NCBI GenBank assembly: GCA_051294375.1 | Contig: CM119263.1 | Span: forward strand, 14,214,537 to 14,278,413 | Length of the DNA: 63,877 nt | Reading direction: 5' to 3' | Origin: Paraspadella gotoi | Lineage: Eukaryota; Animalia; Chaetognatha | In this document: piece after piece, positions 1 to 63,877 of the stretch | Layout of the letters: each line of letters opens with the position of its first letter | How positions within the stretch are numbered: position 1 is the first letter of the stretch | Translations under genes and position numbers: made by a program | Notes under the pieces: generated by a model | What the model saw: the letters and a program-made list of their open reading frames with translations, nothing else | Database searches by the model: none | What the model was told of the DNA's origin: nothing

Positions 1-32
<32 letters not shown>
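1..32. repeat. (GA)n microsatellite
   Basis: Pure GA dinucleotide run at the window start. Confidence 0.95.
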
Positions 33-36
<4 letters not shown>

Positions 37-2585
37 CGTACAGAGCCTCAGATATTTTTTTATTTTTAGTATAAAGGTGTTTGATAGATTGAATTTCCTC
101 TCCGGGATAAACAAACAGTACATCATGGTGTTGTTTCGAAACAAAGAAAAAATCAAAACAAAAGGCCAGAGTCCACGCGCTTTGCGCTCCCTCCGACGGA
201 TTCGTCGGACGCTGGCCCATCAACGTCCTCCGATGTTTGATAAAGGTTGCCTTGGTGCGTCACGTTCCTTCCGTTGAGTCGGAGCGCCTCCTTTCGATGA
301 AGTTTGCTATTTTGTTTTTACCTCCAAAAAAAAATAAATGAAAAAGAAAATCAAAATGAATCACAAGCATGAAATTGTAGAAGACAAACTTTATTCTCTC
401 GCCTCTTTTCTTTGGGACGTGATACTAGATTATATTATGATTTAAAGACAAACTTCCTTCTTTTCTTTTCTCTTTTCTTTTATCTATTCCTACCCGCGTG
501 ATTTATTTTCTTTTCTCATTTTTTATGGCGTAACAAATTAGCCTTCGTTGCGCGGGCAGGTTTTCTTTTCTCTCTCTCTCTTTATCTCTCTCTCTCTCTC
601 TTGCACCTTCTTACTCTTTTCTTCTAAACATTTTATGCTCACAATTCTTTAAACCCAACTCTTTACCCGTTTTTTTTTCTGCTCTTTCTGCTGTTCCGTA
701 TATTAAGTATATTCTCCTCTCATTTCCTATTCCACTGTTGCTTTCCACTTTCTCCACTCCAGTAAGTTTTACCCTTCAACCCGCGACACTTCCATGGCTT
801 TAAAACCCCCTTTAATCCAGCCCCGCCCGGATGTAATTCACTCCATTCACATTCTCTCACTCTCTCGCACGACGCGGATTCTCTCTTTTCAATTTTTATC
901 CTTATTTTCGGTCATTCATCTCTGCCTTGGAAATTCCAGCAAATCTTCCGCGCCTCGGAAACCGTCTCCCAAGACGCATAAACAACAACAACAACAACGA
1001 CAACCGCAATGACGACTACAACATACACGATCATAACAACAAAACAAGAAACAGCAGTAAACGTAAATAGCCGGACAAANNNNNNNNNNNNNNNNNNNNN
1101 NNNNCGAGGAAGGAAGTGGAAGTGCAGCAGATCAGAGATCTTCTTCGCTCTCTTCCCGTGATCTTTCTATATGTCATACTCACAAGCACGCTGTGTCGCG
1201 AAATGCGCGATGGGGTAGAAAGATCCGCGTGAATGTTTAATACGGGCCCACTCCACCCGGAAGGAAGAGAGGCTGCGCGGGGGGGATGCACCAAGGAGAC
1301 TTCGAGACGGGCACATACACGCAAGCCCTCGCCCGAATCTCCCCCGGTTGTTCCTTTCCTGCCTATTTTTCCCCCTCTCGGTTTTTTCCTTCTGCAGCCC
1401 AGTCCCGCGGGGCCGGGGAATCTCTGCCCCCTGAGATTTCCCACCCCTTCCTCCCCCACTGCACGATTAGTTTATGGGGAGTTTTTTCCCCGGTTACGTT
1501 CTTGACTGTTGTTTTACCGACGGAAGCTGGGTAAAATAGAAAATGTCAGCCTTACTTTTTCCACCGTCCCTCGCAAGGGGAGAAGATCTCAGTCTCTCTC
1601 CCTTCTCTTCCCGCTCTCTCTGCCTCTCTGTCTCTCTCTTATCTCTCCTCTCTCTCGTCTCGTCATCTCTCGGTTCTCTCTCTCGGTAATCTCTCTCTCG
1701 GGTCTAAGAGGCGTGGCGTCTCCCTCCCGCGCCTTTTTCCGGGGTTTAAACTTAACGGGCGATAATTCCCTTGGAGATTTCCATCGCTTGTGAGAGACAA
1801 AAGAGGGAAATGGGAGAGGAGGGGGGTGTTTCGGTGAGCAGGAAGTGAATGGGGGAAATGTGAGACTGAAAATCTAAAAATCAAAGAGAAGTTCGTCTTA
1901 ATAGTATTAATAGTACTAATAGTATAAATAAAGAGAAGATAACAACGCTGTATTTTGAATGGTTTTACCTCGCATATAATCAAGCAGCTAATCAATATCC
2001 GTTTTTTTAGTTTTTCTATTTAAGCACCCTTTAATATTTTCGGGGGTAAAACTTCATTTAGAAAGGAATTCAGACCGATAATACTAATAGTTTTTGTTTA
2101 GATTAGATATATAACAAAAATGAAAGTTCTAGATCTCACGAACAGAAAAAAAAACTTGTACATCTTCTTCAAAACCTTTCGTCGGCATTTTATCAAAAGC
2201 AAGATAAATAAAAAGTAGCAAGGCCTCTTTTGTTAACATGTTTTCTTTCTTCGATCGCGACACAAAAGAAAAACAGAATCTGAGGAAGAAAAAAAAAACA
2301 AAAACAAAAGAAAAAACATAAAATCAAAGGAGAAGAAGATTCATAGAAACACGAAATTGAGGGAGGAAAGAAAACAGAAGAAGAAAAAAAAAGAGAGAGA
2401 ATCGACAGAAACTCAAAAAAAAGAAACGTTTTCTTATTTTTTTTCTCTTCATTTTGAAAGCCGTAATTATCAATTTTAGCGTGTCGCCTCTCTCGCTCTC
2501 TATTACTACTACTACTTCTCTTTTTCTTTGTTTCTCATTTTCTCTCTCTGTATTTACGTTTAAAAAAAACTGGTTTTTAAATTGA

Positions 2586-2702
<117 letters not shown>

Positions 2703-4052
2703 CTCTCCGTGATATCGAAAAAGAAGAATTTGTCATCTTCTCCCTTCGCCGAAAGCGTCGTTTGTCATCTTCTCCTCTCATCAACTCTGTCCTTGTGTCA
2801 GACGCAACTGTCGTCGTTGATAAATGTTAAGAAATCGAAAACGACGACGACGATGATAATAAAAATGATGGTGCTGAGAAGGGGATGATGTTATTATAAG
2901 GATGGTCATAATTATCAAGTTCCGAAAATAGAGGCGACGACGATGACGACGACGACGACGACTAAAACGACGCTGATGATGACGATGACTTTTTAATTCA
3001 AGATTCTGCTGCTTCGATTCGATTCTGAATTTGAGAAAACTTGAAGTGGATGAGCTTCTGAACAACGAATCTAGTCTCTCATCTTTTAGGAAAACGATTT
3101 TAATTGCCTTAATCCGTATTTTAATAACACTTTTACTATATTTTATCCTCAAGTAGCCCATCAGAATAAATAGGAAAAAAAAAAGATAAAATTTAGCAGA
3201 GACGTTTCCAGATGATTTTCCCTTGACCAAAAATGGTTCAATCTATAACTTCGTCACTTCAATCATAATTCTACCATCCGTCCATCCCTCACCGTCACTT
3301 CTCCCCCTCGCCCGATTTTTTCTTTCATCCGTGATTCACTTCGAGATTCAAAAAAAAAAAANNNNNNNNNNNNNNNNNNNNNNNNNNNNNNNNNNNNNNN
3401 NNNNNNNNNNNNNNNNNNNNNNNNNNNNNNNNNNNNNNNNNNNNNNNNNNNNNNNNNNNNNNNNNNNNNNNNNNNNNNNNNNNNNNNNNNNNNNNNNNNN
3501 NNNNNNNNNNNNNNNNNNNNNNNNNNNNNNNNNNNNNNNNNNNNNNNNNNNNNNNNNNNNNNNNNNNNNNNNNNNNNNNNNNNNNNNNNNNNNNNNNNNN
3601 NNNNNNNNNNNNNNNNNNNNNNNNNNNNNNNNNNNNNNNNNNNNNNNNNNNNNNNNNNNNNNNNNNNNNNNNNNNNNNNAAAAAAAAAAAAAAAGAGAGA
3701 GAGAAAACTAGATGAATTCGAAAAAAAAACTCAACAAAGAGAAAAAACAAAAGAGAAATCCGTGACCAGAATTCGTTTGTCATTCGAGGACTCGTCATCC
3801 CGCATCGATCCAAGGGGATGGCTTAATTGTCAGCCCATGACGCTGGCATTTCGCTTTCTTGAAGCGATTAAATTTAAAGCGATTGTTTTTTCGGTTTTTT
3901 AAGGCGATCGCCTCAGGGCGAATGTCCTCGATGCTCGGCCCCTCTATCGAATTCCCGCCGAGCTTCGATTTGAGCGATTGTCATTCGATCGATTATATCC
4001 AATAGCTGAGGAGGGGCGCTTTCCTTCTAAATCGGCAGCGTTGCGAATGCAT

Positions 4053-4250
4053 AAAATTGGTAGAACCAATATAAAAATTATCCATTTATTTAATAAATAA
4101 GCTATCTTGCCCCTGACTTTGGACAGGCTTTGATGGTTAAAGGCCTCCATCACTCTTACAAGATAATGACATATCAGGTCCCTGCAAGCTTTCAATCTAG
4201 ACTCTCTCATAGTCTCGTTTAATGATTCCCAGAGTACCTGGCTTCCCTAT
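4053..4250 (-). mobile_element. Dispersed copy of the ~315-bp twister-bearing repeat family (conserved core only)
   Basis: Reverse complement of the unit tandemly arrayed at 39965-40987 and near-identical to 30216-30350. It diverges from the array unit after ...cttccctat (~4250). Confidence 0.85.
4103..4165 (-). ncRNA. Twister-ribozyme-like motif (P5-permuted), variant copy
   Basis: Minus strand reads UAUCUUGU AAGAGU GA UGGA GGCCU UUAACC AU CAAAG CCUG UCCAAAGU CAGG G GCAAGAUA. It differs from the 30268-30330 copy at the cleavage-site UAA (UUA) and T2 (AU), so it may be impaired. Confidence 0.6.
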
Positions 4251-4340
4251 ATCACTATTAAATCATTGAGCAGTTTCTTACCGGTAGGATCTATGTGAAA
4301 CGCTATCAAATTCCATGGGGTAATGAAGTCATCAAGGTCA

Positions 4341-4501
4341 TCAGGTAATCCTCTTCCAATCAAATCGGCGACCCTTCAGGTAATCTTCTTCCAATCAAAT
4401 CGACGACCCTTCAGGTAATCTTCTTCCAATCAAATCGACGACCCTTCAGGTAATCTTCTTCCAATCAAATCGACGACCCTTCAGGTAATCTTCTTCCAAT
4501 C
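4341..4501. repeat. 35-bp minisatellite, ~4.6 copies
   Basis: Unit tcaggtaatcttcttccaatcaaatcgacgaccct starts at 4341, 4376, 4411, 4446 and 4481. Confidence 0.92.
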
Positions 4502-4597
4502 ATTGTCATTTTCAATCGCGATATCCAAGCACCGATTCTTTAAGCTTTATACAAACCCACTCTCTTCATTCTCATAGGGGTCGATCCATCAACGTCT

Positions 4598-4628
<31 letters not shown>

Positions 4629-4861
4629 GTCTCTCTCTCTCTCGCTCTCTCTCTCTCTCGCGCTCTCTCTCTCTCTCTCTCTCTCTCCTCTCCTCTCTCT
4701 CTCTCTCGCTCTCTTCTCTCTCTCTCTCTTCTCTCTCTCTCTTTATGGCGGCGACATACGCGTCTACCATCAAAGACTCCAACCAAATCTAAAATGTTTT
4801 GTCGAAAAATGAAGAAAAAAATCGAAACTTTCGCGTCGATCAGTCATCTTCATTAAGACGT

Positions 4862-4941
<80 letters not shown>

Positions 4942-6052
4942 GGCGACAACCTCAAACCGAATGAATTCCGCGCAATTGATTCGCAGCGATGGAACGATTT
5001 TCCCTCATCGACGACGATGACGTCTTTGTCAAATGTCCACGCGTCGTCTTTGTTTTTAAAGCCAGAAAAAACTTTGTGGTCAACTGGACAATGGCACACA
5101 AGTACATTCTTTAAAGCGACTTTTTTGGCAGCGTTAATATTTATGCAACTGCTCAACGTACGAAAAAAAAAACCACAGAGGAAACCTCGCTCAAGATCAA
5201 ACTTCTCTTATTTCTTGCAACGAACTGACTTTTATTTTAAGTTTCAGTTTGTGTAAACTTCTTTTTTTTCTCAAGTCGTGAATTTTCTAATTTTCTTGAA
5301 ATTCTTTGAAACTCGAACCGAGGTCGAGGTTGAGACGTTGTGATCGATGAGAAAGTGTATAGGATCCGACGGTTCAAACTTCCACTAAAAAAGAATTTCA
5401 GAAAAAAAAAACACTTTTAAACAATTCTCCGATTATAAAACCGAATCATTTTTTTTTCTTATTAATTTAAATTAATCTCCTCCGCATCTCCCCGCACTCC
5501 CTTTGCCATTTTGTGTCATTGAATTTATCAAGATTATTTTTTCAAAAATCCTCTGACATTTCCAAGCAGAGCATTTTTTTTTTCTGGGGAAATATTTTTT
5601 CCCTCCGATTCTGCGTCTCTCTCTCTCCCTCTCTCTTCTCTCTCTCTCTCTACTCTCGTCTCATCTCTCTTCTCTCTCTCTCTCTCTCTCTCTCGTCTCT
5701 CGGCATTTTCCCTTTGCTTCAAATTCTATCTTTTTTTCCACAATTTCCATTGTTTACCTGATTTTTTTTATTCCCGCTATTTGGTGCTTTAATATTTTTT
5801 ATTCGGTTACATATAAGAATTTTTTTATTTAGTTTCTGCACAATTATTTTATTTTTTAATTTTTAAAAAAGCCTTCTTTAAGTTGCTGACTCATACTTAA
5901 GGTTTCAGAGACAAAGTCAGTCTATATCCTTCATTTCAAGTTTGACATTTAGCAGTGCGCCAGGAAAAATAATTATGAAAAAAATTCTATCGGAATTATT
6001 GAAGTTGAACGACTGAAGTGTTTCAGATCTGTTTAAAAAGGAATAGAGAGAA

Positions 6053-6106
<54 letters not shown>

Positions 6107-7092
6107 CGCCCTTGAGCGACCAGTCACTTTTTCCTCCCTATTTTCCCAGCGCCATAGTCTTAATTCTTTCTCACAGTGGTCACAGTGATCCAGAAAATAA
6201 CAAAACTGCGCTCAAATAAATTCTTTGTGACTAAAACGAAAACCTTTTTTGATATTGTGTTAATGATGATACGAAGCGGGGAAAGAATGAATCTCCGTTC
6301 AATTACGTATATATCAAAGAGAAAAAAATAGGGGATAGTCAGATACGCCGGAGAATGTTAACATGTGAAAATTAAACGCAATAAGAGAATTAAAATCCAG
6401 ATAGTTATTAAGAAAGGGTTAAAATGTTTGAAATAAATGGATGTTTGAATGCGTAGATCATATAGAATTATAAAAAAAAAGCTGAAAGAAACCAAGGTCT
6501 TTTGAACCCGGGCCTTTGAAGCCTTTGAAGCCTCTGAACCCCGGGGAAGATATAAGTATAACGTGGGCTTGTCGGTGAAAACGTATTGAAATCAAGGAGA
6601 TGATCGGGGGTAATTATTTCCACTTTTTCTGCTAATTTCAGGCGGCAGTGGAATGGTGAAGTTGGTACATGGTAGTTTCAATTATGAGGCGGGGTACATG
6701 GTACATGGTAAGCGAGGCAGCATGGTGAGTCTGGGATGATCTAATTCTCCTACGAGAATTGAAGTTCGATTCATCTCGCGTAGAATAACAAGAAAGACGG
6801 CGGGAGATTTCGAAAGGGAAAACGCAGCGTCGGCAACGGCGGCTGCGGCGGCGGAAGCTGCAATGCCTCCAACTGAGGGATGCTCTTATTAAACCGCTAA
6901 GGATGAAAGCAAAGAGAACAAAGAAAACAACGAAAAGATAAAGAATTTTTTGTTTCGTGATTTTACAGAACATAACATCGTATCTTTTCTTAACATAAAT
7001 GTAAAAAATGCCATCGAACATTTGTTATTTTACTATCTATGTGTAATGTTGTCACGAGCGATATTTTNNNNNNNNNNNNNNNNNNNNNNNNN

Positions 7093-10000
7093 GTCCGAGA
7101 GGACAGTCATAATTAATTATCTTTTTATCAACAACAAAACCAGAATTTATCCTTCTTCATTATTTATGTCTCCTTCTCTCTCCTCCTTTTCTCTCTAATT
7201 TTAATGTAGCTTCTCTCACCTCTCTAAAAGATAAAAAAACGTAAATACTACCAGGCACGCAAAACAGACTCTTTCTTTACTCTGTAAAAGATAATGAGAA
7301 CTTTCATAAAAATAACAGAAAACGATTTTTTATTCAATGTGAAAAAAAGAAAATAAAAACTTAAAAAAAAACAAAAAAAACAGGCAAACGTTCTTTGTCC
7401 AACTGTAAAAAATATAAAAAAACAACCATCCGATAAACGACCTTATTCTAACGTTTATAAATAAACAGTGCATAAAAACGTTAAAATACAGCCGGCAGAC
7501 GATTTTCCAAAGAACGGATTAACACTTTTACCAAAAACATAAGGGAAAAAACGCCTTTTTCCAATGTATAAAAAAAGAGATAACTCATTAAAATTTTATC
7601 TGTAACCCGCTATTAAAACACCGGAAAAGCGAATATTTTTTCAAAAAAAAAGAAAAAATAAAAACGGCTTTAAATACTTCTGCAAATAACATCCATCTGA
7701 GGTTGTTTAAAATTGCTCCACGTACGTCGCCTCGCAGGACCACGTTATTAAATTATCTTTCTAATCAAAACAATACAAGGTTTCCACTCTCTTTTAATTT
7801 TTTATGTCTCCATGTCCTCTCTCTCTTTTCTCTTTTAATTTTCATGTATGCTTTTTCTCTCACTCTCAATAGATAACAAACGGTCTAAAGGTACACCAGG
7901 CAAAACGAACTCATCTCTCTTTTCTCGCCTAAAAAGATATGAAAACTTATTTAAAACACCAAAACACAAGCAAAAATAACAATGAAAAACGATTCTTTTT
8001 TTCAAACATGTCTAAAAGACAAAATTATAAAAACTTAAAAAAAAAAAAAAAAACAACGGCTGAGAGCAAAACTTTTTTTTCCCAATGAGTAAAAAAAAAT
8101 TATTAAAAAAAAACACCAGAATAAACGACACTTTTTCTAAAGATTGTAAAAGTTGATTAAACGGTTAAATTACAGCGGCCAGACGGAATATTCCAAAGAA
8201 AAGAGATAACAACTTTAAAAACAAAGAAGAAAAACGGTTTTTCCAATGTAAAAGAGAATTGAAAAAAATTTTTTATTCCTAAAACACGACGGCGGAAGGA
8301 GAAAAAACGATATTTTCAAAAGAAAAAATAGAAAAAAAAGAAGAAATAAACCGTTAAATACTTCTGCAATAACATCATCGAGGGCACGTTTAAATTGGCT
8401 CAGTCATAGCAGGACAGTTACTAAATATCCTTTTTTAATCCAAAACAAACACATTTCCTTTCTTTTATTTTTATGTTCCTTGACTCGATCTCCTCTTTTC
8501 CTCCTTTAATTTTTATGCTAGCTTTGCGTTCTCACTCTCAATAGATAAAACGGGTTTAAAATACACAGAAAACGAGCTTCCCTTTCTACTGCTTAAAACA
8601 GAGTATGAAAACTTTTTTAAAAATAAGCTAGAAAACGATATTTTTCCAATAGTGTTAAAAAGAAACTAAAAACTTTAAAAAAAAAAAAACGGCAAACGAA
8701 TTCTTTTCTTTCCAATGCGTTTAAAAAAGATGTTAAAAAAACCAACCGATAAACGACACTTTTTCATAAAGCTCCCAAGCTACGTAAAAAAAGTCGAAAC
8801 ATTTACTAACCACAACGTGCTTACAACTACAGCCGGCCCAGCAGCACGATATCTTTCCCAACGACGCGGCGGATAACAACTTTATTCCTTAAAAACAGAA
8901 AAGAAAAACGCGCCTTCTGGCTTTTTTTCCAATGTAAAAAAGAGGCACTAAAAAAAAATCATTGCTACTCCCGTAAAACACCGGGGAAAGGACGAGGAAG
9001 AGGGAACGATCATTATTTAAAATAAAAAGAAATAAAACGTTAAAATACTATCTGCCAAAATAACATCATCTAAGAGGGTTGTTTTTTTTAAAATTGGCCG
9101 TGAGGAGAGAGTTACTCTTAAATATCTTTTTTACAAAAACAAAACAAATTTCCTCTCTTTTTATATTTTTAATGTCTCCTTCTCTCCTCTTTTTCTCTTA
9201 ATTTTATGTAAGCTTTCATTCTCACTTCTCAATAGATAAAAACGTAAAGTCATGAGTTAAATACACCAGAGAAAAACGGACTATTTACCTCTGTTAACAA
9301 AGATTATATCGAAAAACTTATAAAAATTAACAAGAAAACGATCATTTTTTGTTCACAATGTAAAAAAGAAAACATAAAAACTCTTAAAAACAAAAAACGG
9401 ACAAACGTATTTTTTTCCATCTGTCAAAATAGAGTTAAAAAAACCCACCGAAATTAAACCGACTTTGTCTTAAAGTTAAAAAGTCAAAAACTTAAAACGG
9501 GTTAAATACACCGGGCACAGACGACATTTCCAAAGAGGATAACACTTATTTAAAACAAAGGGGCAAGCAAGGGAAAAAAAACGTTTTTTTCCAAATGCTA
9601 AAAAGACTATAAAAAATTTTTTTTTTAAAAACACCGGTTAAAACGGATATTTTTCAAAGGAAAGAAAAAGAAATATTAAAAAACGTAAATACTTCTGCAC
9701 AATAACATCATCGAGGGTTGTTATTAAAAACTTGGGTGTCATGCGCCGTGTGACGCGACAGTTATTATAATATCTTTTTATCCAAAACAAAACCAAATTT
9801 ACCTCTCTTTTATTTTTTATGTCATATCTTCTCTCTCTCTTATTCTCTTTAATTTTATGTAGGACTTTCTCTCTACTCTCAATTAGGATTAACAAAACCG
9901 TTTAGTTTTATAAAACACGCGCGAAAACGACGTCGCTTTTCTTCTCTGTTAGTTAAAATTAAAAAAGATATGAAAACTTTAAAAAAATAACAGCCCAGAG

Positions 10001-12620
10001 GAAAACGATTTCTTTTCACAATGATAAAAAAGAAATAAAAAATCTTTAAAAAAAACCGCAAACGGTTTTGTCTCAATGTAAAAAAAACTATCAAAAAAAA
10101 ATCACTGAAAGATAAATAAACGATACCTTCTACAGAAGAGTAAAAAGTGATAGAAAATATATAATAAAAAACGGTTAATACAGCGGCATCAGACGATTAT
10201 TTCCAAAGAGCGATTTAACAGCTTTAACAAAACAACAGAAAAAAGAAGAAAACGGCTTATTTTCAATTTGTTATGTAAAAAGAGGATTAAAAAATTTTTT
10301 TCCTTAAAACACCGGTCGCGGGGAAAACGATATTTTCAAGATAAAAAAGAACGATAATAAAAACGTGTTTAAAATACTTCTGCAAATAACATCCATCCGA
10401 GGTTTTTAATAAAAATGTCCGAGTAGACATGCCAGCAAGCTCGTGAGGAACAGTTATTAAATATCTTTCTTTTTATCAAAACAAACAAATTTTCATTCTC
10501 TTTTTAAATATTTATATGTCTACCTTCTCTCTTTCTCTTTAATTTATGGATAGCTTTCTCTCACTCTCAATAGATTAAATAACGTCGTTAAATACACCAG
10601 GAAAACCGACCTCTTTTTCTACTAAGTAATAAAAAAGATATGAAAATTTTAAAAAATCACGCGCAGGACAGGAAAACGAATTTTTTTTTTTATCCACAAT
10701 GTAAAAAGAAATGAGAAAACTTTAAAAAAAGAAACGGGCCAAACGTTTTTTCCAATGGTTAAAAAGAAGTTTTTTAAAAAACACACGAAATTGAATAAAC
10801 GAACTTTCTAAAAGTTAAAAAGCGATATAAAAACGTTAAATACCACGCAGTCGGCACGACGATATATTATCTCCAAAAGCAGCCTTAGGCAGTCGAACAA
10901 TATAGTGTATAACAACTCGTATAAAAACACAAACGAGAAAAAGAAAAACGCACTCACCCTTTGATCTCCAATGTCACAAAAAAGAAGATTAAAAATTTTA
11001 TTAATAAAACACCCGGGCGGGAGGGGAGGAGGAAAAACGATAATTTTCCAAAAAGAAAAAAGAAAATAAAAACGTATAAATACTTGCTGCATAATAACAA
11101 TCGATCGAGGTGTTGTTAAAATGGGAGTCGAGGACAGTAGTTAAATATCTTTTATTCAAAACAAACAAATTTCCTCCTCTTTATAATTGCATATTCCGAT
11201 CCACCAACGGCAGCACTGTCTCCTTCCCTCTACTCTCTTTTCTCTTTACATTTGTATGTACAAGCTTTCCTACTCACCTCTTCAAGTGAAGATAAAAACG
11301 GGTTAAATACACCAGGCAGGGGAAACACAGACATTTTCTCTGGGCTAAAAAAGATATGAAAACTATTTTTACAAATAACAAGGCCAAAACGATTTCTTTC
11401 CAATGTTTAAAAAGAAATAAAACTTTAAAAAAAAAAAACCGGCCAAACGTTTCTATTCCACATGTTACAAAAGAGGCCAACGTTTAAAAAACACCATGAT
11501 AAAACTTTTCTAAAGTTAAAAATGTAAATAACAAACGTTAAATACACCTGGCCAGACGACATTTCCAAAGACAGAGAATAGACAAGCGATAACAAACTTT
11601 AAAAACAAAGAAAAACGCTTATTTCCAATTGTTTAAAAAGAGATAAAAAAATTTTCTAAAACACCGGGAAAAACGATATTTTCAAAGAAAAAAGAAATAA
11701 AATAAAAACGTTAAAATACTTCTGCCACACAATAACAATCCATGCCGAGGTTGTTAAACGCTTGGGTGAGGACAGTATTAAATATCATTTTATTACAAAA
11801 CAAACAATTCCTCTCTTATTTTTCATGTCTCCTTCTCTCCACTTTTCTCTTTAATTTTTATGTTTAGCTCTCTCTCACTCATCAAAGAGAAATAAAATCG
11901 TGATTAAATTACACCCAAGAGGAGGGAAGGAAAACGACTTTTTCTCTGTTAAAAACGATATTGGAAAACATATTAAAAATAACAGAAAACGATTTTTTTT
12001 CCAATGTAAAAATAGAAATAAAAACTTTTAAAAAAACGCAAAACGTTTTTCTACAATTGTAAAAAAAACAATATAAAAACAAAAACTATCAAACGACTTT
12101 TCCTAATAACGCTCTAAAAAAGTTGCATCACGAATTAAAACCCGAACCCGTTAACCGACAAGCATCTGTCTCCAACAACTCACAAGCGGCAATCCCAAGA
12201 CACATCAACGAGGTATAATCCTCTCTACTTTACCCATCAAAGATCGCGAGCAGGTAACAACTTTACCGCCAACTCACATGCAACAAAAAACATAAGCCCA
12301 GAAAAACGCTTTATTTCCAATGTAAAAAGAGATTGTAAAAAAATTTTCTAAAACACCGGGGGGGAAAACGACATATTTTCAAAGAAAAAAGAAAAATAAA
12401 AACGGTTTAAATACTACTCACAATAACATCATCCCGACGGGATTGTTTTGAAAATGGGTGAGCGAGCGAACAGTTATTAAATATCTATTATATCAAAACA
12501 AACAATTCTTTCTATATGATTATGTCTCCATTCTCTCTTATCCTCTTTAATGTTATGTCAGCATCTCTCCACTCATCAATAGATAAACAACGTAGATTTT
12601 ATAACCGCCGTAGGTCCACC
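7093..12620. repeat. AT-rich tandem satellite array, ~8-9 units of ~640-700 bp apparent period, very noisy
   Basis: Landmark '(g)aggacagttattaaatatcttttt...caaaacaaac' recurs at ~7100, 7735, 8410, 9105, 9757, 10447, 11130, 11768 and 12468. 'aaatacttctgcaataacatcatcgagggttgtt' precedes each later copy. Differences are mostly random single-base insertions. Confidence 0.85.
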
Positions 12621-13009
12621 ACAACTGTCAACACCAGGACCACTCGAGGGCAACAACACCACGACTTAAAATTCACTCCTGTCACACAAAAAGATATGCT
12701 TGCATAGTCGTGTCACACATACCACACGTTTTGTATCAATCACACTCTCTGCACACTGTGAAGTGACTGGGACAAAGCACATGCTCGCTGGTTGGATCTC
12801 GTGTCGCCAAACGGGCTCTGTACGTCGAAGCCCAATAGTCGATGATACTTTAGTGAGAGTCCCGAGAAAGTCGTCTCATATCCAACGCCGGCACGACTTT
12901 ATGATATATAAGTTGACAAGAATGGACAACTGTGCAGCTAGCCTCAATCTGTTGACATTAGTTCATGGGCATACCGGCGCTTACTTGTATACTTCATTCT
13001 CCTATAATC

Positions 13010-16000
13010 GCGCCATCACACCTCTTCCAAATTGTAAGGCCCCGAAGGCTTCTGCTTCCACACTTTCACCCAATCATTCACTTTGTCTCCACATTCTTTG
13101 TTTTCCGTTTCCCCACTCTGGTTCCGCGTCGCTCTCATCATGGCCCCAAGCTGTGGTCAATTATTCGTATCTTCACTCCTAGATCTGCCCGACAACTATC
13201 CACGATACCACCGATCGCCCACATATAGTTCCCGCTTACGCCGTTCGAACGCCACCACAACATATCTTATTCCAGCTACCCTTCTCAAGAATTCTGATCT
13301 TCCCGCAAACAAACAGAAACCTGGAAATAATGTTTTTTTCAACAATGGCGTTATGTATACTCGTTTTTTTTCTTCTTTTTTCTCTTACTCTGCTCGATTT
13401 CTTCTTCCGTGAATGATTGTGTCACTTTGAGCGCTTCAATTCACACTACAAGTGTTTAGCTAGTATCTATTATTTATATTTATCCTGACCGATTCGAGAA
13501 CACCAAACCACTTACTTCTTTGAGGCCGAAACCGTTGTGGTGTAATTATCAATCAATTATTATCCCATAAGCAACTTAGGAGCAGTATCACTTGATATTA
13601 ATATTAGTTAAATCCCTCATATCTCAGTAGAGTATTTTACATAAGTGTGCTTATTTCCCGAGACAAAAATTTCCTGCCAGAAGACATGTAGAAACACTGG
13701 AAAGGCGAAGTAACAAAGTAAACTAGAACAACAAAGAAAGCCAGAAAGGGAGAGCAGAATAGAGAGAAGGACGAGGAGGAGATGAGAGACAACCGCGAAA
13801 TGCAGACTTCTCATCACAGCACAAAAACAAACGAAGGAGAAGAAAGTGGAAGAGAAGGAAACGGCAGTGATGCATGTCCCATTTTTCGCAATGTCTTAAA
13901 AACAGATGGATAAAAAAAATTTCCTGACAGAAGAAAGATAGAGAGAGAGAAGACAAGAACACGAGCGAGCCGGAGGGAGGAGGAGAGGAGAGATAGAGAG
14001 TGTTGTAAAGCAACTAAACAGGGAATCATTCATTAAAGAAGTGAGGAACGACAAAATATAATATCTCTTACTCCTGGTGAAGATTTTGCTGATTCAAAGG
14101 ATGTGCAGCGAATTAAAACACACGAGGAACACCCATCTCGCCGACGATTCGTGACGATTACCAATATAATTTGGAACCCCATCGACTGTTCACAATTTTC
14201 TTTTTTTTATTTCTTTATTTTTCCTAATGTTCGTTAAAAATTAAATAAGGGACGCTCTGGGCGACTCGCCCACGCCGCACTTAAGGACGCCCGCCCACGC
14301 AGCAGACGCCTGGGTCAACCATCGGCACGCCTCAATTCATTAATGATGGCGCTTTACTTGTCTCTACCGACCCGGCTAATTACGTCACCTCCTCACAGAG
14401 CAGATTCGGTTATGTTATCATCATTTTCATCCATTCTATCATTTCATCATTCAATCAATCAATCAAATTCTGAATCTATGCATTCATCAACCGTCATCTC
14501 AATCATCATCATCTTCATCATCATCAATTTCAACATCAGCAGCAGCAGCATTCGATCGAATTGGACGATTCACGACTATACAAACTAAACAATCTTTGTT
14601 TTATTCTACCACTGCTATCTATATACGCCTCGAAATCTGGCTCTTTTCAATACACAATGAAACACCAACACCGCCATATATTACACACACCTCTTCGGTC
14701 TCCCTCCTGCCATCCCATCCCCTCGCCCCCCTTCTCTCCACTCTGACTCCCACAGATCGAACATCCTCATCTCATGCATACATAAAGACTCTGGTCTTTC
14801 CTTCTCCTTCCACCTCTCTCCTTCTCTCCCTTCTTCTATCTCCCCCCGGGATTAGATTAATGAGTGTAAGAGACCCCTCCGGGTGGTCTCTCACTCCCAT
14901 ATATGATAAAGAACGCTAACATCAACACCAGAAACAGTTGTGAAATCTAACACCAACACCGGACAGGGGGAGAGGAGGAAAGAAAGAAAAAGAGAAAGAG
15001 ACGAGAGGACGATTGAGATGGAGATGAGAGATTCTACTGCCGGATAGAGAAGAAGAGAAAGAGAGAGAATGAGAGAGATAGAGAGAGAAGAAGAGAAAGA
15101 GACGATGATTAATGAGAGAGGAGAGAGAAGAGACGGAGAGAAGAAGAGGAAGATAACAGAGGAGAGGAGAAAACGAGAGAAACTTTCCATCAAAAACGCC
15201 ATTTCTGGCTTTTTCCCATCGGATCGCAAATTGCGCAGATCGGTCTGTATGAAAAAGGAGGTGACGTAATTAGCGTCGGTAAAGACAAAGGCGGTAAAAA
15301 GCGCCAATCATAATGAAGCGGCCGAGTGGGCGGCGTCGCTGGCGTGGGCGGCGTCTTAAGGCGGCGTCGCTAATTACGATTAGAAAAAAAAAAAAAGAAA
15401 TGGAACGCGATGGGCCAATTATTTGGAAATCGAAGAATCGTCGGCGAAGATGGGGAATCCTCGTTAATCCACATCTTGAATCCAAATCTCACCGGGTAAG
15501 AATTTATTTTGTGTTTTCCACTTCTTTAATGATGATCCCTGCTTNNNNNNNNNNNNNNNNNNNNNNNNNNNNNNNNNNNNNNNNNNNNNNNNNNNNNNNN
15601 NNNNNNNNNNNNNNNNNNNNNNNNNNNNNNNNNNNNNNNNNNNNNNNNNNNNNNNNNNNNNNNNNNNNNNNNNNNNNNNNNNNNNNNNNNNNNNNNNNNN
15701 NNNNNNNNNNNTCTTCCTCTTTCTCTTTCTTTGTTTCCTATTTACTTTTTACTCTTTCTGTTTCTCATTCTTGATTTAATAACACTAAAATCTAATGAAC
15801 AAATGATTTTAACTATTAACATAATAACCTAATTTTGAATAATGATTGATATTACACCAAACGTTTCGCCAAAAAAATGGGTGGTCCGATTCCAGATAAA
15901 AAAAAAAGATCGAACACCTTGATTATGATTAAAGCTCAAAGAAAAACACCAGAAAATCGCAGGAGTAAGAGAAAAAAAAAAGAAAAAAAAAGTAAAAACG

Positions 16001-16310
16001 CCTTCTTTGAAAAAACATTATTTCAGGTTTCTTGGTTGGGGAAAGATCAGAATCTGAGAGGTAAGGGAAAATATGTGTGGGGCGTTCGACGCGGAGACGG
16101 GAACTTTGTGGGCGTGGATACTGTGGAATAGGTTGTGGGCAGATCTAGGGAGTGAAGATACGAAATTGACCACAGCTTTGGGCCATAGAGAGCGAGCGGG
16201 AACCATGAAGGTTGTGGGGAAAAAAAAAAGATGTGGAGAAAGTGAATTGAATTGGGAAAGGTGCGAAGCAGAAGCCTTCGGGGCCTCAATTTGGAAGAGG
16301 GTGTCGATGG
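13010..16310. repeat. Long imperfect inverted repeat (fold-back) centred near 14880
   Basis: 13010-14410 is a degraded reverse complement of 15240-16310, e.g. ccccgaaggcttctgcttc vs gaagcagaagccttcgggg and ctaattacgtcacctcct vs aggaggtgacgtaattag. A small hairpin gagtg..agagacc/ggtctct.cactc sits at 14862-14896. Confidence 0.85.
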
Positions 16311-17256
16311 CGAGAGAAGAAGAATCAATAAACCCGCGCCCAGAAAAACAACAACATTGAGGCACCCAACATTCTTCGCCCAAGAACAACATCGCCGGCT
16401 TGAATGAACGACTTCTCGGACTCCAAAGAACAACATCTCGCGACGACCCGTTGGCGACCGTTCCACCGCGACATCGCCTCCAGCCTTCGCCAGCAGATGT
16501 CGACGAGAATTTCCGGAGTCTCCGCGATGGGAAAGATGGCGTTGGGATCGGGAAGGGATGTCAGGACAAGGGGGGGGGGGTGGGAGGTACGGAGAGGGCT
16601 CAGTTTCTGGAGATAGAATACGGAATGAAAAGAAAAGGAAAGTTGCAAGGACAAAATATAAGTACATACAAAAATAAAAATAAAATTAATTTGACGCTTT
16701 CACGTCACAGCTTTTAAATTACAGCTTCAATGTATAATTAAGGACATTAATTTGTTGGTTTAATTATTGATAAATTGATTGATTTATTGATTGATTGATT
16801 AATAGTTCGATCGTAGCCGTTAATTGCAGAGATTGCTCGGACGAAGTTTAATGACATAGAAATTTTTTTTTCGTTCGTAAACGCTAACGTAACATCAAAA
16901 TAATCTAGCGCTCAAAAGGGGAAGGATGAAAGAAGGAAAAAAAGTTTGAAGACGAGAAAAAAGTTTTTTGATGAACTGGAAAAATGTTTTTCGTTTTTCC
17001 GCCGGCGGCACAAATCCCATTAAAACGTGGCCGCCAGGGGTTGCGAGGGGTTGAGGGGGGAGCGAAAAAGGGAAATTAAAGGGAGAGACGGGGGGAGGAA
17101 TACGGGTAGGGAAAAGGGCAAGGAATACGGTAAGGAAGAGAAGGGAATGAATGAATGGATGCGGAAAAATTTCGCCAAGGGTCAAAATAAATTTTTCTTG
17201 TGTTTTCTTCCTTCTCTCGTTGCGGAGTGGAAAGGGTAATGATGTTGTTTTAGAGA

Positions 17257-17257
<1 letters not shown>

Positions 17258-17291
<34 letters not shown>
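17258..17291. repeat. (GAC)n trinucleotide repeat
   Basis: Pure GAC run. More degenerate GAC/GTC tracts at 17478-17545 and 17605-17640. Confidence 0.9.
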
Positions 17292-17739
17292 AAAGGCTTC
17301 GCTTTTGTTCTTCTTGCTTTGGCCGCCATTGAGGTCATTGTAAGAATTTGGAAGGGTATTAGGTTGGCTAAACTGTCGCTGCCAATACCCAAGTTTACGA
17401 CTTCGCCCCAGATATAAAATTATTTATTCATACACATTCCCCCTTATGTCTGATTCACCTGCGTGGTCGTCAAACGTGACGACGACGACGACTACGACGA
17501 CTACGACGAGGACGACGACTACGACGAGGACGAGGACGACGACATTGTCGACTTTTTTAGATCCTTTATCGAAGTCGGCGATAAATCCTATTTTTCGTTT
17601 CAGACGTCGTCGTCGTCGTCGTCGTTCGTCGTCGTCGTCGTCTCATTGCGTATGCAAGGAGGAACCCAGAAATCCCGTCTTATCACGCTTTCTTTACGCG
17701 ATATTGTTTATCCGGATTTGCTCTCTTGTTGTTGGAATT

Positions 17740-17853
<114 letters not shown>

Positions 17854-18027
17854 GCTCTCTTTTTTGTAATTTTACAACTTGATTTGCATATTCTGCGCCA
17901 CAATAAATCGGATCGGGCGAGGCTCTCGGTGCTTAGCGCCCCCGAGCAGTCGTGAGAGAAAGACTCGGATCGAAGGAACGAACCAAAGAACGAAGGAAGA
18001 AACGAACGAAGTTATGAACGAAAGAAC

Positions 18028-18029
<2 letters not shown>

Positions 18030-18121
<92 letters not shown>
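18030..18121. repeat. (GAAA)n tetranucleotide repeat
   Basis: ~23 GAAA units. Confidence 0.95.
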
Positions 18122-18122
<1 letters not shown>

Positions 18123-18959
18123 ACGAACGTTTGAGCCAAATGAACAATGAAACAGAACAGAACAATGGAACAAATCCAAAAGAACAATCGTTTCGTTGGC
18201 TACCATCTTTGAAATCAGCCTAATTGGTTAATTAGAGTGGATTAGATCCTTCGATGCTTCATCGTAACGGGTTTCATCTTGAAACCGAAAAGAGACGGGA
18301 AAGGCCGAACTTAGACTTCGTTCTCTCCCTCTCTTTCTCGTTCCCATCATCAAGTGAACAATGGTTGTCCATGATTAACCCAGATTATTTTCTTTTCATT
18401 ACTTTAAAGAGATTTCGAATATCCAATCCACGAATCGCGGTGACCTAATCGACGACGACGACGACGACGATCACCACCACCACCACCACCAGAGGGCGAA
18501 TAGAGACGACGATGATTGTATTGAAGAATCGAATTTGTTTCTTTCACCGCCGCCGCCATTCAACGAGGCTCGACGTTCAGTATCGAATCTTTGCTTCTCT
18601 AAACTTCGCTCGCACATTTTTCTCTCTTCTTCCCAAAAAAAGATGAAAAGAAGCCGAATCGAATGCGGAAGAGGGGAAAAAAAAGTCTCCTAAATACAAT
18701 CATTAAGTCCATGAATGGAATTGAGAAAAAAAAGGGCAAAAATGGAAGCGAAGCAACAAAGAGAAAGAATCTCCATCTTTTTAAATTTCTTCATTCGTGG
18801 TTAAGTTCGCGCCCGGAAGGAGTAACTAAATTGTTAAGGGGAACGCCGTTACAATGCTTCAGTTTAATTGGCATATCCAGCAATAGGAAGCATCTCGGAG
18901 AATTCTGAAGAATGGCGGAGAGGAATGTTCGTGAGAGAATGCTTACAGTTTTAGCGAAT

Positions 18960-18998
<39 letters not shown>

Positions 18999-20366
18999 AA
19001 TGCACTCGCAACTCCCTTCCTCCCATCGCGGCTTCCAAAAACTTTTAAAATTTGACAAATTTAAAAGATCCCTCGTTTGGGATATGTCACTGACGCTATT
19101 TCGTCTGCCTCTGGCCTTCATTCGACCAATCGGAACTTAGAATTGCGTATTGTTTTAGCCAATCACATGCCAAGCTCAGCCAAGCGGCGTCGCCCATGAG
19201 GAATTAGACCCAAAAGTACTTTCATCCAAAACAGCATCAGATACGAGAAAATTTATATTGATGCTGGATTAAGGAAAAGCTTGGAGCCGCGGAGAAGAGA
19301 AGCGTTTCGCTAAAGCTGGGAGAGGGGGAAGCAGAGGCAGAGAGATTTAAGGGGAGGGGGGAGTGGAGCGGAGTTGAATTGAACCATAAAGAGGTTGGAT
19401 AAAAGTGGAGAGAGAGAAGGAAGAAGTTGAAATAGAAACTAGTAAAAGCTTTGAAAGGGGAAGAGGCGGTTTAGCCGGAAGGAAACCTAAAGAAGAAAAA
19501 AAGAAACGGGGCCATCGAATTTTTGAAGAAGAATTTTAAAAAAATGAGATGAGATAGAAAAGAGAGAGCTTACTTGAGTGATTAAAAGACAGAAATAAAA
19601 AAAAATATAAAGACACTAATGAATAAAGTATAACAATTTAACAAATACAAGAATAGATAAAACTAGAAAAAAGTAAAAAAAACTCTGAAAAGTAAATGCT
19701 AATAAGAAAACTAACTTTAAAAAAATAAATACAAAATACTTTGAATGAAAAGAAGTAAGTAGTTAAGAAATGGGGTTTGAGCCACTGAGATCTTAGGATT
19801 ATGGATGTTGAGAAAAAAAGCCCTTATTTTAATGAAACTTCCTAAGCAGTTAAGTCGTAAAACCGGTCCGGCTATAACGAATATAGACGTTTATAATTAT
19901 AATGTGTGCCTCGCCTAGGCCAAGTCACATATTTGAAAATTTTGCTTTTCATCCGAGAAGAAAAAAAAAGGTCGGATGAAATAATCCAGGCGAACTTTGG
20001 AACACCAACGTGATTCTTTTGGGGCCAAAGAAAAAAAAGAAAAAAGCCCCAAAAAAAGTGTTGGCCCTGTTCTCTAAAAAATACCGCGAGCAAAAAAAAA
20101 ATATTCGCTCTGAAAAATACCATGATTTGAAAGAAAACTTTTGTTTGATATGATGGATTCCTTCCAAGAATGTCTGTTGGGGGATTGAAGGTGGATTATG
20201 TATTTGAAAAACTCCATATATCCAGGACCAGGATAAAGCAACCAAGTTTTTTTTTCACTAACCTCATAATTGTCCGTTCTTTTTGTTTTTTTTTTAGAAC
20301 CAGTTGAACGAAGCTCGCTTCTCTTCCCTGACCCTGCCCTCAATTATTCAAAAAGAAAAAAAAGAA

Positions 20367-20431
<65 letters not shown>

Positions 20432-20856
20432 AAATCAATTCTGTTTCTCCTCCTCCTCGGTACTAAAGTCACTGTTTTATGATCGGAGTTGAGAATACGC
20501 GGCCGAGTTTTGTGATACGTCGCGAAAAATCACAAGAACCAATCAGTAGTGACGATCGTGTCCCGGCGTTCAATCAGCGGTGATGATGAACGATCAATGT
20601 CGACCGAAGTTTCAGTCACTTTTTAGCTTATTACAGGTTGATTGTTTCATTACCGCCCTCGATGTGGGGATTTTAAGAGAGAAGTTAAAATCGTAAAACT
20701 GACATTTAAAGTTTTGATGAATTGAAATAGACTACGTTTAACGATAACGATGACAGATATATTATTTTGGAAAATGAAAGGTATACGGAGAACATAGTTT
20801 TTTTAAAGATTTGCTCTTTGGAAGCTCGTTTCAACTAGTTACATCTTATTGAATTA

Positions 20857-21430
20857 ATGTTAATTAGAAGATCAACTAATTTAAAGCTTACATATCTAGG
20901 TTTCAACCTTAGTAGTGAAAGAGACAGCTTGTTTGAGCCAAGCAAAGAATTGGTATCTTTTTTTAGACCAAGTAACTGTTTGATAAATGCTTTGTTAAAG
21001 CCTTCAGAGGAATTGTTGATGAAATTGTATTATACTAACTGTGTTCCAGTTGTCCTTTATGACTGTGAAGTAAAAACGTACGTAATATTGTACAGACTTA
21101 ATGTAGCTGTAAATGATGGTGTCCGAAAGATTTTTGATATAATCGATGGAAAAGTGTGAGAGAACTTAGGAGTATGTTTGGATACCACGACCTATCAACA
21201 ATTTTTAATAATCGTAAGAAAACCTTTATCTCAAAGATCTCCACAATGAAAAATAATGTTCTTCAGAAACTTGTTCCGTTTTTTACAACATAAGAATTAA
21301 TTAATTAATTTGATTTAATTTAACTGTTTTTTTTTCTCTCTATCTATTTTATGATGTTTTTCGTTTGTTTGTTGATGATGATTGTACTGAATCAACCTTG
21401 TTGTATTCGAATAAAATCGCATATATATTA
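20857..21430 (+). mobile_element. 5'-truncated non-LTR retrotransposon (LINE) remnant, post-RT C-terminal region plus 3' UTR
   Basis: Translation contains KLTYLG...LLMKLYYTNCVPVVLYDCEV...NDGVRKIF, then after a frameshift RWKSVRELRSMFGY...LQKL. These resemble the YLG and PxxxYxCE motifs downstream of LINE RT domains. AATAAA is near 21410. Clade not determined. Confidence 0.7.
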
Positions 21431-22102
21431 AGTTAGTCCTTTTTTTAATATTTGTAACAATCGTTAATAAAATATCAGCTCATGATTAAGGAGTATGATT
21501 ATAACGAAAACAAAGGTATGACTAAGAAGTTACGAAAAGCTCTTTGACATTATTTAAAATAAGGAAAACAATTTTTACAAAGTGACGCCATTTGTCTATC
21601 AATTCCTCCACAACTTTTGCAGTGTGTTTTTACTGTCCTCTCGTGTACCAATGATGAACAAAAGACATTTTGAAATGAGATACTATTAATAATAATATCA
21701 TATTATATTCCGATAAAAGGCAAAGTTCAAAATCTGATATTTCAATATTATATTATTATAAAAATCGATTTAAAAATTATTATTATTATTTACTAATATT
21801 TTTATAAACTTTTTGAGCAGTTTTGCAAAGATTTTACCGTATTTAATCGCAATAATTTAGTTAGACAAATTACTATTTTTTTTCTTCACTCAAATTATAA
21901 CTAAGGAACCTTTTAACTCATCACTTATGAGTGACTTCCTCATCGCGATTCTGTCGACTAAATCTTAATCAGTTAATGAGAAAACGTGATTCGAGGTTTC
22001 TAAGCAGCAAGATAAGACGAAAGAACAAACTTTCATTCCTGTCCTCAAAGCTGTCAAGAATTATCGGGTTTTTTTTTTATATATAAAAACTAGTTTTATT
22101 TT

Positions 22103-22222
22103 CTTCATCAGCTCGTAATTGAGTCGAAACATGTCTGCATATTAATAATAAAATTCGTTGTTTAAAAGTCAAACAATATTCTAAATCTCCAAAAACAACG
22201 AAAAAGAAAGAATTTCACCATG
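22103..22222 (+). mobile_element. Degenerate/rearranged Penelope-like pLTR fragment (hammerhead 3' half)
   Basis: ctc-gtaatt-gag stem, then CGAAACATGTC, AATAAAATTCGTTG and a tail resembling 25586-25725. The CTGATGAAG box is present only inverted (cttcatcag, 22103-22111). Confidence 0.55.
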
Positions 22223-22703
22223 AACAAAAAATATTAAAATTGTACAATCAAACTTATTCTTAATAAAGTTAGACATTTTCTCGATTACTTTTTCTTTAAA
22301 ATTAAAAACTGGATTGTATTTTTTTTACACCCAAGTTGGAGAAAAAAAATTACTTCGTGGCATCGTGCATGCGTTTTATTTCATTAGAAATCCTTATTCT
22401 AAGAAACATACTGACGATTAAACAAAAGGCGATGACAGAAGTAAGCGATGGCCACACGAAAAAAAAACTTCGATAGAGTGTAACAAAAAAGATGTTAAAA
22501 AAAAAATACAACGGATTTAATAATTATCTTATTCAAAGATTCTTTATTGAGTATATGAATGTTATTATTTTATTAAAAGACAAAAGTAAGTATGTAGCAA
22601 TGCGGTGGAGTCGTCTTCATCGTCCAAACTCTAATCTTTATAGTTTCTGCACATTTTAAAATAAAATAACGCTGAATTCGTCGTCCCCATCATCTTCTTT
22701 GCC

Positions 22704-25700
22704 ATGACGACGGGATCGTTGATCGACGGAGTGGCGCGAGGCCTTCGCTACCAAATCGAAGTCAAAGATCTGGAAGAAGGATTCGCCGGCGCCGATTGGA
22801 AACCGGCGCTGTTTGGTGCAAGGCGGCGTCCTTTGGGCGTCGTACCGCGAGGACTCGGGTCTGAACTTGAAATATGAATTGAATTGCATTCATTGACCAA
22901 AAATAATTCTCGCAAAATGATTTTCTGCCCAGAGTTTCATCCGGCTGTTTGGACCAAAGAGAAGCGGTGGTCCGGCGTCGCCTCGCCGCCGCCTTTCGCG
23001 GCTTCCGGTTTTTCTCGCCGGGAATTTTCTCCGGCAACAACGCCGATCCGACTTTTGGTTCCAAACCTCCGTTGCATCGGCGTGCTTGGCGGACGCCGTC
23101 GTCCAGGGACTCTCCCCTTAGATCGACGGCGACGACGACGACGACAACCTCGAGGATGAAACGGCCTGACCTGTCGGGGTCATCGATGAGACCGAAGTCG
23201 GCACGACCGACTCCTACGCGTCCAACGTCGGAAAAAGGGACTACGACTCGTGCCACGTCAGCGACGCGCTCGTCACCAGCTCGAGAAGCGGCGTCCTTGC
23301 GCACGCGACCCTCGACGGCGTCGTCGAGTCGCGGCGCCGCTTTCGCCAACGCTTATCAACAAGAGGCTTCTTCGTTCATCAGCGGATCGAAAAGTTTGCG
23401 GGATAGCGTTAAAGGTGAGGCTGCAGTTCAAACCGATAAGAATGATTGTGCTAAAAACAACATCTTGTAATCAACCTTTCTCAACTGTTTCTAGCTACTT
23501 TAAACTCAGTTACTCGTAGAATAAAATAATGTACAATATTAATTAACATATATAAAACGTTGTGGATAATGATTTTCGAAGATAATTTTGGGCATAAATT
23601 ATAAATCCTAAGTTTTGATCAAGACTTAATTGTGAAAAACAGAGAAAAAGTCGTCGAAGGCGAACCGCCTCCTGACTGAAGCCGCCAAATTGATCGTCCA
23701 AATCGAAGAGGTTCATCTGGGTGCGACAGGGGTGGTGACGGAGTCGGGAGAGTCGAAGACAGTTGCCGACCCGGCTCGTCGTCAAGGGTGAATCTCACGA
23801 TGTCTACTAGTAGATCAAAACAAATGCAAAATGTTTGCTAAGAAATATTTAAGATATCTAATAAAGTATGTAGTATAGAAAACGTAATTCCGTTCCCTTT
23901 AACTTTTTAACTTCTGACTTTCTTACATGTTAGACCAGTCGCGGACGGCGATCCGGTCACTATGATGCAGATTGTCGCCACCGAAGACGAAGAAGACGAC
24001 GACGACAACGCCGTCGACAACTCCGCATCGCGTCGAGCGCCGGGACGAGCCCCGAGTCGACCGACGACCAAACCTCGTCAAAGGCCACCTCAATTTTTCA
24101 ACGTCATTTTACGGCGGACAATGAAACCGGAAATGAGGCGCGTTTCGGCGCCGAGAAGTAAACCGGCGCCGACGCAGGCACGACTGGCGGTGAAAGAACG
24201 CGCCGCCTCGAGGGAAAGGTTGGTGGAGGAGGAAGTGGAAGAGGAAAGGGGATACGGAGATTCTCGAATGATGATGAGCTGGTTGAGGGAGCAAGAGGGA
24301 AGGGATAGGGAAGAAGAGGAGGAAGGAATGGGGGATGGAAAGGAGGAAAAAGAACTAAGCACGGTTGTGGAGACTTCCGATAAGAAGGGGAAAAAGAAAA
24401 AGAAAGAAAAAGACGACGACAGCGACTCGTCTTCGTCCTCTTCTTCGTCGTCTTCGTCTTCTCGTTCTAATTCTTCGCGTCGCTCGGATCGAAAATCGAA
24501 TCGAAAGCAAAAGAGCATCGAATCGAACGAAGACGAAGAATCGAAAGAGATCGAGGAGAAATCGTCGAAGAGCGAAGAGTCGGATTCCGGGGACGAAGAT
24601 TCGAGTCGTTCAAGTGATTAGCGAATTAGATTAGAGATCACTTAGAAATTCACATGGAAATTTAATTCCTAATATCGTAAAGCATATAAATTTTGATATT
24701 ACTTACTTTTGGGAAAACCGAGAGAGTTTTTGAGCAGTCGCTCTATGTATTATTAAATCTCAACAATTTATTATTAACCCGCACAGTAGTTTTCATCTTA
24801 CTTTTAGTCTTTTACTCTTGCAAAAAATTGTTTTTGCCGAAACATGTCTGTTTTTAACGTAAATAAAACATCGTTGTTGAAACAAAAACAATTTTCTCTA
24901 ATCTCAAACACAGCGAAAGTGAAAGGATAACTATCGAACAATGTCTTCTACTATAAAAATATTATTGTAAATAAATATTCTTAATATTACTTGAAAAATA
25001 AGAAAATTTCAATGTGGATTTCTCAAATAAAAAAACCGAAAACGACCAAGGCAAAGACAGCGGAAGCGCCAAGCTAGAAGTACCTCATAACGTCAACGAT
25101 AACTCCTACGACGCTACCGACGACGAAAGTAACCAACACGACGCCCACAATACGTCACCGACGGCCATCATCGACGCCGTCATCGAAGACAATGCGCGAA
25201 AATTGCTCTCGATGACTAAAGAACATCTTGTAGACGTCGACGCCAGGGACGAAAGTGGTAGGACGGCTCTTCATGTTGCCAGCCAACGAGGCAACTTCGA
25301 AGCGATGAGGTGCGTTTTCCCCGCGCAGTTTGCACGTGCCTGATGCGTGTGCTTTTATTTTCATTTTTTTTGGGTTTTCATTTTCGGAAACGCGACAGAA
25401 TTTTGACTGAAAGCGGCGCAGATCTGGAGGCAGAGACGCTGACTGGTTTTACTCCCCTGCAACTCTGCGCTATCGAAGGTCGCGTGGATTCTCTGCGAAC
25501 GCTCGTCGATCTCGGCGCTAATCACAGAGTAATTGTTTTTTAAAAATTAAATCGATTAAAAAAATGTATTATTATAATCTCCATAAACAAATTGTTTATG
25601 CTGATGAAGGCTTGAAAATCTAAAGCCGAAACATGTCCTTTATTGAAACAAATAAAATTCATTGTCAAAACGCAAATCTTTTCCGCTAAACATTACAACG

Positions 25701-27224
25701 ACGAAAACGAAAGGATTACACATAATATTATAATCTCCATATTGAATGCTTGCTATGATTCTATCGATAATTAAAAATTCTTAAAATTACAAATAGTAAG
25801 ATTCAGTTTTAACTTTTTTAATTTTTAAACATTACCTTTGTTTTAAAAATAATCGAAGCGTCTTGATCGATGATATTTTATAATTTTCTATCGGATTTCA
25901 AGTTTGAGTTATGAACCATTGAACTACTTCTCTGAAGAATAATTCTTGAATTGTTTGACGGAGAACAAAAAATTATCGTCTCATATATCTTTAAGTCAAC
26001 TATTTCATGAGATTTATCGTTTGATATCTAGTAACACAGGAAGACATTGTATAAAAAGATTTATAGCAAAATGACTAAATGAATAAGTACTTTTTTTTTA
26101 ATGTATACTTGTACAGACGCACATGATGTGCTCAAACTGCTCAATGCTCATGGTACCTTGCCTCCTATCAAATATAAATTTATATATATATATAAATATA
26201 TATTTATATTATATAATATAATATTATCGGAAATTATAAACATTTGAAATGTAATTAGGACAAATAGACAGACGTACCAACCTTTCGATCAGCGGAACAT
26301 AGAGTTGCTTGGCGAGTGTTCTCGGCTCAAGTAAAATTCGGAAGATTCAATATTTTTAATATATTTCGAAGTTATCAACTTATATTTTTAACAAAATAAA
26401 TTGAATTTAAACCCTGATCACTGAAACGACAAGCATCAAACTAAGAAAGCATTGTCAGGCATTTTCAAGCTTCTCGACCAGAACAACGACGAAGAAAACG
26501 GAGAAGAAGACGACGAATACGAGTTGAAAACAACGATGAAGTCTTTCTTCTCTGAAAAAAAGTTTCGTGTCAGCGAAAACTGAGCCACTTAACCTTTATT
26601 GTTAAACTTAGTTTTGAGACGCAATGGTCCATGGTCCATACTATGGATTTGATTTAATTTTGAGTCAATATTTGGTTTTGATTTTCAACGAATCATTCTT
26701 TTCGCTATTTTCAGGTGGCAACTTGCGACGGCGACTCCTTAATTCATCTGGCGGCCAAAAACGGAAACCTCGAGTTTTGTTTCGCTCTTACGCGCGATTT
26801 CGGCGTCGAGTGGACTGCGCGTGACGGCGCCGGGAGAGACGCGTTGGGCCTCGCCGAAGACGCCGGTTATGGCGAGGAGGCCGTGACGCTGATGAAAGCG
26901 ACGGAGGTGGTGGCGAAAACTCTGGCGGCGGTGGAACGAACTAGAAAAGAAAAACAAAAGTCGGGCGCCCAGAGGCGAGAGAGTCGGGAGAAAAAATTTA
27001 GAGAAAAGGAAGAAGATTTGGAAAAGATGAAAAGAGTTTATGAGGAGACGAGGAAGAGGATGAGGAGAAGGAGATCGAGTTTTTTGGACGAAATCAGGAA
27101 CGACGCCTTCGGAGATGAAGAAGAAGATGAGGATGATGAATGTGATGATGAAGATGAAAATAATGTAGATGATGAGGATGGACTCGAAGACGACAATGAT
27201 TTTTTCGGAAAAATTAATGATTAG
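22704..27224 (+). CDS. Spliced gene: Ser/Arg/acidic low-complexity N-terminus plus ~3-4 C-terminal ankyrin repeats and an acidic tail
   Basis: Phase-compatible GT-AG exons at ~22704-22858, 22933-23414, 23643-23787, 23934-~24613, ~25051-25309, 25399-25528 and 26715-27224. Ankyrin motifs: DESGRTALHVASQRGN, GFTPLQLCAIEG..LVDLGAN, GDSLIHLAAKNGNLE. The start and the exon 4/5 junction are uncertain. Confidence 0.75.
24820..24946 (+). mobile_element. 5'-truncated Penelope-like pLTR fragment
   Basis: gcaaaaa-attg-tttttgc stem, then CGAAACATGTC, AATAAAACATCGTTG and ...gaaaggataac..caatgtc. Same layout as 25586-25725 but lacking CTGATGA. Confidence 0.55.
25586..25725 (+). mobile_element. 140-bp Penelope-like short insertion with 16-bp target-site duplication
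   Basis: Flanked by exact TATTATAATCTCCATA at 25570-25585 and 25726-25741. It contains a hammerhead core, AATAAA and a cgaaaggattac tail, and lies in an intron of the ankyrin gene. Confidence 0.8.
25592..25651 (+). ncRNA. Minimal type I hammerhead ribozyme motif (PLE-type)
   Basis: CUGAUGA-A-[GGCUU gaaaaucua AAGCC]-GAAA-CAUG-UC: both core boxes, a 5-bp stem II and a palindromic minimal stem III. Stem I pairing is weak. Confidence 0.7.
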
Positions 27225-27605
27225 TGAAATGAGTTAGATACTAAAGACCTGTGCAAAAAAAAAAAAAAAAAAAACATTGCCCAAATAAATCTGGTTTGAT
27301 TCCTTTATTATAAAAAATATTATAGGTCAATAAACTTTAGAGAAAAAGCAACGTTCACTCGATCCTTTCTTTGTTAATGATAATATTAGGGGTAGCCGCT
27401 CTCAATGGGGTGAGTCAAAAAATTTAGGAGTGAGTACATGCTCAAACGAAAATTATACATTTTTATGCATACTTTCAAAGGACAAAAAAATTCTTATATG
27501 GCTCTATTGTCTATACCCTAGTAATTAATTTTTAATATATTTATAAATAGGAAAGGCCAAAAAATTTTTTGAGAAATTTTTAATTTTAGGATCAAATTCA
27601 GATAG

Positions 27606-28073
27606 TGTAGCGGTAGTATTTCATACCCCGTTCAGGACCTTGTGTGCAACGGACGGTGAACTGCTCGCGGCATCGTCTTCTTCAGTGGTTAGCCTACACA
27701 AACATGCTGGCACATTAATACTCCTCATGTTAACACACCTCTGCCCTCGACCATCGTGTGTGAAGACGGGAGCAAAAAAAGGCAGCCCCTCCTAGAGTGC
27801 TCGGGCACAACGCGTCCATCATTGCCATCACACTTGAGCGGGTGTGTGATGCCTCGGAGGGGATGTGTAGCGGTAGTATTTTATATATATAGCGCCAGAG
27901 GTAGCACGAGCTCCTCCCAACCCAAAGGACTCGGGTACGCGTCCTGCTGATTCACGCAAGTAAAAGCGGGACGGGGCGTCTAACCCACCTGTAGTGACTG
28001 ACTACAGCCCGATCCGAAGTTTGGGACCTTTTGTGCAACGGACGGTGAACTGCTCGCGGCATCGTCTTCCACA
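27606..28073 (+). mobile_element. TRIM-like non-autonomous LTR retrotransposon (468 bp)
   Basis: 5' LTR 27606-27684 (TGTAGCGGTAGTATTT...CATCGTCTTCTTCA, internally deleted), PBS-like TGGTTAGCC at 27686, PPT GGAGGGGA at 27856-27863, 3' LTR 27866-28073 (TGTAG...CCACA), and 4-bp TSD ATAG at 27602-27605 and 28074-28077. Confidence 0.85.
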
Positions 28074-28808
28074 ATAGCTCATAAAAAGTTGTCTATACAA
28101 AGTATAATTCTTTTTTAAATATTTTTATGATAAATAGGTCAAAAATATTTATTTTTACTGAGAAAACGTAAGAATTTTTGAAAGCTGTAATTATATTTCT
28201 TGTTTAACTTTTTATGCTCTATCAGAATCCATAAAAAAATTTAAGATTTCAAAAAAATTTAATTAGGATAGTACCCTCAGAAAAAAGTATTTTTGACAAA
28301 AAATATTTTAATACTAAATTCTATGCTCATGTATACATTAGCATTTAAATTTCATCGGCTATGGTTAATAATATGGATTGTTTTCAGTTTTTATTATATA
28401 TGAAAATTTCAAAATTAGCTGTTATACTTTTTTAAATTAAAAAAAACAACTAAATATATGTGTTTTTAATTTTAATTAAAATGTTTTTTTTTAATTGTTT
28501 TGCTTATCTAAAACTAAAATTATTTGTTTATGTTTGTTTATGATGTTAGTTTTGACTTCTGTAAATATATTATGAATACGATGCATACGATAATTTTTTT
28601 AGCCGATGATTAATCGGGTAATTATCCAGAGAAAGAGCATAGCGGGGAAAAGTTTTTGAATGAGATCGAGGTAAGAGGTATCAGAAACAATAATAATAAT
28701 TTCATCACCATCGCGGAATTCGCACGCGCAATCTACGCCACGTCGGATATTCCAAGTAGGTAGTGTCATGTAAAGGCTCATACCTTGAAATTTTACCCAA
28801 TTATAATT

Positions 28809-28942
28809 TGCAGGAATAAGTTTGATTTGTTTGTGACAACGATTTGTTTTATTTCAGTTAAAACAAATCGTTGTCACAAACAAATCAAACTTATTCCTGA
28901 AAATTCCGAAAGCTACGAAACGAAAGGATTACTCAATGTCCA
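28809..28942 (+). mobile_element. 134-bp insertion with perfect 40-bp inverted repeat and 11-bp TSD; Penelope-like 3' tail
   Basis: Arms at 28811-28850 and 28860-28899 are exact reverse complements. The tail cgaaacgaaaggattac..caatgtc matches the 25586 and 24820 elements. CAATTATAATT flanks at 28798-28808 and 28943-28953. Confidence 0.75.
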
Positions 28943-29199
28943 CAATTATAATTATACTTAAAAGGAAACAGAACAAACAAAAAACCTTTATTTTCGTGAA
29001 TTAGCATAACCAGTTATAAAAATAAAAAAAATTGAATTAAATCTTTGTATTAGTAGCAATCTGCGTTAGGAAACAATGGGATCTTTTGTATTCATTTTCT
29101 TTACAAACCGGTAGAGGGAGACTGAGAGGCCCCTTCTTCGGACACCTATTTAAGATTGTGACCAATAGAATCTTCATTCTTTCGTAAAAAGGAAAAAGA

Positions 29200-32100
29200 A
29201 TGAAGGCTCTCAAGCTCATCTTCGTCCTGACCCTAGTCGGTAAGTACTGTCATGTTTCATGTCGCTCAAGAGCAACGGGCGGCCCGAACGTATTAGCATT
29301 AGGTAATGGGGTGATAGGAAAAAAACGATGATTAGACCTTTCGGTGCTTTCTCCCACAATAACTAATAGATAATCGATTAATTTTGTTCTTAAAAAAACA
29401 TTAGACTTTACGTTTTTCCTTGATCCTCCGGCTAAATATTATTTATTTTTTTTTTAAATTAGGACAACAGTTGGTTCAAACGTATAGCAGACCCAGAACG
29501 CATATAAAAACTAATCTCTTACGTAAGCTTTATTCAAGTAAGTTCAACATTGATTGCTTTCAAAGTGAAATTCGTTGTACATATGTATAAATTTATTGAC
29601 GAATTCATTAGCGACTGTTTTTCTTGTTTGTTTTTTTTTTGTAGAGCTCAATGATGACGGATCTAATTCCAAAGAAATTTTACGATCTAAAAAGGGTGAG
29701 TACAATGTAATTTGTAACATTAAGTTAGATATCCTTAGCAGTAAGTTTGCATAATACATAAATTGTACCGCAGTACGTACATATACCTAACAGGCTAGGA
29801 CTATGATAGTTGTAATGTTATTAATTGATAAAACACGATTAGAATTTTTTTGGCAACTCTTTCAATATTAAAGGAAAAAACATACTTCATTACTCCTGCA
29901 CTGCTCCAAACGTTTGTAAACTATGAAAAGTTTATTGGAGTCAACTTTTTATAAGGAGACAGTGATAGATAGAGTATAAAATATACAATTTTACAATTGT
30001 ACATCATACAATAGAAATGAATTAATTCAATTAATTCAGAGACATTCATTTTTTATAAATGGTGATTTTAAAACTACAATAACAAACTTTGACCAAAGTA
30101 TTATTTCTTTATGAAGGAAATTATAACAAACGATATAACTATAAGGACGATATTGAATTTGGTGATGATAATTTGACTGTTTATTATGACCGAGCAGCTG
30201 ATTACACGGAGAGTTATGAAATTGGTACAACCAATATAAAAATTATCCATTCATTTAATAAATAAGCTATCTTGCCCCTGACTTTGGACAGGCTTTGGTG
30301 GTTTAAGGCCTCCATCACTCTTACAAGATAATGACATAGTAGGTCCCTGCTATTATTAGTAATAATGTTTTGAGAATAATCAAGGCAAGTTCAGTAATGA
30401 AACATTATTCTTAATTTATTTCAGAATTACTCTCAAGGATAAGCGAACTTCTCAACTTGACTCTCAATAACTCTTCAGATTCCAAAAGTTCCGACAACTT
30501 GATCACTGAAACAACTCAAAACCCGGAATCTGGGGATGAATACGTTGTAACTGAAGGACCTGATTCTAAGTCTCAAAACACTTCTGCAAATAGTGAAAAT
30601 CCAACTGAAAGTCCTGATTCTTCTAACAATGATGCAACTGAAAGTCCTGATCACTATGATTCAGTGACTCAAAGCAATAGTGCTCATGGTAATAATCCAA
30701 CTGAAAGTCCTAATTATTCCGATTATTCCTCTCACGATGATGCAACTGAAGGTCCTGATTACTATGATTCAGTGACACTGAAAGCAATAGTGCTCATGGT
30801 AATAATCCAACTGAAAGTCCATATTATTCCAATTATTCCTCTCACAATGATGCAACTGAAGGTTCTGATTACTATGATTCAGTGACTGAAAGCAATAGTG
30901 CTCATGGTAATAATCCAACTGAAAGTCCATATTATTCCGATTATTCCTCTCACTATGATGCAACTGAAGGTCCTGATTACTATGATTCAGTGACTGAAAG
31001 CAATAGTGCTCATGGTAATAATCCAACTGAAAGTCCATATTATTCCAATTATTCCTCTCACAATGATTCAACTGAAGGTTCTGATTACTATGATTCAGTG
31101 ACTGAAAGCAATAGTGCTCATGGTAATATCCAACTGAAAGTCCATATTATTCCTATTATTCCTCTCACTATGATGCAACTAAAGGTCTGATGGTAATAAT
31201 CCAACTGAAAGTCCATATATCCTATTATTCGCTCTCACTATGATGCAAATGAAGGTCCTGACTACTATGATTCAGTGACTCAAAGCAATAATGCTCATCA
31301 TAATAATCCAGCTAAAAGTCCTTATTATTCCTATTATTCCTCTCACTATGATGCAACTGAAGGTTCTGATTACTATGATTCAGTGACTGAAAGCAATAGT
31401 GCTCATGGTAATAATCCAACTGAAAGTCCATATTATTTCCTATTATTCCTCTCACTATGATGCAACTGAAGGTCCTGATGGTAATAATCCAACTGAAAGT
31501 CCTTATTATTCCTATTATTCCTCTACTATGATGCAAATAAAGGTCCTGACTACTATGATTCAGTGACTCAAAGCAATAGTGCTCATCATAATAATCCAGC
31601 TAAAAGTCCTTATTATTCCTATTATCCTCTCACTATGATGCAACTGAAGGTCCTGATGGTAATAATCCAACTGAAAGTCCATATTATTCCTATTATTCCT
31701 CTTACTATGATGCAAATAAAGGTCCTGACTACTATGATTCAGTGACTCAAAGCAATAGGCTCATCATAATAATCCAGCTAAAAGTCCTTATTATTCCTAT
31801 ATTCCTCTCACTATGATGCAAATGAAGGTCCTGATTACTATGATTCAGTGACTCAAAGCAATGCTCATGTAATAATCCAACTGAAAGTCCATATTATTCC
31901 TATTATTCCTCTTACTATGATGCAAATAAAAGGTCCTGATTACTATGATTCAGTGACTCAAAGCAATAATGCTCATCATAATAATCCAGCTAAAAGTCCT
32001 TATTATTCCTATTATTCTCTCACTATATGCAACTGAAGGTCCTGATGGTAATAATCCAACTGAAAGTCATATTATTCCTCTCACTATGATGCAACTGAAA

Positions 32101-33272
32101 GTCCTTCTACTATAATGATTACTCCTCTAACTATTATAATCAATACGATCATCACGAGACCACGACTGCCACCCCAGATACTGAAGCAACTGGAATTCCA
32201 GACTTTTTTAAATGTAAACATGGAATTGTGGAGCCTTGGATGTAAATCCTTTCGCAAATCCAGGTAAAGATTCTTGATAGTTATTTTTAAAAAATTGGAA
32301 CTAAAAACTTTTTAATTCCCTTTTTACTGGTAAAAATTGTATTCAAAGGTGCTTGTGAAGAATTAATGACAGAAATTTGGAATTGGGTTGTCAAAAATTA
32401 TGACGATGATCACCTTCGTCACTTGAACCGCCGTGATCACGACATCACGATCACACTTTCACGATCACTTTCACGATCACAATCACGATCACGATCACAG
32501 TCACGATCACAATCATGATCACGTCGCCGTGATCACAATGAGAATGACCTCAATAAGAAAATTCATAATTTTTGGGTAAGCATGGCTACCAATGCCCTCT
32601 GTTTTTTCTTCAAAATTATTTTTTAATCAATTTTTTTTAATCCCTCTAGATATTTGTGACGAATTTAATGGAAAAAACTGAAAAATCTGCCAGCGTACTC
32701 ATCGCTCGCTACTCATAAAATCGTTTCAGACGATTGTACAATATTTAGAAGAAGATGGCCACAAGGAAAGAGAAGTGAAAAGAGGAGAAGCTCAAAAGGG
32801 AAGTCAAAGAAATAGCAAAGGCAAAAACGTATTACAAAGAACCAGGACGAATCGGGGACCTGAAGACGATTAAAGGATAAAGCGGGAACCAGCTAAATAT
32901 TCGAACAAAGACAAAATGAAGGCGGTGTTGATCCAAAGTTGAGGGCTTTGATTAGGAAAGGTGTGGAACTAATAAGAGGCAAGAAACTTAATAAGAAACG
33001 CTTTGAAAAAAAAAATATGCCAAAAAAAGTGGAGAATAAAATTGAAAAAGATACTCTGAAAAGGTTAAGCTTAAGAGATATAAATCAAAAGAGTTTGGCG
33101 AAAAAGAATACGCAAAGAGTTAAAAGGAGAATTGGAAAGTTTTGAAGAGAAGACCGAACTTAAATTGAGAGATAAGATGCAAAAAAAGATGAGAAAATCC
33201 AACTTTAGGAGGAAAGTTGACGAGGCAGATTCGATTAAGAAAGGATCGAGACCTGGAAGGAAGTTCAACTGA
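29200..33272 (+). CDS. Secreted tandem-repeat protein: signal peptide, Tyr/Ser/Asp/His-rich 36-aa repeats, Cys motif, His-Asp tract, Lys/Arg-rich tail (copy A)
   Basis: Phase-compatible exons at 29200-29239 (MKALKLIFVLTLVG), 29463-29522, 29645-29695, 30425-32263, 32349-32575 and 32650-33272. Frameshifts after ~30780 look like read errors, because the last exons are intact in copy B. Confidence 0.8.
30216..30350 (-). mobile_element. Dispersed copy of the ~315-bp twister-bearing repeat, antisense in intron 3 of the secreted-protein gene
   Basis: Near-identical to 4053-4185 and to the reverse complement of the 39965-40987 unit. Confidence 0.85.
30268..30330 (-). ncRNA. Twister ribozyme, P5-type permutation with palindromic P1 (cleanest copy)
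   Basis: Minus strand reads UAUCUUGU AAGAGU GA UGGA GGCCU U^AA ACC AC CAAAG CCUG UCCAAAGU CAGG G GCAAGAUA. P4 CCUG/CAGG, T1 UCCA/UGGA, T2 AC/GU, P3 C-AAA-G and P5 UAUCUUGU/GCAAGAUA all pair. The conserved UAA, GA and L4 AAG are present. Predicted cut is between 30305 and 30304. Confidence 0.8.
30600..32105 (+). repeat. Coding minisatellite, 108-bp unit (with 72-bp variants)
   Basis: gtgactgaaagcaatagtg recurs at 30882, 30990 and 31098. The unit encodes TESNSAHGNNPTESPYYSDYSSHYDATEGPDYYDSV. Confidence 0.95.
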
Positions 33273-34074
33273 TGAAGATGATTGTCAAATTGGAGAAACC
33301 ATAACAAACGAATGATAAAAAACTACTAAACCCGGCATCACTAAAATATTATTTGAATTATGGCAGCAGCCTCTTACTGTGTAGACTTTTGTCATGCAAT
33401 GGTGAATTCGAAATAAATGCTTGTTTTAATTTTACTATTACTATTAATATTCTTATCGAATACAGCTATAAACCTTTAATAATATAATAATTAGCTGTAT
33501 TAATTTATCTCTAGTGTCACTAATGTGGATTTATCATAATAAAATAAATACGTCCCAGCTGAGCTGTTGGTGCTTTGCCTATTAAAGTTTTTAAACACAA
33601 TATCAAAAAACGATTTTTATTTTCTGTCATTATCATCAGTTAGAATTTTCTCCGCCGACAAGAAGTTATTGTTCTCTTTTTCCTTTTAACTTCCGTCTCG
33701 TATCATATCCGAAACCCGAACTCCGACGTCACTGAGCGCCCTTCACGTCAACCAATAGACGCACGTATGTAGAGTTGACCAATCAAAAGCCGCGTTTCGT
33801 GCTTCATCAACGCTTGGCGACGCAGAATCCCTGCCATGACTTGCCTACGCCCGGCATCCACCTCATACGGAGAACCAGAATTAGTGAGAAAGCAATCAAT
33901 GCCTCGGGAGTTTTTGCAGTCGATTTTTTTTATTAATCAGCCGCAATAGTAAAAAATTTATTCGTTGGGTATATATCTTATATCTTTGAACTTAAAAAAG
34001 TCGAGTTTCCCGCCCATTCGATGCAATAAACTTGTACGATGTCAGAAGACTGTTTATCTTAACAGAAAAAAAAA

Positions 34075-37000
34075 ATGAAAGTAAGTTTGCTAATTACTAA
34101 TTACGACGTAATGCCGAATTTATCATGTAGCTAAAACACACGGATCAGACAACATTGGTGCCTGATATCATGCAAATTTTCCCTATTCATTTTTTTTTTT
34201 TGGTAACGTTTTCTCTTTCCCTCCTCTACTCTATGTACCTCTCTACTCCAAGGCTGTCCGCCAAGTGAGCCGCGAGCGCCTCGGCTTCGGCCGGAAGCGG
34301 AGCGCCTCGTCGGGGGGGCGGTCGCGTTCGCAGGACTCGGTGGAGGGAGCCGCGGAGACGAGCGGCGCCCTGGAGCTGAAGCCTCTCGACGACGCCGAGC
34401 CGTGTGGCGACGCCGCGGAACACGGCGACATCGACGCCGTCAAAGAGATTCTGACAAACGCCTTCGCCGATCCCAACGCCTGTAAGTTAAGCGGCGTTCG
34501 ACGGAGTTTGTTTTTTTGTTGATATATTGTGTTTTAAAATTAATTGGTAGTATCACTAACCATTATTGATTATTTATGACCAATTAAAAAAAAAAAACCC
34601 TCTTCGCTCGGATTCCCCGTTCGTTTGAAAGGCTCCAACGGAAAGACGGCGCTGTACTTGGCGGCGGCGGCGGGCACTTGGAGGTCGTCTGCTTCCTCCT
34701 CTCGCACGGCGCCTCCCCCAACCGGAAGTCCAGTCTCGAGACACGCCCCTCCACGTGGCCGCCGCCAACGGGCAGACTGATATCGTCGAAAAGTTGATCG
34801 CCGAAGGTACAAGAAATGTTATCAATTAATTAATTAAGAAAGAAAGATAGAAAGAAGAAAGAACCAATCGATCAATCACTTAATTAATTAAGTCAATAAA
34901 TCATAAAACAAATAAATCAAATGAATTTATAATAAATATAACATTATCATTATCACTCAACACTGTAGAAAAAATACAGGTTGAAATGATACAAGTCGTC
35001 GTCCTCCCAATTATCATAGTCATCATCAACTATGATATTAAATTAAGTCAATCTATCACATCCTCGTCAGGCTGTCTGAAGACGGACGAACTGGATCTCT
35101 ACGAACGCACCCCCGCTCCACCCGGCGGCGGCGGGCGGCCACTTGGAGGGGTGACGCTGCTGCTGCTACGTGGCGCCGACGCGGACCGCGTGGACGGATC
35201 CTCCGAGTCGCCGCTCCACCTCGGCGTCGGCGCGGAATCACTACCCGTCGTGCAAGCGCTCATAGAGGGCGGCGCCGACGTAACCTCTTGAACGAGGAAG
35301 GACAGACTCCGTTGCACATCGGTAAACAATCGAGCTTAAAATATAGCGATATATATTCATAAATGGAGTGGACAAGTAATAAAAATAGTCGAAATGTTAA
35401 ACGCAAAAATTAGTCAGTTCTTGGAAATGTTTCGTCGTCCCAATTTGTCGGCTTTGGAGTCGAATGCCGGTGTACTTGACCCGGAACTCCTTGACTTTTC
35501 TAGAAAATTTCGCCAAAGAGAAAGAGAGAGATCAGTACAGTGGCTGAAACTCGAAAGCTAGTCGAGTTGACCGTGACAAAGCTTGCTTGCATGTTTGCAT
35601 CCCATGATCAGCCTGCGAAGAAGGTCACGTGGAAACGACACAAATCCTCCTCGCCGCTCAGGCGGACATGAAACCTCTTTGGATTCACACGGAGTGGCGG
35701 CACTCTACGCCGCCACCTGCAAAGATCATTTCGAGGTTTGTTAGGTTGGCGCCGTTGGCGAAGGATATGATTCGACCCTGGATCATGGATGTTGACCGTT
35801 ATTCATGCATTTCGTTTTTACAGATTGTTCGTTGCTCTCCAGTGCACGGGGCCAATCTCAATATTATGAACTCTCGAGGCCAAGGTGAGACGGTTTTCTC
35901 TCTCACTCTCTTCTCTCTCTCTCTCTCTCTCTCTCTCCTCTCTCCTCTCCTCTCTCCTCTCTCTCTCTCTTTCTCTCTCTTCCTCTAAAAGAAAACCATC
36001 CCCTCTTCAGCACCCTGCACATGGCTGTCCTGCAGTCCAACCTTGAAATCATCCAAGAACTCGTGAACGACGGGGCGTCGCTCGACGTTCAGGACGACGA
36101 CGGTTACACCCCGCTGTACTTGGCTTCGTGGAATCCTTACAAGTGCAGGTGATTATTCCTTAATCTTTCATTGATAAATTCTTTTATCATTCTCTCATTC
36201 AATCACTCATTAAAACTCTTTTCTTCAATCATTCCTTTGTTTCTTTTTGACCTTAAACATTTTTCTAATCGAAAGAACAACGTCTCTACCCTTTCATACT
36301 TGATCAAAAACGTGCTAACATGAACATTTGTGATAACGGCGGATCGGCTCCTCTGCTGAGGTCCTTCTATCGAAAGGACAAAACAAATGTTTGAATCGCT
36401 TCTCAGAAGGTAAATTGGAGGGATTTTTGGTTGGGTAATCTAAATATAACTCTAAGACGTCACAAAATATTATAAAAAGATAATTATTTGTGAATTCCGC
36501 AATCTACCAGCGGAGCGGACGTGAACATTGGAACCTGTGATCTTCTATAACACGGCCGTCTTCCTCGGCGACGTCCACACCTGCAAGATGCTTGTCCAGT
36601 CTGGCGTCGATCCTGGAGGAACCAGTGGCTCGATCCCAACAAGGTCACTGCCAAGGGAGAAGCAGAAGGACGCCACAAAGAACAAAGAAGTTTCAGGTGA
36701 ATAAGAAAGAAAAAGAAAGAAGGAAAAGAAGAAAGAAGAATAATTTTTATCTTATTCGTTATAAAATCAAAAGCATTAAAACCGTTTTCTTCCCGCCCTC
36801 CATAATCGCTTCAGCATGCTGCACGGTTGGTTGAAGCGACTCCGGTCCGAACCTCGTCGCCTCAAGCACGTCTGCGCGCTGACGATTCGCAGACACGCCG
36901 TGCCCCCTCTTGCCTCACAGGGTCAATCGGCTCACTCTTCCGCAATGCTTGAAGGTCGGCGATTTAGAAACAAAGAACTTCCTGAAAGAATCAGTTAATT

Positions 37001-37168
37001 ATTTTTTTTATTGAACATCGTAAGGGTATTTTTTTTTTTATCCAGGACTACCTGCTCTTGAAGAACCCCAACTCAGTTGACGACTACGAAATTCCCATCA
37101 CTGATTCCACAGACTACGGCGAGGAGTGGATCAACAATCTCACGTTGAAGGACAGAAACTCCAATTGA
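34075..37168 (+). CDS. Ankyrin repeat and SOCS box (ASB family) protein, copy A with indel errors
   Basis: Same 11 exons as 59831-62941, but with scattered 1-bp indels breaking the frames. Confidence 0.8.
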
Positions 37169-37989
37169 ACCACTCCCCCCCCTACCGATTAACGTCGACC
37201 CCGAAGACGGCGTAGCCGCTGCCTCTCTAACACCTTATTTAAATGTTCTACTGTGTAGAGCGAATGTTAAGTGACGTTCAGTGACTTATTTTTCTTTCCT
37301 AATCTGATATGATCTCTCTCCTTTTTTAATTTTTAGGGTGGGTTAAGTTTTGGCGCGAATCCTACTCAGCCGCTCAGGTTTTTTAATCTTTAAAATTGCC
37401 GCCTTGCAGCTTTAATACGCATTCGTGCATGTGCTAGCGAACGCATGTGTAACTGTGCCAAAATAATCAGTCTTGGTAATAAAAAAAAGTTTACTCTGTA
37501 GCTTAGTGCTGATATTCGATTCATTAATTACGTCTTTTGTTGGCAAATGAATTTAGAACATACTGAAGCACTTTATTTTTATAATATTGTATGTGTCAAG
37601 TCTAAAAAACGCGTGGAGTTTTAATTTATCAACCTAAAACCAAAAATAACTACTTTAAATTATAATAATTATATATCTGAAAATCTCTTGATCTCATAAA
37701 TTCTCAAGTGCATTGAATTTTGTCTGAATACAATGTTCTCATGTTTAAAAATTGTTAAATTTTGTATGCTTATAAATTCGTTTCCAATTCATGCTAGATA
37801 GACCGGCTAAACAAGTGAAAGTAAGTAGCTTAGTTGTTTCGAATATATAGTATATTTTCACTATTTAAAATTTGTAAAAATAATGCGGAGAATTACAAAT
37901 AAACAACAAAAAACGTTGCGAAAAAAGTTTTGCATTGCATGTTGCATTAATGTTAAGAAGTAAGGAGTATGTATGGCGGTTAAGATTCT

Positions 37990-38985
37990 TATTTTTCACT
38001 TTTGTAAAAAGACTTTTGAAATCTGTCTTGGTTTTTTCCGTGAAATATGAGAGAGTCAGGTCGTATTTCGATGAGCGAAATATATGAAGACATTGAGTGG
38101 CTTCCCTAAAATCAATTTTTAAAAATCTTTTTTTCCCTATTTATTAAAAAAAAATGGTAAAACTCAACTGAATATTAAATTACTCTAATTAAACTAATTT
38201 GTACCTCATCCACGCACGCTTCGTTTGTTGGAGATCCCATTCAGACAATCTTAACAAATCGTTTTCTTCAGAATTCCTGGTGGAGAATTTCGCGTAGGTG
38301 TCAGAAATAGAAAACGACGAAGACGAAGACCCGCAAACGCCGTCGCTATATTTTTTTTGTCGTTGTTCTCGTCGTCGTCGTCGTCCGTCGTAAGCCTTCA
38401 GCGACGATCGCTTGACAAAAGATAATCGTCGCTGCGTCAATAATTCTGCGGCGAACTCTTCGCCTGCGACGGCCTCGATGTTCAACGCACTCGGCGCGAA
38501 CCGGAACCGGCAAAACGACCTCCGATCTCGACTGGCGCCTGTCCGTTTTTCTGGCCGTCGAATTCTTGGCGGCGCGGATTGTCTTCGATGTCGGTTCTCG
38601 TAGAAAACCGCCAAGTGCGTCGTCGGCCGTAGCTTGTCGAAGTTGCGCGAGCTCTTCGAGTTTGGGCTCGAATACTCGGCGGAGACCCCAAACCTGGAGA
38701 CGACGCTTGCGGCAGTGGACGGTCAGTTTGGGCGGGCCGAGGCTGGCGACCAGCTGGGTGGGAGTGAAAGGAATCGTTGTGGTCGAGGAGAATGTGTAGA
38801 TAAGATAAAGATCAATAGATAGATTACCTTTCTTTCGTTAGTCCTCGCCTTGTAAGCGTTTCGGCGTCGTAGCCGAGTTCGTCGTAAAGATTTTCTGCGA
38901 CTTGAAAATCTGTTATTTCGTGTTTGACTTCGGGAAACGAATTCTCTTCTCGAAAGTCGTTCCACCGTTCGCCGCCGCTGAAAAC
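37990..38985 (-). CDS. 3' exons of an uncharacterised gene, convergent with the ASB gene
   Basis: Minus-strand exons at ~38985-38828 (SFPEVKHEITDFQVAENLYDELGYDAETL), 38753-38205 (SWSPASARPN*PSTAAS...LSEWDLQQTKRAWMR) and from 38105 down, joined by phase-2 GT-AG introns. One in-frame TGA at 38723-38725 falls in noisy sequence. Confidence 0.5.
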
Positions 38986-39177
38986 CTTTTAAAAACAAAA
39001 AAAACAATCTTAGAAATGTTTAGAGTTAATAATAATAATTCCCCAATGTCCATTAGTTTTGTTATGTTAAATTATGTTAAATAAAAAATTTAGAAAGTTA
39101 AATGGTACTTGTTTGAAAAATAAATATAGTTTATCCAAACACATTATCCTCGNNNNNNNNNNNNNNNNNNNNNNNNN

Positions 39178-39273
39178 TGCTCATGGTAATAATCCAACTG
39201 AAAGTCCATATTATTCCGATTATTCCTCTCACTATGATGCAACTGAAGGTCCTGATTACTATGATTCAGTGAC
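39178..39273 (+). repeat. Orphan single unit of the 108-bp coding repeat next to a 25-N gap
   Basis: Matches the repeat unit of the secreted-protein gene (AHGNNPTESPYYSDYSSHYDATEGPDYYDSVT). Probably a misplaced contig fragment. Confidence 0.85.
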
Positions 39274-39964
39274 CTCGTGGGTAGACAAAGTATGTGATTT
39301 GAGCGAGATTATAAAGTTTTCTCACTTCTCCTTCTCTCCAAATCGCAGCCTCTACTTAACAACGTGAGTTCATCTTAAGCAATTCTACAAAACTGACAAT
39401 TATTAATTACAATCTAATAAATATATAAATTATTTTACGATTGTGAACTCGTTTAGTGTTTGATGAATAGTTTTTTATTGTTTTTTTGGGACTCATAATT
39501 CACTTATCAGTCATCAGTATGTCCTCCAAAAAAAGGAAAAAAAAATTTAAAAAAGAAAGATAAAAAAGACAAAAAAAGGAAGTCAATGACTTGATTAGCT
39601 TTTTACCCTATTTGTGTGGGCTACGTCCTACATTGTTTGTTAAAACTGTTTCTATATCTTTTAAACTGAAATAAAATAAATTAATTGGGTGGTTAAAAAT
39701 ACAAAATTTATAATTTTTTGGAATAAATATGAAATAAATGAGTTAACCAATAATGAAAAATATGTATATTTAATTCAGTTAATAAAACAATTCTTGAAAG
39801 AAGGAAAAAAAAGATCTATAGAGAGAGAAAAAAGAGAGAGGAGGAAAAAAAAGGTGAATGAGAAAAAGAGAGAGAGAGCAAAAGAGAGAGGGAAAAAAAG
39901 AAAAAGGGAGAGAGAAAGAGGAGTAACAGACAGGGAAATTTCTCAGATATAATAACATACATAA

Positions 39965-40987
39965 ATTATCTGTAAGAGTGTGGAGGCTTAAACCACAAAG
40001 CCTGTCCAAAGTCAGGGCAAGATAGCTTATTTTATTGAATGAATGGATAATTTTTATATTGGTTGACCCAATTTCATTAAATTCAGTCCTGTATTTGAGG
40101 CTAGTCGGGAGTACAATAAGATCCCCGATCTAATACTTAAGGGAGTGGTTTTTCTACAATTGAAAACATTCTTTGAATATTTTCCACTTCATTGATAGCG
40201 AAGCAGTACTCTGGGAGGAATAACGAGACTGTGAGAGAGTCTTTGATTGAAGCTTGCAGGGACCTGACTATGTCATTATCTTGTTAAGAGTGATGAGGCC
40301 TTAACCCACCAAAGCCTGTCCAAAGTCAGGGGCAAGATAGCTTATTTATTAAATGAATGGATAATTTTTATATTGGGTACCAATTTCATTAAAATTCAGC
40401 TCCTTGTATTTTGATGCTAGTGCGGAGTTACAATAAGTATTTCCCCGATCTATACTTAAGAGTGTTCTTTTCATACAATTGAAACATTCTTTGAAATATT
40501 TTCCACTTCATTTGATAGGGGAAGCCAGGTACTCTGGAGTGAATAAACGAGACTGTGAGAGAGTCTTGATTGAAAGCTTGCAGGACTGCTATTGTCATTC
40601 TTTTAGAGTGATGGAGGCTTAAACCACCAAAGCCTGTCCAAAAGTCAGGGCAAGATAGTTATTTAATGAATGGATAATTTTTATATTGGTGTCCAATTTC
40701 ATAAAATTCAGCTCCTGTATTTTGATGCTAGTGCGGGTACAATAAGTTTCCCCGATCTAATACTTAAGGAGTGGTCTTTTCATACAATTAAAAATTCTTT
40801 GAAATATTTTTCACTTCATTTTGATAGGGAAGGCCAGGTACTCTGGGAGTGAATAAACGAGACTGTGCAGAGAGTCTTTGATTTGAAAGGCTTGCAGGGA
40901 CCTGCTATGTCATTATCTTGTAAGAGTGATGGAGGCCTTAAAACACCAAAGCCTGTCCAAGTCAGGGCAGATAGTTATTATTAAATG
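39965..40987 (+). mobile_element. Tandem array of ~315-bp units, each junction carrying a twister-ribozyme motif (retrozyme-like)
   Basis: aaaccaccaaagcctgtcc recurs at ~39990, 40303, 40621 and 40941. Twister motifs lie at ~39967-40024, 40277-40339, 40598-40657 and 40914-40973, so the array starts and ends with the motif. The sequence is indel-noisy, but the consensus matches the clean 30268-30330 copy. Confidence 0.8.
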
Positions 40988-41606
40988 TGGGAGATTGTTT
41001 TAAAACATGTTGAGCATTAGCTCTAACCTATTTGTAACCTTGTAGATTTACTGGGCGAAGCCATTTCACTCTCAAAAATAAGAATCAATCCAAATCACAA
41101 GATTAATTAAATAAAAGAGAGCCGAGAGAGAGAGAGCTACAGATAGAGAGAGAGGCTCAAATAGAGAGTTCAAAGCTGCATACAAATATAATTCCAATAA
41201 TTAGAATTCATTTCAAAGAGTTAACAAATATTTCATCATATTACCTAATGTTTCCTGGGCAATCTCCTAAAAGTTTTAACATCTACTTGCCCTTTACTTC
41301 CTTTAAAATTTGAATGACAATTAAAACGACTTTCGACTTTGAGAAAATACTACCATAATTGGATCAGAAAGGTTCTCGTCCAATCAGATTTAAGAACTAA
41401 ATTTAACCAATGAAATCATAGATGAGACGAGTTTGGAGAATTTAAGCTAGTAACGTTATGTATTCCATATATAAAACCGAATATTAATTTCGAAAAACTA
41501 ATAATATTTATAAACTATTACATTAAATGAATGGATAATTTTTATTGGTTGTACCAATTTATAGTCAGAAAGTTATATTTTCTATCTAAACTTTGCTTCT
41601 CTTTAA

Positions 41607-41848
41607 CTCGCCCCTGGGTGGAGCAGTTTTTTTTGCTCCCCAAGGGGTTACCCCCAGGGGCCGACTTTTTTTGTGTGTGGCCCAGGGGTAAGCATTAGGG
41701 GCGCCCCTAATAGACCCCAAAATGTTGGCCCCGGGGGAACCCCCCTGGGGCGGCCCTGAGGCATCCAGAGGGGGCGCCCCTCAATGCCATTTTGCTGCTC
41801 CCCCTGGAATTAGTTCTGCCCCCTGGGGCCGCCCCTAGAGCGCCCCCG
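41607..41848. repeat. GC-rich island of short palindromes (possible MITE-like repeat)
   Basis: Perfect 18-bp palindrome attaggggcgcccctaat at 41694-41711, ggggcgcccc again near 41772, and repeated cccctgggg/cccagggg motifs in an AT-rich background. Confidence 0.5.
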
Positions 41849-43563
41849 CGGCGGAGATTTGGGAGATGACATATTCTCCGTTCGACGCGAGACGGGACTT
41901 TGTGGCGTGGATACTGTGGAATTTTAGGTTGTGGGCAGATCTAGGGAGTGAAGAGATACGAAAATGACCACAGCTTTTGGGCCATAGAGAGCGAGCGGGG
42001 AACATGAAGGTTGTGGGGGATAAAAAAAAAGATGTGGAGGGAAAGTGAATTGAATTGGGAAAGGTGCGAGCAGAAGCCTTCGGGGCCTCAATTGGAAAGA
42101 GGGTTGTCGATGGAGAGAAGAAGAAATCAATAAACCTCCCGCGCCCAGAAAAACAACACATTGAGGCACCCAACATTCCTCGCCCAAGAACAACATCGCC
42201 GGCTTTGAATGGCGACTTCTCCGCCAGGACTCCAAAGAACAACATCTGCGACGACTTCGTTGGCGACCGTTCACGCGTCATCGCCTCCAGCCTGCCAGCA
42301 TGAAGTCGACGATAATTTCCGGAGTCTCGCGATGGTAAAGATGGTCGTTGGGATCTGGGAATGGATGTCAGGACAATGGGGGGGTGGGAGGTACGGAGAG
42401 GGGCTCAGTTTCTGTGATAGAATACGGATAATGAAAAGAAAAGGAAAGTTGCAAGGACAAAAATTTAGTACATACAAAATAAAATAAAATTATAATTTGA
42501 CGCTTTCACGTCAAGCTTAAATTACAGCTTCAATGTTATATAAGCGACATTAATTTGTTGGTAATTATTGATTAAAAATTGGATTGATTGATTGATTATT
42601 GATTGATTATTTAATAGTTCGATCAGCCGTTAATTGCAGAGATTGCTCGCGACGAAGTTTAATGACATAGAATTTTTTTTTTCGTTCGTAAAACGCTACG
42701 TAAACATTAAAATAATCTAGCGCTCAAAAAGGGAGATGAAAGAAGAAAAAAAGTTTGAAGACGAGAAAAAAGTTTTTTGATGAACTGGAAAAATGTTTTT
42801 CCGTTTTTCCGCCGGCGGCACAAATCCCATTAAAACGTGGCCGCCAGGGTTTGCGAGGGGTTGAGAGAGGACCGAAAAAGGGAATAAAGGGAGGACGGGG
42901 GTAGGAATACGGGTAGGGGAAAAGGCAAGAATACGTAAGGAAGAGAAGGAATGAATGAATGATGCGGAAAAAAATTTTCGCCAAGGGTCAAATAAATTTT
43001 TCTTGTGTTTTCTTCCTTCTCTCGTTGCGGAGTGGAAGGTAAATGATGTTGTTTTTAGAGAACGACGACGACGACGACGGACTAAAGCTTCGCTTTTGTC
43101 TTCTTGCTTGGCCGCCATTGAGTCAGTGTCAGAATTTGGAATCAGTATAGGTTGGCTAAAACTGTCGCTGCCAACCCAAGTTACGACTTCGCCCCAGATA
43201 TAAATTATTTATTCTATACACTTCCCCCTTTATGTCTGATTCAACCTGCGAGATCGTCAAACGTGACGACGACCGACGACGACTACGCGACGACGACGAC
43301 GACTACGACGACTAACGACGGGGAGAGACGACGACATTGTCGACTTTTTTTTAGGATCCTTTATCGAAAGTCGGCATAAATCTATTTTCGTTTCAGACGT
43401 CGTCGTCCGTCGTCCGTCGTTCTCGTTCGTGTCGTCTCATTGCGTATGCAAGGAGGAAACCCAGAAATCCCGTCCTTATCACGCTTTCTTTACGCGATAT
43501 TGTTTATTCCGGATGCTCTTCTTGTTGTTGGAATATTACCTCTCTCTCTCTCTCTCTCTCTTA

Positions 43564-43635
<72 letters not shown>

Positions 43636-43693
43636 CTTTTTTGTAATTATTTACAACTTGATTTGCATATTCTGCGCCACAATAAATCGATTC

Positions 43694-43738
<45 letters not shown>

Positions 43739-46048
43739 AAAAAGAAAAAGAAATAAAGGAAAGAACGTTGAGGCCAAATGAACAATGAAACAAAAACAGA
43801 ACAATAGAACAAATCCAAAAGAACATCGTTTTCGTTGGACTACCCATCTTTGAATCGGCCTAATTGGTTAATTAGAGGATTAGATCCTTCGATGCTTCAT
43901 CGTAACGGGTTATCTGAAACCGAAAAGAGACTTGGAAAGGCCGGAACTTAGACTTCGTTTCTCCCTCTCTTTCTCGTTTCCCATCATCAAGCTAAACAAT
44001 GGTTGTTCCATGATTAACCCAGATTATTTTCTTTTTCATTACTTTAAAGAGATTTCGACATAATCCAATCACGAATCGCGGGTGGACCTAATCGACGCGA
44101 CGACGACGACGATCACCACCACCACCACCACCACCAGAGGGCGAATTAGAGACGACGTGATTTTATTGCAAAGAATCGAATTTTGTTTTCTTTCACCGCC
44201 GCCGCCATAAACGAGGCTCGACGTTCAGTATCGAATCTTTGCTTCTCTAAACTTTCGCTCGCAACATTTTTCTCTTTCTTTCCCAAAAAAAGATGAAAAG
44301 AAGCCGAATCGAATGCGAAGAGGGAAAAAAAAGTCTCCTTAAACATAATCATTAAGTCCATGAATGGAATTTTGAAGGAAAAAAAAAGAGCAAAAATGGA
44401 AGCGGAAGAACAAAGAGAAAGAATTCTCCATCTTTTTAAATTTCTTCATTCGTGGTTAAGTTCTCGCGCCCGGAAGGAGTACTAATATTGTTAGGGGAAC
44501 GCCGTTACAATGCTTAGTTTAATTGCATATTACCAGCAATAGGAAGCATCTCGGAGAATTCTGGAAGAATGGCGGAAGGAATGTTCGTTGAGAGAATGCT
44601 TACAGTTTTAGCGAATTTCAGGAGAGAGAAGAGAGAGAGGAGAGAGAGAGAGAATGAGAATGCACTCGCAACTCCCTTCCTCCCATCGCGCTTCAAAACT
44701 TTTTAAATTTGGACAAATTTTTAAAAAAGATCCCTCGTTTGGGGATTATGTTCACTTGACGCTATTTCGTCTGCTCTGGCCTTCATTCGACCAATCGGAA
44801 ACTAGAATATGCGTATTGTTACCAATCATTGCCAAGCTTCAGCCAAGCGGCGTCGCACCATGAGGAATTAGACCAAAAGTACTTTCATCCAAAACAGCAT
44901 CAGATACGAGAAAATTTATATGATGCTGGATTAAGGAAAGCCTTGGAGCCGCGGAGAGAGAAAGCGCCATTTCGCTAAAGCTGGAGAGGGGGAAGCAGAG
45001 GCAGAGAGATTTAAGGGAGGGGGGAGTGGAGCGAATTTGAATTGAACCATAAAGGAGTGGAAAAAGTGAGAGATGAGAAGGAAGAAGTTGAATTAGAAAC
45101 TAGTAAAGCTTTGGAAAGGGGAAGAGGCGGTTTAAGCCGAAGGAAACCTAAAGAGAAAAAAAGAAACGGGCGCCATGAATTTTTTGAAGAAGAATTTTAA
45201 AAAAATGAGATGAGATTAGAAAGAGAGAGCTTACTGAGTGATTAAAAGACAGAAATAAAAAAAAAAAATATAAGACACTAATGAATAAAGTATAACAATT
45301 TAACATCAAGAATAGATAAAACTAGAAAAAGTAAAAAAAACTCTGAAAGTAAAGTAATAAGAAAATAACTTAAAAAAAATAAATACAAAATACTTTGAAT
45401 GAAAAGAAGTAGTAAGTAGTTAAGAAATGGGGTTTGAGCCACTGAGATCTTAGGATTATGGATGTTGAGAAAAAAAGCCCTTTATTTTAATGAAAACTCC
45501 TAAGCAGTTAAGTTCGTAAAACCGTCCGGCCTTATAACGATATAGACGTTTTATAAATTATAATGTGTGGCCTTCGCCTTAGGCCCAAGTCACATATTTT
45601 GAAAATTTTGCTTTTATCCGAGAAGAAAAAAAAGGTCGGAGGGATGAAATATCCAGGCGAACTTGGAACACCCAACGTGATTCTTTTGGGGCAAAGAAAA
45701 AAAAGAAAAAAGCCCCAAAAAAAGTGTTGGCCCTTGTTCTTCTAAAAATACCGCGAGCAAAAAAAAAATATTCGCTCTAAAAAATTACCATGATTTGAAG
45801 AAACTTTTGCTTTGATATGATGATTCCTCCAAGAATGTCTGATTGCGGGATAAGGTTGGATTATGTATTTGAAAACTCCATATATCCAGGACCAGGATAA
45901 AGCAACCAAGTTTTTTTTTTCACTAACCCTCATAATTGTCCGTTCTTTTTGTTTTTTTTTTAGAAACAGTATTGAACAGAAGCTCGCTCTCTTCCCTACC
46001 CTGCCCTCAATTTATCAAAAGAAAAAAAAAGAAAGAGAGAGAGAAGAG

Positions 46049-46079
<31 letters not shown>

Positions 46080-46569
46080 ATGGAGAGAGAGAGAGAGAGC
46101 AGAAGAGGAGAGAGAAAGAGAGAGAGAGAGAGAGCCATCAATTCTGTTTTTTTTCCTTTTTTTTCCTTCCTTCCCTTCGGGATCTAAAGTCACTTTTTAT
46201 GATCGGAGTTGAGAATACGCGGCGAGTTTGTGATACGTCGCGAAAAATCACAAGAACCAATCTGTGGTGAACGATCGTGTCCCGGGCGGTTCAATCAGCG
46301 GTGATGATGAACGTCAAATGTCGACCGAAGTTTCAGTCACTTTTAGCTATTACAGGTTTGTTTCATTACCGCCCTCGATGTGGGATTTTAAGAGAGAAGT
46401 TAAAGTCGTAAAATGACTTTAAAGTTTGATGAATTGTAAATAGACTACGTGTTAACGATAACGATGACACGATATATCTTTGCGAAATGAAAGGATACGG
46501 AGAACATAGTTTTTTTAAGATTTAGCTCTTGGGAAGCTCGTTTCAACTAGTACATCTATATTGAATTAA

Positions 46570-47130
46570 TTTAATTTAAAGACAACTATTTAAAGCTTAC
46601 ATATCTAGGTTTCAACCTTTAGTAGTGAAAGAGACAGCTTGTTTAGAGCCAAGCAAAGAATTGGTATTATCTTTTTTTAGGACCAAGTAACTGTTTGACT
46701 AAATGCTTTGTTTAAAGCCTTCAGAGAATGTTGATGAAATTGTTTATTACTAACTGTGTTCCAGTTGTCCTTTTATGACTGTGAAGCTAAAAACCGTACG
46801 TAATATTGCTACAACTTAATGTGCTGTAAATGATGGTGTCCGGAAAGATCTTTTGATATATCGATGGAAAAGTGTGAGAGAACTGTAGGGTATGTTTGGA
46901 TACCCACGACCTATCAAAATTTTTTAATAATCGTTAAGAAACCTTTATCTCAAGATTCTCCCACAATGAAAAATAATGCTTTCTTCAGAAACTTTGTTCC
47001 GTTTTTTACAACATAAGAATTAATTATATTGTATTTGTTTTTTTTCTTCTATCTATTTTATGATGTTTTTCGTGTTGTTCTGTTGAATGACATGATTGTA
47101 CTGAATCAACTTTGTTTCGAATTAAATCGC
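46570..47130 (+). mobile_element. LINE 3' remnant (duplicate of 20857-21430)
   Basis: Colinear noisy copy. Confidence 0.6.
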
Positions 47131-48419
47131 TATTAATGATCTCCTCTCCTTTTTTAATATCTTGTAACAATCGTTAATCAAAAATATCAGCTCATGATAA
47201 AGGAGTAATGAGTTAACGGAAAAACAAAGGTATGACATTAAGAAGTTACGAGACAAGCTCTTTGACATTATTTAAAATAAGGAAACAATTTTACAAAGTT
47301 TGCGCCATTGTCTATCAATTCCTCCACAACTTTTGCAGTGTGTTTTTACTGTCCTCTCGTGTCAATTGAGAACAAAAACATTTTGAAATGAGATACTATT
47401 TAATAATAATATCATATATATTCCGATAAAAAGCAAAGTTCAAATGCTATATTCAAATATTATATTGATTATAAAAATCGGATTAAATTATTATTATCTA
47501 TTTACTATAATTTTTATAAACTTTCTTTTGAGCAGTTTTGCAAAGATTTTACCGTAATTTAATCGCAATAATTTAGTAGACAAATTTACTATCTTTTTTC
47601 TCACTCAATTATACTAAGGAACCTTTAACTCATCACTTATGAGTGACTTCACTCATCGCGATTCTGTTCGACTAAATCTTAATCATTAATTGAGAAAACG
47701 TGATTCGAACCGGTTTCTAAGCAGCAAGATAAGACGAAAGAACAAACTTTCAGTTCCTGTCCTCAAAGCTGTCAAGAATTATCGCGTTTGTTTTTATATA
47801 TAAAAACTAGTTTTATGTTCTTTCATCAGCTCGTAAATTGAGTCGAAACATGTCTGCTTATTAATAATAAAATTCGTTGTATAAAATCAAAACAATATTC
47901 TTAAATCCGCCAAAAAACAACCGAAAAAGAAAGAATTTCACCATGAACAAAAAATATTAAAATTGTACAATCAAACTTATTCTTAATAAAGTTAGACATT
48001 TCTCGATTACTTTTTCTTTAAAATTAAACAACTGGATGTTATTTTTTTTACACCCAAGTTGGAGAAAAAAAATTACTCGTGGCATCGTGCATGCGTTTTA
48101 TTTCATTAGAATCCTTATTCTAAGAAACATACTGACGATTAAACAAAAGGCGATGACAGAAGTAAGCGATGGCCACACGAAAAAAAAAAATTCGATAGAG
48201 CTGTAACAAAAAAGATGTTAAAAAAAAATACAACGATTTGAATAATTATCTTATTCAAAGATTCTTATTGAGTATATGAATTTATATTTATTAAAAGACA
48301 AAATAAGTATGTAGCAATGCGGCTGGAGTGTCTTCATCGTCAAACTCTAATCTTTTAGTTTCTGCCACTTTGAAATAAAATAACGCTGATTCGTTCGTCC
48401 GCCATCATCGTTCTTTGCC

Positions 48420-51400
48420 ATGACGACGGATCGTGTGATCGACGGAGTGCGCGAGCCTTCGCTTACCAAATCGAGTCAAGATCTGGAAGAAGGATTCGCC
48501 GGCGCCCGATTGGAAAACCGGCGCTGTTTGATGCAAGGCGGCGTTCCCTTTGGGCGTCCTACCGCGAGACTCGGGTCTGAACTTGAATAATTGAATGAAT
48601 TGCATCATTGACCAAAAATATTCTCGCAAAAATTGTATTTCTTGCCCAGAGTTTCAATCCGGCTTTTGGACCAAACGAAAGCGGTGGTCCGCGTCGCCTC
48701 GCCGCCGCCTTTTCGCGGCTTCCGTCGTTTTCTCGCGGGAATTTTCTCCGCAGCAACAACGCCGATCCGACTTTTGGTTCCAAACCTCGTTTGCATCGGC
48801 GTGCTTGGCGGACGCCGTCGTCCAGGGACTCTCCCCTTAGATCGACGGCTGACGACGACGACGACAACCTCGAGGATGCAAACGGCCTGACCTGTCGGGT
48901 CATCGATGAGACGAAGTCGGCACGACCGACTCCTACGCGTCCAACGTCGGAAAAAGGGACTACGACTTCGTGCACGTCAGCGACGCGCTCGTCACCAGCT
49001 CGAGAAGCGGCGTCCTTGCGCACGCGACCCTCGACGGCGTCGTCGAGTCGCGGCGCCGCTTTCGCCAACGCTTATCAACAAGAGGCTTCTTCGTTCATCA
49101 GCGGATCGAAAAGTTTGCGGGATAGCGTTAAAGGTGAGGCTGCAGTTCAAACCGATAAGAATGATTGTGCTAAAAAACAACATTCTTGTAATCAACCTTT
49201 CTCAACTGTTTCTAGCTACTTTAAACTCAGTTACTCGTAGAATAAATAATGTACAATATTAATTAACATATATAAAAACGTTGTGGATAATGATTTCGAA
49301 GATAATTTTGGGCATAAATTATAAATCCTAGTTTTGATCAAGACTTAATTGTGAAAAAAACAGAGAAAAAGTCGTCGAAGGCGAACCGCCTCCTGACTGA
49401 AGCCGCAAATTGATCGTCAAATCGAAGAGGTTCATCTGGTGCGACAGGGGTGGTGACGGAGTCGGGAGAGTCGAAGACAGTTGCCGACCCGGCTCGTCGT
49501 CAAGGTGAATTCACGATGTCTACTAGTAGATCAAAACAAATGCAAAATGTTTGCTAAAAATATTTAAGATATCTAATAAAGTATGTTGTATAGAAAACGT
49601 AATTCCGTTCCCTTTAACTTTTTAACTTCTGACTTTCTTACATGTTAGACCAGTCGCGGACGGTCGATCCGGTCACTATGATGCAGATTGTCGCCACCGA
49701 AGACGAAGAAGACGACGACGACAACGCCGTCGACAACTCCGCATCGCGTCGAGCGCCGGGAGAGGCCCCGAGTCGACCACGACCAAACCTCTGTCAAAGG
49801 CCACCTCAATTTTTCAACGTCATTTTACGGCGGACAATGAAACCGGAAATGAGGCCGTTTCGGCGCCGAGAAGTAAACCGGCGCCGACGCAGGCACGACT
49901 GGCGGTGAAAGAACGCGCCGCTCGAGGGAAGGTTGTGGAGGAGGAAGTGGAAGAGAAAGGGATACGGAGATTCTCGAATGATGATGAGCTGTTGAGGGAG
50001 CAAAGAGGGAAGGGATAGGGAAGAGAGGAGGAAGGAATGGGGGATGGAAAGGAGGAAAAAGAACTAAGCACGGTTGTGGAGACTTCCGATAAGAAGGGGA
50101 AAAAGAAAAGAAAGAAAAAGACGACGACAGCGACTCGTCTTCGTCCTCTTCTTCGTCGTCTTCGTCTTCTCGTTCTAATTCTTTCGCGTCGCTCGTCGAT
50201 CGAAAATCGAATCGAAAGCAAAAGAGCATCGAATCGAACGAAGACGAAGAATCGAAAGAGATCGAGGAGAAATCGTCGAAGAGCGAAGAGCGGATTCCGG
50301 GACGAAGTATCGAGTCGTTCAAGTGATTAGCGAATTAGATTAGAGATCACTTAGAAATTCACATGGAAATTTAATTCCTAATATAAGCATATAATTTTGA
50401 TATTACTTACTTTTGGGAAAACGAGAGAGTTTTTGAGCAGTCGCTCTATGTATTATTAAATCTCAACAATTATTATTAACCCGCACAGTAGTTTTCATCT
50501 TACTTTTAGTCTTTTACTCTTGCAAAAAAATTGTTTTGCCGAAACATGTCTGTTTTTAACGTAAATAAAACATCGTTGTTGAAACAAAAACAATTTTCTT
50601 AATCTCAAACACAGCGAAAGTGAAAGGATAACTATCGAACAATGTCTTTCACTATAAAAATATTATTTAAATAAATATTCTTAATATTACTTGAAAAATA
50701 AGAAAATTTCAATGTGGATTTCTCAAAATAAAAAAAACCGAAAACGACCAAGGCAAAGACAGCGGAAGCGCCAAGCTAGAAGTACCTCATAACGTCAACG
50801 ATAACTCCTACGACGCTACCGACGACGAAAGTAACCACACGACGCCCACATACGTCACCGACGGCCATCATCGACGCCGTCATCGAAGACAATGCGCGAA
50901 AATTGCTCTCGATGACTAAAGAACATCTTGTAGACGTCGACGCCAGGACGAAAGTGGTAGGACGGCTCTTCATGTTGCCAGCCACGAGGCAACTTCGAAG
51001 CGATGAGGTGCGTTTTTCCCGCGCAGTTTGCACGTGCCTGATGCGTGTGCTTTTATTTTCATTTTTTTTGGGTTTCATTTTCGGAACGCGACAGAATTTT
51101 GACTGAAAGCGGCGCAGATCTGGAGGCAGAGACGCCTGACTGTTTTACTCCCTGCAACTCTGCGCCTATCGAAGGTCGCGTGGATTCTCTGCGAACGCTC
51201 GTCGATCTCGGCGCTAATCACAGAGTAATGTTTTTTAAAAATTAAATCGATTAAAAAAAATGTATTATTATAATCTCCATAAACAAATTGTTTATGCTGA
51301 TGAAGGCTTGAAATCTAAAGCCGAAACATGTCCTTTTATGAAACAAATAAAATTCATTGTCAAAACGCAATCTTTTCGCTAAACATTACAACGACGAAAA

Positions 51401-52896
51401 CGAAAGGATTACACATAATATTATAATCTCCATATTGAATGCTTGCTATGATTCTATCGATAATTAAAAATTCTTAAAATTACAAATATAGATTCAGTTT
51501 TTTAACTTTAATTTTTTAACATTACCTTTGTTTTAAAAATAATCGAAGCGTCTGATCGATGATATTTTATAATTTTCTATCGGATTTCAAGTTTTGAGTT
51601 ATGAAACCATTGAACTACTTCTCTTGAAGAATAATTCTTGAATTGTTTGAGGGAGAAACAAAAATTATCGTCTCATATATCTTTAAGTCAACTATTTTCA
51701 TGAGATTTATCGTTTGATATCTAGTAACACAGGAAGACATTGTATAAAAGATTTATAGCAAAATGACTAAATGAATAAGTACTTTTTTTTTAATGTATAC
51801 TTGTACAGACGCACATGATGTGCTCAAACTGCTCAATGCTCATGGTACCTTGCCTCCTATCAAATATAAATTTTATATATATATAAATATATATTTATAT
51901 TATATAATATAATATTATCGGAAATTATAAACATTTTGAAATGTAATTAGGACAAATAGACAGACGTACCAACCTTTCGATCAGCGGAACATAGAGTTGC
52001 TTGGCGAGTGTTCTCGGCTCAAGTAAAATTCGGAGATTCAATATTTTTAATATATTTCGAAGTTATCAACTTATATTTTTAACAAAATAAATTGAATTTA
52101 AACCCTGATCACTGAACGACAAGCATCAAACTAAGAAAGCATTGTCAGGCATTTTCAAGCTTCTCGACCAGAACAACGACGAAAAACGGAGAAGAAGACG
52201 ACGAATACGAGTTGAAACAACGATTGAAGTCTTTCTTCTCTGAAAAAAAGTTTCGTGTCAGCGAAAACTGAGCCACTTAACCTTTATTGTTAAACTAGTT
52301 TTGAGACGCAATGGTCCATGGTCCATACTATGGATTTGATTTAATTTTGAGTCAATATTTGGTTTTGATTTCAACGAATCATTCTTTTCGCTATTTTCAG
52401 TGGCAACTTGCTGGACGGCGACTCCTTAATTCATCTGGCGGCCAAAAACGGAAACCTCGAGTTTTGTTTCCTCTTACGCGCGATTTCGGCGTCGAGTGGA
52501 CTGCGCTGTGACGCCGCGGGAGAGACGCGTTGGGCCTCGCCGAAGACGCCGGTTATGGCGAGGAGGCCGTGACGCTGATGAAAGCGACGGAGGGGGCGAA
52601 CTCGGGCGGTGGAACGAACTAGAAAGAAAAACAAAAGTCGGGCGCCCAGAGGCGAGAGAGTCGGGAGAAAAAATTTGAGAAAAGGAAGAAGATTTGGAAA
52701 AGATGAAAAGAGTTATGAGGAGACGAGGAAGAGATGAGGAGAAGGAGATCGAGTTTTTGGACGAAATCAGGAACGACGCCTTCGGAGATGAAGAAGAAGA
52801 TGAGGATGATGAATGTGATGATGAAGATGAAAATAATGTAGATGATGAGGATGGACTCGAAGACGACAATGATTTTTCCGAAAAATTAATGATTAG
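48420..52896 (+). CDS. Ankyrin-repeat gene, copy B with many indels
   Basis: Colinear with 22704-27224. Frames are broken by 1-bp indels. Confidence 0.6.
51282..51418 (+). mobile_element. Hammerhead-containing Penelope-like insertion (duplicate of 25586-25725)
   Basis: CTGATGAAGGCTT..AAAGCCGAAACATGTC with the same 16-bp TSD at 51266-51281 and 51419-51434. Confidence 0.75.
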
Positions 52897-53270
52897 TGAA
52901 ATGAGTTAGATACTAAAGACCTGGCAAAAAAAAAAAAAAAAAACATTGCCCAAATATCTGGTTTGATTCCTTTAATTAAAAAATATTATAGGTCAATAAA
53001 CTTTAGAGAAAAAGCAACGTTCACTCGATCTTTTCTTGTTAATGATAATATTAGGGGTAGCCGCTCTCAATGGGGTGAGTCAAAAATTTAGAGTGAGTAC
53101 ATGCTCAAACGAAAATTATACATTTTTATGCATACTTTCAAGGACAAAAAAATTCTTTATATGGCTCTATTGTCTATACCCTAGTAATTAATTTTTAATA
53201 TTTATTTATAAATAGGAAAGGCCAAAAAATTTTTTGAGAAATTTTTAATTTTAGGATCAAATTCAGATAG

Positions 53271-53734
53271 TGTAGCGGTAGTATTTCATACCCCGTTCAG
53301 GACTTGTGTGCAACGGACGCGTGAACTGCTCGCGGGGACTCGTCTTCTTCAGTGGTTAGCCTACACAAACATGCTGGCCATAATACTATCCTCATGTTAA
53401 CACACCTCTGCCCTCGACCATCGTGTGTGAGACGGGAGCAAAAAAGGCAGCCCCTCTAGAGTGCTCGGGCACAACGCGTCCATCATTGCCATCACACTTG
53501 AGCGGGTGTGTGATTGCCTCGGAGGGGATGTGTAGCGGTGTATTTATATATATAGCGCCAGAGGTAGCACGAGCTCTCCCAACCCAAGGACTCGGGTACG
53601 CGTCCTGCTGATTCACGCAAGTAAAAGCGGGACGGGGCGTCTAACCACCTGTAGTGACTGACTACAGCCCGATTCCGAAGTTGGTGACCTTTTTGTGCAA
53701 CGGACGGTGAATGCTCGCGGCATCGTCTTCCACA
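53271..53734 (+). mobile_element. TRIM-like element (duplicate of 27606-28073)
   Basis: Same LTR/PBS/PPT layout and ATAG TSD. Confidence 0.8.
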
Positions 53735-54465
53735 ATAGCTCATAAAAGTTGTCTATACAAAGTATTAATTCTTTTTTAATATATTTATGATAAATAGGTC
53801 AAAAATATTTATTTTTACTGAGAAACGTAAGAATTTTGAAGCTGTAATTATATTTTCTTGTTTAACTTTTTATGCTCTATCAGAATCCATAAAAAAATTT
53901 AAGATTTCAAAAAAATTTAATTAGGTGTTAAAGTACCTCAGAAAAAAAGTATTTTTGACAAAAATATTTTAATACAAATTCTATGCTCATGTATACATTA
54001 GCATTTAAATTTCATCGGCTATGGTTAATAATATGGATTGTTTTCAGTTTTTATTATATATGAAAATTTCAAAATTAGCTGTTATACTTTTTAAATTAAA
54101 AAAACAACTAAATATATGTGTTTTTAATTTTAATTAAAATGTTTTTTTTTTAATTGTTTTGCTTATCTAAAACTAAAATTATTGTTTATGTTTGTTTATG
54201 ATGTTAGTTTTGACTTCTGTAAATATATTATGAATACGATGCATACGATAATTTTTTAGCCGATGATTAATCGCGGTAATTATCCAGAGAAAGAGCATAG
54301 CGGGGAAAAGTTTTTGAATGAGATCGAGGTAAGAGGTATCAGAAACAATAATAATAATTCATCACCATCGCGGAATTCGCACGCGCAATCTACGCCACGT
54401 CGGATATTCCAAGTAGTAGTGTCATGAAAGGCTCATACCTTGAAATTTTACCCAATTATAATTTG

Positions 54466-54597
54466 CAGGAATAAGTTTGATTTGTTTGTGACAACGATTG
54501 TTTTATTTCAGTTAAAACAAATCGTTTGTCACAAACAAATCAAACTTATTCCTGAAAATTCCGAAAGCTACGAAACGAAAGGATTACTCAATGTCCA
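54466..54597 (+). mobile_element. Hairpin insertion (duplicate of 28809-28942)
   Basis: Same inverted arms and CAATTATAATT flanks. Confidence 0.7.
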
Positions 54598-54851
54598 CAA
54601 TTATAATTATACTTAAAAGGAAACAGAACAAACAAAAAACCTTTATTTTCGTGAATTAGCATAACCAGTTATAAAAATAAAAAAATTGAATTAAATCTTT
54701 GTATTAGTAGCAATCTGCGTTAGGAAACAATGGGATCTTTTGTATTCATTTCTTTACAAACCGGTAGAGGGAGACTGAGAGGCCCCTTCTTCGGACACCT
54801 ATTTAGATTGTGACCAATAGAATCTTCATTCTTTCGTAAAAAGGAAAAAGA

Positions 54852-57800
54852 ATGAAGGCTCTCAGCTCATCTTCGTCCTGACCCTAGTCGGTAAGTACTG
54901 TCATGTTTCATGTCGCTCAAGAGCAACGGGCGGCCCGAAAGTATTAGCATTAGGTAATGGGGTGATAGGAAAAAAACGTGATTAGACCTTTCGGTGCTTC
55001 TCCCACAATAACTAATAGATAATCGATTAATTTTGTTCTTAAAAAAACATTAGACTTTACGTTTTTCCTTGATCCTCCGGCTAAATATTATTTATTTTTT
55101 TTTTAAATTAGGACAACAGTTGGTTCAAACGATAAGCAGACCCAGAACGCATATAAAAACTAATCTCTTACGTAAGCTTTATTCAAGTAAGTTCAACATT
55201 GATTGCTTTCAAAGTGAAATTCGTTGTACATATGTATAAATTTATTGACGAATTCATTAGCGACTGTTTTTCTTGTTTGTTTTTTTTTGTAGAGCTCAAT
55301 GATGACGGATCTAATTCCAAAGAAATTTTACGATCTAAAAAGGGTGAGTACAATGTAATTTGTAACATTAAGTTAGATATCCTTAGCAGTAAGTTTGCAT
55401 AAACATAATTGTACCGCAGTACGTACATACCTAACAGGCTAGGACTATGATAGTTGTATGTTATTAATTGATAAAACACGATTAGAATTTTTTGGCAACT
55501 CTTTCAATATTAAAGGAAAAAACATACTTCATATACTCCTGCACTGCTCCAAACGTTTGTAAACTATGAAAAGTTTATTGGAGTCAACTTTTTATAAGAG
55601 ACAGTGATAGATAGAGTATAAATATTACAATTTTACACATTGTACATCATACAATAGAAATGAATTAATTCAATTAATTCAGAGACATTCATTTTTTATA
55701 AATGGTGATTTTAAAACTACAATAACAAACTTTGACCAAAGTATTATTTCTTTATGAAGGAAATTATAACAAACGATATAACTATAAGGACGATATTGAA
55801 TTTGGTGATGATAATTTGACTGTTTATTATGACCGAGCAGCTGATTACACGGAGAGTTATGAAATTGGTACAACCAATATAAAAATTATCCATTCATTTA
55901 ATAAATAGCTATCTTGCCCCTGACTTTGGACAGGCTTTGGTGGTTTAAGGCCTCCATCACTCTTACAAGATAATGACATAGTAGGTCCCTGCTATTATTA
56001 GTAATAATGTTTTGAGAATAATCAAGGCAGTTCAGTAATGAAACATTATTCTTAATTTATTTCAGAATTACTCTCAAGGATAAGCGAACTTCTCAACTTG
56101 ACTCTCAATAACTCTTCAGATTCCAAAAGTTCCGACAACTTGATCACTGAAACAACTCAAAACCCGAATCTGGGGATGAATACGTTGTAACTGAAGGACC
56201 TGATTCTAAGTCTCAAAACACTTCTGCAAATAGTGAAAATCCAACTGAAAGTCCTGATTCTTCTAACAATGATGCAACTGAAAGTCCTGATCACTATGAT
56301 TCAGTGACTCAAAGCAATAGTGCTCATGGTAATAATCCAACTGAAAGTCCTAATTATTCCGATTATTCCTCTCACGATGATGCAACTGAAGTCCTGATTA
56401 CTATGATTCAGTGACTGAAAGCAATAGTGCTCATGGTAATAATCCAACTGAAAGTCCATATTATTCCAATTATTCCTCTCACAATGATGCAACTGAAGGT
56501 TCTGATTACTATTGATTCAGTGACTGAAAGCAATAGTGCTCATGGTAATAATCCAACTGAAAGTCCATATTATTCCGATTATTCCTCTCACTATGATGCA
56601 ACTGAAGGTCCTGATTACTATGATTCAGTGACTGAAAGCAATAGTGCTCATGGTAATAATCCAACTGAAAGTCCATATTATTCCAATTATTCCTCTCACA
56701 ATGATGCAACTGAAGGTTCTGATTACTATGATTCAGTGACTGAAAGCAATAGTGCTCATGGTAATAATCCAACTGAAATCCATATTATTCCTATTATATC
56801 CTCTCACTATGATGCAACTAAAGGTCCTGATGGTAATAATCCAACTGAAAGTCCATATTATTCCTATTTATCCTCTCACTATGATGCAAATGAAGGTCCT
56901 GACTACTATGATTCAGTGACTCAAAGCAATAATGCTCATCATAATAATCCAGCTAAAAGTCCTTATTATTCCTATTATTCCTCTCACTATGATGCAACTG
57001 AAGGTTCTGATTACTATGATTCAGTGACTGAAAGCAATAGTGCTCATGGTAATAATCCAACTGAAAGTCCATATTATTCCTATTATTCCTCTCACTATGA
57101 TGCAACTGAAGGTCCTGATGGTAATAATCCAACTGAAAGTCCTTATTATCCTATTATCCTCTCACTATGATGCAATGAAGTCCTGATGGTAATTAATCCA
57201 ACTGAAAGTCCTTATTATTCCTATATATTCCTCTACTATGATGCAAATAAAGGGTCCTGACTACTATGATTCAGTGACTCAAAGCAATAGTGCTCATCAT
57301 AATAATCCAGCTAAAATCCTTATTATTCCTATTATTCCTCTCACTATCATATGCAACTGAAGGTCCATGATGGTAATAATCCAACTGAAAGTCCATATTA
57401 TTCCTATTTTCCTCTTACTATGATGCAAATAAAGGTCCTGATACTATGATTCAGTGACTCAAAGCAATAGCTCATCATAATAATCCAGCTAAAAGTCTTA
57501 TTATTNNNNNNNNNNNNNNNNNNNNNNNNNCCTATTATTCCTCTCACTATGATGCAAATGAAGGTCCTGATTACTATGATTCAGTGACTCAAAGCAATGC
57601 TCATGGTAATAATCCAACTGAAAGTCCATATTATTCCTATTATTCCTCTTACTATGATGCAAATAAAGGTCCTGATTACTATGATTCAGTGACTCAAAGC
57701 AATAATGCTCATCATAATAATCCAGCTAAAAGTCCTTATTATTCCTATTATTCCTCTCACTATGATGCAACTGAAGGTCCTGATGGTAATAATCCAACTG

Positions 57801-59020
57801 AAAGTCCATATTATTCCTCTCACTATGATGCAACTGAAAGTCCTTCTTACTATAATGATTACTCCTCTAACTATTATAATCAATACGATCATCACGAGAC
57901 CACGACTGCCACCCCAGATACTGAAGCAACTGGAATTCCAGACTTTTTTAAATGTAAACATGGGAATTGTGGAGCCTTGGATGTAAATCCTTTCGCAAAT
58001 CCAGGTAAAGATTCTTGATAGTTATTTTTAAAAAAATTGGAACTAAAAACTTTTTAATTCCCTTTTTTACTGGTAAAAATTTGTATTCAAAGGTGCTTGT
58101 GAAGAATTAATGACAGAAATTTTGAATTGGGTTGTCAAAAATTATGACGATGATCACCTTCGTCACTTGAACCGCCGTGATCACGATCACGATCACTTTC
58201 ACGATCACTTTCACGATCACAATCACGATCACGATCACAGTCACGATCACAATCATGATCACCGTCGCCGTGATCACAATGAGAATGACCTCAATAAGAA
58301 AATTCATAATTTTTGGGTAAGCATGGCTACCAATGCCCTCTGTTTTTTCTTCAAAATTATTTTTTAATCAATTTTTTTTAATCCCTCTAGATATTTGTGA
58401 CGAATTTAATGGAAAAAACTGAAAAAATCTGCCAGCGTACTCATCGCTCGCTACTCATAAAATCGTTTCAGACGATTGTACAATATTTAGAAGAAGATGG
58501 CCACAAGGAAAGAGAAGTGAAAAGAGAGGAGAAGCTCAAAAGGGAAGTCAAAGAAATAGCAAAGGCAAAACGTATTACAAAGAAAACAGGACGAATCGGG
58601 GACCTGAAGACGATTAAAAGGATAAAGCGGGAACCAGCTAAATATTCGAACAAAGACAAAATGAAGGCGGTGTTGATCCCAAAGTTGAGGGCTTTGATTA
58701 GGAAAGGTGTGGAACTAATAAGAGGCAAGAAACTTAATAAGAAACGCTTTGAAAAAAAAAATATGCCAAAAAAAGTGGAGAATAAAAATGAAAAGAATAC
58801 TCTGAAAAGGTTAAGCTTAAGAGATATAAATCAAAAGAGTTTGGCGAAAAAGAATACGCAAAGAGTTAAAAGGAGAAATGGAAAGTTTTTGAAGAGAAGA
58901 CCGAACTTAAATTTGAGAGATAAGATGCAAAAAAAGATGAGAAAATCCAACTTTAGGAGGAAAGTTGACGAGGCAGATTCGATTAAGAAAGGATCGAGAC
59001 CTGGAAGGAAGTTCAACTGA
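54852..59020 (+). CDS. Secreted Tyr-rich repeat protein, copy B (3' exons intact)
   Basis: Intact ORFs at 57584-58018 (..FFKCKHGNCGALDVNPFANPG), 58110-58316 (DHDHDHFHDH tract) and 58391-59020 (Lys/Arg-rich), joined by GT-AG introns. Confidence 0.8.
55910..55972 (-). ncRNA. Twister ribozyme motif (duplicate of 30268-30330)
   Basis: Identical 63-nt motif. Confidence 0.78.
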
Positions 59021-59830
59021 TGAAGATGATTGTCAAATTGGAGAAACCATAACAAACGAATGATAAAAAACTACTAAAACCCGGCATCACTAAAATATTA
59101 TTTGAATTATGGCATGCAGCCTCTTACTGTGTAGACTTTTGTCATGCAATGGTGAATTCGAAATAAATGCTTGTTTTAATTTTACTATTACTATTAATAT
59201 TCTTATCGAATACAGCTATAAAACCTTTAATAATATAATAATTAGCTGTATTAATTTATCTCTAGTGTCACTAATGTGGATTTATCATAATAAAATAAAT
59301 ACGTCCCAGCTGAGCTGTTGGTGCTTTGCCTATTAAAGTTTTTAAACACAATATCAAAAAACGATTTTTATTTTCTGTCATTATCATCAGTTAGAATTTT
59401 CTCCGCCGACAAGAAGTTATTGTTCTCTTTTTCCTTTTAACTTCCGTCTCGTATCATATCCGAAACCCGAACCTCCGACGTCACTGAGCGCCCTTCACGT
59501 CAACCAATAGACGCACGTATGTAGAGTTGACCAATCAAAAGCCGCGTTTCGTGCTTCATCAACGCTTGGCGACGGCAGAATCCCTGCCATGACTTGCCTA
59601 CGCCCGGCATCCAGCCTCATACGGAGAACCAGAATTAGTGAGAAAGCAATCAATGCCTCGGGAGTTTTTTGCAGTCGATTTTTTTTATTAATCAGCCGCA
59701 ATAGTAAAAAATTTATTCGTTGGGTATATATCTTATATCTTTGAACTTAAAAAAAGTCGAGTTTCCCGCCCATTCGATGCAATAAACTTGTACGATGTCA
59801 GAAGACTGTTTACTTTAACAGAAAAAAAAA

Positions 59831-61670
59831 ATGAAAGTAAGTTTGCTAATTACTAATTACGACGTAATGCCGAATTTATCATGTAGCTAAAACACACGGA
59901 TCAGACAACATTGGTGCCTGATATCATGCAAATTTTCCCTATTTCATTTTTTTTTTTTTGGTAACGTTTTCTCTTTCCCTCCTCTACTCTATGTACCTCT
60001 CTACTCCAAGGCTGTCCGCCAAGTGAGCCGCGAGCGCCTCGGCTTCGGCCGGAAGCGGAGCGCCTCGTCGGGGGGGCGGTCGCGTTCGCAGGACTCGGTG
60101 GAGGGAGCCGCGGAGACGAGCGGCGCCCTGGAGCTGAAGCCTCTCGACGACGCCGAGCCGTTGTGCGACGCCGCGGAACACGGCGACATCGACGCCGTCA
60201 AAGAGATTCTGACAAACGCCTTCGCCGATCCCAACGCCTGTAAGTTAAGCGGCGTTCGACGGAGTTTGTTTTTTTGTTGATATATTGTGTTTTAAAATTA
60301 ATTGGTAGTATCACTAACCATTATTGATTATTTATGACCAATTAAAAAAAAAAAAACCCTCTTCGCTCGGATTCCCCGTTCGTTTGAAAGGCTCCAACGG
60401 AAAGACGGCGCTGTACTTGGCGGCGGCGGCGGGGCACTTGGAGGTCGTCTGCTTCCTCCTCTCGCACGGCGCCTCCCCCAACCGGAAGTCCAGTCTCGGA
60501 GACACGCCCCTCCACGTGGCCGCCGCCAACGGGCAGACTGATATCGTCGAAAAGTTGATCGCCGAAGGTACAAGAAATGTTATCAATTAATTAATTAAGA
60601 AAGAAAGATAGAAAGAAAGAAAGAACCAATCGATCAATCACTTAATTAATTAAGTCAATAAATCATAAAACAAATAAATCAAATGAATTTATAATAAATA
60701 TAACATTATCATTATCACTCAACACTGTAGAAAATAATACAGGTTGAAAATGATACAAGTCGTCGTCCTCCCAATTATCATAGTCATCATCAACTATGAT
60801 ATTAAATTAAGTCAATCTATCACATCCTCGTCAGGCTGTCTGAAGACGGACGAACTGGATCTCTACGAACGCACCCCGCTCCACCCGGCGGCGGCGGGCG
60901 GCCACTTGGAGGTGGTGACGCTGCTGCTGCTACGTGGCGCCGACGCGGACCGCGTGGACGGATCCTCCGAGTCGCCGCTCCACCTCGCGTCGGCGCGGAA
61001 TCACTACCCCGTCGTGCAAGCGCTCATAGAGGGCGGCGCCGACGTCAACCTCTTGAACGAGGAAGGACAGACTCCGTTGCACATCGGTAAACAATCGAGC
61101 TTAAAACTATAGCGATATATATTCATAAATGGAGTGGACAAGTAATAAAAATAGTCGAAATGTTAAACGGCAAAATTAGTCAGTTCTTGGAAATGTTTCG
61201 TCGTCCCAATTTGTCGGCTTTTGGAGTCGAAATGCCGGTGTACTTGACCCGGAACTCCTTGACTTTTCTAGAAAATTTCGCCAAAGAGAAAGAGAGAGAT
61301 CAGTACAGTGGCTGAAACTCGAAAGCTAGTCGAGTTGACCGGTGACAAAGCTTGCTTGCATGTTTGCATCCCATGATCAGCCTGCGAAGAAGGTCACGTG
61401 GAAACGACACAAATCCTCCTCGCCGCTCAGGCGGACATGAACCTCTTGGATTCACACGGAGTGGCGGCACTCTACGCCGCCACCTGCAAAGATCATTTCG
61501 AGGTTTGTTAGGTTGGCGCCGTTGGCGAAGGATATGATTCGACCCTGGATCATGGATGTTGACCGTTTATTCATGCATTTCGTTTTTTCAGATTGTTCGG
61601 TTGCTCTCAGTGCACGGGGCCAATCTCAATATTATGAACTCTCGAGGCCAAGGTGAGACGGTTTTCTCTC

Positions 61671-61747
<77 letters not shown>

Positions 61748-62941
61748 TTCCTCTAAAAGAAAACCATCCCCTCTTCAGCACCCCTGCACATGGCTGTCCT
61801 GCAGTCCAACCTTGAAATCATCCAAGAACTCGTGAACGACGGGGCGTCGCTCGACGTTCAGGACGACGACGGTTACACCCCGCTGTACTTGGCTTCGTGG
61901 AATCCTTACAAGTGCAGGTGATTATTCCTTAATCTTTCATTGATAAATTCTTTTATTCATTCTCTCATTCAATCACTCATTAAAACTCTTTTCTTCAATC
62001 ATTCCTTTGTTTCTTTTTGACCTTAAACATTTTTCTAAGTCGAAAGAACAACGTCTCTACCCTTTCATACTTGATCGAAAAACGTGCTAACATGAACATT
62101 TGTGATAACGGCGGATCGGCTCCTCTGCTGAGGTCCTTCTATCGAAAGGACAAAACCATGTTTGAATCGCTTCTCAGAAGGTAAAATTGGAGGGATTTTT
62201 GGTTGGGTAATCTAAAATATACTCTAAGACGTCACAAAATATTATAAAAAGATAATTATTTTGTGAATTCCGCAATCTACCAGCGGAGCGGACGTGAACA
62301 TTGGAACCTGTGATCTTCTATACACGGCCGTCTTCCTCGGCGACGTCCACACCTGCAAGATGCTTGTCCAGTCTGGCGTCGATCTCTGGAGGGAACAGTG
62401 GCTCGATCCCAACAAGGTCACTGCCAAGGGAGAGCAGAAGGACGCCACAAAGAACAAAGAGAGTTTCAGGTGAATAAGAAAGAAAAAGAAAGAAGGAAAG
62501 AAAGAAAGAAGAATAATTTTTATCTTATTCGTTATAAAATCAAAAGCATTAAAACCGTTTTCTTCCCGCCCTCCATAATCGCTTCAGCATGCTGCACGGT
62601 TGGTTGAAGCGACTCCGGTCCGAACCTCGTCGCCTCAAGCACGTCTGCGCGCTGACGATTCGCAGACACGCCGTGCCCCTCTTGCCTCACAGGGTCAATC
62701 GGCTCACTCTTCCGCAATGCTTGAAGGTCGGCGATTTAGAAACAAAGAACTTCCTGAAAGAATCAGTTAATTATTTTTTTTATTGAACATCGTAAGGGTA
62801 TTTTTTTTTTTATCCCAGGACTACCTGCTCTTGAAGAACCCCAACTCAGTTGACGACTACGAAATTCCCATCACTGATTCCACAGACTACGGCGAGGAGT
62901 GGATCAACAATCTCACGTTGAAGGACAGAAACTCCAATTGA
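59831..62941 (+). CDS. Ankyrin repeat and SOCS box (ASB family) protein, ~524 aa, 11 exons
   Basis: Exons 59831-59836, 60011-60239, 60391-60567, 60835-61086, 61381-61502, 61592-61652, 61779-61917, 62040-62180, 62284-62469, 62588-62726 and 62819-62941 splice in frame (1575 nt). It has ~10 ankyrin repeats (GKTALYLAAAAGHLEVV, GDTPLHVAAANG, GQTPLHIACEEGH, GYTPLYLA) and a C-terminal SOCS box PRRLKHVCALTIRRH..RLTLPQCLKDYLL. Confidence 0.92.
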
Positions 62942-63877
62942 ACCACTCCCCCCCCTACCGATTAACGTCGACCCCGAAGACGGCGTAGCCGCTGCCTCTC
63001 TAACACCTTATTTAAATGTTCTACTGTGTAGAGCGAATGTTAAGTGACGTTCAGTGACTTATTTTTCTTTCCTAATCCGATATGATCTCTCTCCTTTTTT
63101 TAATTTTTAGGGTGGGGTTAAGTTTTGGCGCGAATCCTACTCAGCCGCTCAGGTTTTTTAATCTTTAAAATTGCCGCCTTTGCAGCTTTAATACGCATTC
63201 GTGCATGTGCTACGAACGCATGTGTAACTGTGCCAAAATAATCAGTCTTGGTAATAAAAAAAGTTTACTCTGTAGCTTAGTGCTGATATTCGATTCATTA
63301 ATTACGTCTTTTGTTGCAAATGAATTTTAGAACATACTGAAGCACTATTATTTTTATAAATATTGTATGTGTCAAGCTAAAAAACGCGGTGGAGTTTTAA
63401 TTTATCAACCTAAAACCAAAAATAACTACTTTAAATTATAATAATTATATATCTGAAAATCTCTTTGATCTCATAAATTCTCAAGTGCATTGAATTTTGT
63501 CTGAATACAATGTTCTCATTGTTTAAAAATTTGTTAAATTTTTGTATGCTTATAAAATTCGGTTTCCAATTCATGCTAGATAGACCGGCTAAACAAGTGA
63601 AAGTAAGTAGCTTAGTTGTTTCGAATATATAGTATATTTTCACTATTTAAAATTTGTAAAAATAATGCGGAGAATTACAATAAACAACAAAAAACGTTGC
63701 GAAAAAAGTTTTGCATTGCATGTTGCATTAATGTTAAGAAGTAAGGAGTATGTATGGCGGTTAAGATTCTTATTTTTCACTTTTGTAAAAAGACTTTTGA
63801 AATCTGTCTTGGTTTTTTTCCGTGGAATATGAGAGAGTCAGGTCGTATTTCGATGAGCGGAATATATGAAGACATTG

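What the first reader, a model, noticed from the sequence alone, without database searches (positions are those of the whole stretch)
30268..30330. Circularly permuted twister ribozyme with a palindromic, loop-less P1
Seen: the motif maps position for position onto the rice twister fold as I recall it (UAA-P2-GC-CAAUG-CCGG-UCCCAAGC-CCGG...GA-GGGG), with compensatory changes in P4 (CCUG/CAGG), T1 (UCCA/UGGA) and T2 (AC/GU). It is closed by an 8-bp P5. Where P1 should be there is only GGCCU, within the palindrome AGGCCU. Inference: it either works as a P1-less mini-twister or forms P1 between adjacent repeats, paralleling the palindromic stem III of dimer-dependent PLE hammerheads. P2 is short (2 bp plus a C-A mismatch), which is the weak point. 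All dispersed copies are on the - strand, and the intronic one is antisense to its host gene.
Basis: partly seen in the sequence, partly recalled or inferred. Interest (0 to 1): 0.85.

Follow-up and report, generated by a model that had tools for sequence, protein, structure and literature searches.

The report
Double-twister ribozyme in Penelope-type repeat
A very abundant 320-base non-coding repeat carries a twister-type RNA motif, predicted to cut itself, whose first stem is a loop-less palindrome that likely works only when two copies pair; the same design sits beside Penelope-like jumping genes in other organisms, so these elements likely use twister in place of their usual hammerhead.

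Summary
The motif is real. It is Rfam's best hit (type-P5 twister, 25.8 bits, below the 37.6 cut-off), and a structural descriptor finds it twice in the window against 2 of 300 shuffles. P1 is exactly the palindrome AGGCCU with no loop. The motif lies in a ~318-bp unit present as a 3.2-copy array and as 5'-truncated dispersed copies. Hundreds of public contigs end at one fixed point 89-91 nt after the predicted cut, in AT-rich DNA, as for Penelope-like elements (PLEs; 85-92 nt in the anole PLE). A metagenome scan found the same design, with different self-complementary 6-nt P1 linkers, beside a PLE-type reverse transcriptase in 5 of 5 such loci, versus 5 of 114 other loci. Folding predicts a misfolded monomer and a competitive strand-swapped 'double twister'. 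Best reading: a non-LTR retrozyme with a dimer-favoured twister instead of a hammerhead. Not shown: cleavage, dimer dependence, expression, circles, the helper PLE in this host, or homology between the window motif and the PLE-linked ones. No covariation exists within the family. Not found in ten paper searches; earlier unchecked notes of this scan report twister-like motifs in Naiad PLEs.

The parts
30268..30330 (-). Type-P5 twister-like motif (P5 to P5)
30306..30311 (-). P1 position: 6-nt palindrome AGGCCU, no loop; predicted to pair with a second copy
30304..30305 (-). Predicted cleavage site U30305^A30304 (by alignment to the Rfam model; not tested)
   Evidence: cut at U-A of the UAA loop per PMC8501958
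30315..30316 (-). G30316-A30315, the conserved GA; G is the inferred general base (G45 equivalent, PMC6154101)
30277..30292 (-). P4 (4 bp) and 8-nt L4 carrying the T1 and T2 partners
30216..30350 (-). Whole dispersed copy, 135 bp, 5'-truncated, inside an inferred GT-AG intron (about 29696-30424) of a + strand gene, so antisense to it; no target-site duplication seen by eye
30214..30235 (-). Fixed 3' end of the family (30214-30216), just after a 5-6 bp hairpin; inferred reverse-transcription start, 89-91 nt after the predicted cut
39965..40987 (+). Tandem array of 3.2 units (anchor spacing 314, 318, 319 bp), four motif copies; many single-base indels, several of which are contradicted by most of the contig depth in short-read runs; ends about 36 nt short of the main 3' end
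4051..4250 (-). Second dispersed copy, about 200 bp, same 3' end; changes at the cut-site A and in T2, probably inactive
55859..55992 (-). Duplicate of the 30.3-kb copy inside the 25.6-kb segmental duplication (not an independent insertion)
41516..41560 (+). 45-bp end fragment with the same 3' end, no ribozyme

Best explanation
The motif matches a circularly permuted (type-P5) twister, carried once per ~318-bp unit of a very abundant non-coding repeat that is likely a non-LTR retrozyme copied by a Penelope-like (PLE) reverse transcriptase, and it is predicted to cut mainly as a two-copy 'double twister'. Shown: the motif, the unit, the fixed 3' end with variable 5' ends, and the same P1 design beside PLE-type RT genes elsewhere. 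Inferred steps: (1) read-through transcription of an array gives multimeric RNA; (2) two copies swap strands so that their palindromes form one shared 6-bp P1, each active site being built from the 5' half of one copy and the 3' half of the other; (3) cleavage at U30305^A30304 releases ~318-nt monomers, which may be ligated to circles; (4) a lone monomer folds into a rod that breaks P4 and so mostly stays uncut, remaining a template; (5) a PLE RT starts internally about 90 nt after the cut site and copies back through it into AT-rich DNA, giving 5'-truncated copies or, over several rounds, arrays. Rough odds by step: twister-class ribozyme active in some state 0.8; PLE-mobilised retrozyme-type element 0.75; dimer needed or strongly favoured 0.6.
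For: Fold: Rfam best hit and full set of core positions. Against the consensus printed there, five core pairs are changed on both sides (two in P2, one each in T1, T2, P4) and one is broken; T1 and T2 are pseudoknots the model does not score as pairs, which depresses the score. A phage Twister-P5 above the cut-off (L010 565-623, 51 bits) also has a 3-nt P2 strand and A-U/C-G T2. Element: in run X3, 258, 283 and 143 contigs leave the reference at 30214, 30215 and 30216 into unlike AT-rich flanks (agreement 0.39-0.40), with no listed pile at the cut site (219 rows not shown). All three independent dispersed copies in the window share that end and differ at the 5' side. The anole PLE starts reverse transcription 85-92 nt after its hammerhead cut, at a stem-loop, into AT-rich DNA, using uncut RNA (PMC11167929). 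Unit length fits animal retrozymes (170-400 nt, PMC7229834), which a 2026 preprint derives from PLE pLTRs. Palindrome: of 119 metagenome loci from a pattern blind to the 6 linker bases, 5 carry a PLE-type RT and all 5 have a self-complementary linker, against 5 of 114 others; these 5 loci are 4 distinct elements. In a 7-sequence alignment all 21 P1 cells pair and all 3 pairs change on both sides, including the inner pair of adjacent bases that cannot form in cis (G-C 4, C-G 2, A-U 1). The RT is PLE-like by DK-x-x-G motif, telomerase RTs as top fold hits and Atlas neighbours with HTH_animal/DUF8422/RVT_1. No hammerhead core string was found in the 8 loci tested or the array. Energies: monomer MFE -16.2 with P4 probability 0.06-0.07; twister-compatible monomer -9.7; P4 0.87-0.88 once the palindrome is blocked; swapped double twister -32.5 versus -32.4 for two misfolded monomers, pseudoknots not counted.
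Against: No cleavage, expression or circle data. The Rfam score is below the curated cut-off, and the PLE-linked motifs give no Rfam hit at E<=1. P2 is weak here and in most relatives (64% of cells paired). There is no covariation within the family; most listed variants are 1.3-3.0% changes that also hit T1, P4 and P5. The PLE-linked motifs have a 6-bp P4 in a register shifted by one base, unlike the window motif, and a model built from them finds the window motif only weakly (top hit, 12.1 bits, E 0.22), so they may be analogues, not relatives. The four RT-linked elements are related to each other, so they are not four independent trials. L227, a 94% copy of L147, breaks the inner P1 pair. 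The predicted dimer pairs the linker in trans in only 5 of 8 motifs, and the native linker ranks 29 of 180 permutations for dimer gain. The RT profile finds nothing in the window and no host genome is held. Three array units folded as circles are not clearly more stable than shuffles (z -0.3, -1.6, -0.7; the units carry indel errors).
Confidence: 0.55

Rival explanations
1. Same element, but the twister cuts as a monomer: the 6 bases form a loop or one A-U pair with a 4-nt loop, and the palindrome is the remnant of a hairpin that lost its loop.
For: P1 is reported dispensable (PMC6154101) or to allow inefficient cleavage when absent (PMC8501958). A hairpin without its loop is palindromic by construction. 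24 of 180 permutations of these bases are palindromes.
Against: The inner pair covaries across unrelated linkers although it cannot form in cis. The A-U-closed loop costs +5.6 kcal/mol and the monomer is predicted to lose P4.
Confidence: 0.2
2. The copies are 5'-truncated ends (pLTRs) of an autonomous PLE, such as a Naiad, and the array is a locally amplified pLTR satellite with no RNA circle of its own.
For: PLE insertions are mostly 5'-truncated with a fixed end and a 30-40 nt optional tail (PMC8557442). The array stops about 36 nt short of the main end (one case). Earlier unchecked notes report P1-deficient twister-like motifs in Naiad terminal repeats.
Against: The period is constant (314-319 bp). 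A contig from another run continues across the fixed end into the next unit (X13). No ORF of 100 aa or more is shared by the units (one 116-aa frame overlaps only the array's left edge). An autonomous parent could not be looked for.
Confidence: 0.15
3. The motif is a decayed or chance twister look-alike in an ordinary dispersed repeat and does not cut.
For: Score below the gathering threshold; weak P2; alternative rod fold 6.5 kcal/mol more stable than the twister-compatible monomer; no purifying signal visible among copies. In a test of hammerhead retrozymes only 1 of 9 dimer constructs cut.
Against: 2 of 300 shuffles give a descriptor hit. The window copy equals the family majority at every listed position, and the three commonest variants inside the motif fall at tolerated sites: U.G to U-A in P5 (15%), the P2 mismatch (11%) and a loop base (4%). 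The ~90-nt spacing to the fixed end matches a PLE ribozyme position.
Confidence: 0.1

Closest known systems
Type-P5 twister ribozyme (Rfam RF02684)
   Same: Strand order, GA, UAA cut site, P2, P4, both pseudoknots.
   Different: P1 is a 6-nt palindrome with no loop instead of a long hairpin; 3-nt P2 strand with a mismatch; U-A in T1, A-U in T2; 25.8 bits against a 37.6 cut-off.
Metazoan non-LTR retrozymes (PMC7229834; bioRxiv 10.64898/2026.07.22.740005)
   Same: Non-coding unit of about 320 bp in tandem and dispersed copies, one ribozyme per unit, GC 36-38%. [quoted passage not shown]
   Different: Both papers define them by a type I hammerhead; this one has a twister. Circles, expression and high self-pairing are not shown here.
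Minimal dimer-dependent hammerheads in PLE pLTRs (reviewed in PMC6765202; anole PLE in PMC11167929)
   Same: Palindromic collapsed stem next to the cut site; fixed end 85-92 nt downstream; AT-rich targets; copies read through the cut site.
   Different: Unrelated ribozyme fold. No RT ORF is linked to the window's unit. The RT-linked twisters found here end 135 and 152 nt after the cut.
Twister T-variants of Schistosoma Perere-3 / RTE elements (PMC8501958; PMC7761336)
   Same: Twister with a weak or missing P1 in a retroelement.
   Different: Those are at the element's 5' end, the cut defines that end, and P1 is completed by the target-site duplication. Here the ribozyme is permuted, internal, near the 3' end, and copies run through the cut.

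Membership tests
Twister ribozyme, type P5 | Conserved core bases (GA, UAA, L4) in type-P5 order | tested here: met
   alignment over model positions 1-58
Twister ribozyme, type P5 | Two pseudoknots T1 and T2, and P4 | tested here: met
   3 + 2 Watson-Crick pairs and 4-bp P4; complementarity only
Twister ribozyme, type P5 | P2 helix of 3-4 bp | tested here: inconclusive
   2 pairs + C.A mismatch; a 3-nt P2 strand occurs in an above-threshold phage example
Twister ribozyme, type P5 | P1 closed as a hairpin in cis | tested here: not met
   0-nt loop; pairing probability 0 in the monomer; 6-bp self-duplex -9.1 kcal/mol in trans
Twister ribozyme, type P5 | Rfam gathering score 37.6 bits | tested here: not met
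   25.8 bits; filed as a variant that works like a twister, not as an RF02684 member
Twister ribozyme, type P5 | Site-specific self-cleavage at U^A | not testable with these tools
   needs in vitro assay
Non-LTR retrozyme | Non-coding tandem unit of about 170-400 bp with one ribozyme per unit | tested here: met
   314-319 bp period, 4 motif copies; array copies carry probable assembly indels, so their intactness is unknown
Non-LTR retrozyme | Type I hammerhead | tested here: not met
   no hammerhead core string in the array; no Rfam gathering-level hit
Non-LTR retrozyme | Highly self-paired monomer | tested here: inconclusive
   63-64% paired, z -0.3 to -1.6 on three error-prone units
Non-LTR retrozyme | Accumulates as circular RNA | not testable with these tools
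   only assembled contigs were available
Penelope-like element (window repeat) | Fixed internal 3' end, 5' truncation, AT-rich targets, tandem copies | tested here: met
Penelope-like element (window repeat) | Optional 30-40 nt tail (two start sites) | tested here: inconclusive
   one case, the array end about 36 nt short; no second pile among the listed rows
Penelope-like element (window repeat) | PLE RT ORF or a helper PLE sharing the end | not testable with these tools
   none in the window with the one profile tried; no genome held
Penelope-like element (loci L146, L147, L154/L191, L155) | Telomerase-like RT with DKG-type motif | tested here: met
   no Pfam hit; model pLDDT 56; not placed on a tree
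RTE/Perere-3 T-variant twister | Cut site at the element's 5' end next to a target-site duplication | tested here: not met
   copies extend 46 and about 110 nt upstream of the cut; no duplication seen

The most novel reading that the evidence does not exclude
A natural obligate 'double twister' exists: Penelope-like elements and their retrozymes have recruited an unrelated ribozyme, twister, into the hammerhead's slot and shrunk its cut-site stem to a palindrome in the same way. Cleavage gated by pairing of two copies would then be the selected function of PLE ribozymes, processing multimers while sparing monomers, and hammerhead-less PLE lineages would often be twister-bearing.
Probability: 0.45. 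Interest if true: 0.88.

Novelty: new variant of a known kind. Interest (0 to 1): 0.74.

Why it matters
The role of PLE hammerheads is stated to be unclear, with the suggestion that they may simply parasitise PLEs, and Naiad and most Chlamys elements are reported to lack them (PMC8557442). A second, unrelated ribozyme at the same distance from the reverse-transcription start, with the same palindromic collapse, would argue that pair-dependent cleavage is selected. It gives a direct test: swap palindromes between copies. It would widen retrozymes beyond hammerheads and add a natural dimer-gated twister that Rfam misses at its cut-off. A concentration-gated twister could also be a useful part for RNA circularisation.

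Tried and rejected
No whole genome is held, so copy number, helper PLE and target sites could not be surveyed. No RNA holder listed; runs X9 and X12 are only guessed to be RNA and are not used. Summed contig depth is not a copy number and is cited only as a trend. Family-specific patterns found 0 loci in viral and metagenome contigs. Phage scans gave no palindromic P1: among the 137 viral loci held (121, of about 270), the filter passed 3, two tandem type-P1 pairs and L086, which is not palindromic and has no Rfam hit at E<=5; one search gave 2 loci, neither with a 6-nt palindromic linker nor a credible RT hit. Ankyrin search did not identify the host. RT-linked loci could not be extended: no relatives in viral contigs, one unrelated-looking hit in prokaryote genomes, records not held. 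The representative-protein search was never free. Sequence searches of PDB found nothing for the RT. Searches used mis-registered columns for P2 (and T1 in 102) and are superseded; their P1 columns were right. Rows left out: L212 (T2 mismatch, noticed for its palindrome), L191 and L227 (near-duplicates of L154 and L147; L227 breaks the inner P1 pair). String searches of the PMC8557442 supplement showed no clear twister in the 9 passages returned; this is not a structural search. No Pol III A/B boxes by a simple pattern. A 33-codon frame from the ATG inside the motif to the fixed end was read by eye and set aside as not conserved upstream. The strand-bias and antisense ideas were rejected (2 independent ribozyme-bearing dispersed copies). 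Lunse 2017 and Kosutic 2015 are not held; Roth 2014 and Cervera 2014 were not read.

Full report
Observation. The minus strand at 30330-30268 holds the motif as described. A permissive Rfam scan of 30000-30600 ranks Twister-P5 first of 11 hits (30277-30319, 25.8 bits, E 0.003, cut-off 37.6) and aligns P1 as three pairs with a 0-nt loop. The whole window has no hit at gathering level. All named helices are complementary: P5 8 pairs, T1 3, T2 2, P4 4, P2 two pairs plus a C.A mismatch. By my reading of the consensus printed, five core pairs differ on both sides and one is broken. A descriptor with no P1 or P5 term finds only this copy and its duplicate, against 2 of 300 shuffles (written after seeing the motif).

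The host element. The motif occurs 7 times in the window: at 4.1 kb, 30.3 kb and 55.9 kb on -, and four times on + in a 3.2-unit array at 39965-40987 with spacing 314, 318 and 319 bp. The 55.9-kb copy lies in a 25.6-kb duplication. A 45-bp fragment at 41516-41560 (+) has the same 3' end. The dispersed copies are about 200, 135 and 45 bp, share the 3' end and differ at the 5' side. In public run X3, 17,572 of 7.0 million contigs lie on the 171-bp stretch; 258, 283 and 143 of them leave it at 30214, 30215 and 30216 into unlike AT-rich flanks. That end is 89-91 nt after the predicted cut and follows a short hairpin. Summing equivalent bins of the three units by hand, depth rises from about 0.5 million just after that end to about 6.8 million just before it, the trend expected of 5' truncation; the tool warns that this depth is no copy number. 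Copies run through the cut site, so the template was uncut multimer or ligated circle (inference). The host is an unnamed eukaryote with GT-AG introns; its lineage was not determined.

Comparison with PLEs. In the anole PLE the hammerhead cut is at +26 and reverse transcription starts at +111 to +118, in a stem-loop, into AT-rich DNA, mostly on uncut RNA (PMC11167929, parts 1-2 of 4 read). PLE hammerheads have a palindromic, very short stem III and are thought to cut as dimers (PMC6765202, passages). The axolotl retrozyme hammerhead has one pair capped by a palindromic tetraloop (PMC7229834, passages), and amphibian motifs need dimeric constructs (PMC7761336, passages). A 2026 preprint derives animal retrozymes from PLE pLTRs and defines them by the hammerhead (parts 1-3 of 5 read).

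Variation in the family. Among the 40 listed rows (23 not shown), variants inside the motif are mostly 1.3-3.0%. Three are higher: U.G to U-A in P5 (15%), the P2 mismatch base (11%) and a loop base (4%). No indel of 1% or more is listed in the motif. The loop-less P1 is therefore the family state, but the family offers no covariation.

Independent examples. A metagenome scan for the canonical core with any 6 bases at P1 returned 119 loci, of about 190 estimated. Of 85 distinct cores, 8 have a P4 of 4 or more pairs and a Watson-Crick T2; 5 of these have a self-complementary linker, against 3 of 77 others (Fisher p 9e-5, rows not independent). The three exceptions are a tandem type-P1 pair (L164), a motif beside bacterial-looking genes (L160) and a one-base variant of L147 (L227). 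Five of the 119 loci encode a PLE-type RT fragment (L146, L147, L154, L191, L155); all five have self-complementary linkers, against 5 of 114 others. The motif lies 100-225 nt after the RT stop, or just before a truncated RT in L155. Homology between near-identical pairs ends 135 and 152 nt after the cut. The full proteins (655-686 aa) show a DK-x-x-G motif and RT motifs. Their model (pLDDT 56) matches telomerase RTs first, and Atlas neighbours carry HTH_animal, DUF8422 and RVT_1. No endonuclease domain is apparent and a second ORF follows in L146 and L147, a layout recalled as Athena-like; no tree was built. On 7 sequences, 84.9% of 126 cells pair, 14 of 18 pairs change on both sides (0 of 500 shuffles), and P1 pairs in 21 of 21 cells with its inner pair G-C, C-G or A-U. 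T1 and one T2 pair were fixed by the search pattern and are not evidence. Limits: five of the six non-window motifs use a P4 register shifted by one base, Rfam does not detect any of them, and a model built from them ranks the window motif first but weakly (E 0.22). They show the same design, not proven kinship.

Folding. The monomer's best fold (-16.2 kcal/mol) pairs the palindrome's 5' half with the start of P4, leaving P4 at probability 0.06-0.07; the twister-compatible monomer is -9.7. Blocking the palindrome restores P4 to 0.87-0.88. A fully strand-swapped double twister is a nested structure of -32.5, equal to two misfolded monomers (-32.4) before its four pseudoknots are counted. Controls are lukewarm: the native linker ranks 29 of 180 permutations for dimer gain, and the best dimer fold pairs the linker in trans in 5 of 8 motifs. 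P1 is reported dispensable in other twisters, so slow monomer cleavage remains possible.

Novelty. Ten full-text searches listed no paper whose title or abstract start describes a twister in a retrozyme or PLE, or a dimeric twister. The closest are 5'-end twisters of RTE elements (PMC8501958, passages) and twister-bearing viroid-like circles (bioRxiv 2022.07.19.500677, passages). PMC8557442 and the 2026 preprint contain no occurrence of the word. PMC10085705 (passages) found no further twister permutations. Subscription papers, including the 2014 discovery paper and its tables, were not seen. Earlier unchecked notes of this scan describe P1-deficient, possibly paired twister-like motifs in Naiad terminal repeats and one permuted twister in a 352-base insertion. 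They were read after the evidence above was gathered and are not counted as support.

Verdict. A real twister-P5 variant with a palindromic, loop-less P1 in a high-copy retrozyme-like repeat with PLE-type ends. Most likely a dimer-favoured ribozyme filling the hammerhead's role (0.55 for the full mechanism). New variant of a known kind; interest 0.74.

Noticed in passing
L004, L006, L009, L164, L174 (around the pattern match): Head-to-tail type-P1 twisters abutting with almost no spacer: two Rfam hits each in L006 and L009, one in L004 with the tail of another just upstream; L164 and L174 share the L006 core.
   Followed up: no
L010:281-338 and 565-623: Two above-threshold Twister-P5 motifs about 285 nt apart in one phage; the second has a 3-nt P2 strand and A-U/C-G T2 like the window motif.
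   Followed up: partly
L146, L147, L154, L155, L191; proteins P0027-P0033, P0080-P0109: An unannotated clade of PLE-like RTs with no Pfam hit, mostly x-R-D-N in place of the usual YxDD motif, no apparent endonuclease and an upstream ORF (fused in P0101). P0027 is labelled as archaeal in NCBI, probably contamination of that bin.
   Followed up: partly
L145, L146, L147, L154, L155: Twister-like variant in which P4 has 6-7 pairs in a register shifted by one base, leaving a 9-nt loop; invisible to Rfam.
   Followed up: partly
L232:290-355 (-): Near-canonical type-P5 twister with a different perfect 6-nt palindrome, full P2 and P5; only 411 bases of context, no RT seen.
   Followed up: partly
window 16083-38095 versus 41879-63877: About 25.6-kb tandem duplication at 89-98% identity with many frameshifting indels; a recent duplication or an uncollapsed, error-rich assembly.
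   Followed up: no
window 30415-32100 and 56257-57850: 108-bp tandem repeat read in + frames as a Ser/Tyr/Asp/Asn-rich repetitive exon.
   Followed up: no
window 20839-21159 (+): Short frame that resembles, from recall, the C-terminus of a LINE reverse transcriptase; no Pfam hit.
   Followed up: partly
window 60834-61091 and 35100-35340: Ankyrin-repeat exons of a multi-exon gene (Pfam Ank_2/Ank_4 above cut-off for the 60.8-kb exon).
   Followed up: partly
window 4341-4502: 35-bp tandem repeat, 4.6 copies, 98% matches, about 90 bp from the 4.1-kb copy.
   Followed up: no

Follow-up and report, generated by a model that had tools for sequence, protein, structure and literature searches.

A tandem array of short units at positions 39965-40987 of a stretch of DNA from Paraspadella gotoi (contig CM119263.1; the whole 63,877-nt stretch is referred to as the window) raises the question of whether a mobile repeat can follow a retrozyme-like life cycle with a twister ribozyme in place of a hammerhead, as the original prediction proposed. 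We conclude that the array is a single insertion of a high-copy, non-coding repeat family, which carries a type-P5 twister core in each unit.

The array and its dispersed copies

The array had been described as non-coding units of ~315 bp, and analysis with TRF agrees with this description (period 318, 3.2 copies, 86% matches, 10% indels). The units are 313-322 nt long with a GC content of 36-38%. The four twister-like motifs that were thought to bound three monomers are also present, and the monomers between their predicted cuts measure 313, 318 and 319 nt. In the following list, R1 denotes a covariance model built from 69 phage twisters only.

39965..40987, plus strand: tandem array of non-coding ~320-bp units, 3.2 units (TRF)
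39966..40025, plus strand: Twister-P5 motif 1, with 1-nt deletions as assembled; Rfam Twister-P5 17.9 bits, R1 20.8 bits (E 0.0003); predicted cut after 39989
40276..40340, plus strand: Twister-P5 motif 2; Rfam 17.7 bits, R1 13.1 bits; predicted cut after 40302
40597..40658, plus strand: Twister-P5 motif 3; R1 14.0 bits, alignment; predicted cut after 40620
40913..40974, plus strand: Twister-P5 motif 4; R1 14.4 bits, alignment; predicted cut after 40939
40372..40392, plus strand: terminal hairpin and fixed 3' end of the family in unit 2, ~90 nt downstream of the cut
40988..41521, no strand: unrelated 534-bp sequence, an apparent interruption of the last unit; 8 bases repeated at both sides
41522..41561, plus strand: probably the 3' tail of the array's insertion, whose last bases are the fixed 3' end of the family (BLAST; alignment 46/51 columns)

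Two of the hairpins named in the original prediction, attggt/accaat and agact/agtct, are legible directly in the sequence, but the third (gcagg/cctgc) would have a loop of 2 nt and is in reality a hairpin of 4 bp with a 4-nt loop. The 534-bp sequence has no terminal inverted repeats, its ends are not complementary, and there is no second copy of it in the window. The first 8 bases of the piece that follows it at 41.5 kb are identical to those at the point where the array is interrupted, 534 bp before, and this piece is therefore probably the tail of the array insertion.

Differences among the array units consist mostly of indels. Pairwise comparisons give 27-34 indel events (22-32 of them one-base) versus 6-10 substitutions per pair, and the array motifs differ from the family majority sequence by 27 indel events, 24 of which are 1 nt long, and by 8 substitutions. 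This is the pattern of noisy long reads. Contigs of the sequencing runs correct bases also in the array flanks, and at position 40305 (motif 2) the reads carry A instead of C at nearly all depth. As assembled, 0/4 array motifs are intact, and a descriptor of the intact core matches only the copies at 30 kb and 55 kb listed below. No contig in the sequencing runs spans the whole array, and the number of units is thus given as assembled. The whole unit is covered by depth in four runs, and the 5' flank is joined to motif 1 by one contig in each of two runs, with a short side of only 20-26 bases.

Comparison of the window with itself shows that the family occurs both as an array and as dispersed copies, with partial copies at 4051-4250 (minus strand), 30214-30350 (minus), 55857-55992 (minus) and 41516-41560 (plus). 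All partial copies previously placed at 4053, 30216 and 41525 could thus be located, but the last is probably part of the array insertion and not a separate copy. The dispersed copies are as follows.

30214..30350, minus strand: dispersed copy truncated at its 5' side, with the majority sequence of the family; its twister core (30277-30319) is intact, and the predicted cut falls between 30305/30304
55857..55992, minus strand: the 30-kb copy repeated by a 25.7-kb duplication, not independent (self-comparison)
4051..4250, minus strand: dispersed copy, also 5'-truncated; 135 aligned columns contain 7 substitutions, of which one affects the adenines of the cleavage site; R1 16.9 bits

The copy at 55 kb is not counted as independent because 16083-38095 is repeated at 41879-63877. 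This 25.7-kb tandem duplication shows 88-96% identity with many small indels, and may have arisen in assembly, from two haplotypes or from uncorrected reads placed one after the other. The dispersed copy at 4051-4250 has a separate 35-bp tandem repeat (4341-4502, 4.6 copies, 98% matches) at a distance of 90 bp.

All structural conclusions are drawn from the copy at 30214-30350. Reads were compared as assembled contigs from 13 sequencing runs, none of which is recorded as RNA, although two may be of RNA origin. In sequencing run X6, 4,261 contigs match this 137-bp copy, and the hundreds of distinct flanks around them indicate high copy number. Only two variants reach 4%, one of which replaces U-G by U-A in P5 and so preserves the pair, while the other falls on the mismatch of P2 described below. 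In the same run, 42 contigs stop matching at 30294, 10 nt downstream of the predicted cut, and continue into sequence that is loosely reference-like; these may derive from an older subfamily that differs in its P1-P2 region. In the runs labelled organism B, organism C and marine metagenome there are 3, 1 and 1 contigs, respectively, at a depth of 2-5. They are near-identical to the window copy, provide no covariation, and may reflect trace carry-over or a close relative. An exact 20-mer of the motif has 0 matches in metagenome contigs and one chance match in prokaryote genomes, which lacks the rest of the motif. A degenerate motif pattern has 0 matches in viral contigs, and of 103 metagenome matches to a short-P1 pattern none (0/103) passes the pairing descriptor.

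The twister core and its six-nucleotide P1

In the register adopted here, the core begins with the 5' strand of P5, P2' (AGU), the catalytic strand GAUGG, the linker AGGCCU and UAA, and continues with P2 (ACC), T2 (AC), a 5-nt spacer, P4 (CCUG), L4 (UCCAAAGU), CAGG and the 3' strand of P5. All parts are present in the order P5, P2', G-A-T1', P1, N^AA, P2, T2, P4/L4, P5', and the descriptor and the Rfam alignment agree on this. The roles of the catalytic positions in the twister core are well known. The catalytic G, the adjacent A and U^AA at the predicted cut, whose roles are also covered in a twister survey (PMC11662667), are all found in the majority sequence (GAUGG, UAA), and the pairs of pseudoknots T1 (3 pairs plus A-A) and T2 (2 pairs) are all Watson-Crick. 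P4 has 4 bp and L4 has 8 nt, and seven of the eight P5 pairs have a pairing probability of 0.96-1.0. P2 forms 2/3 pairs; its distal C-A mismatch has counterparts in only a few phage twisters. A first register with GAGG as the catalytic strand was dropped, as it left P2 unpaired and GAUGG completes T1.

The gathering score of Rfam family RF02684 is 37.6, and nothing in the window matches at this level. The clean copy at 30 kb scores 25.8 bits (E 0.0014), and Rfam arrives at the same register unaided. The same copy matches the descriptor and scores 24.7 bits with R1 (E 2e-5). Both T1 and T2 depart from the Rfam consensus in one pair, where both partners are exchanged and G-C becomes A-U. In order to compare these changes with known type-P5 twisters, we used phage loci gathered by pattern, of which 198/296 yield 258 distinct type-P5 parses; these patterns sample phage-type motifs only. 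The T1 swap is present in 27 distinct phage twisters, and 12 of those carry the T2 swap as well and have the same GAUGG, UAA, AC and UCCAAAGU as the window motif. The A-U version of T2 is found in 158+12 phage parses and that of T1 in 27. The A-U versions pair in the alignment (A3), whose rows were chosen by pattern and do not represent independent covariation. P2 is 3 nt long and fully paired in 236/258 phage parses, and 3 nt long with a distal mismatch in 7/258. It can also be observed that A-U versions of T1 and T2 are common among phage twisters, and that five phage contigs (L304, L312, L323, L062 and L345) encode 4-12 type-P5 twisters each, a few hundred bases apart.

Applied to the window, R1 recovers all 7 family copies (E 2e-5 to 0.045) among 9 matches. 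A further match lies at 15445-15491 (E 0.29). A descriptor requiring a 7-bp P5, written after the motif was seen, gives 7 matches in 150 shuffled windows. Taken together, the Rfam register, the double swaps in phage, the R1 matches and the pattern of variants indicate that the core, as judged by its sequence, is a genuine type-P5 twister. The twister identity originally proposed is supported by Rfam, the phage parses and R1, and refined to the type-P5 order with a minimal P1. From its sequence, we consider it likely that the ribozyme would be active.

The most unusual part of the motif is the P1 linker, which consists of 6 nt (AGGCCU) and is a perfect palindrome, whereas P1 measures 14-33 nt in 258/258 phage parses, obtained with patterns that permitted P1 linkers from 3 nt upward. 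No stable P1 hairpin is predicted for the 6-nt linker of the majority sequence, and we therefore class the motif as a minimal-P1 variant of type P5 and not as a plain member. Energy folding of a single motif, with a program that ignores pseudoknots, does not form P2 and P4 (P4 0.06-0.07; z -0.25). As a self-duplex, AGGCCU would form 6 bp at -9.1 kcal/mol, and two ribozymes that swap halves would rebuild a 6-bp P1 through their palindromes. In a modelled precursor with two ribozymes the palindromes pair at a probability of 0.99-1.0 and both P4 stems form (0.95, 0.99), whereas P4 reaches only 0.10 when a single ribozyme is modelled in context. Controls give mixed support to a swapped dimer in these models: the dimer gain is matched by 132/500 shuffles, non-palindromic permutations of the linker still adopt the swapped fold in 35/45 cases, and both P4 stems form in 25/45 of these versus 21/24 palindromic linkers. 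A similar design has been reported for axolotl retrozyme hammerheads, in which helix III has 1 bp and a palindromic tetraloop and cleavage is poor alone and better as dimers (PMC7229834), and for the hammerheads of Penelope elements (PMC6765202). We see even chances that a dimer would be needed for efficient cleavage.

The stronger support for the dimer comes from an independent second family with a similar P1 design, located at 27.6-28.1 kb.

27605..28069, plus strand: second element, not related to the first and partly tandem, with a 46-bp terminal repeat at a spacing of 389 bp; repeated near 53270-53730
27967-28024, plus strand: type-P5 twister motif of the second element; R1 15.4 bits, E 0.01

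This motif has a P3 hairpin, the G-C version of T1 and a linker of 6 nt whose self-complementarity includes G-U pairs, and it is unrelated in sequence to the array family. Rfam does not match it at E up to 5. The region also carries a 21-bp repeat 260 bp apart, and together the repeats suggest a partial tandem whose first copy is without a twister core. The terminal repeat ends 88 nt past the predicted cut, behind a hairpin, in the one case available. In the non-duplicated 41.9 kb of the window, a relaxed descriptor finds exactly two motifs, both with 6-nt self-complementary linkers. In 400 shuffles it matches twice when every linker length is counted and never with a 6-nt linker, and the chance that a random 6-mer is self-complementary is ~0.02 (~0.05 when G-U pairs are allowed).

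Ends of the copies and content of the unit

The copies of the family share a fixed 3' end. In run X6, at least 345 of the 4,261 contigs end within 3 nt at this position (115, 150 and 80 at adjacent positions), and the flanks beyond it agree only at 0.41. Loose ends behind 40376, up to which the consensus continues, are found in 36, 286, 165 and 43 contigs of runs X1, X3, X5 and X9, respectively, and one contig of run X13 continues beyond the 3' end into the next unit. All three independent window loci (3/3, with the 41.5-kb piece counted as the tail of the array) have this same 3' end, 91 nt downstream of the predicted cut and behind the terminal hairpin, and their 5' ends differ (39965, 4250 and 30350). 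There is no pile of 5' ends at the predicted cut in run X6, and depth passes across it without a step (895,743, 896,218 and 877,263 in adjacent bins), which indicates that templates or copies span the cut. The insertions are thus not bounded by the ribozyme cut but start ~90 nt inside the cut monomer and cross it. What lies upstream of the twister in these copies is unit sequence and not a coding region. Target-site duplications, which the retrozyme-like reading had led one to look for, are absent from 3/3 window loci. Penelope-like elements, including the non-autonomous ones, have been reported to show fixed 3' ends, 5' truncation, partial tandems and target duplications that are hard to see (PMC8557442).

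The footprint fits a non-autonomous retroelement copied from circular or multimeric RNA, and not the 5' end of a LINE. That the family has moved by way of RNA is very probable.

The predicted circle has no coding capacity, as its longest stop-free stretch is 94 aa and its length is not a multiple of 3, and it is not more stable than shuffled sequences (z -0.3 to -1.5). The hammerhead core CUGANGA is absent from both strands of 3/3 units, and Rfam reports no hammerhead. RNA polymerase III promoters are recognized by their A- and B-box consensus patterns, neither of which occurs in the unit, and each unit includes 4-6 T4-T5 runs. A SINE derived from tRNA or 5S RNA does not fit, since there is no A or B box and the T4-T5 runs are internal.

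The window was also expected to harbor PLE and LINE remnants as candidate helpers. This expectation was not borne out: 0/185 frames of at least 62 aa match Pfam families of reverse transcriptases or endonucleases, a search that shorter or frameshifted remnants would escape, and a motif scan for a helper gave isolated, unconvincing matches only.

Proposed life cycle, alternatives and relation to known systems

The reading that we favor, and hold to be rather probable, is that the repeat family is a twister-based retrozyme-like element that is cut as dimers, circularized and moved by a Penelope-like enzyme. Arrays would be transcribed by read-through, probably by RNA polymerase II, as the T4-T5 runs and the lack of an A or B box suggest. 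Every U^AA in the multimeric transcripts would serve as a cut site, probably for neighboring ribozyme pairs joined via their palindromes, and the resulting ~320-nt RNAs would be circularized by a host ligase. Reverse transcription would then start at the terminal hairpin with a borrowed, likely Penelope-like, enzyme that usually stops early and at random, so that most copies would be sub-unit fragments and a few would be multimers. Since the insertions start ~90 nt inside the monomer and cross the cut, the template would be either an internally primed circle or an uncut multimer, and we lean slightly towards the circle. By analogy, we also give a Penelope-like helper a little better than even chances; animal retrozymes have been proposed to derive from Penelope-like elements (10.64898/2026.07.22.740005). 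The retrozyme-like reading originally offered is thus supported by the non-coding tandem unit, the high copy number, the fixed 3' end and the variable 5' ends, but not with respect to helper remnants and target duplications. The same 2026 preprint also reports that only 1/9 predicted dimers of Xenopus retrozymes were cleaved, which shows that prediction can fail.

The alternative that survives best, although we regard it as unlikely, is that the unit comes from a Penelope-like element or another non-LTR element, of which it would be the terminal repeat (pLTR) or a short derivative that is itself non-autonomous. Its copies would be made from linear transcripts that remain uncut and stop at the fixed 3' position. 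Tandems would then arise via template jumping or local amplification, and circles, if any, would be a by-product. The fixed 3' end is equally compatible with an uncut linear transcript, and its A-rich edge, the steep 5' truncation and the fact that most matched copies are shorter than one unit are consistent with this explanation. The same is true of summed depth, which drops 5- to 11-fold past the fixed 3' end in four runs, a hint at most, given the noisy reference and the difference between depth and copy number. In addition, non-autonomous elements of Chlamys are reported to insert as head-to-tail multicopies without hammerheads (PMC8557442). Against it, copies run upstream of the twister into unit sequence with no coding region, and the fact that two unrelated families both have a paired, intact twister core suggests a use for cleavage. 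This explanation fits the DNA evidence equally well and differs only in the role of circles as template.

An improbable alternative is that the twister core is a decayed, non-cleaving passenger of a family that spreads as an ordinary SINE-like or satellite repeat. The clean copy does lie under the Rfam cut-off, P1 is shorter than in 258/258 phage parses, P2 is mismatched and the catalytic fold is not the predicted ground state of the monomer. However, every catalytic and pseudoknot position is intact in the majority sequence, and according to a survey restricted to type-P1 twisters (PMC11662667), natural twisters can have defects in P1, P2 and P4, whereas defects in the pseudoknots or at catalytic positions are not tolerated. 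The 6-nt P1 is furthermore seen twice independently, and an A or B box that a SINE-like repeat might use is absent.

Finally, it is very improbable that the motif is the 5'-end ribozyme of a longer autonomous LINE (cf. Perere-3 of Schistosoma) or that the array is an assembly artefact. RTE elements with a twister at the 5' end have been described (PMC8501958, PMC7761336), but here the permutation is P5 and not P1, no 5' ends pile up at the cut, and conserved sequence lies upstream of the ribozyme and stops ~90 nt downstream of the cut. The noisy window, its 25.7-kb duplication and the lack of a spanning contig speak for an artefact; the tandem junction in an independent contig and the coverage of the full unit by depth in four runs speak against it.

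Returning to the twister-based retrozyme-like reading, its closest counterparts are the non-LTR retrozymes of animals (Cervera and de la Pena 2020, PMC7229834; Li, Clavereau and Pollet 2026, 10.64898/2026.07.22.740005). The window family shares with them non-coding tandem units of 150-450 bp with a GC content below 50%, one ribozyme per unit, the lack of an LTR, the presence of monomers and multimers, and high copy number. Amphibian retrozymes have a helix of only 1 bp together with a tetraloop that is palindromic, and they perform better in dimeric form; the window family has a 6-nt palindromic P1. Non-LTR retrozymes are defined by the type I hammerhead, whereas the window family has a type-P5 twister and no hammerhead; it is therefore retrozyme-like in its working but not a member as defined. 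Circles, cleavage and a helper have been shown or argued for hammerhead retrozymes, and are only predicted for the window family.

Type-P5 twisters of phages (Rfam RF02684) share with the window motif the order of parts, the catalytic strand, U^AA, the 3-nt P2, both pseudoknots and the 8-nt L4. They lie between phage genes and have a P1 hairpin of 14-33 nt, whereas the window motif belongs to a eukaryotic repeat and has a 6-nt P1 and one P2 mismatch. The twister variants of Perere-3 and other RTE elements (Liu et al. 2021, PMC8501958) have in common with it a link to retroelements and a weak P1. Those twisters are type-P1, occur singly and form the 5' end of coding LINEs, the target duplication lying beside the cut; the window family is P5, tandem and non-coding, with the ribozyme near its 3' end and no target duplication.

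With Penelope-like elements (PMC6765202, PMC8557442), the family shares a ribozyme near a fixed 3' end, 5' truncation and partial tandems. Their minimal hammerheads have a short palindromic helix that needs a dimer, and the palindrome in the window family is similar. Penelope-like elements carry a hammerhead, in contrast to the twister here, and encode their enzyme. Pairs of ribozymes, twister included, at distances of 186-399 nt are further described for totivirus tandems (PMC13725137) and for circles engineered with tandem twisters (PMC7229834). Small circles are predicted or made there as well, but from virus segments or constructs and not from genomic mobile repeats.

A retrozyme-like route for a twister has apparently not been described. 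We found no twister-based tandem retroelement or natural dimeric twister in the full-text literature, a scope that leaves subscription papers and key supplements mostly outside. Six twister loop motifs have 6 occurrences in the supplement of PMC8557442 (583,918 characters), and among the 5 listed none is in a twister context, in a text where line breaks or loop variants could hide matches. In the literature consulted, eukaryotic twisters have so far been linked only to the 5' ends of RTE elements, and the window family would add a second role. If true, the retrozyme life cycle would be independent of the class of ribozyme, and the palindromic P1 would represent a natural dimeric twister, in which the solution of the dimeric hammerheads was reached in another ribozyme.

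More tentatively, and with less than even chances in our estimate, there may be a class of twister retrozymes, with two unrelated families in 42 kb, that are natural obligate dimers and may descend from twister-bearing Penelope-like elements. If halves are swapped through the 6-nt palindrome, only tandem copies would process themselves, and Penelope-like ancestors that used a twister instead of a hammerhead would explain some of the clades regarded as 'hammerhead-less'. Searches for type-P1 or hairpin-P1 twisters would miss those with a palindromic P1. The P5 order together with a 6-nt self-complementary linker thus provides a recipe with which to search the terminal repeats in those Penelope-like clades that reportedly have no hammerhead.

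Several other repeats are present in the window. A coding-like 108-bp tandem repeat at 30415-32140 and 56190-58020 would encode a protein repeat rich in Ser, Tyr, His and Asp, for which Pfam gives no credible family, and a short piece of it occurs again at 39178-39275, adjoining a gap. Pfam identifies ankyrin-repeat exons split by introns at 25002-25540 and 34588-36149, which together with microsatellites mark the DNA as eukaryotic. A degenerate, A-rich tandem repeat of ~660 bp with 65-78% identity between copies extends over 7100-12600.
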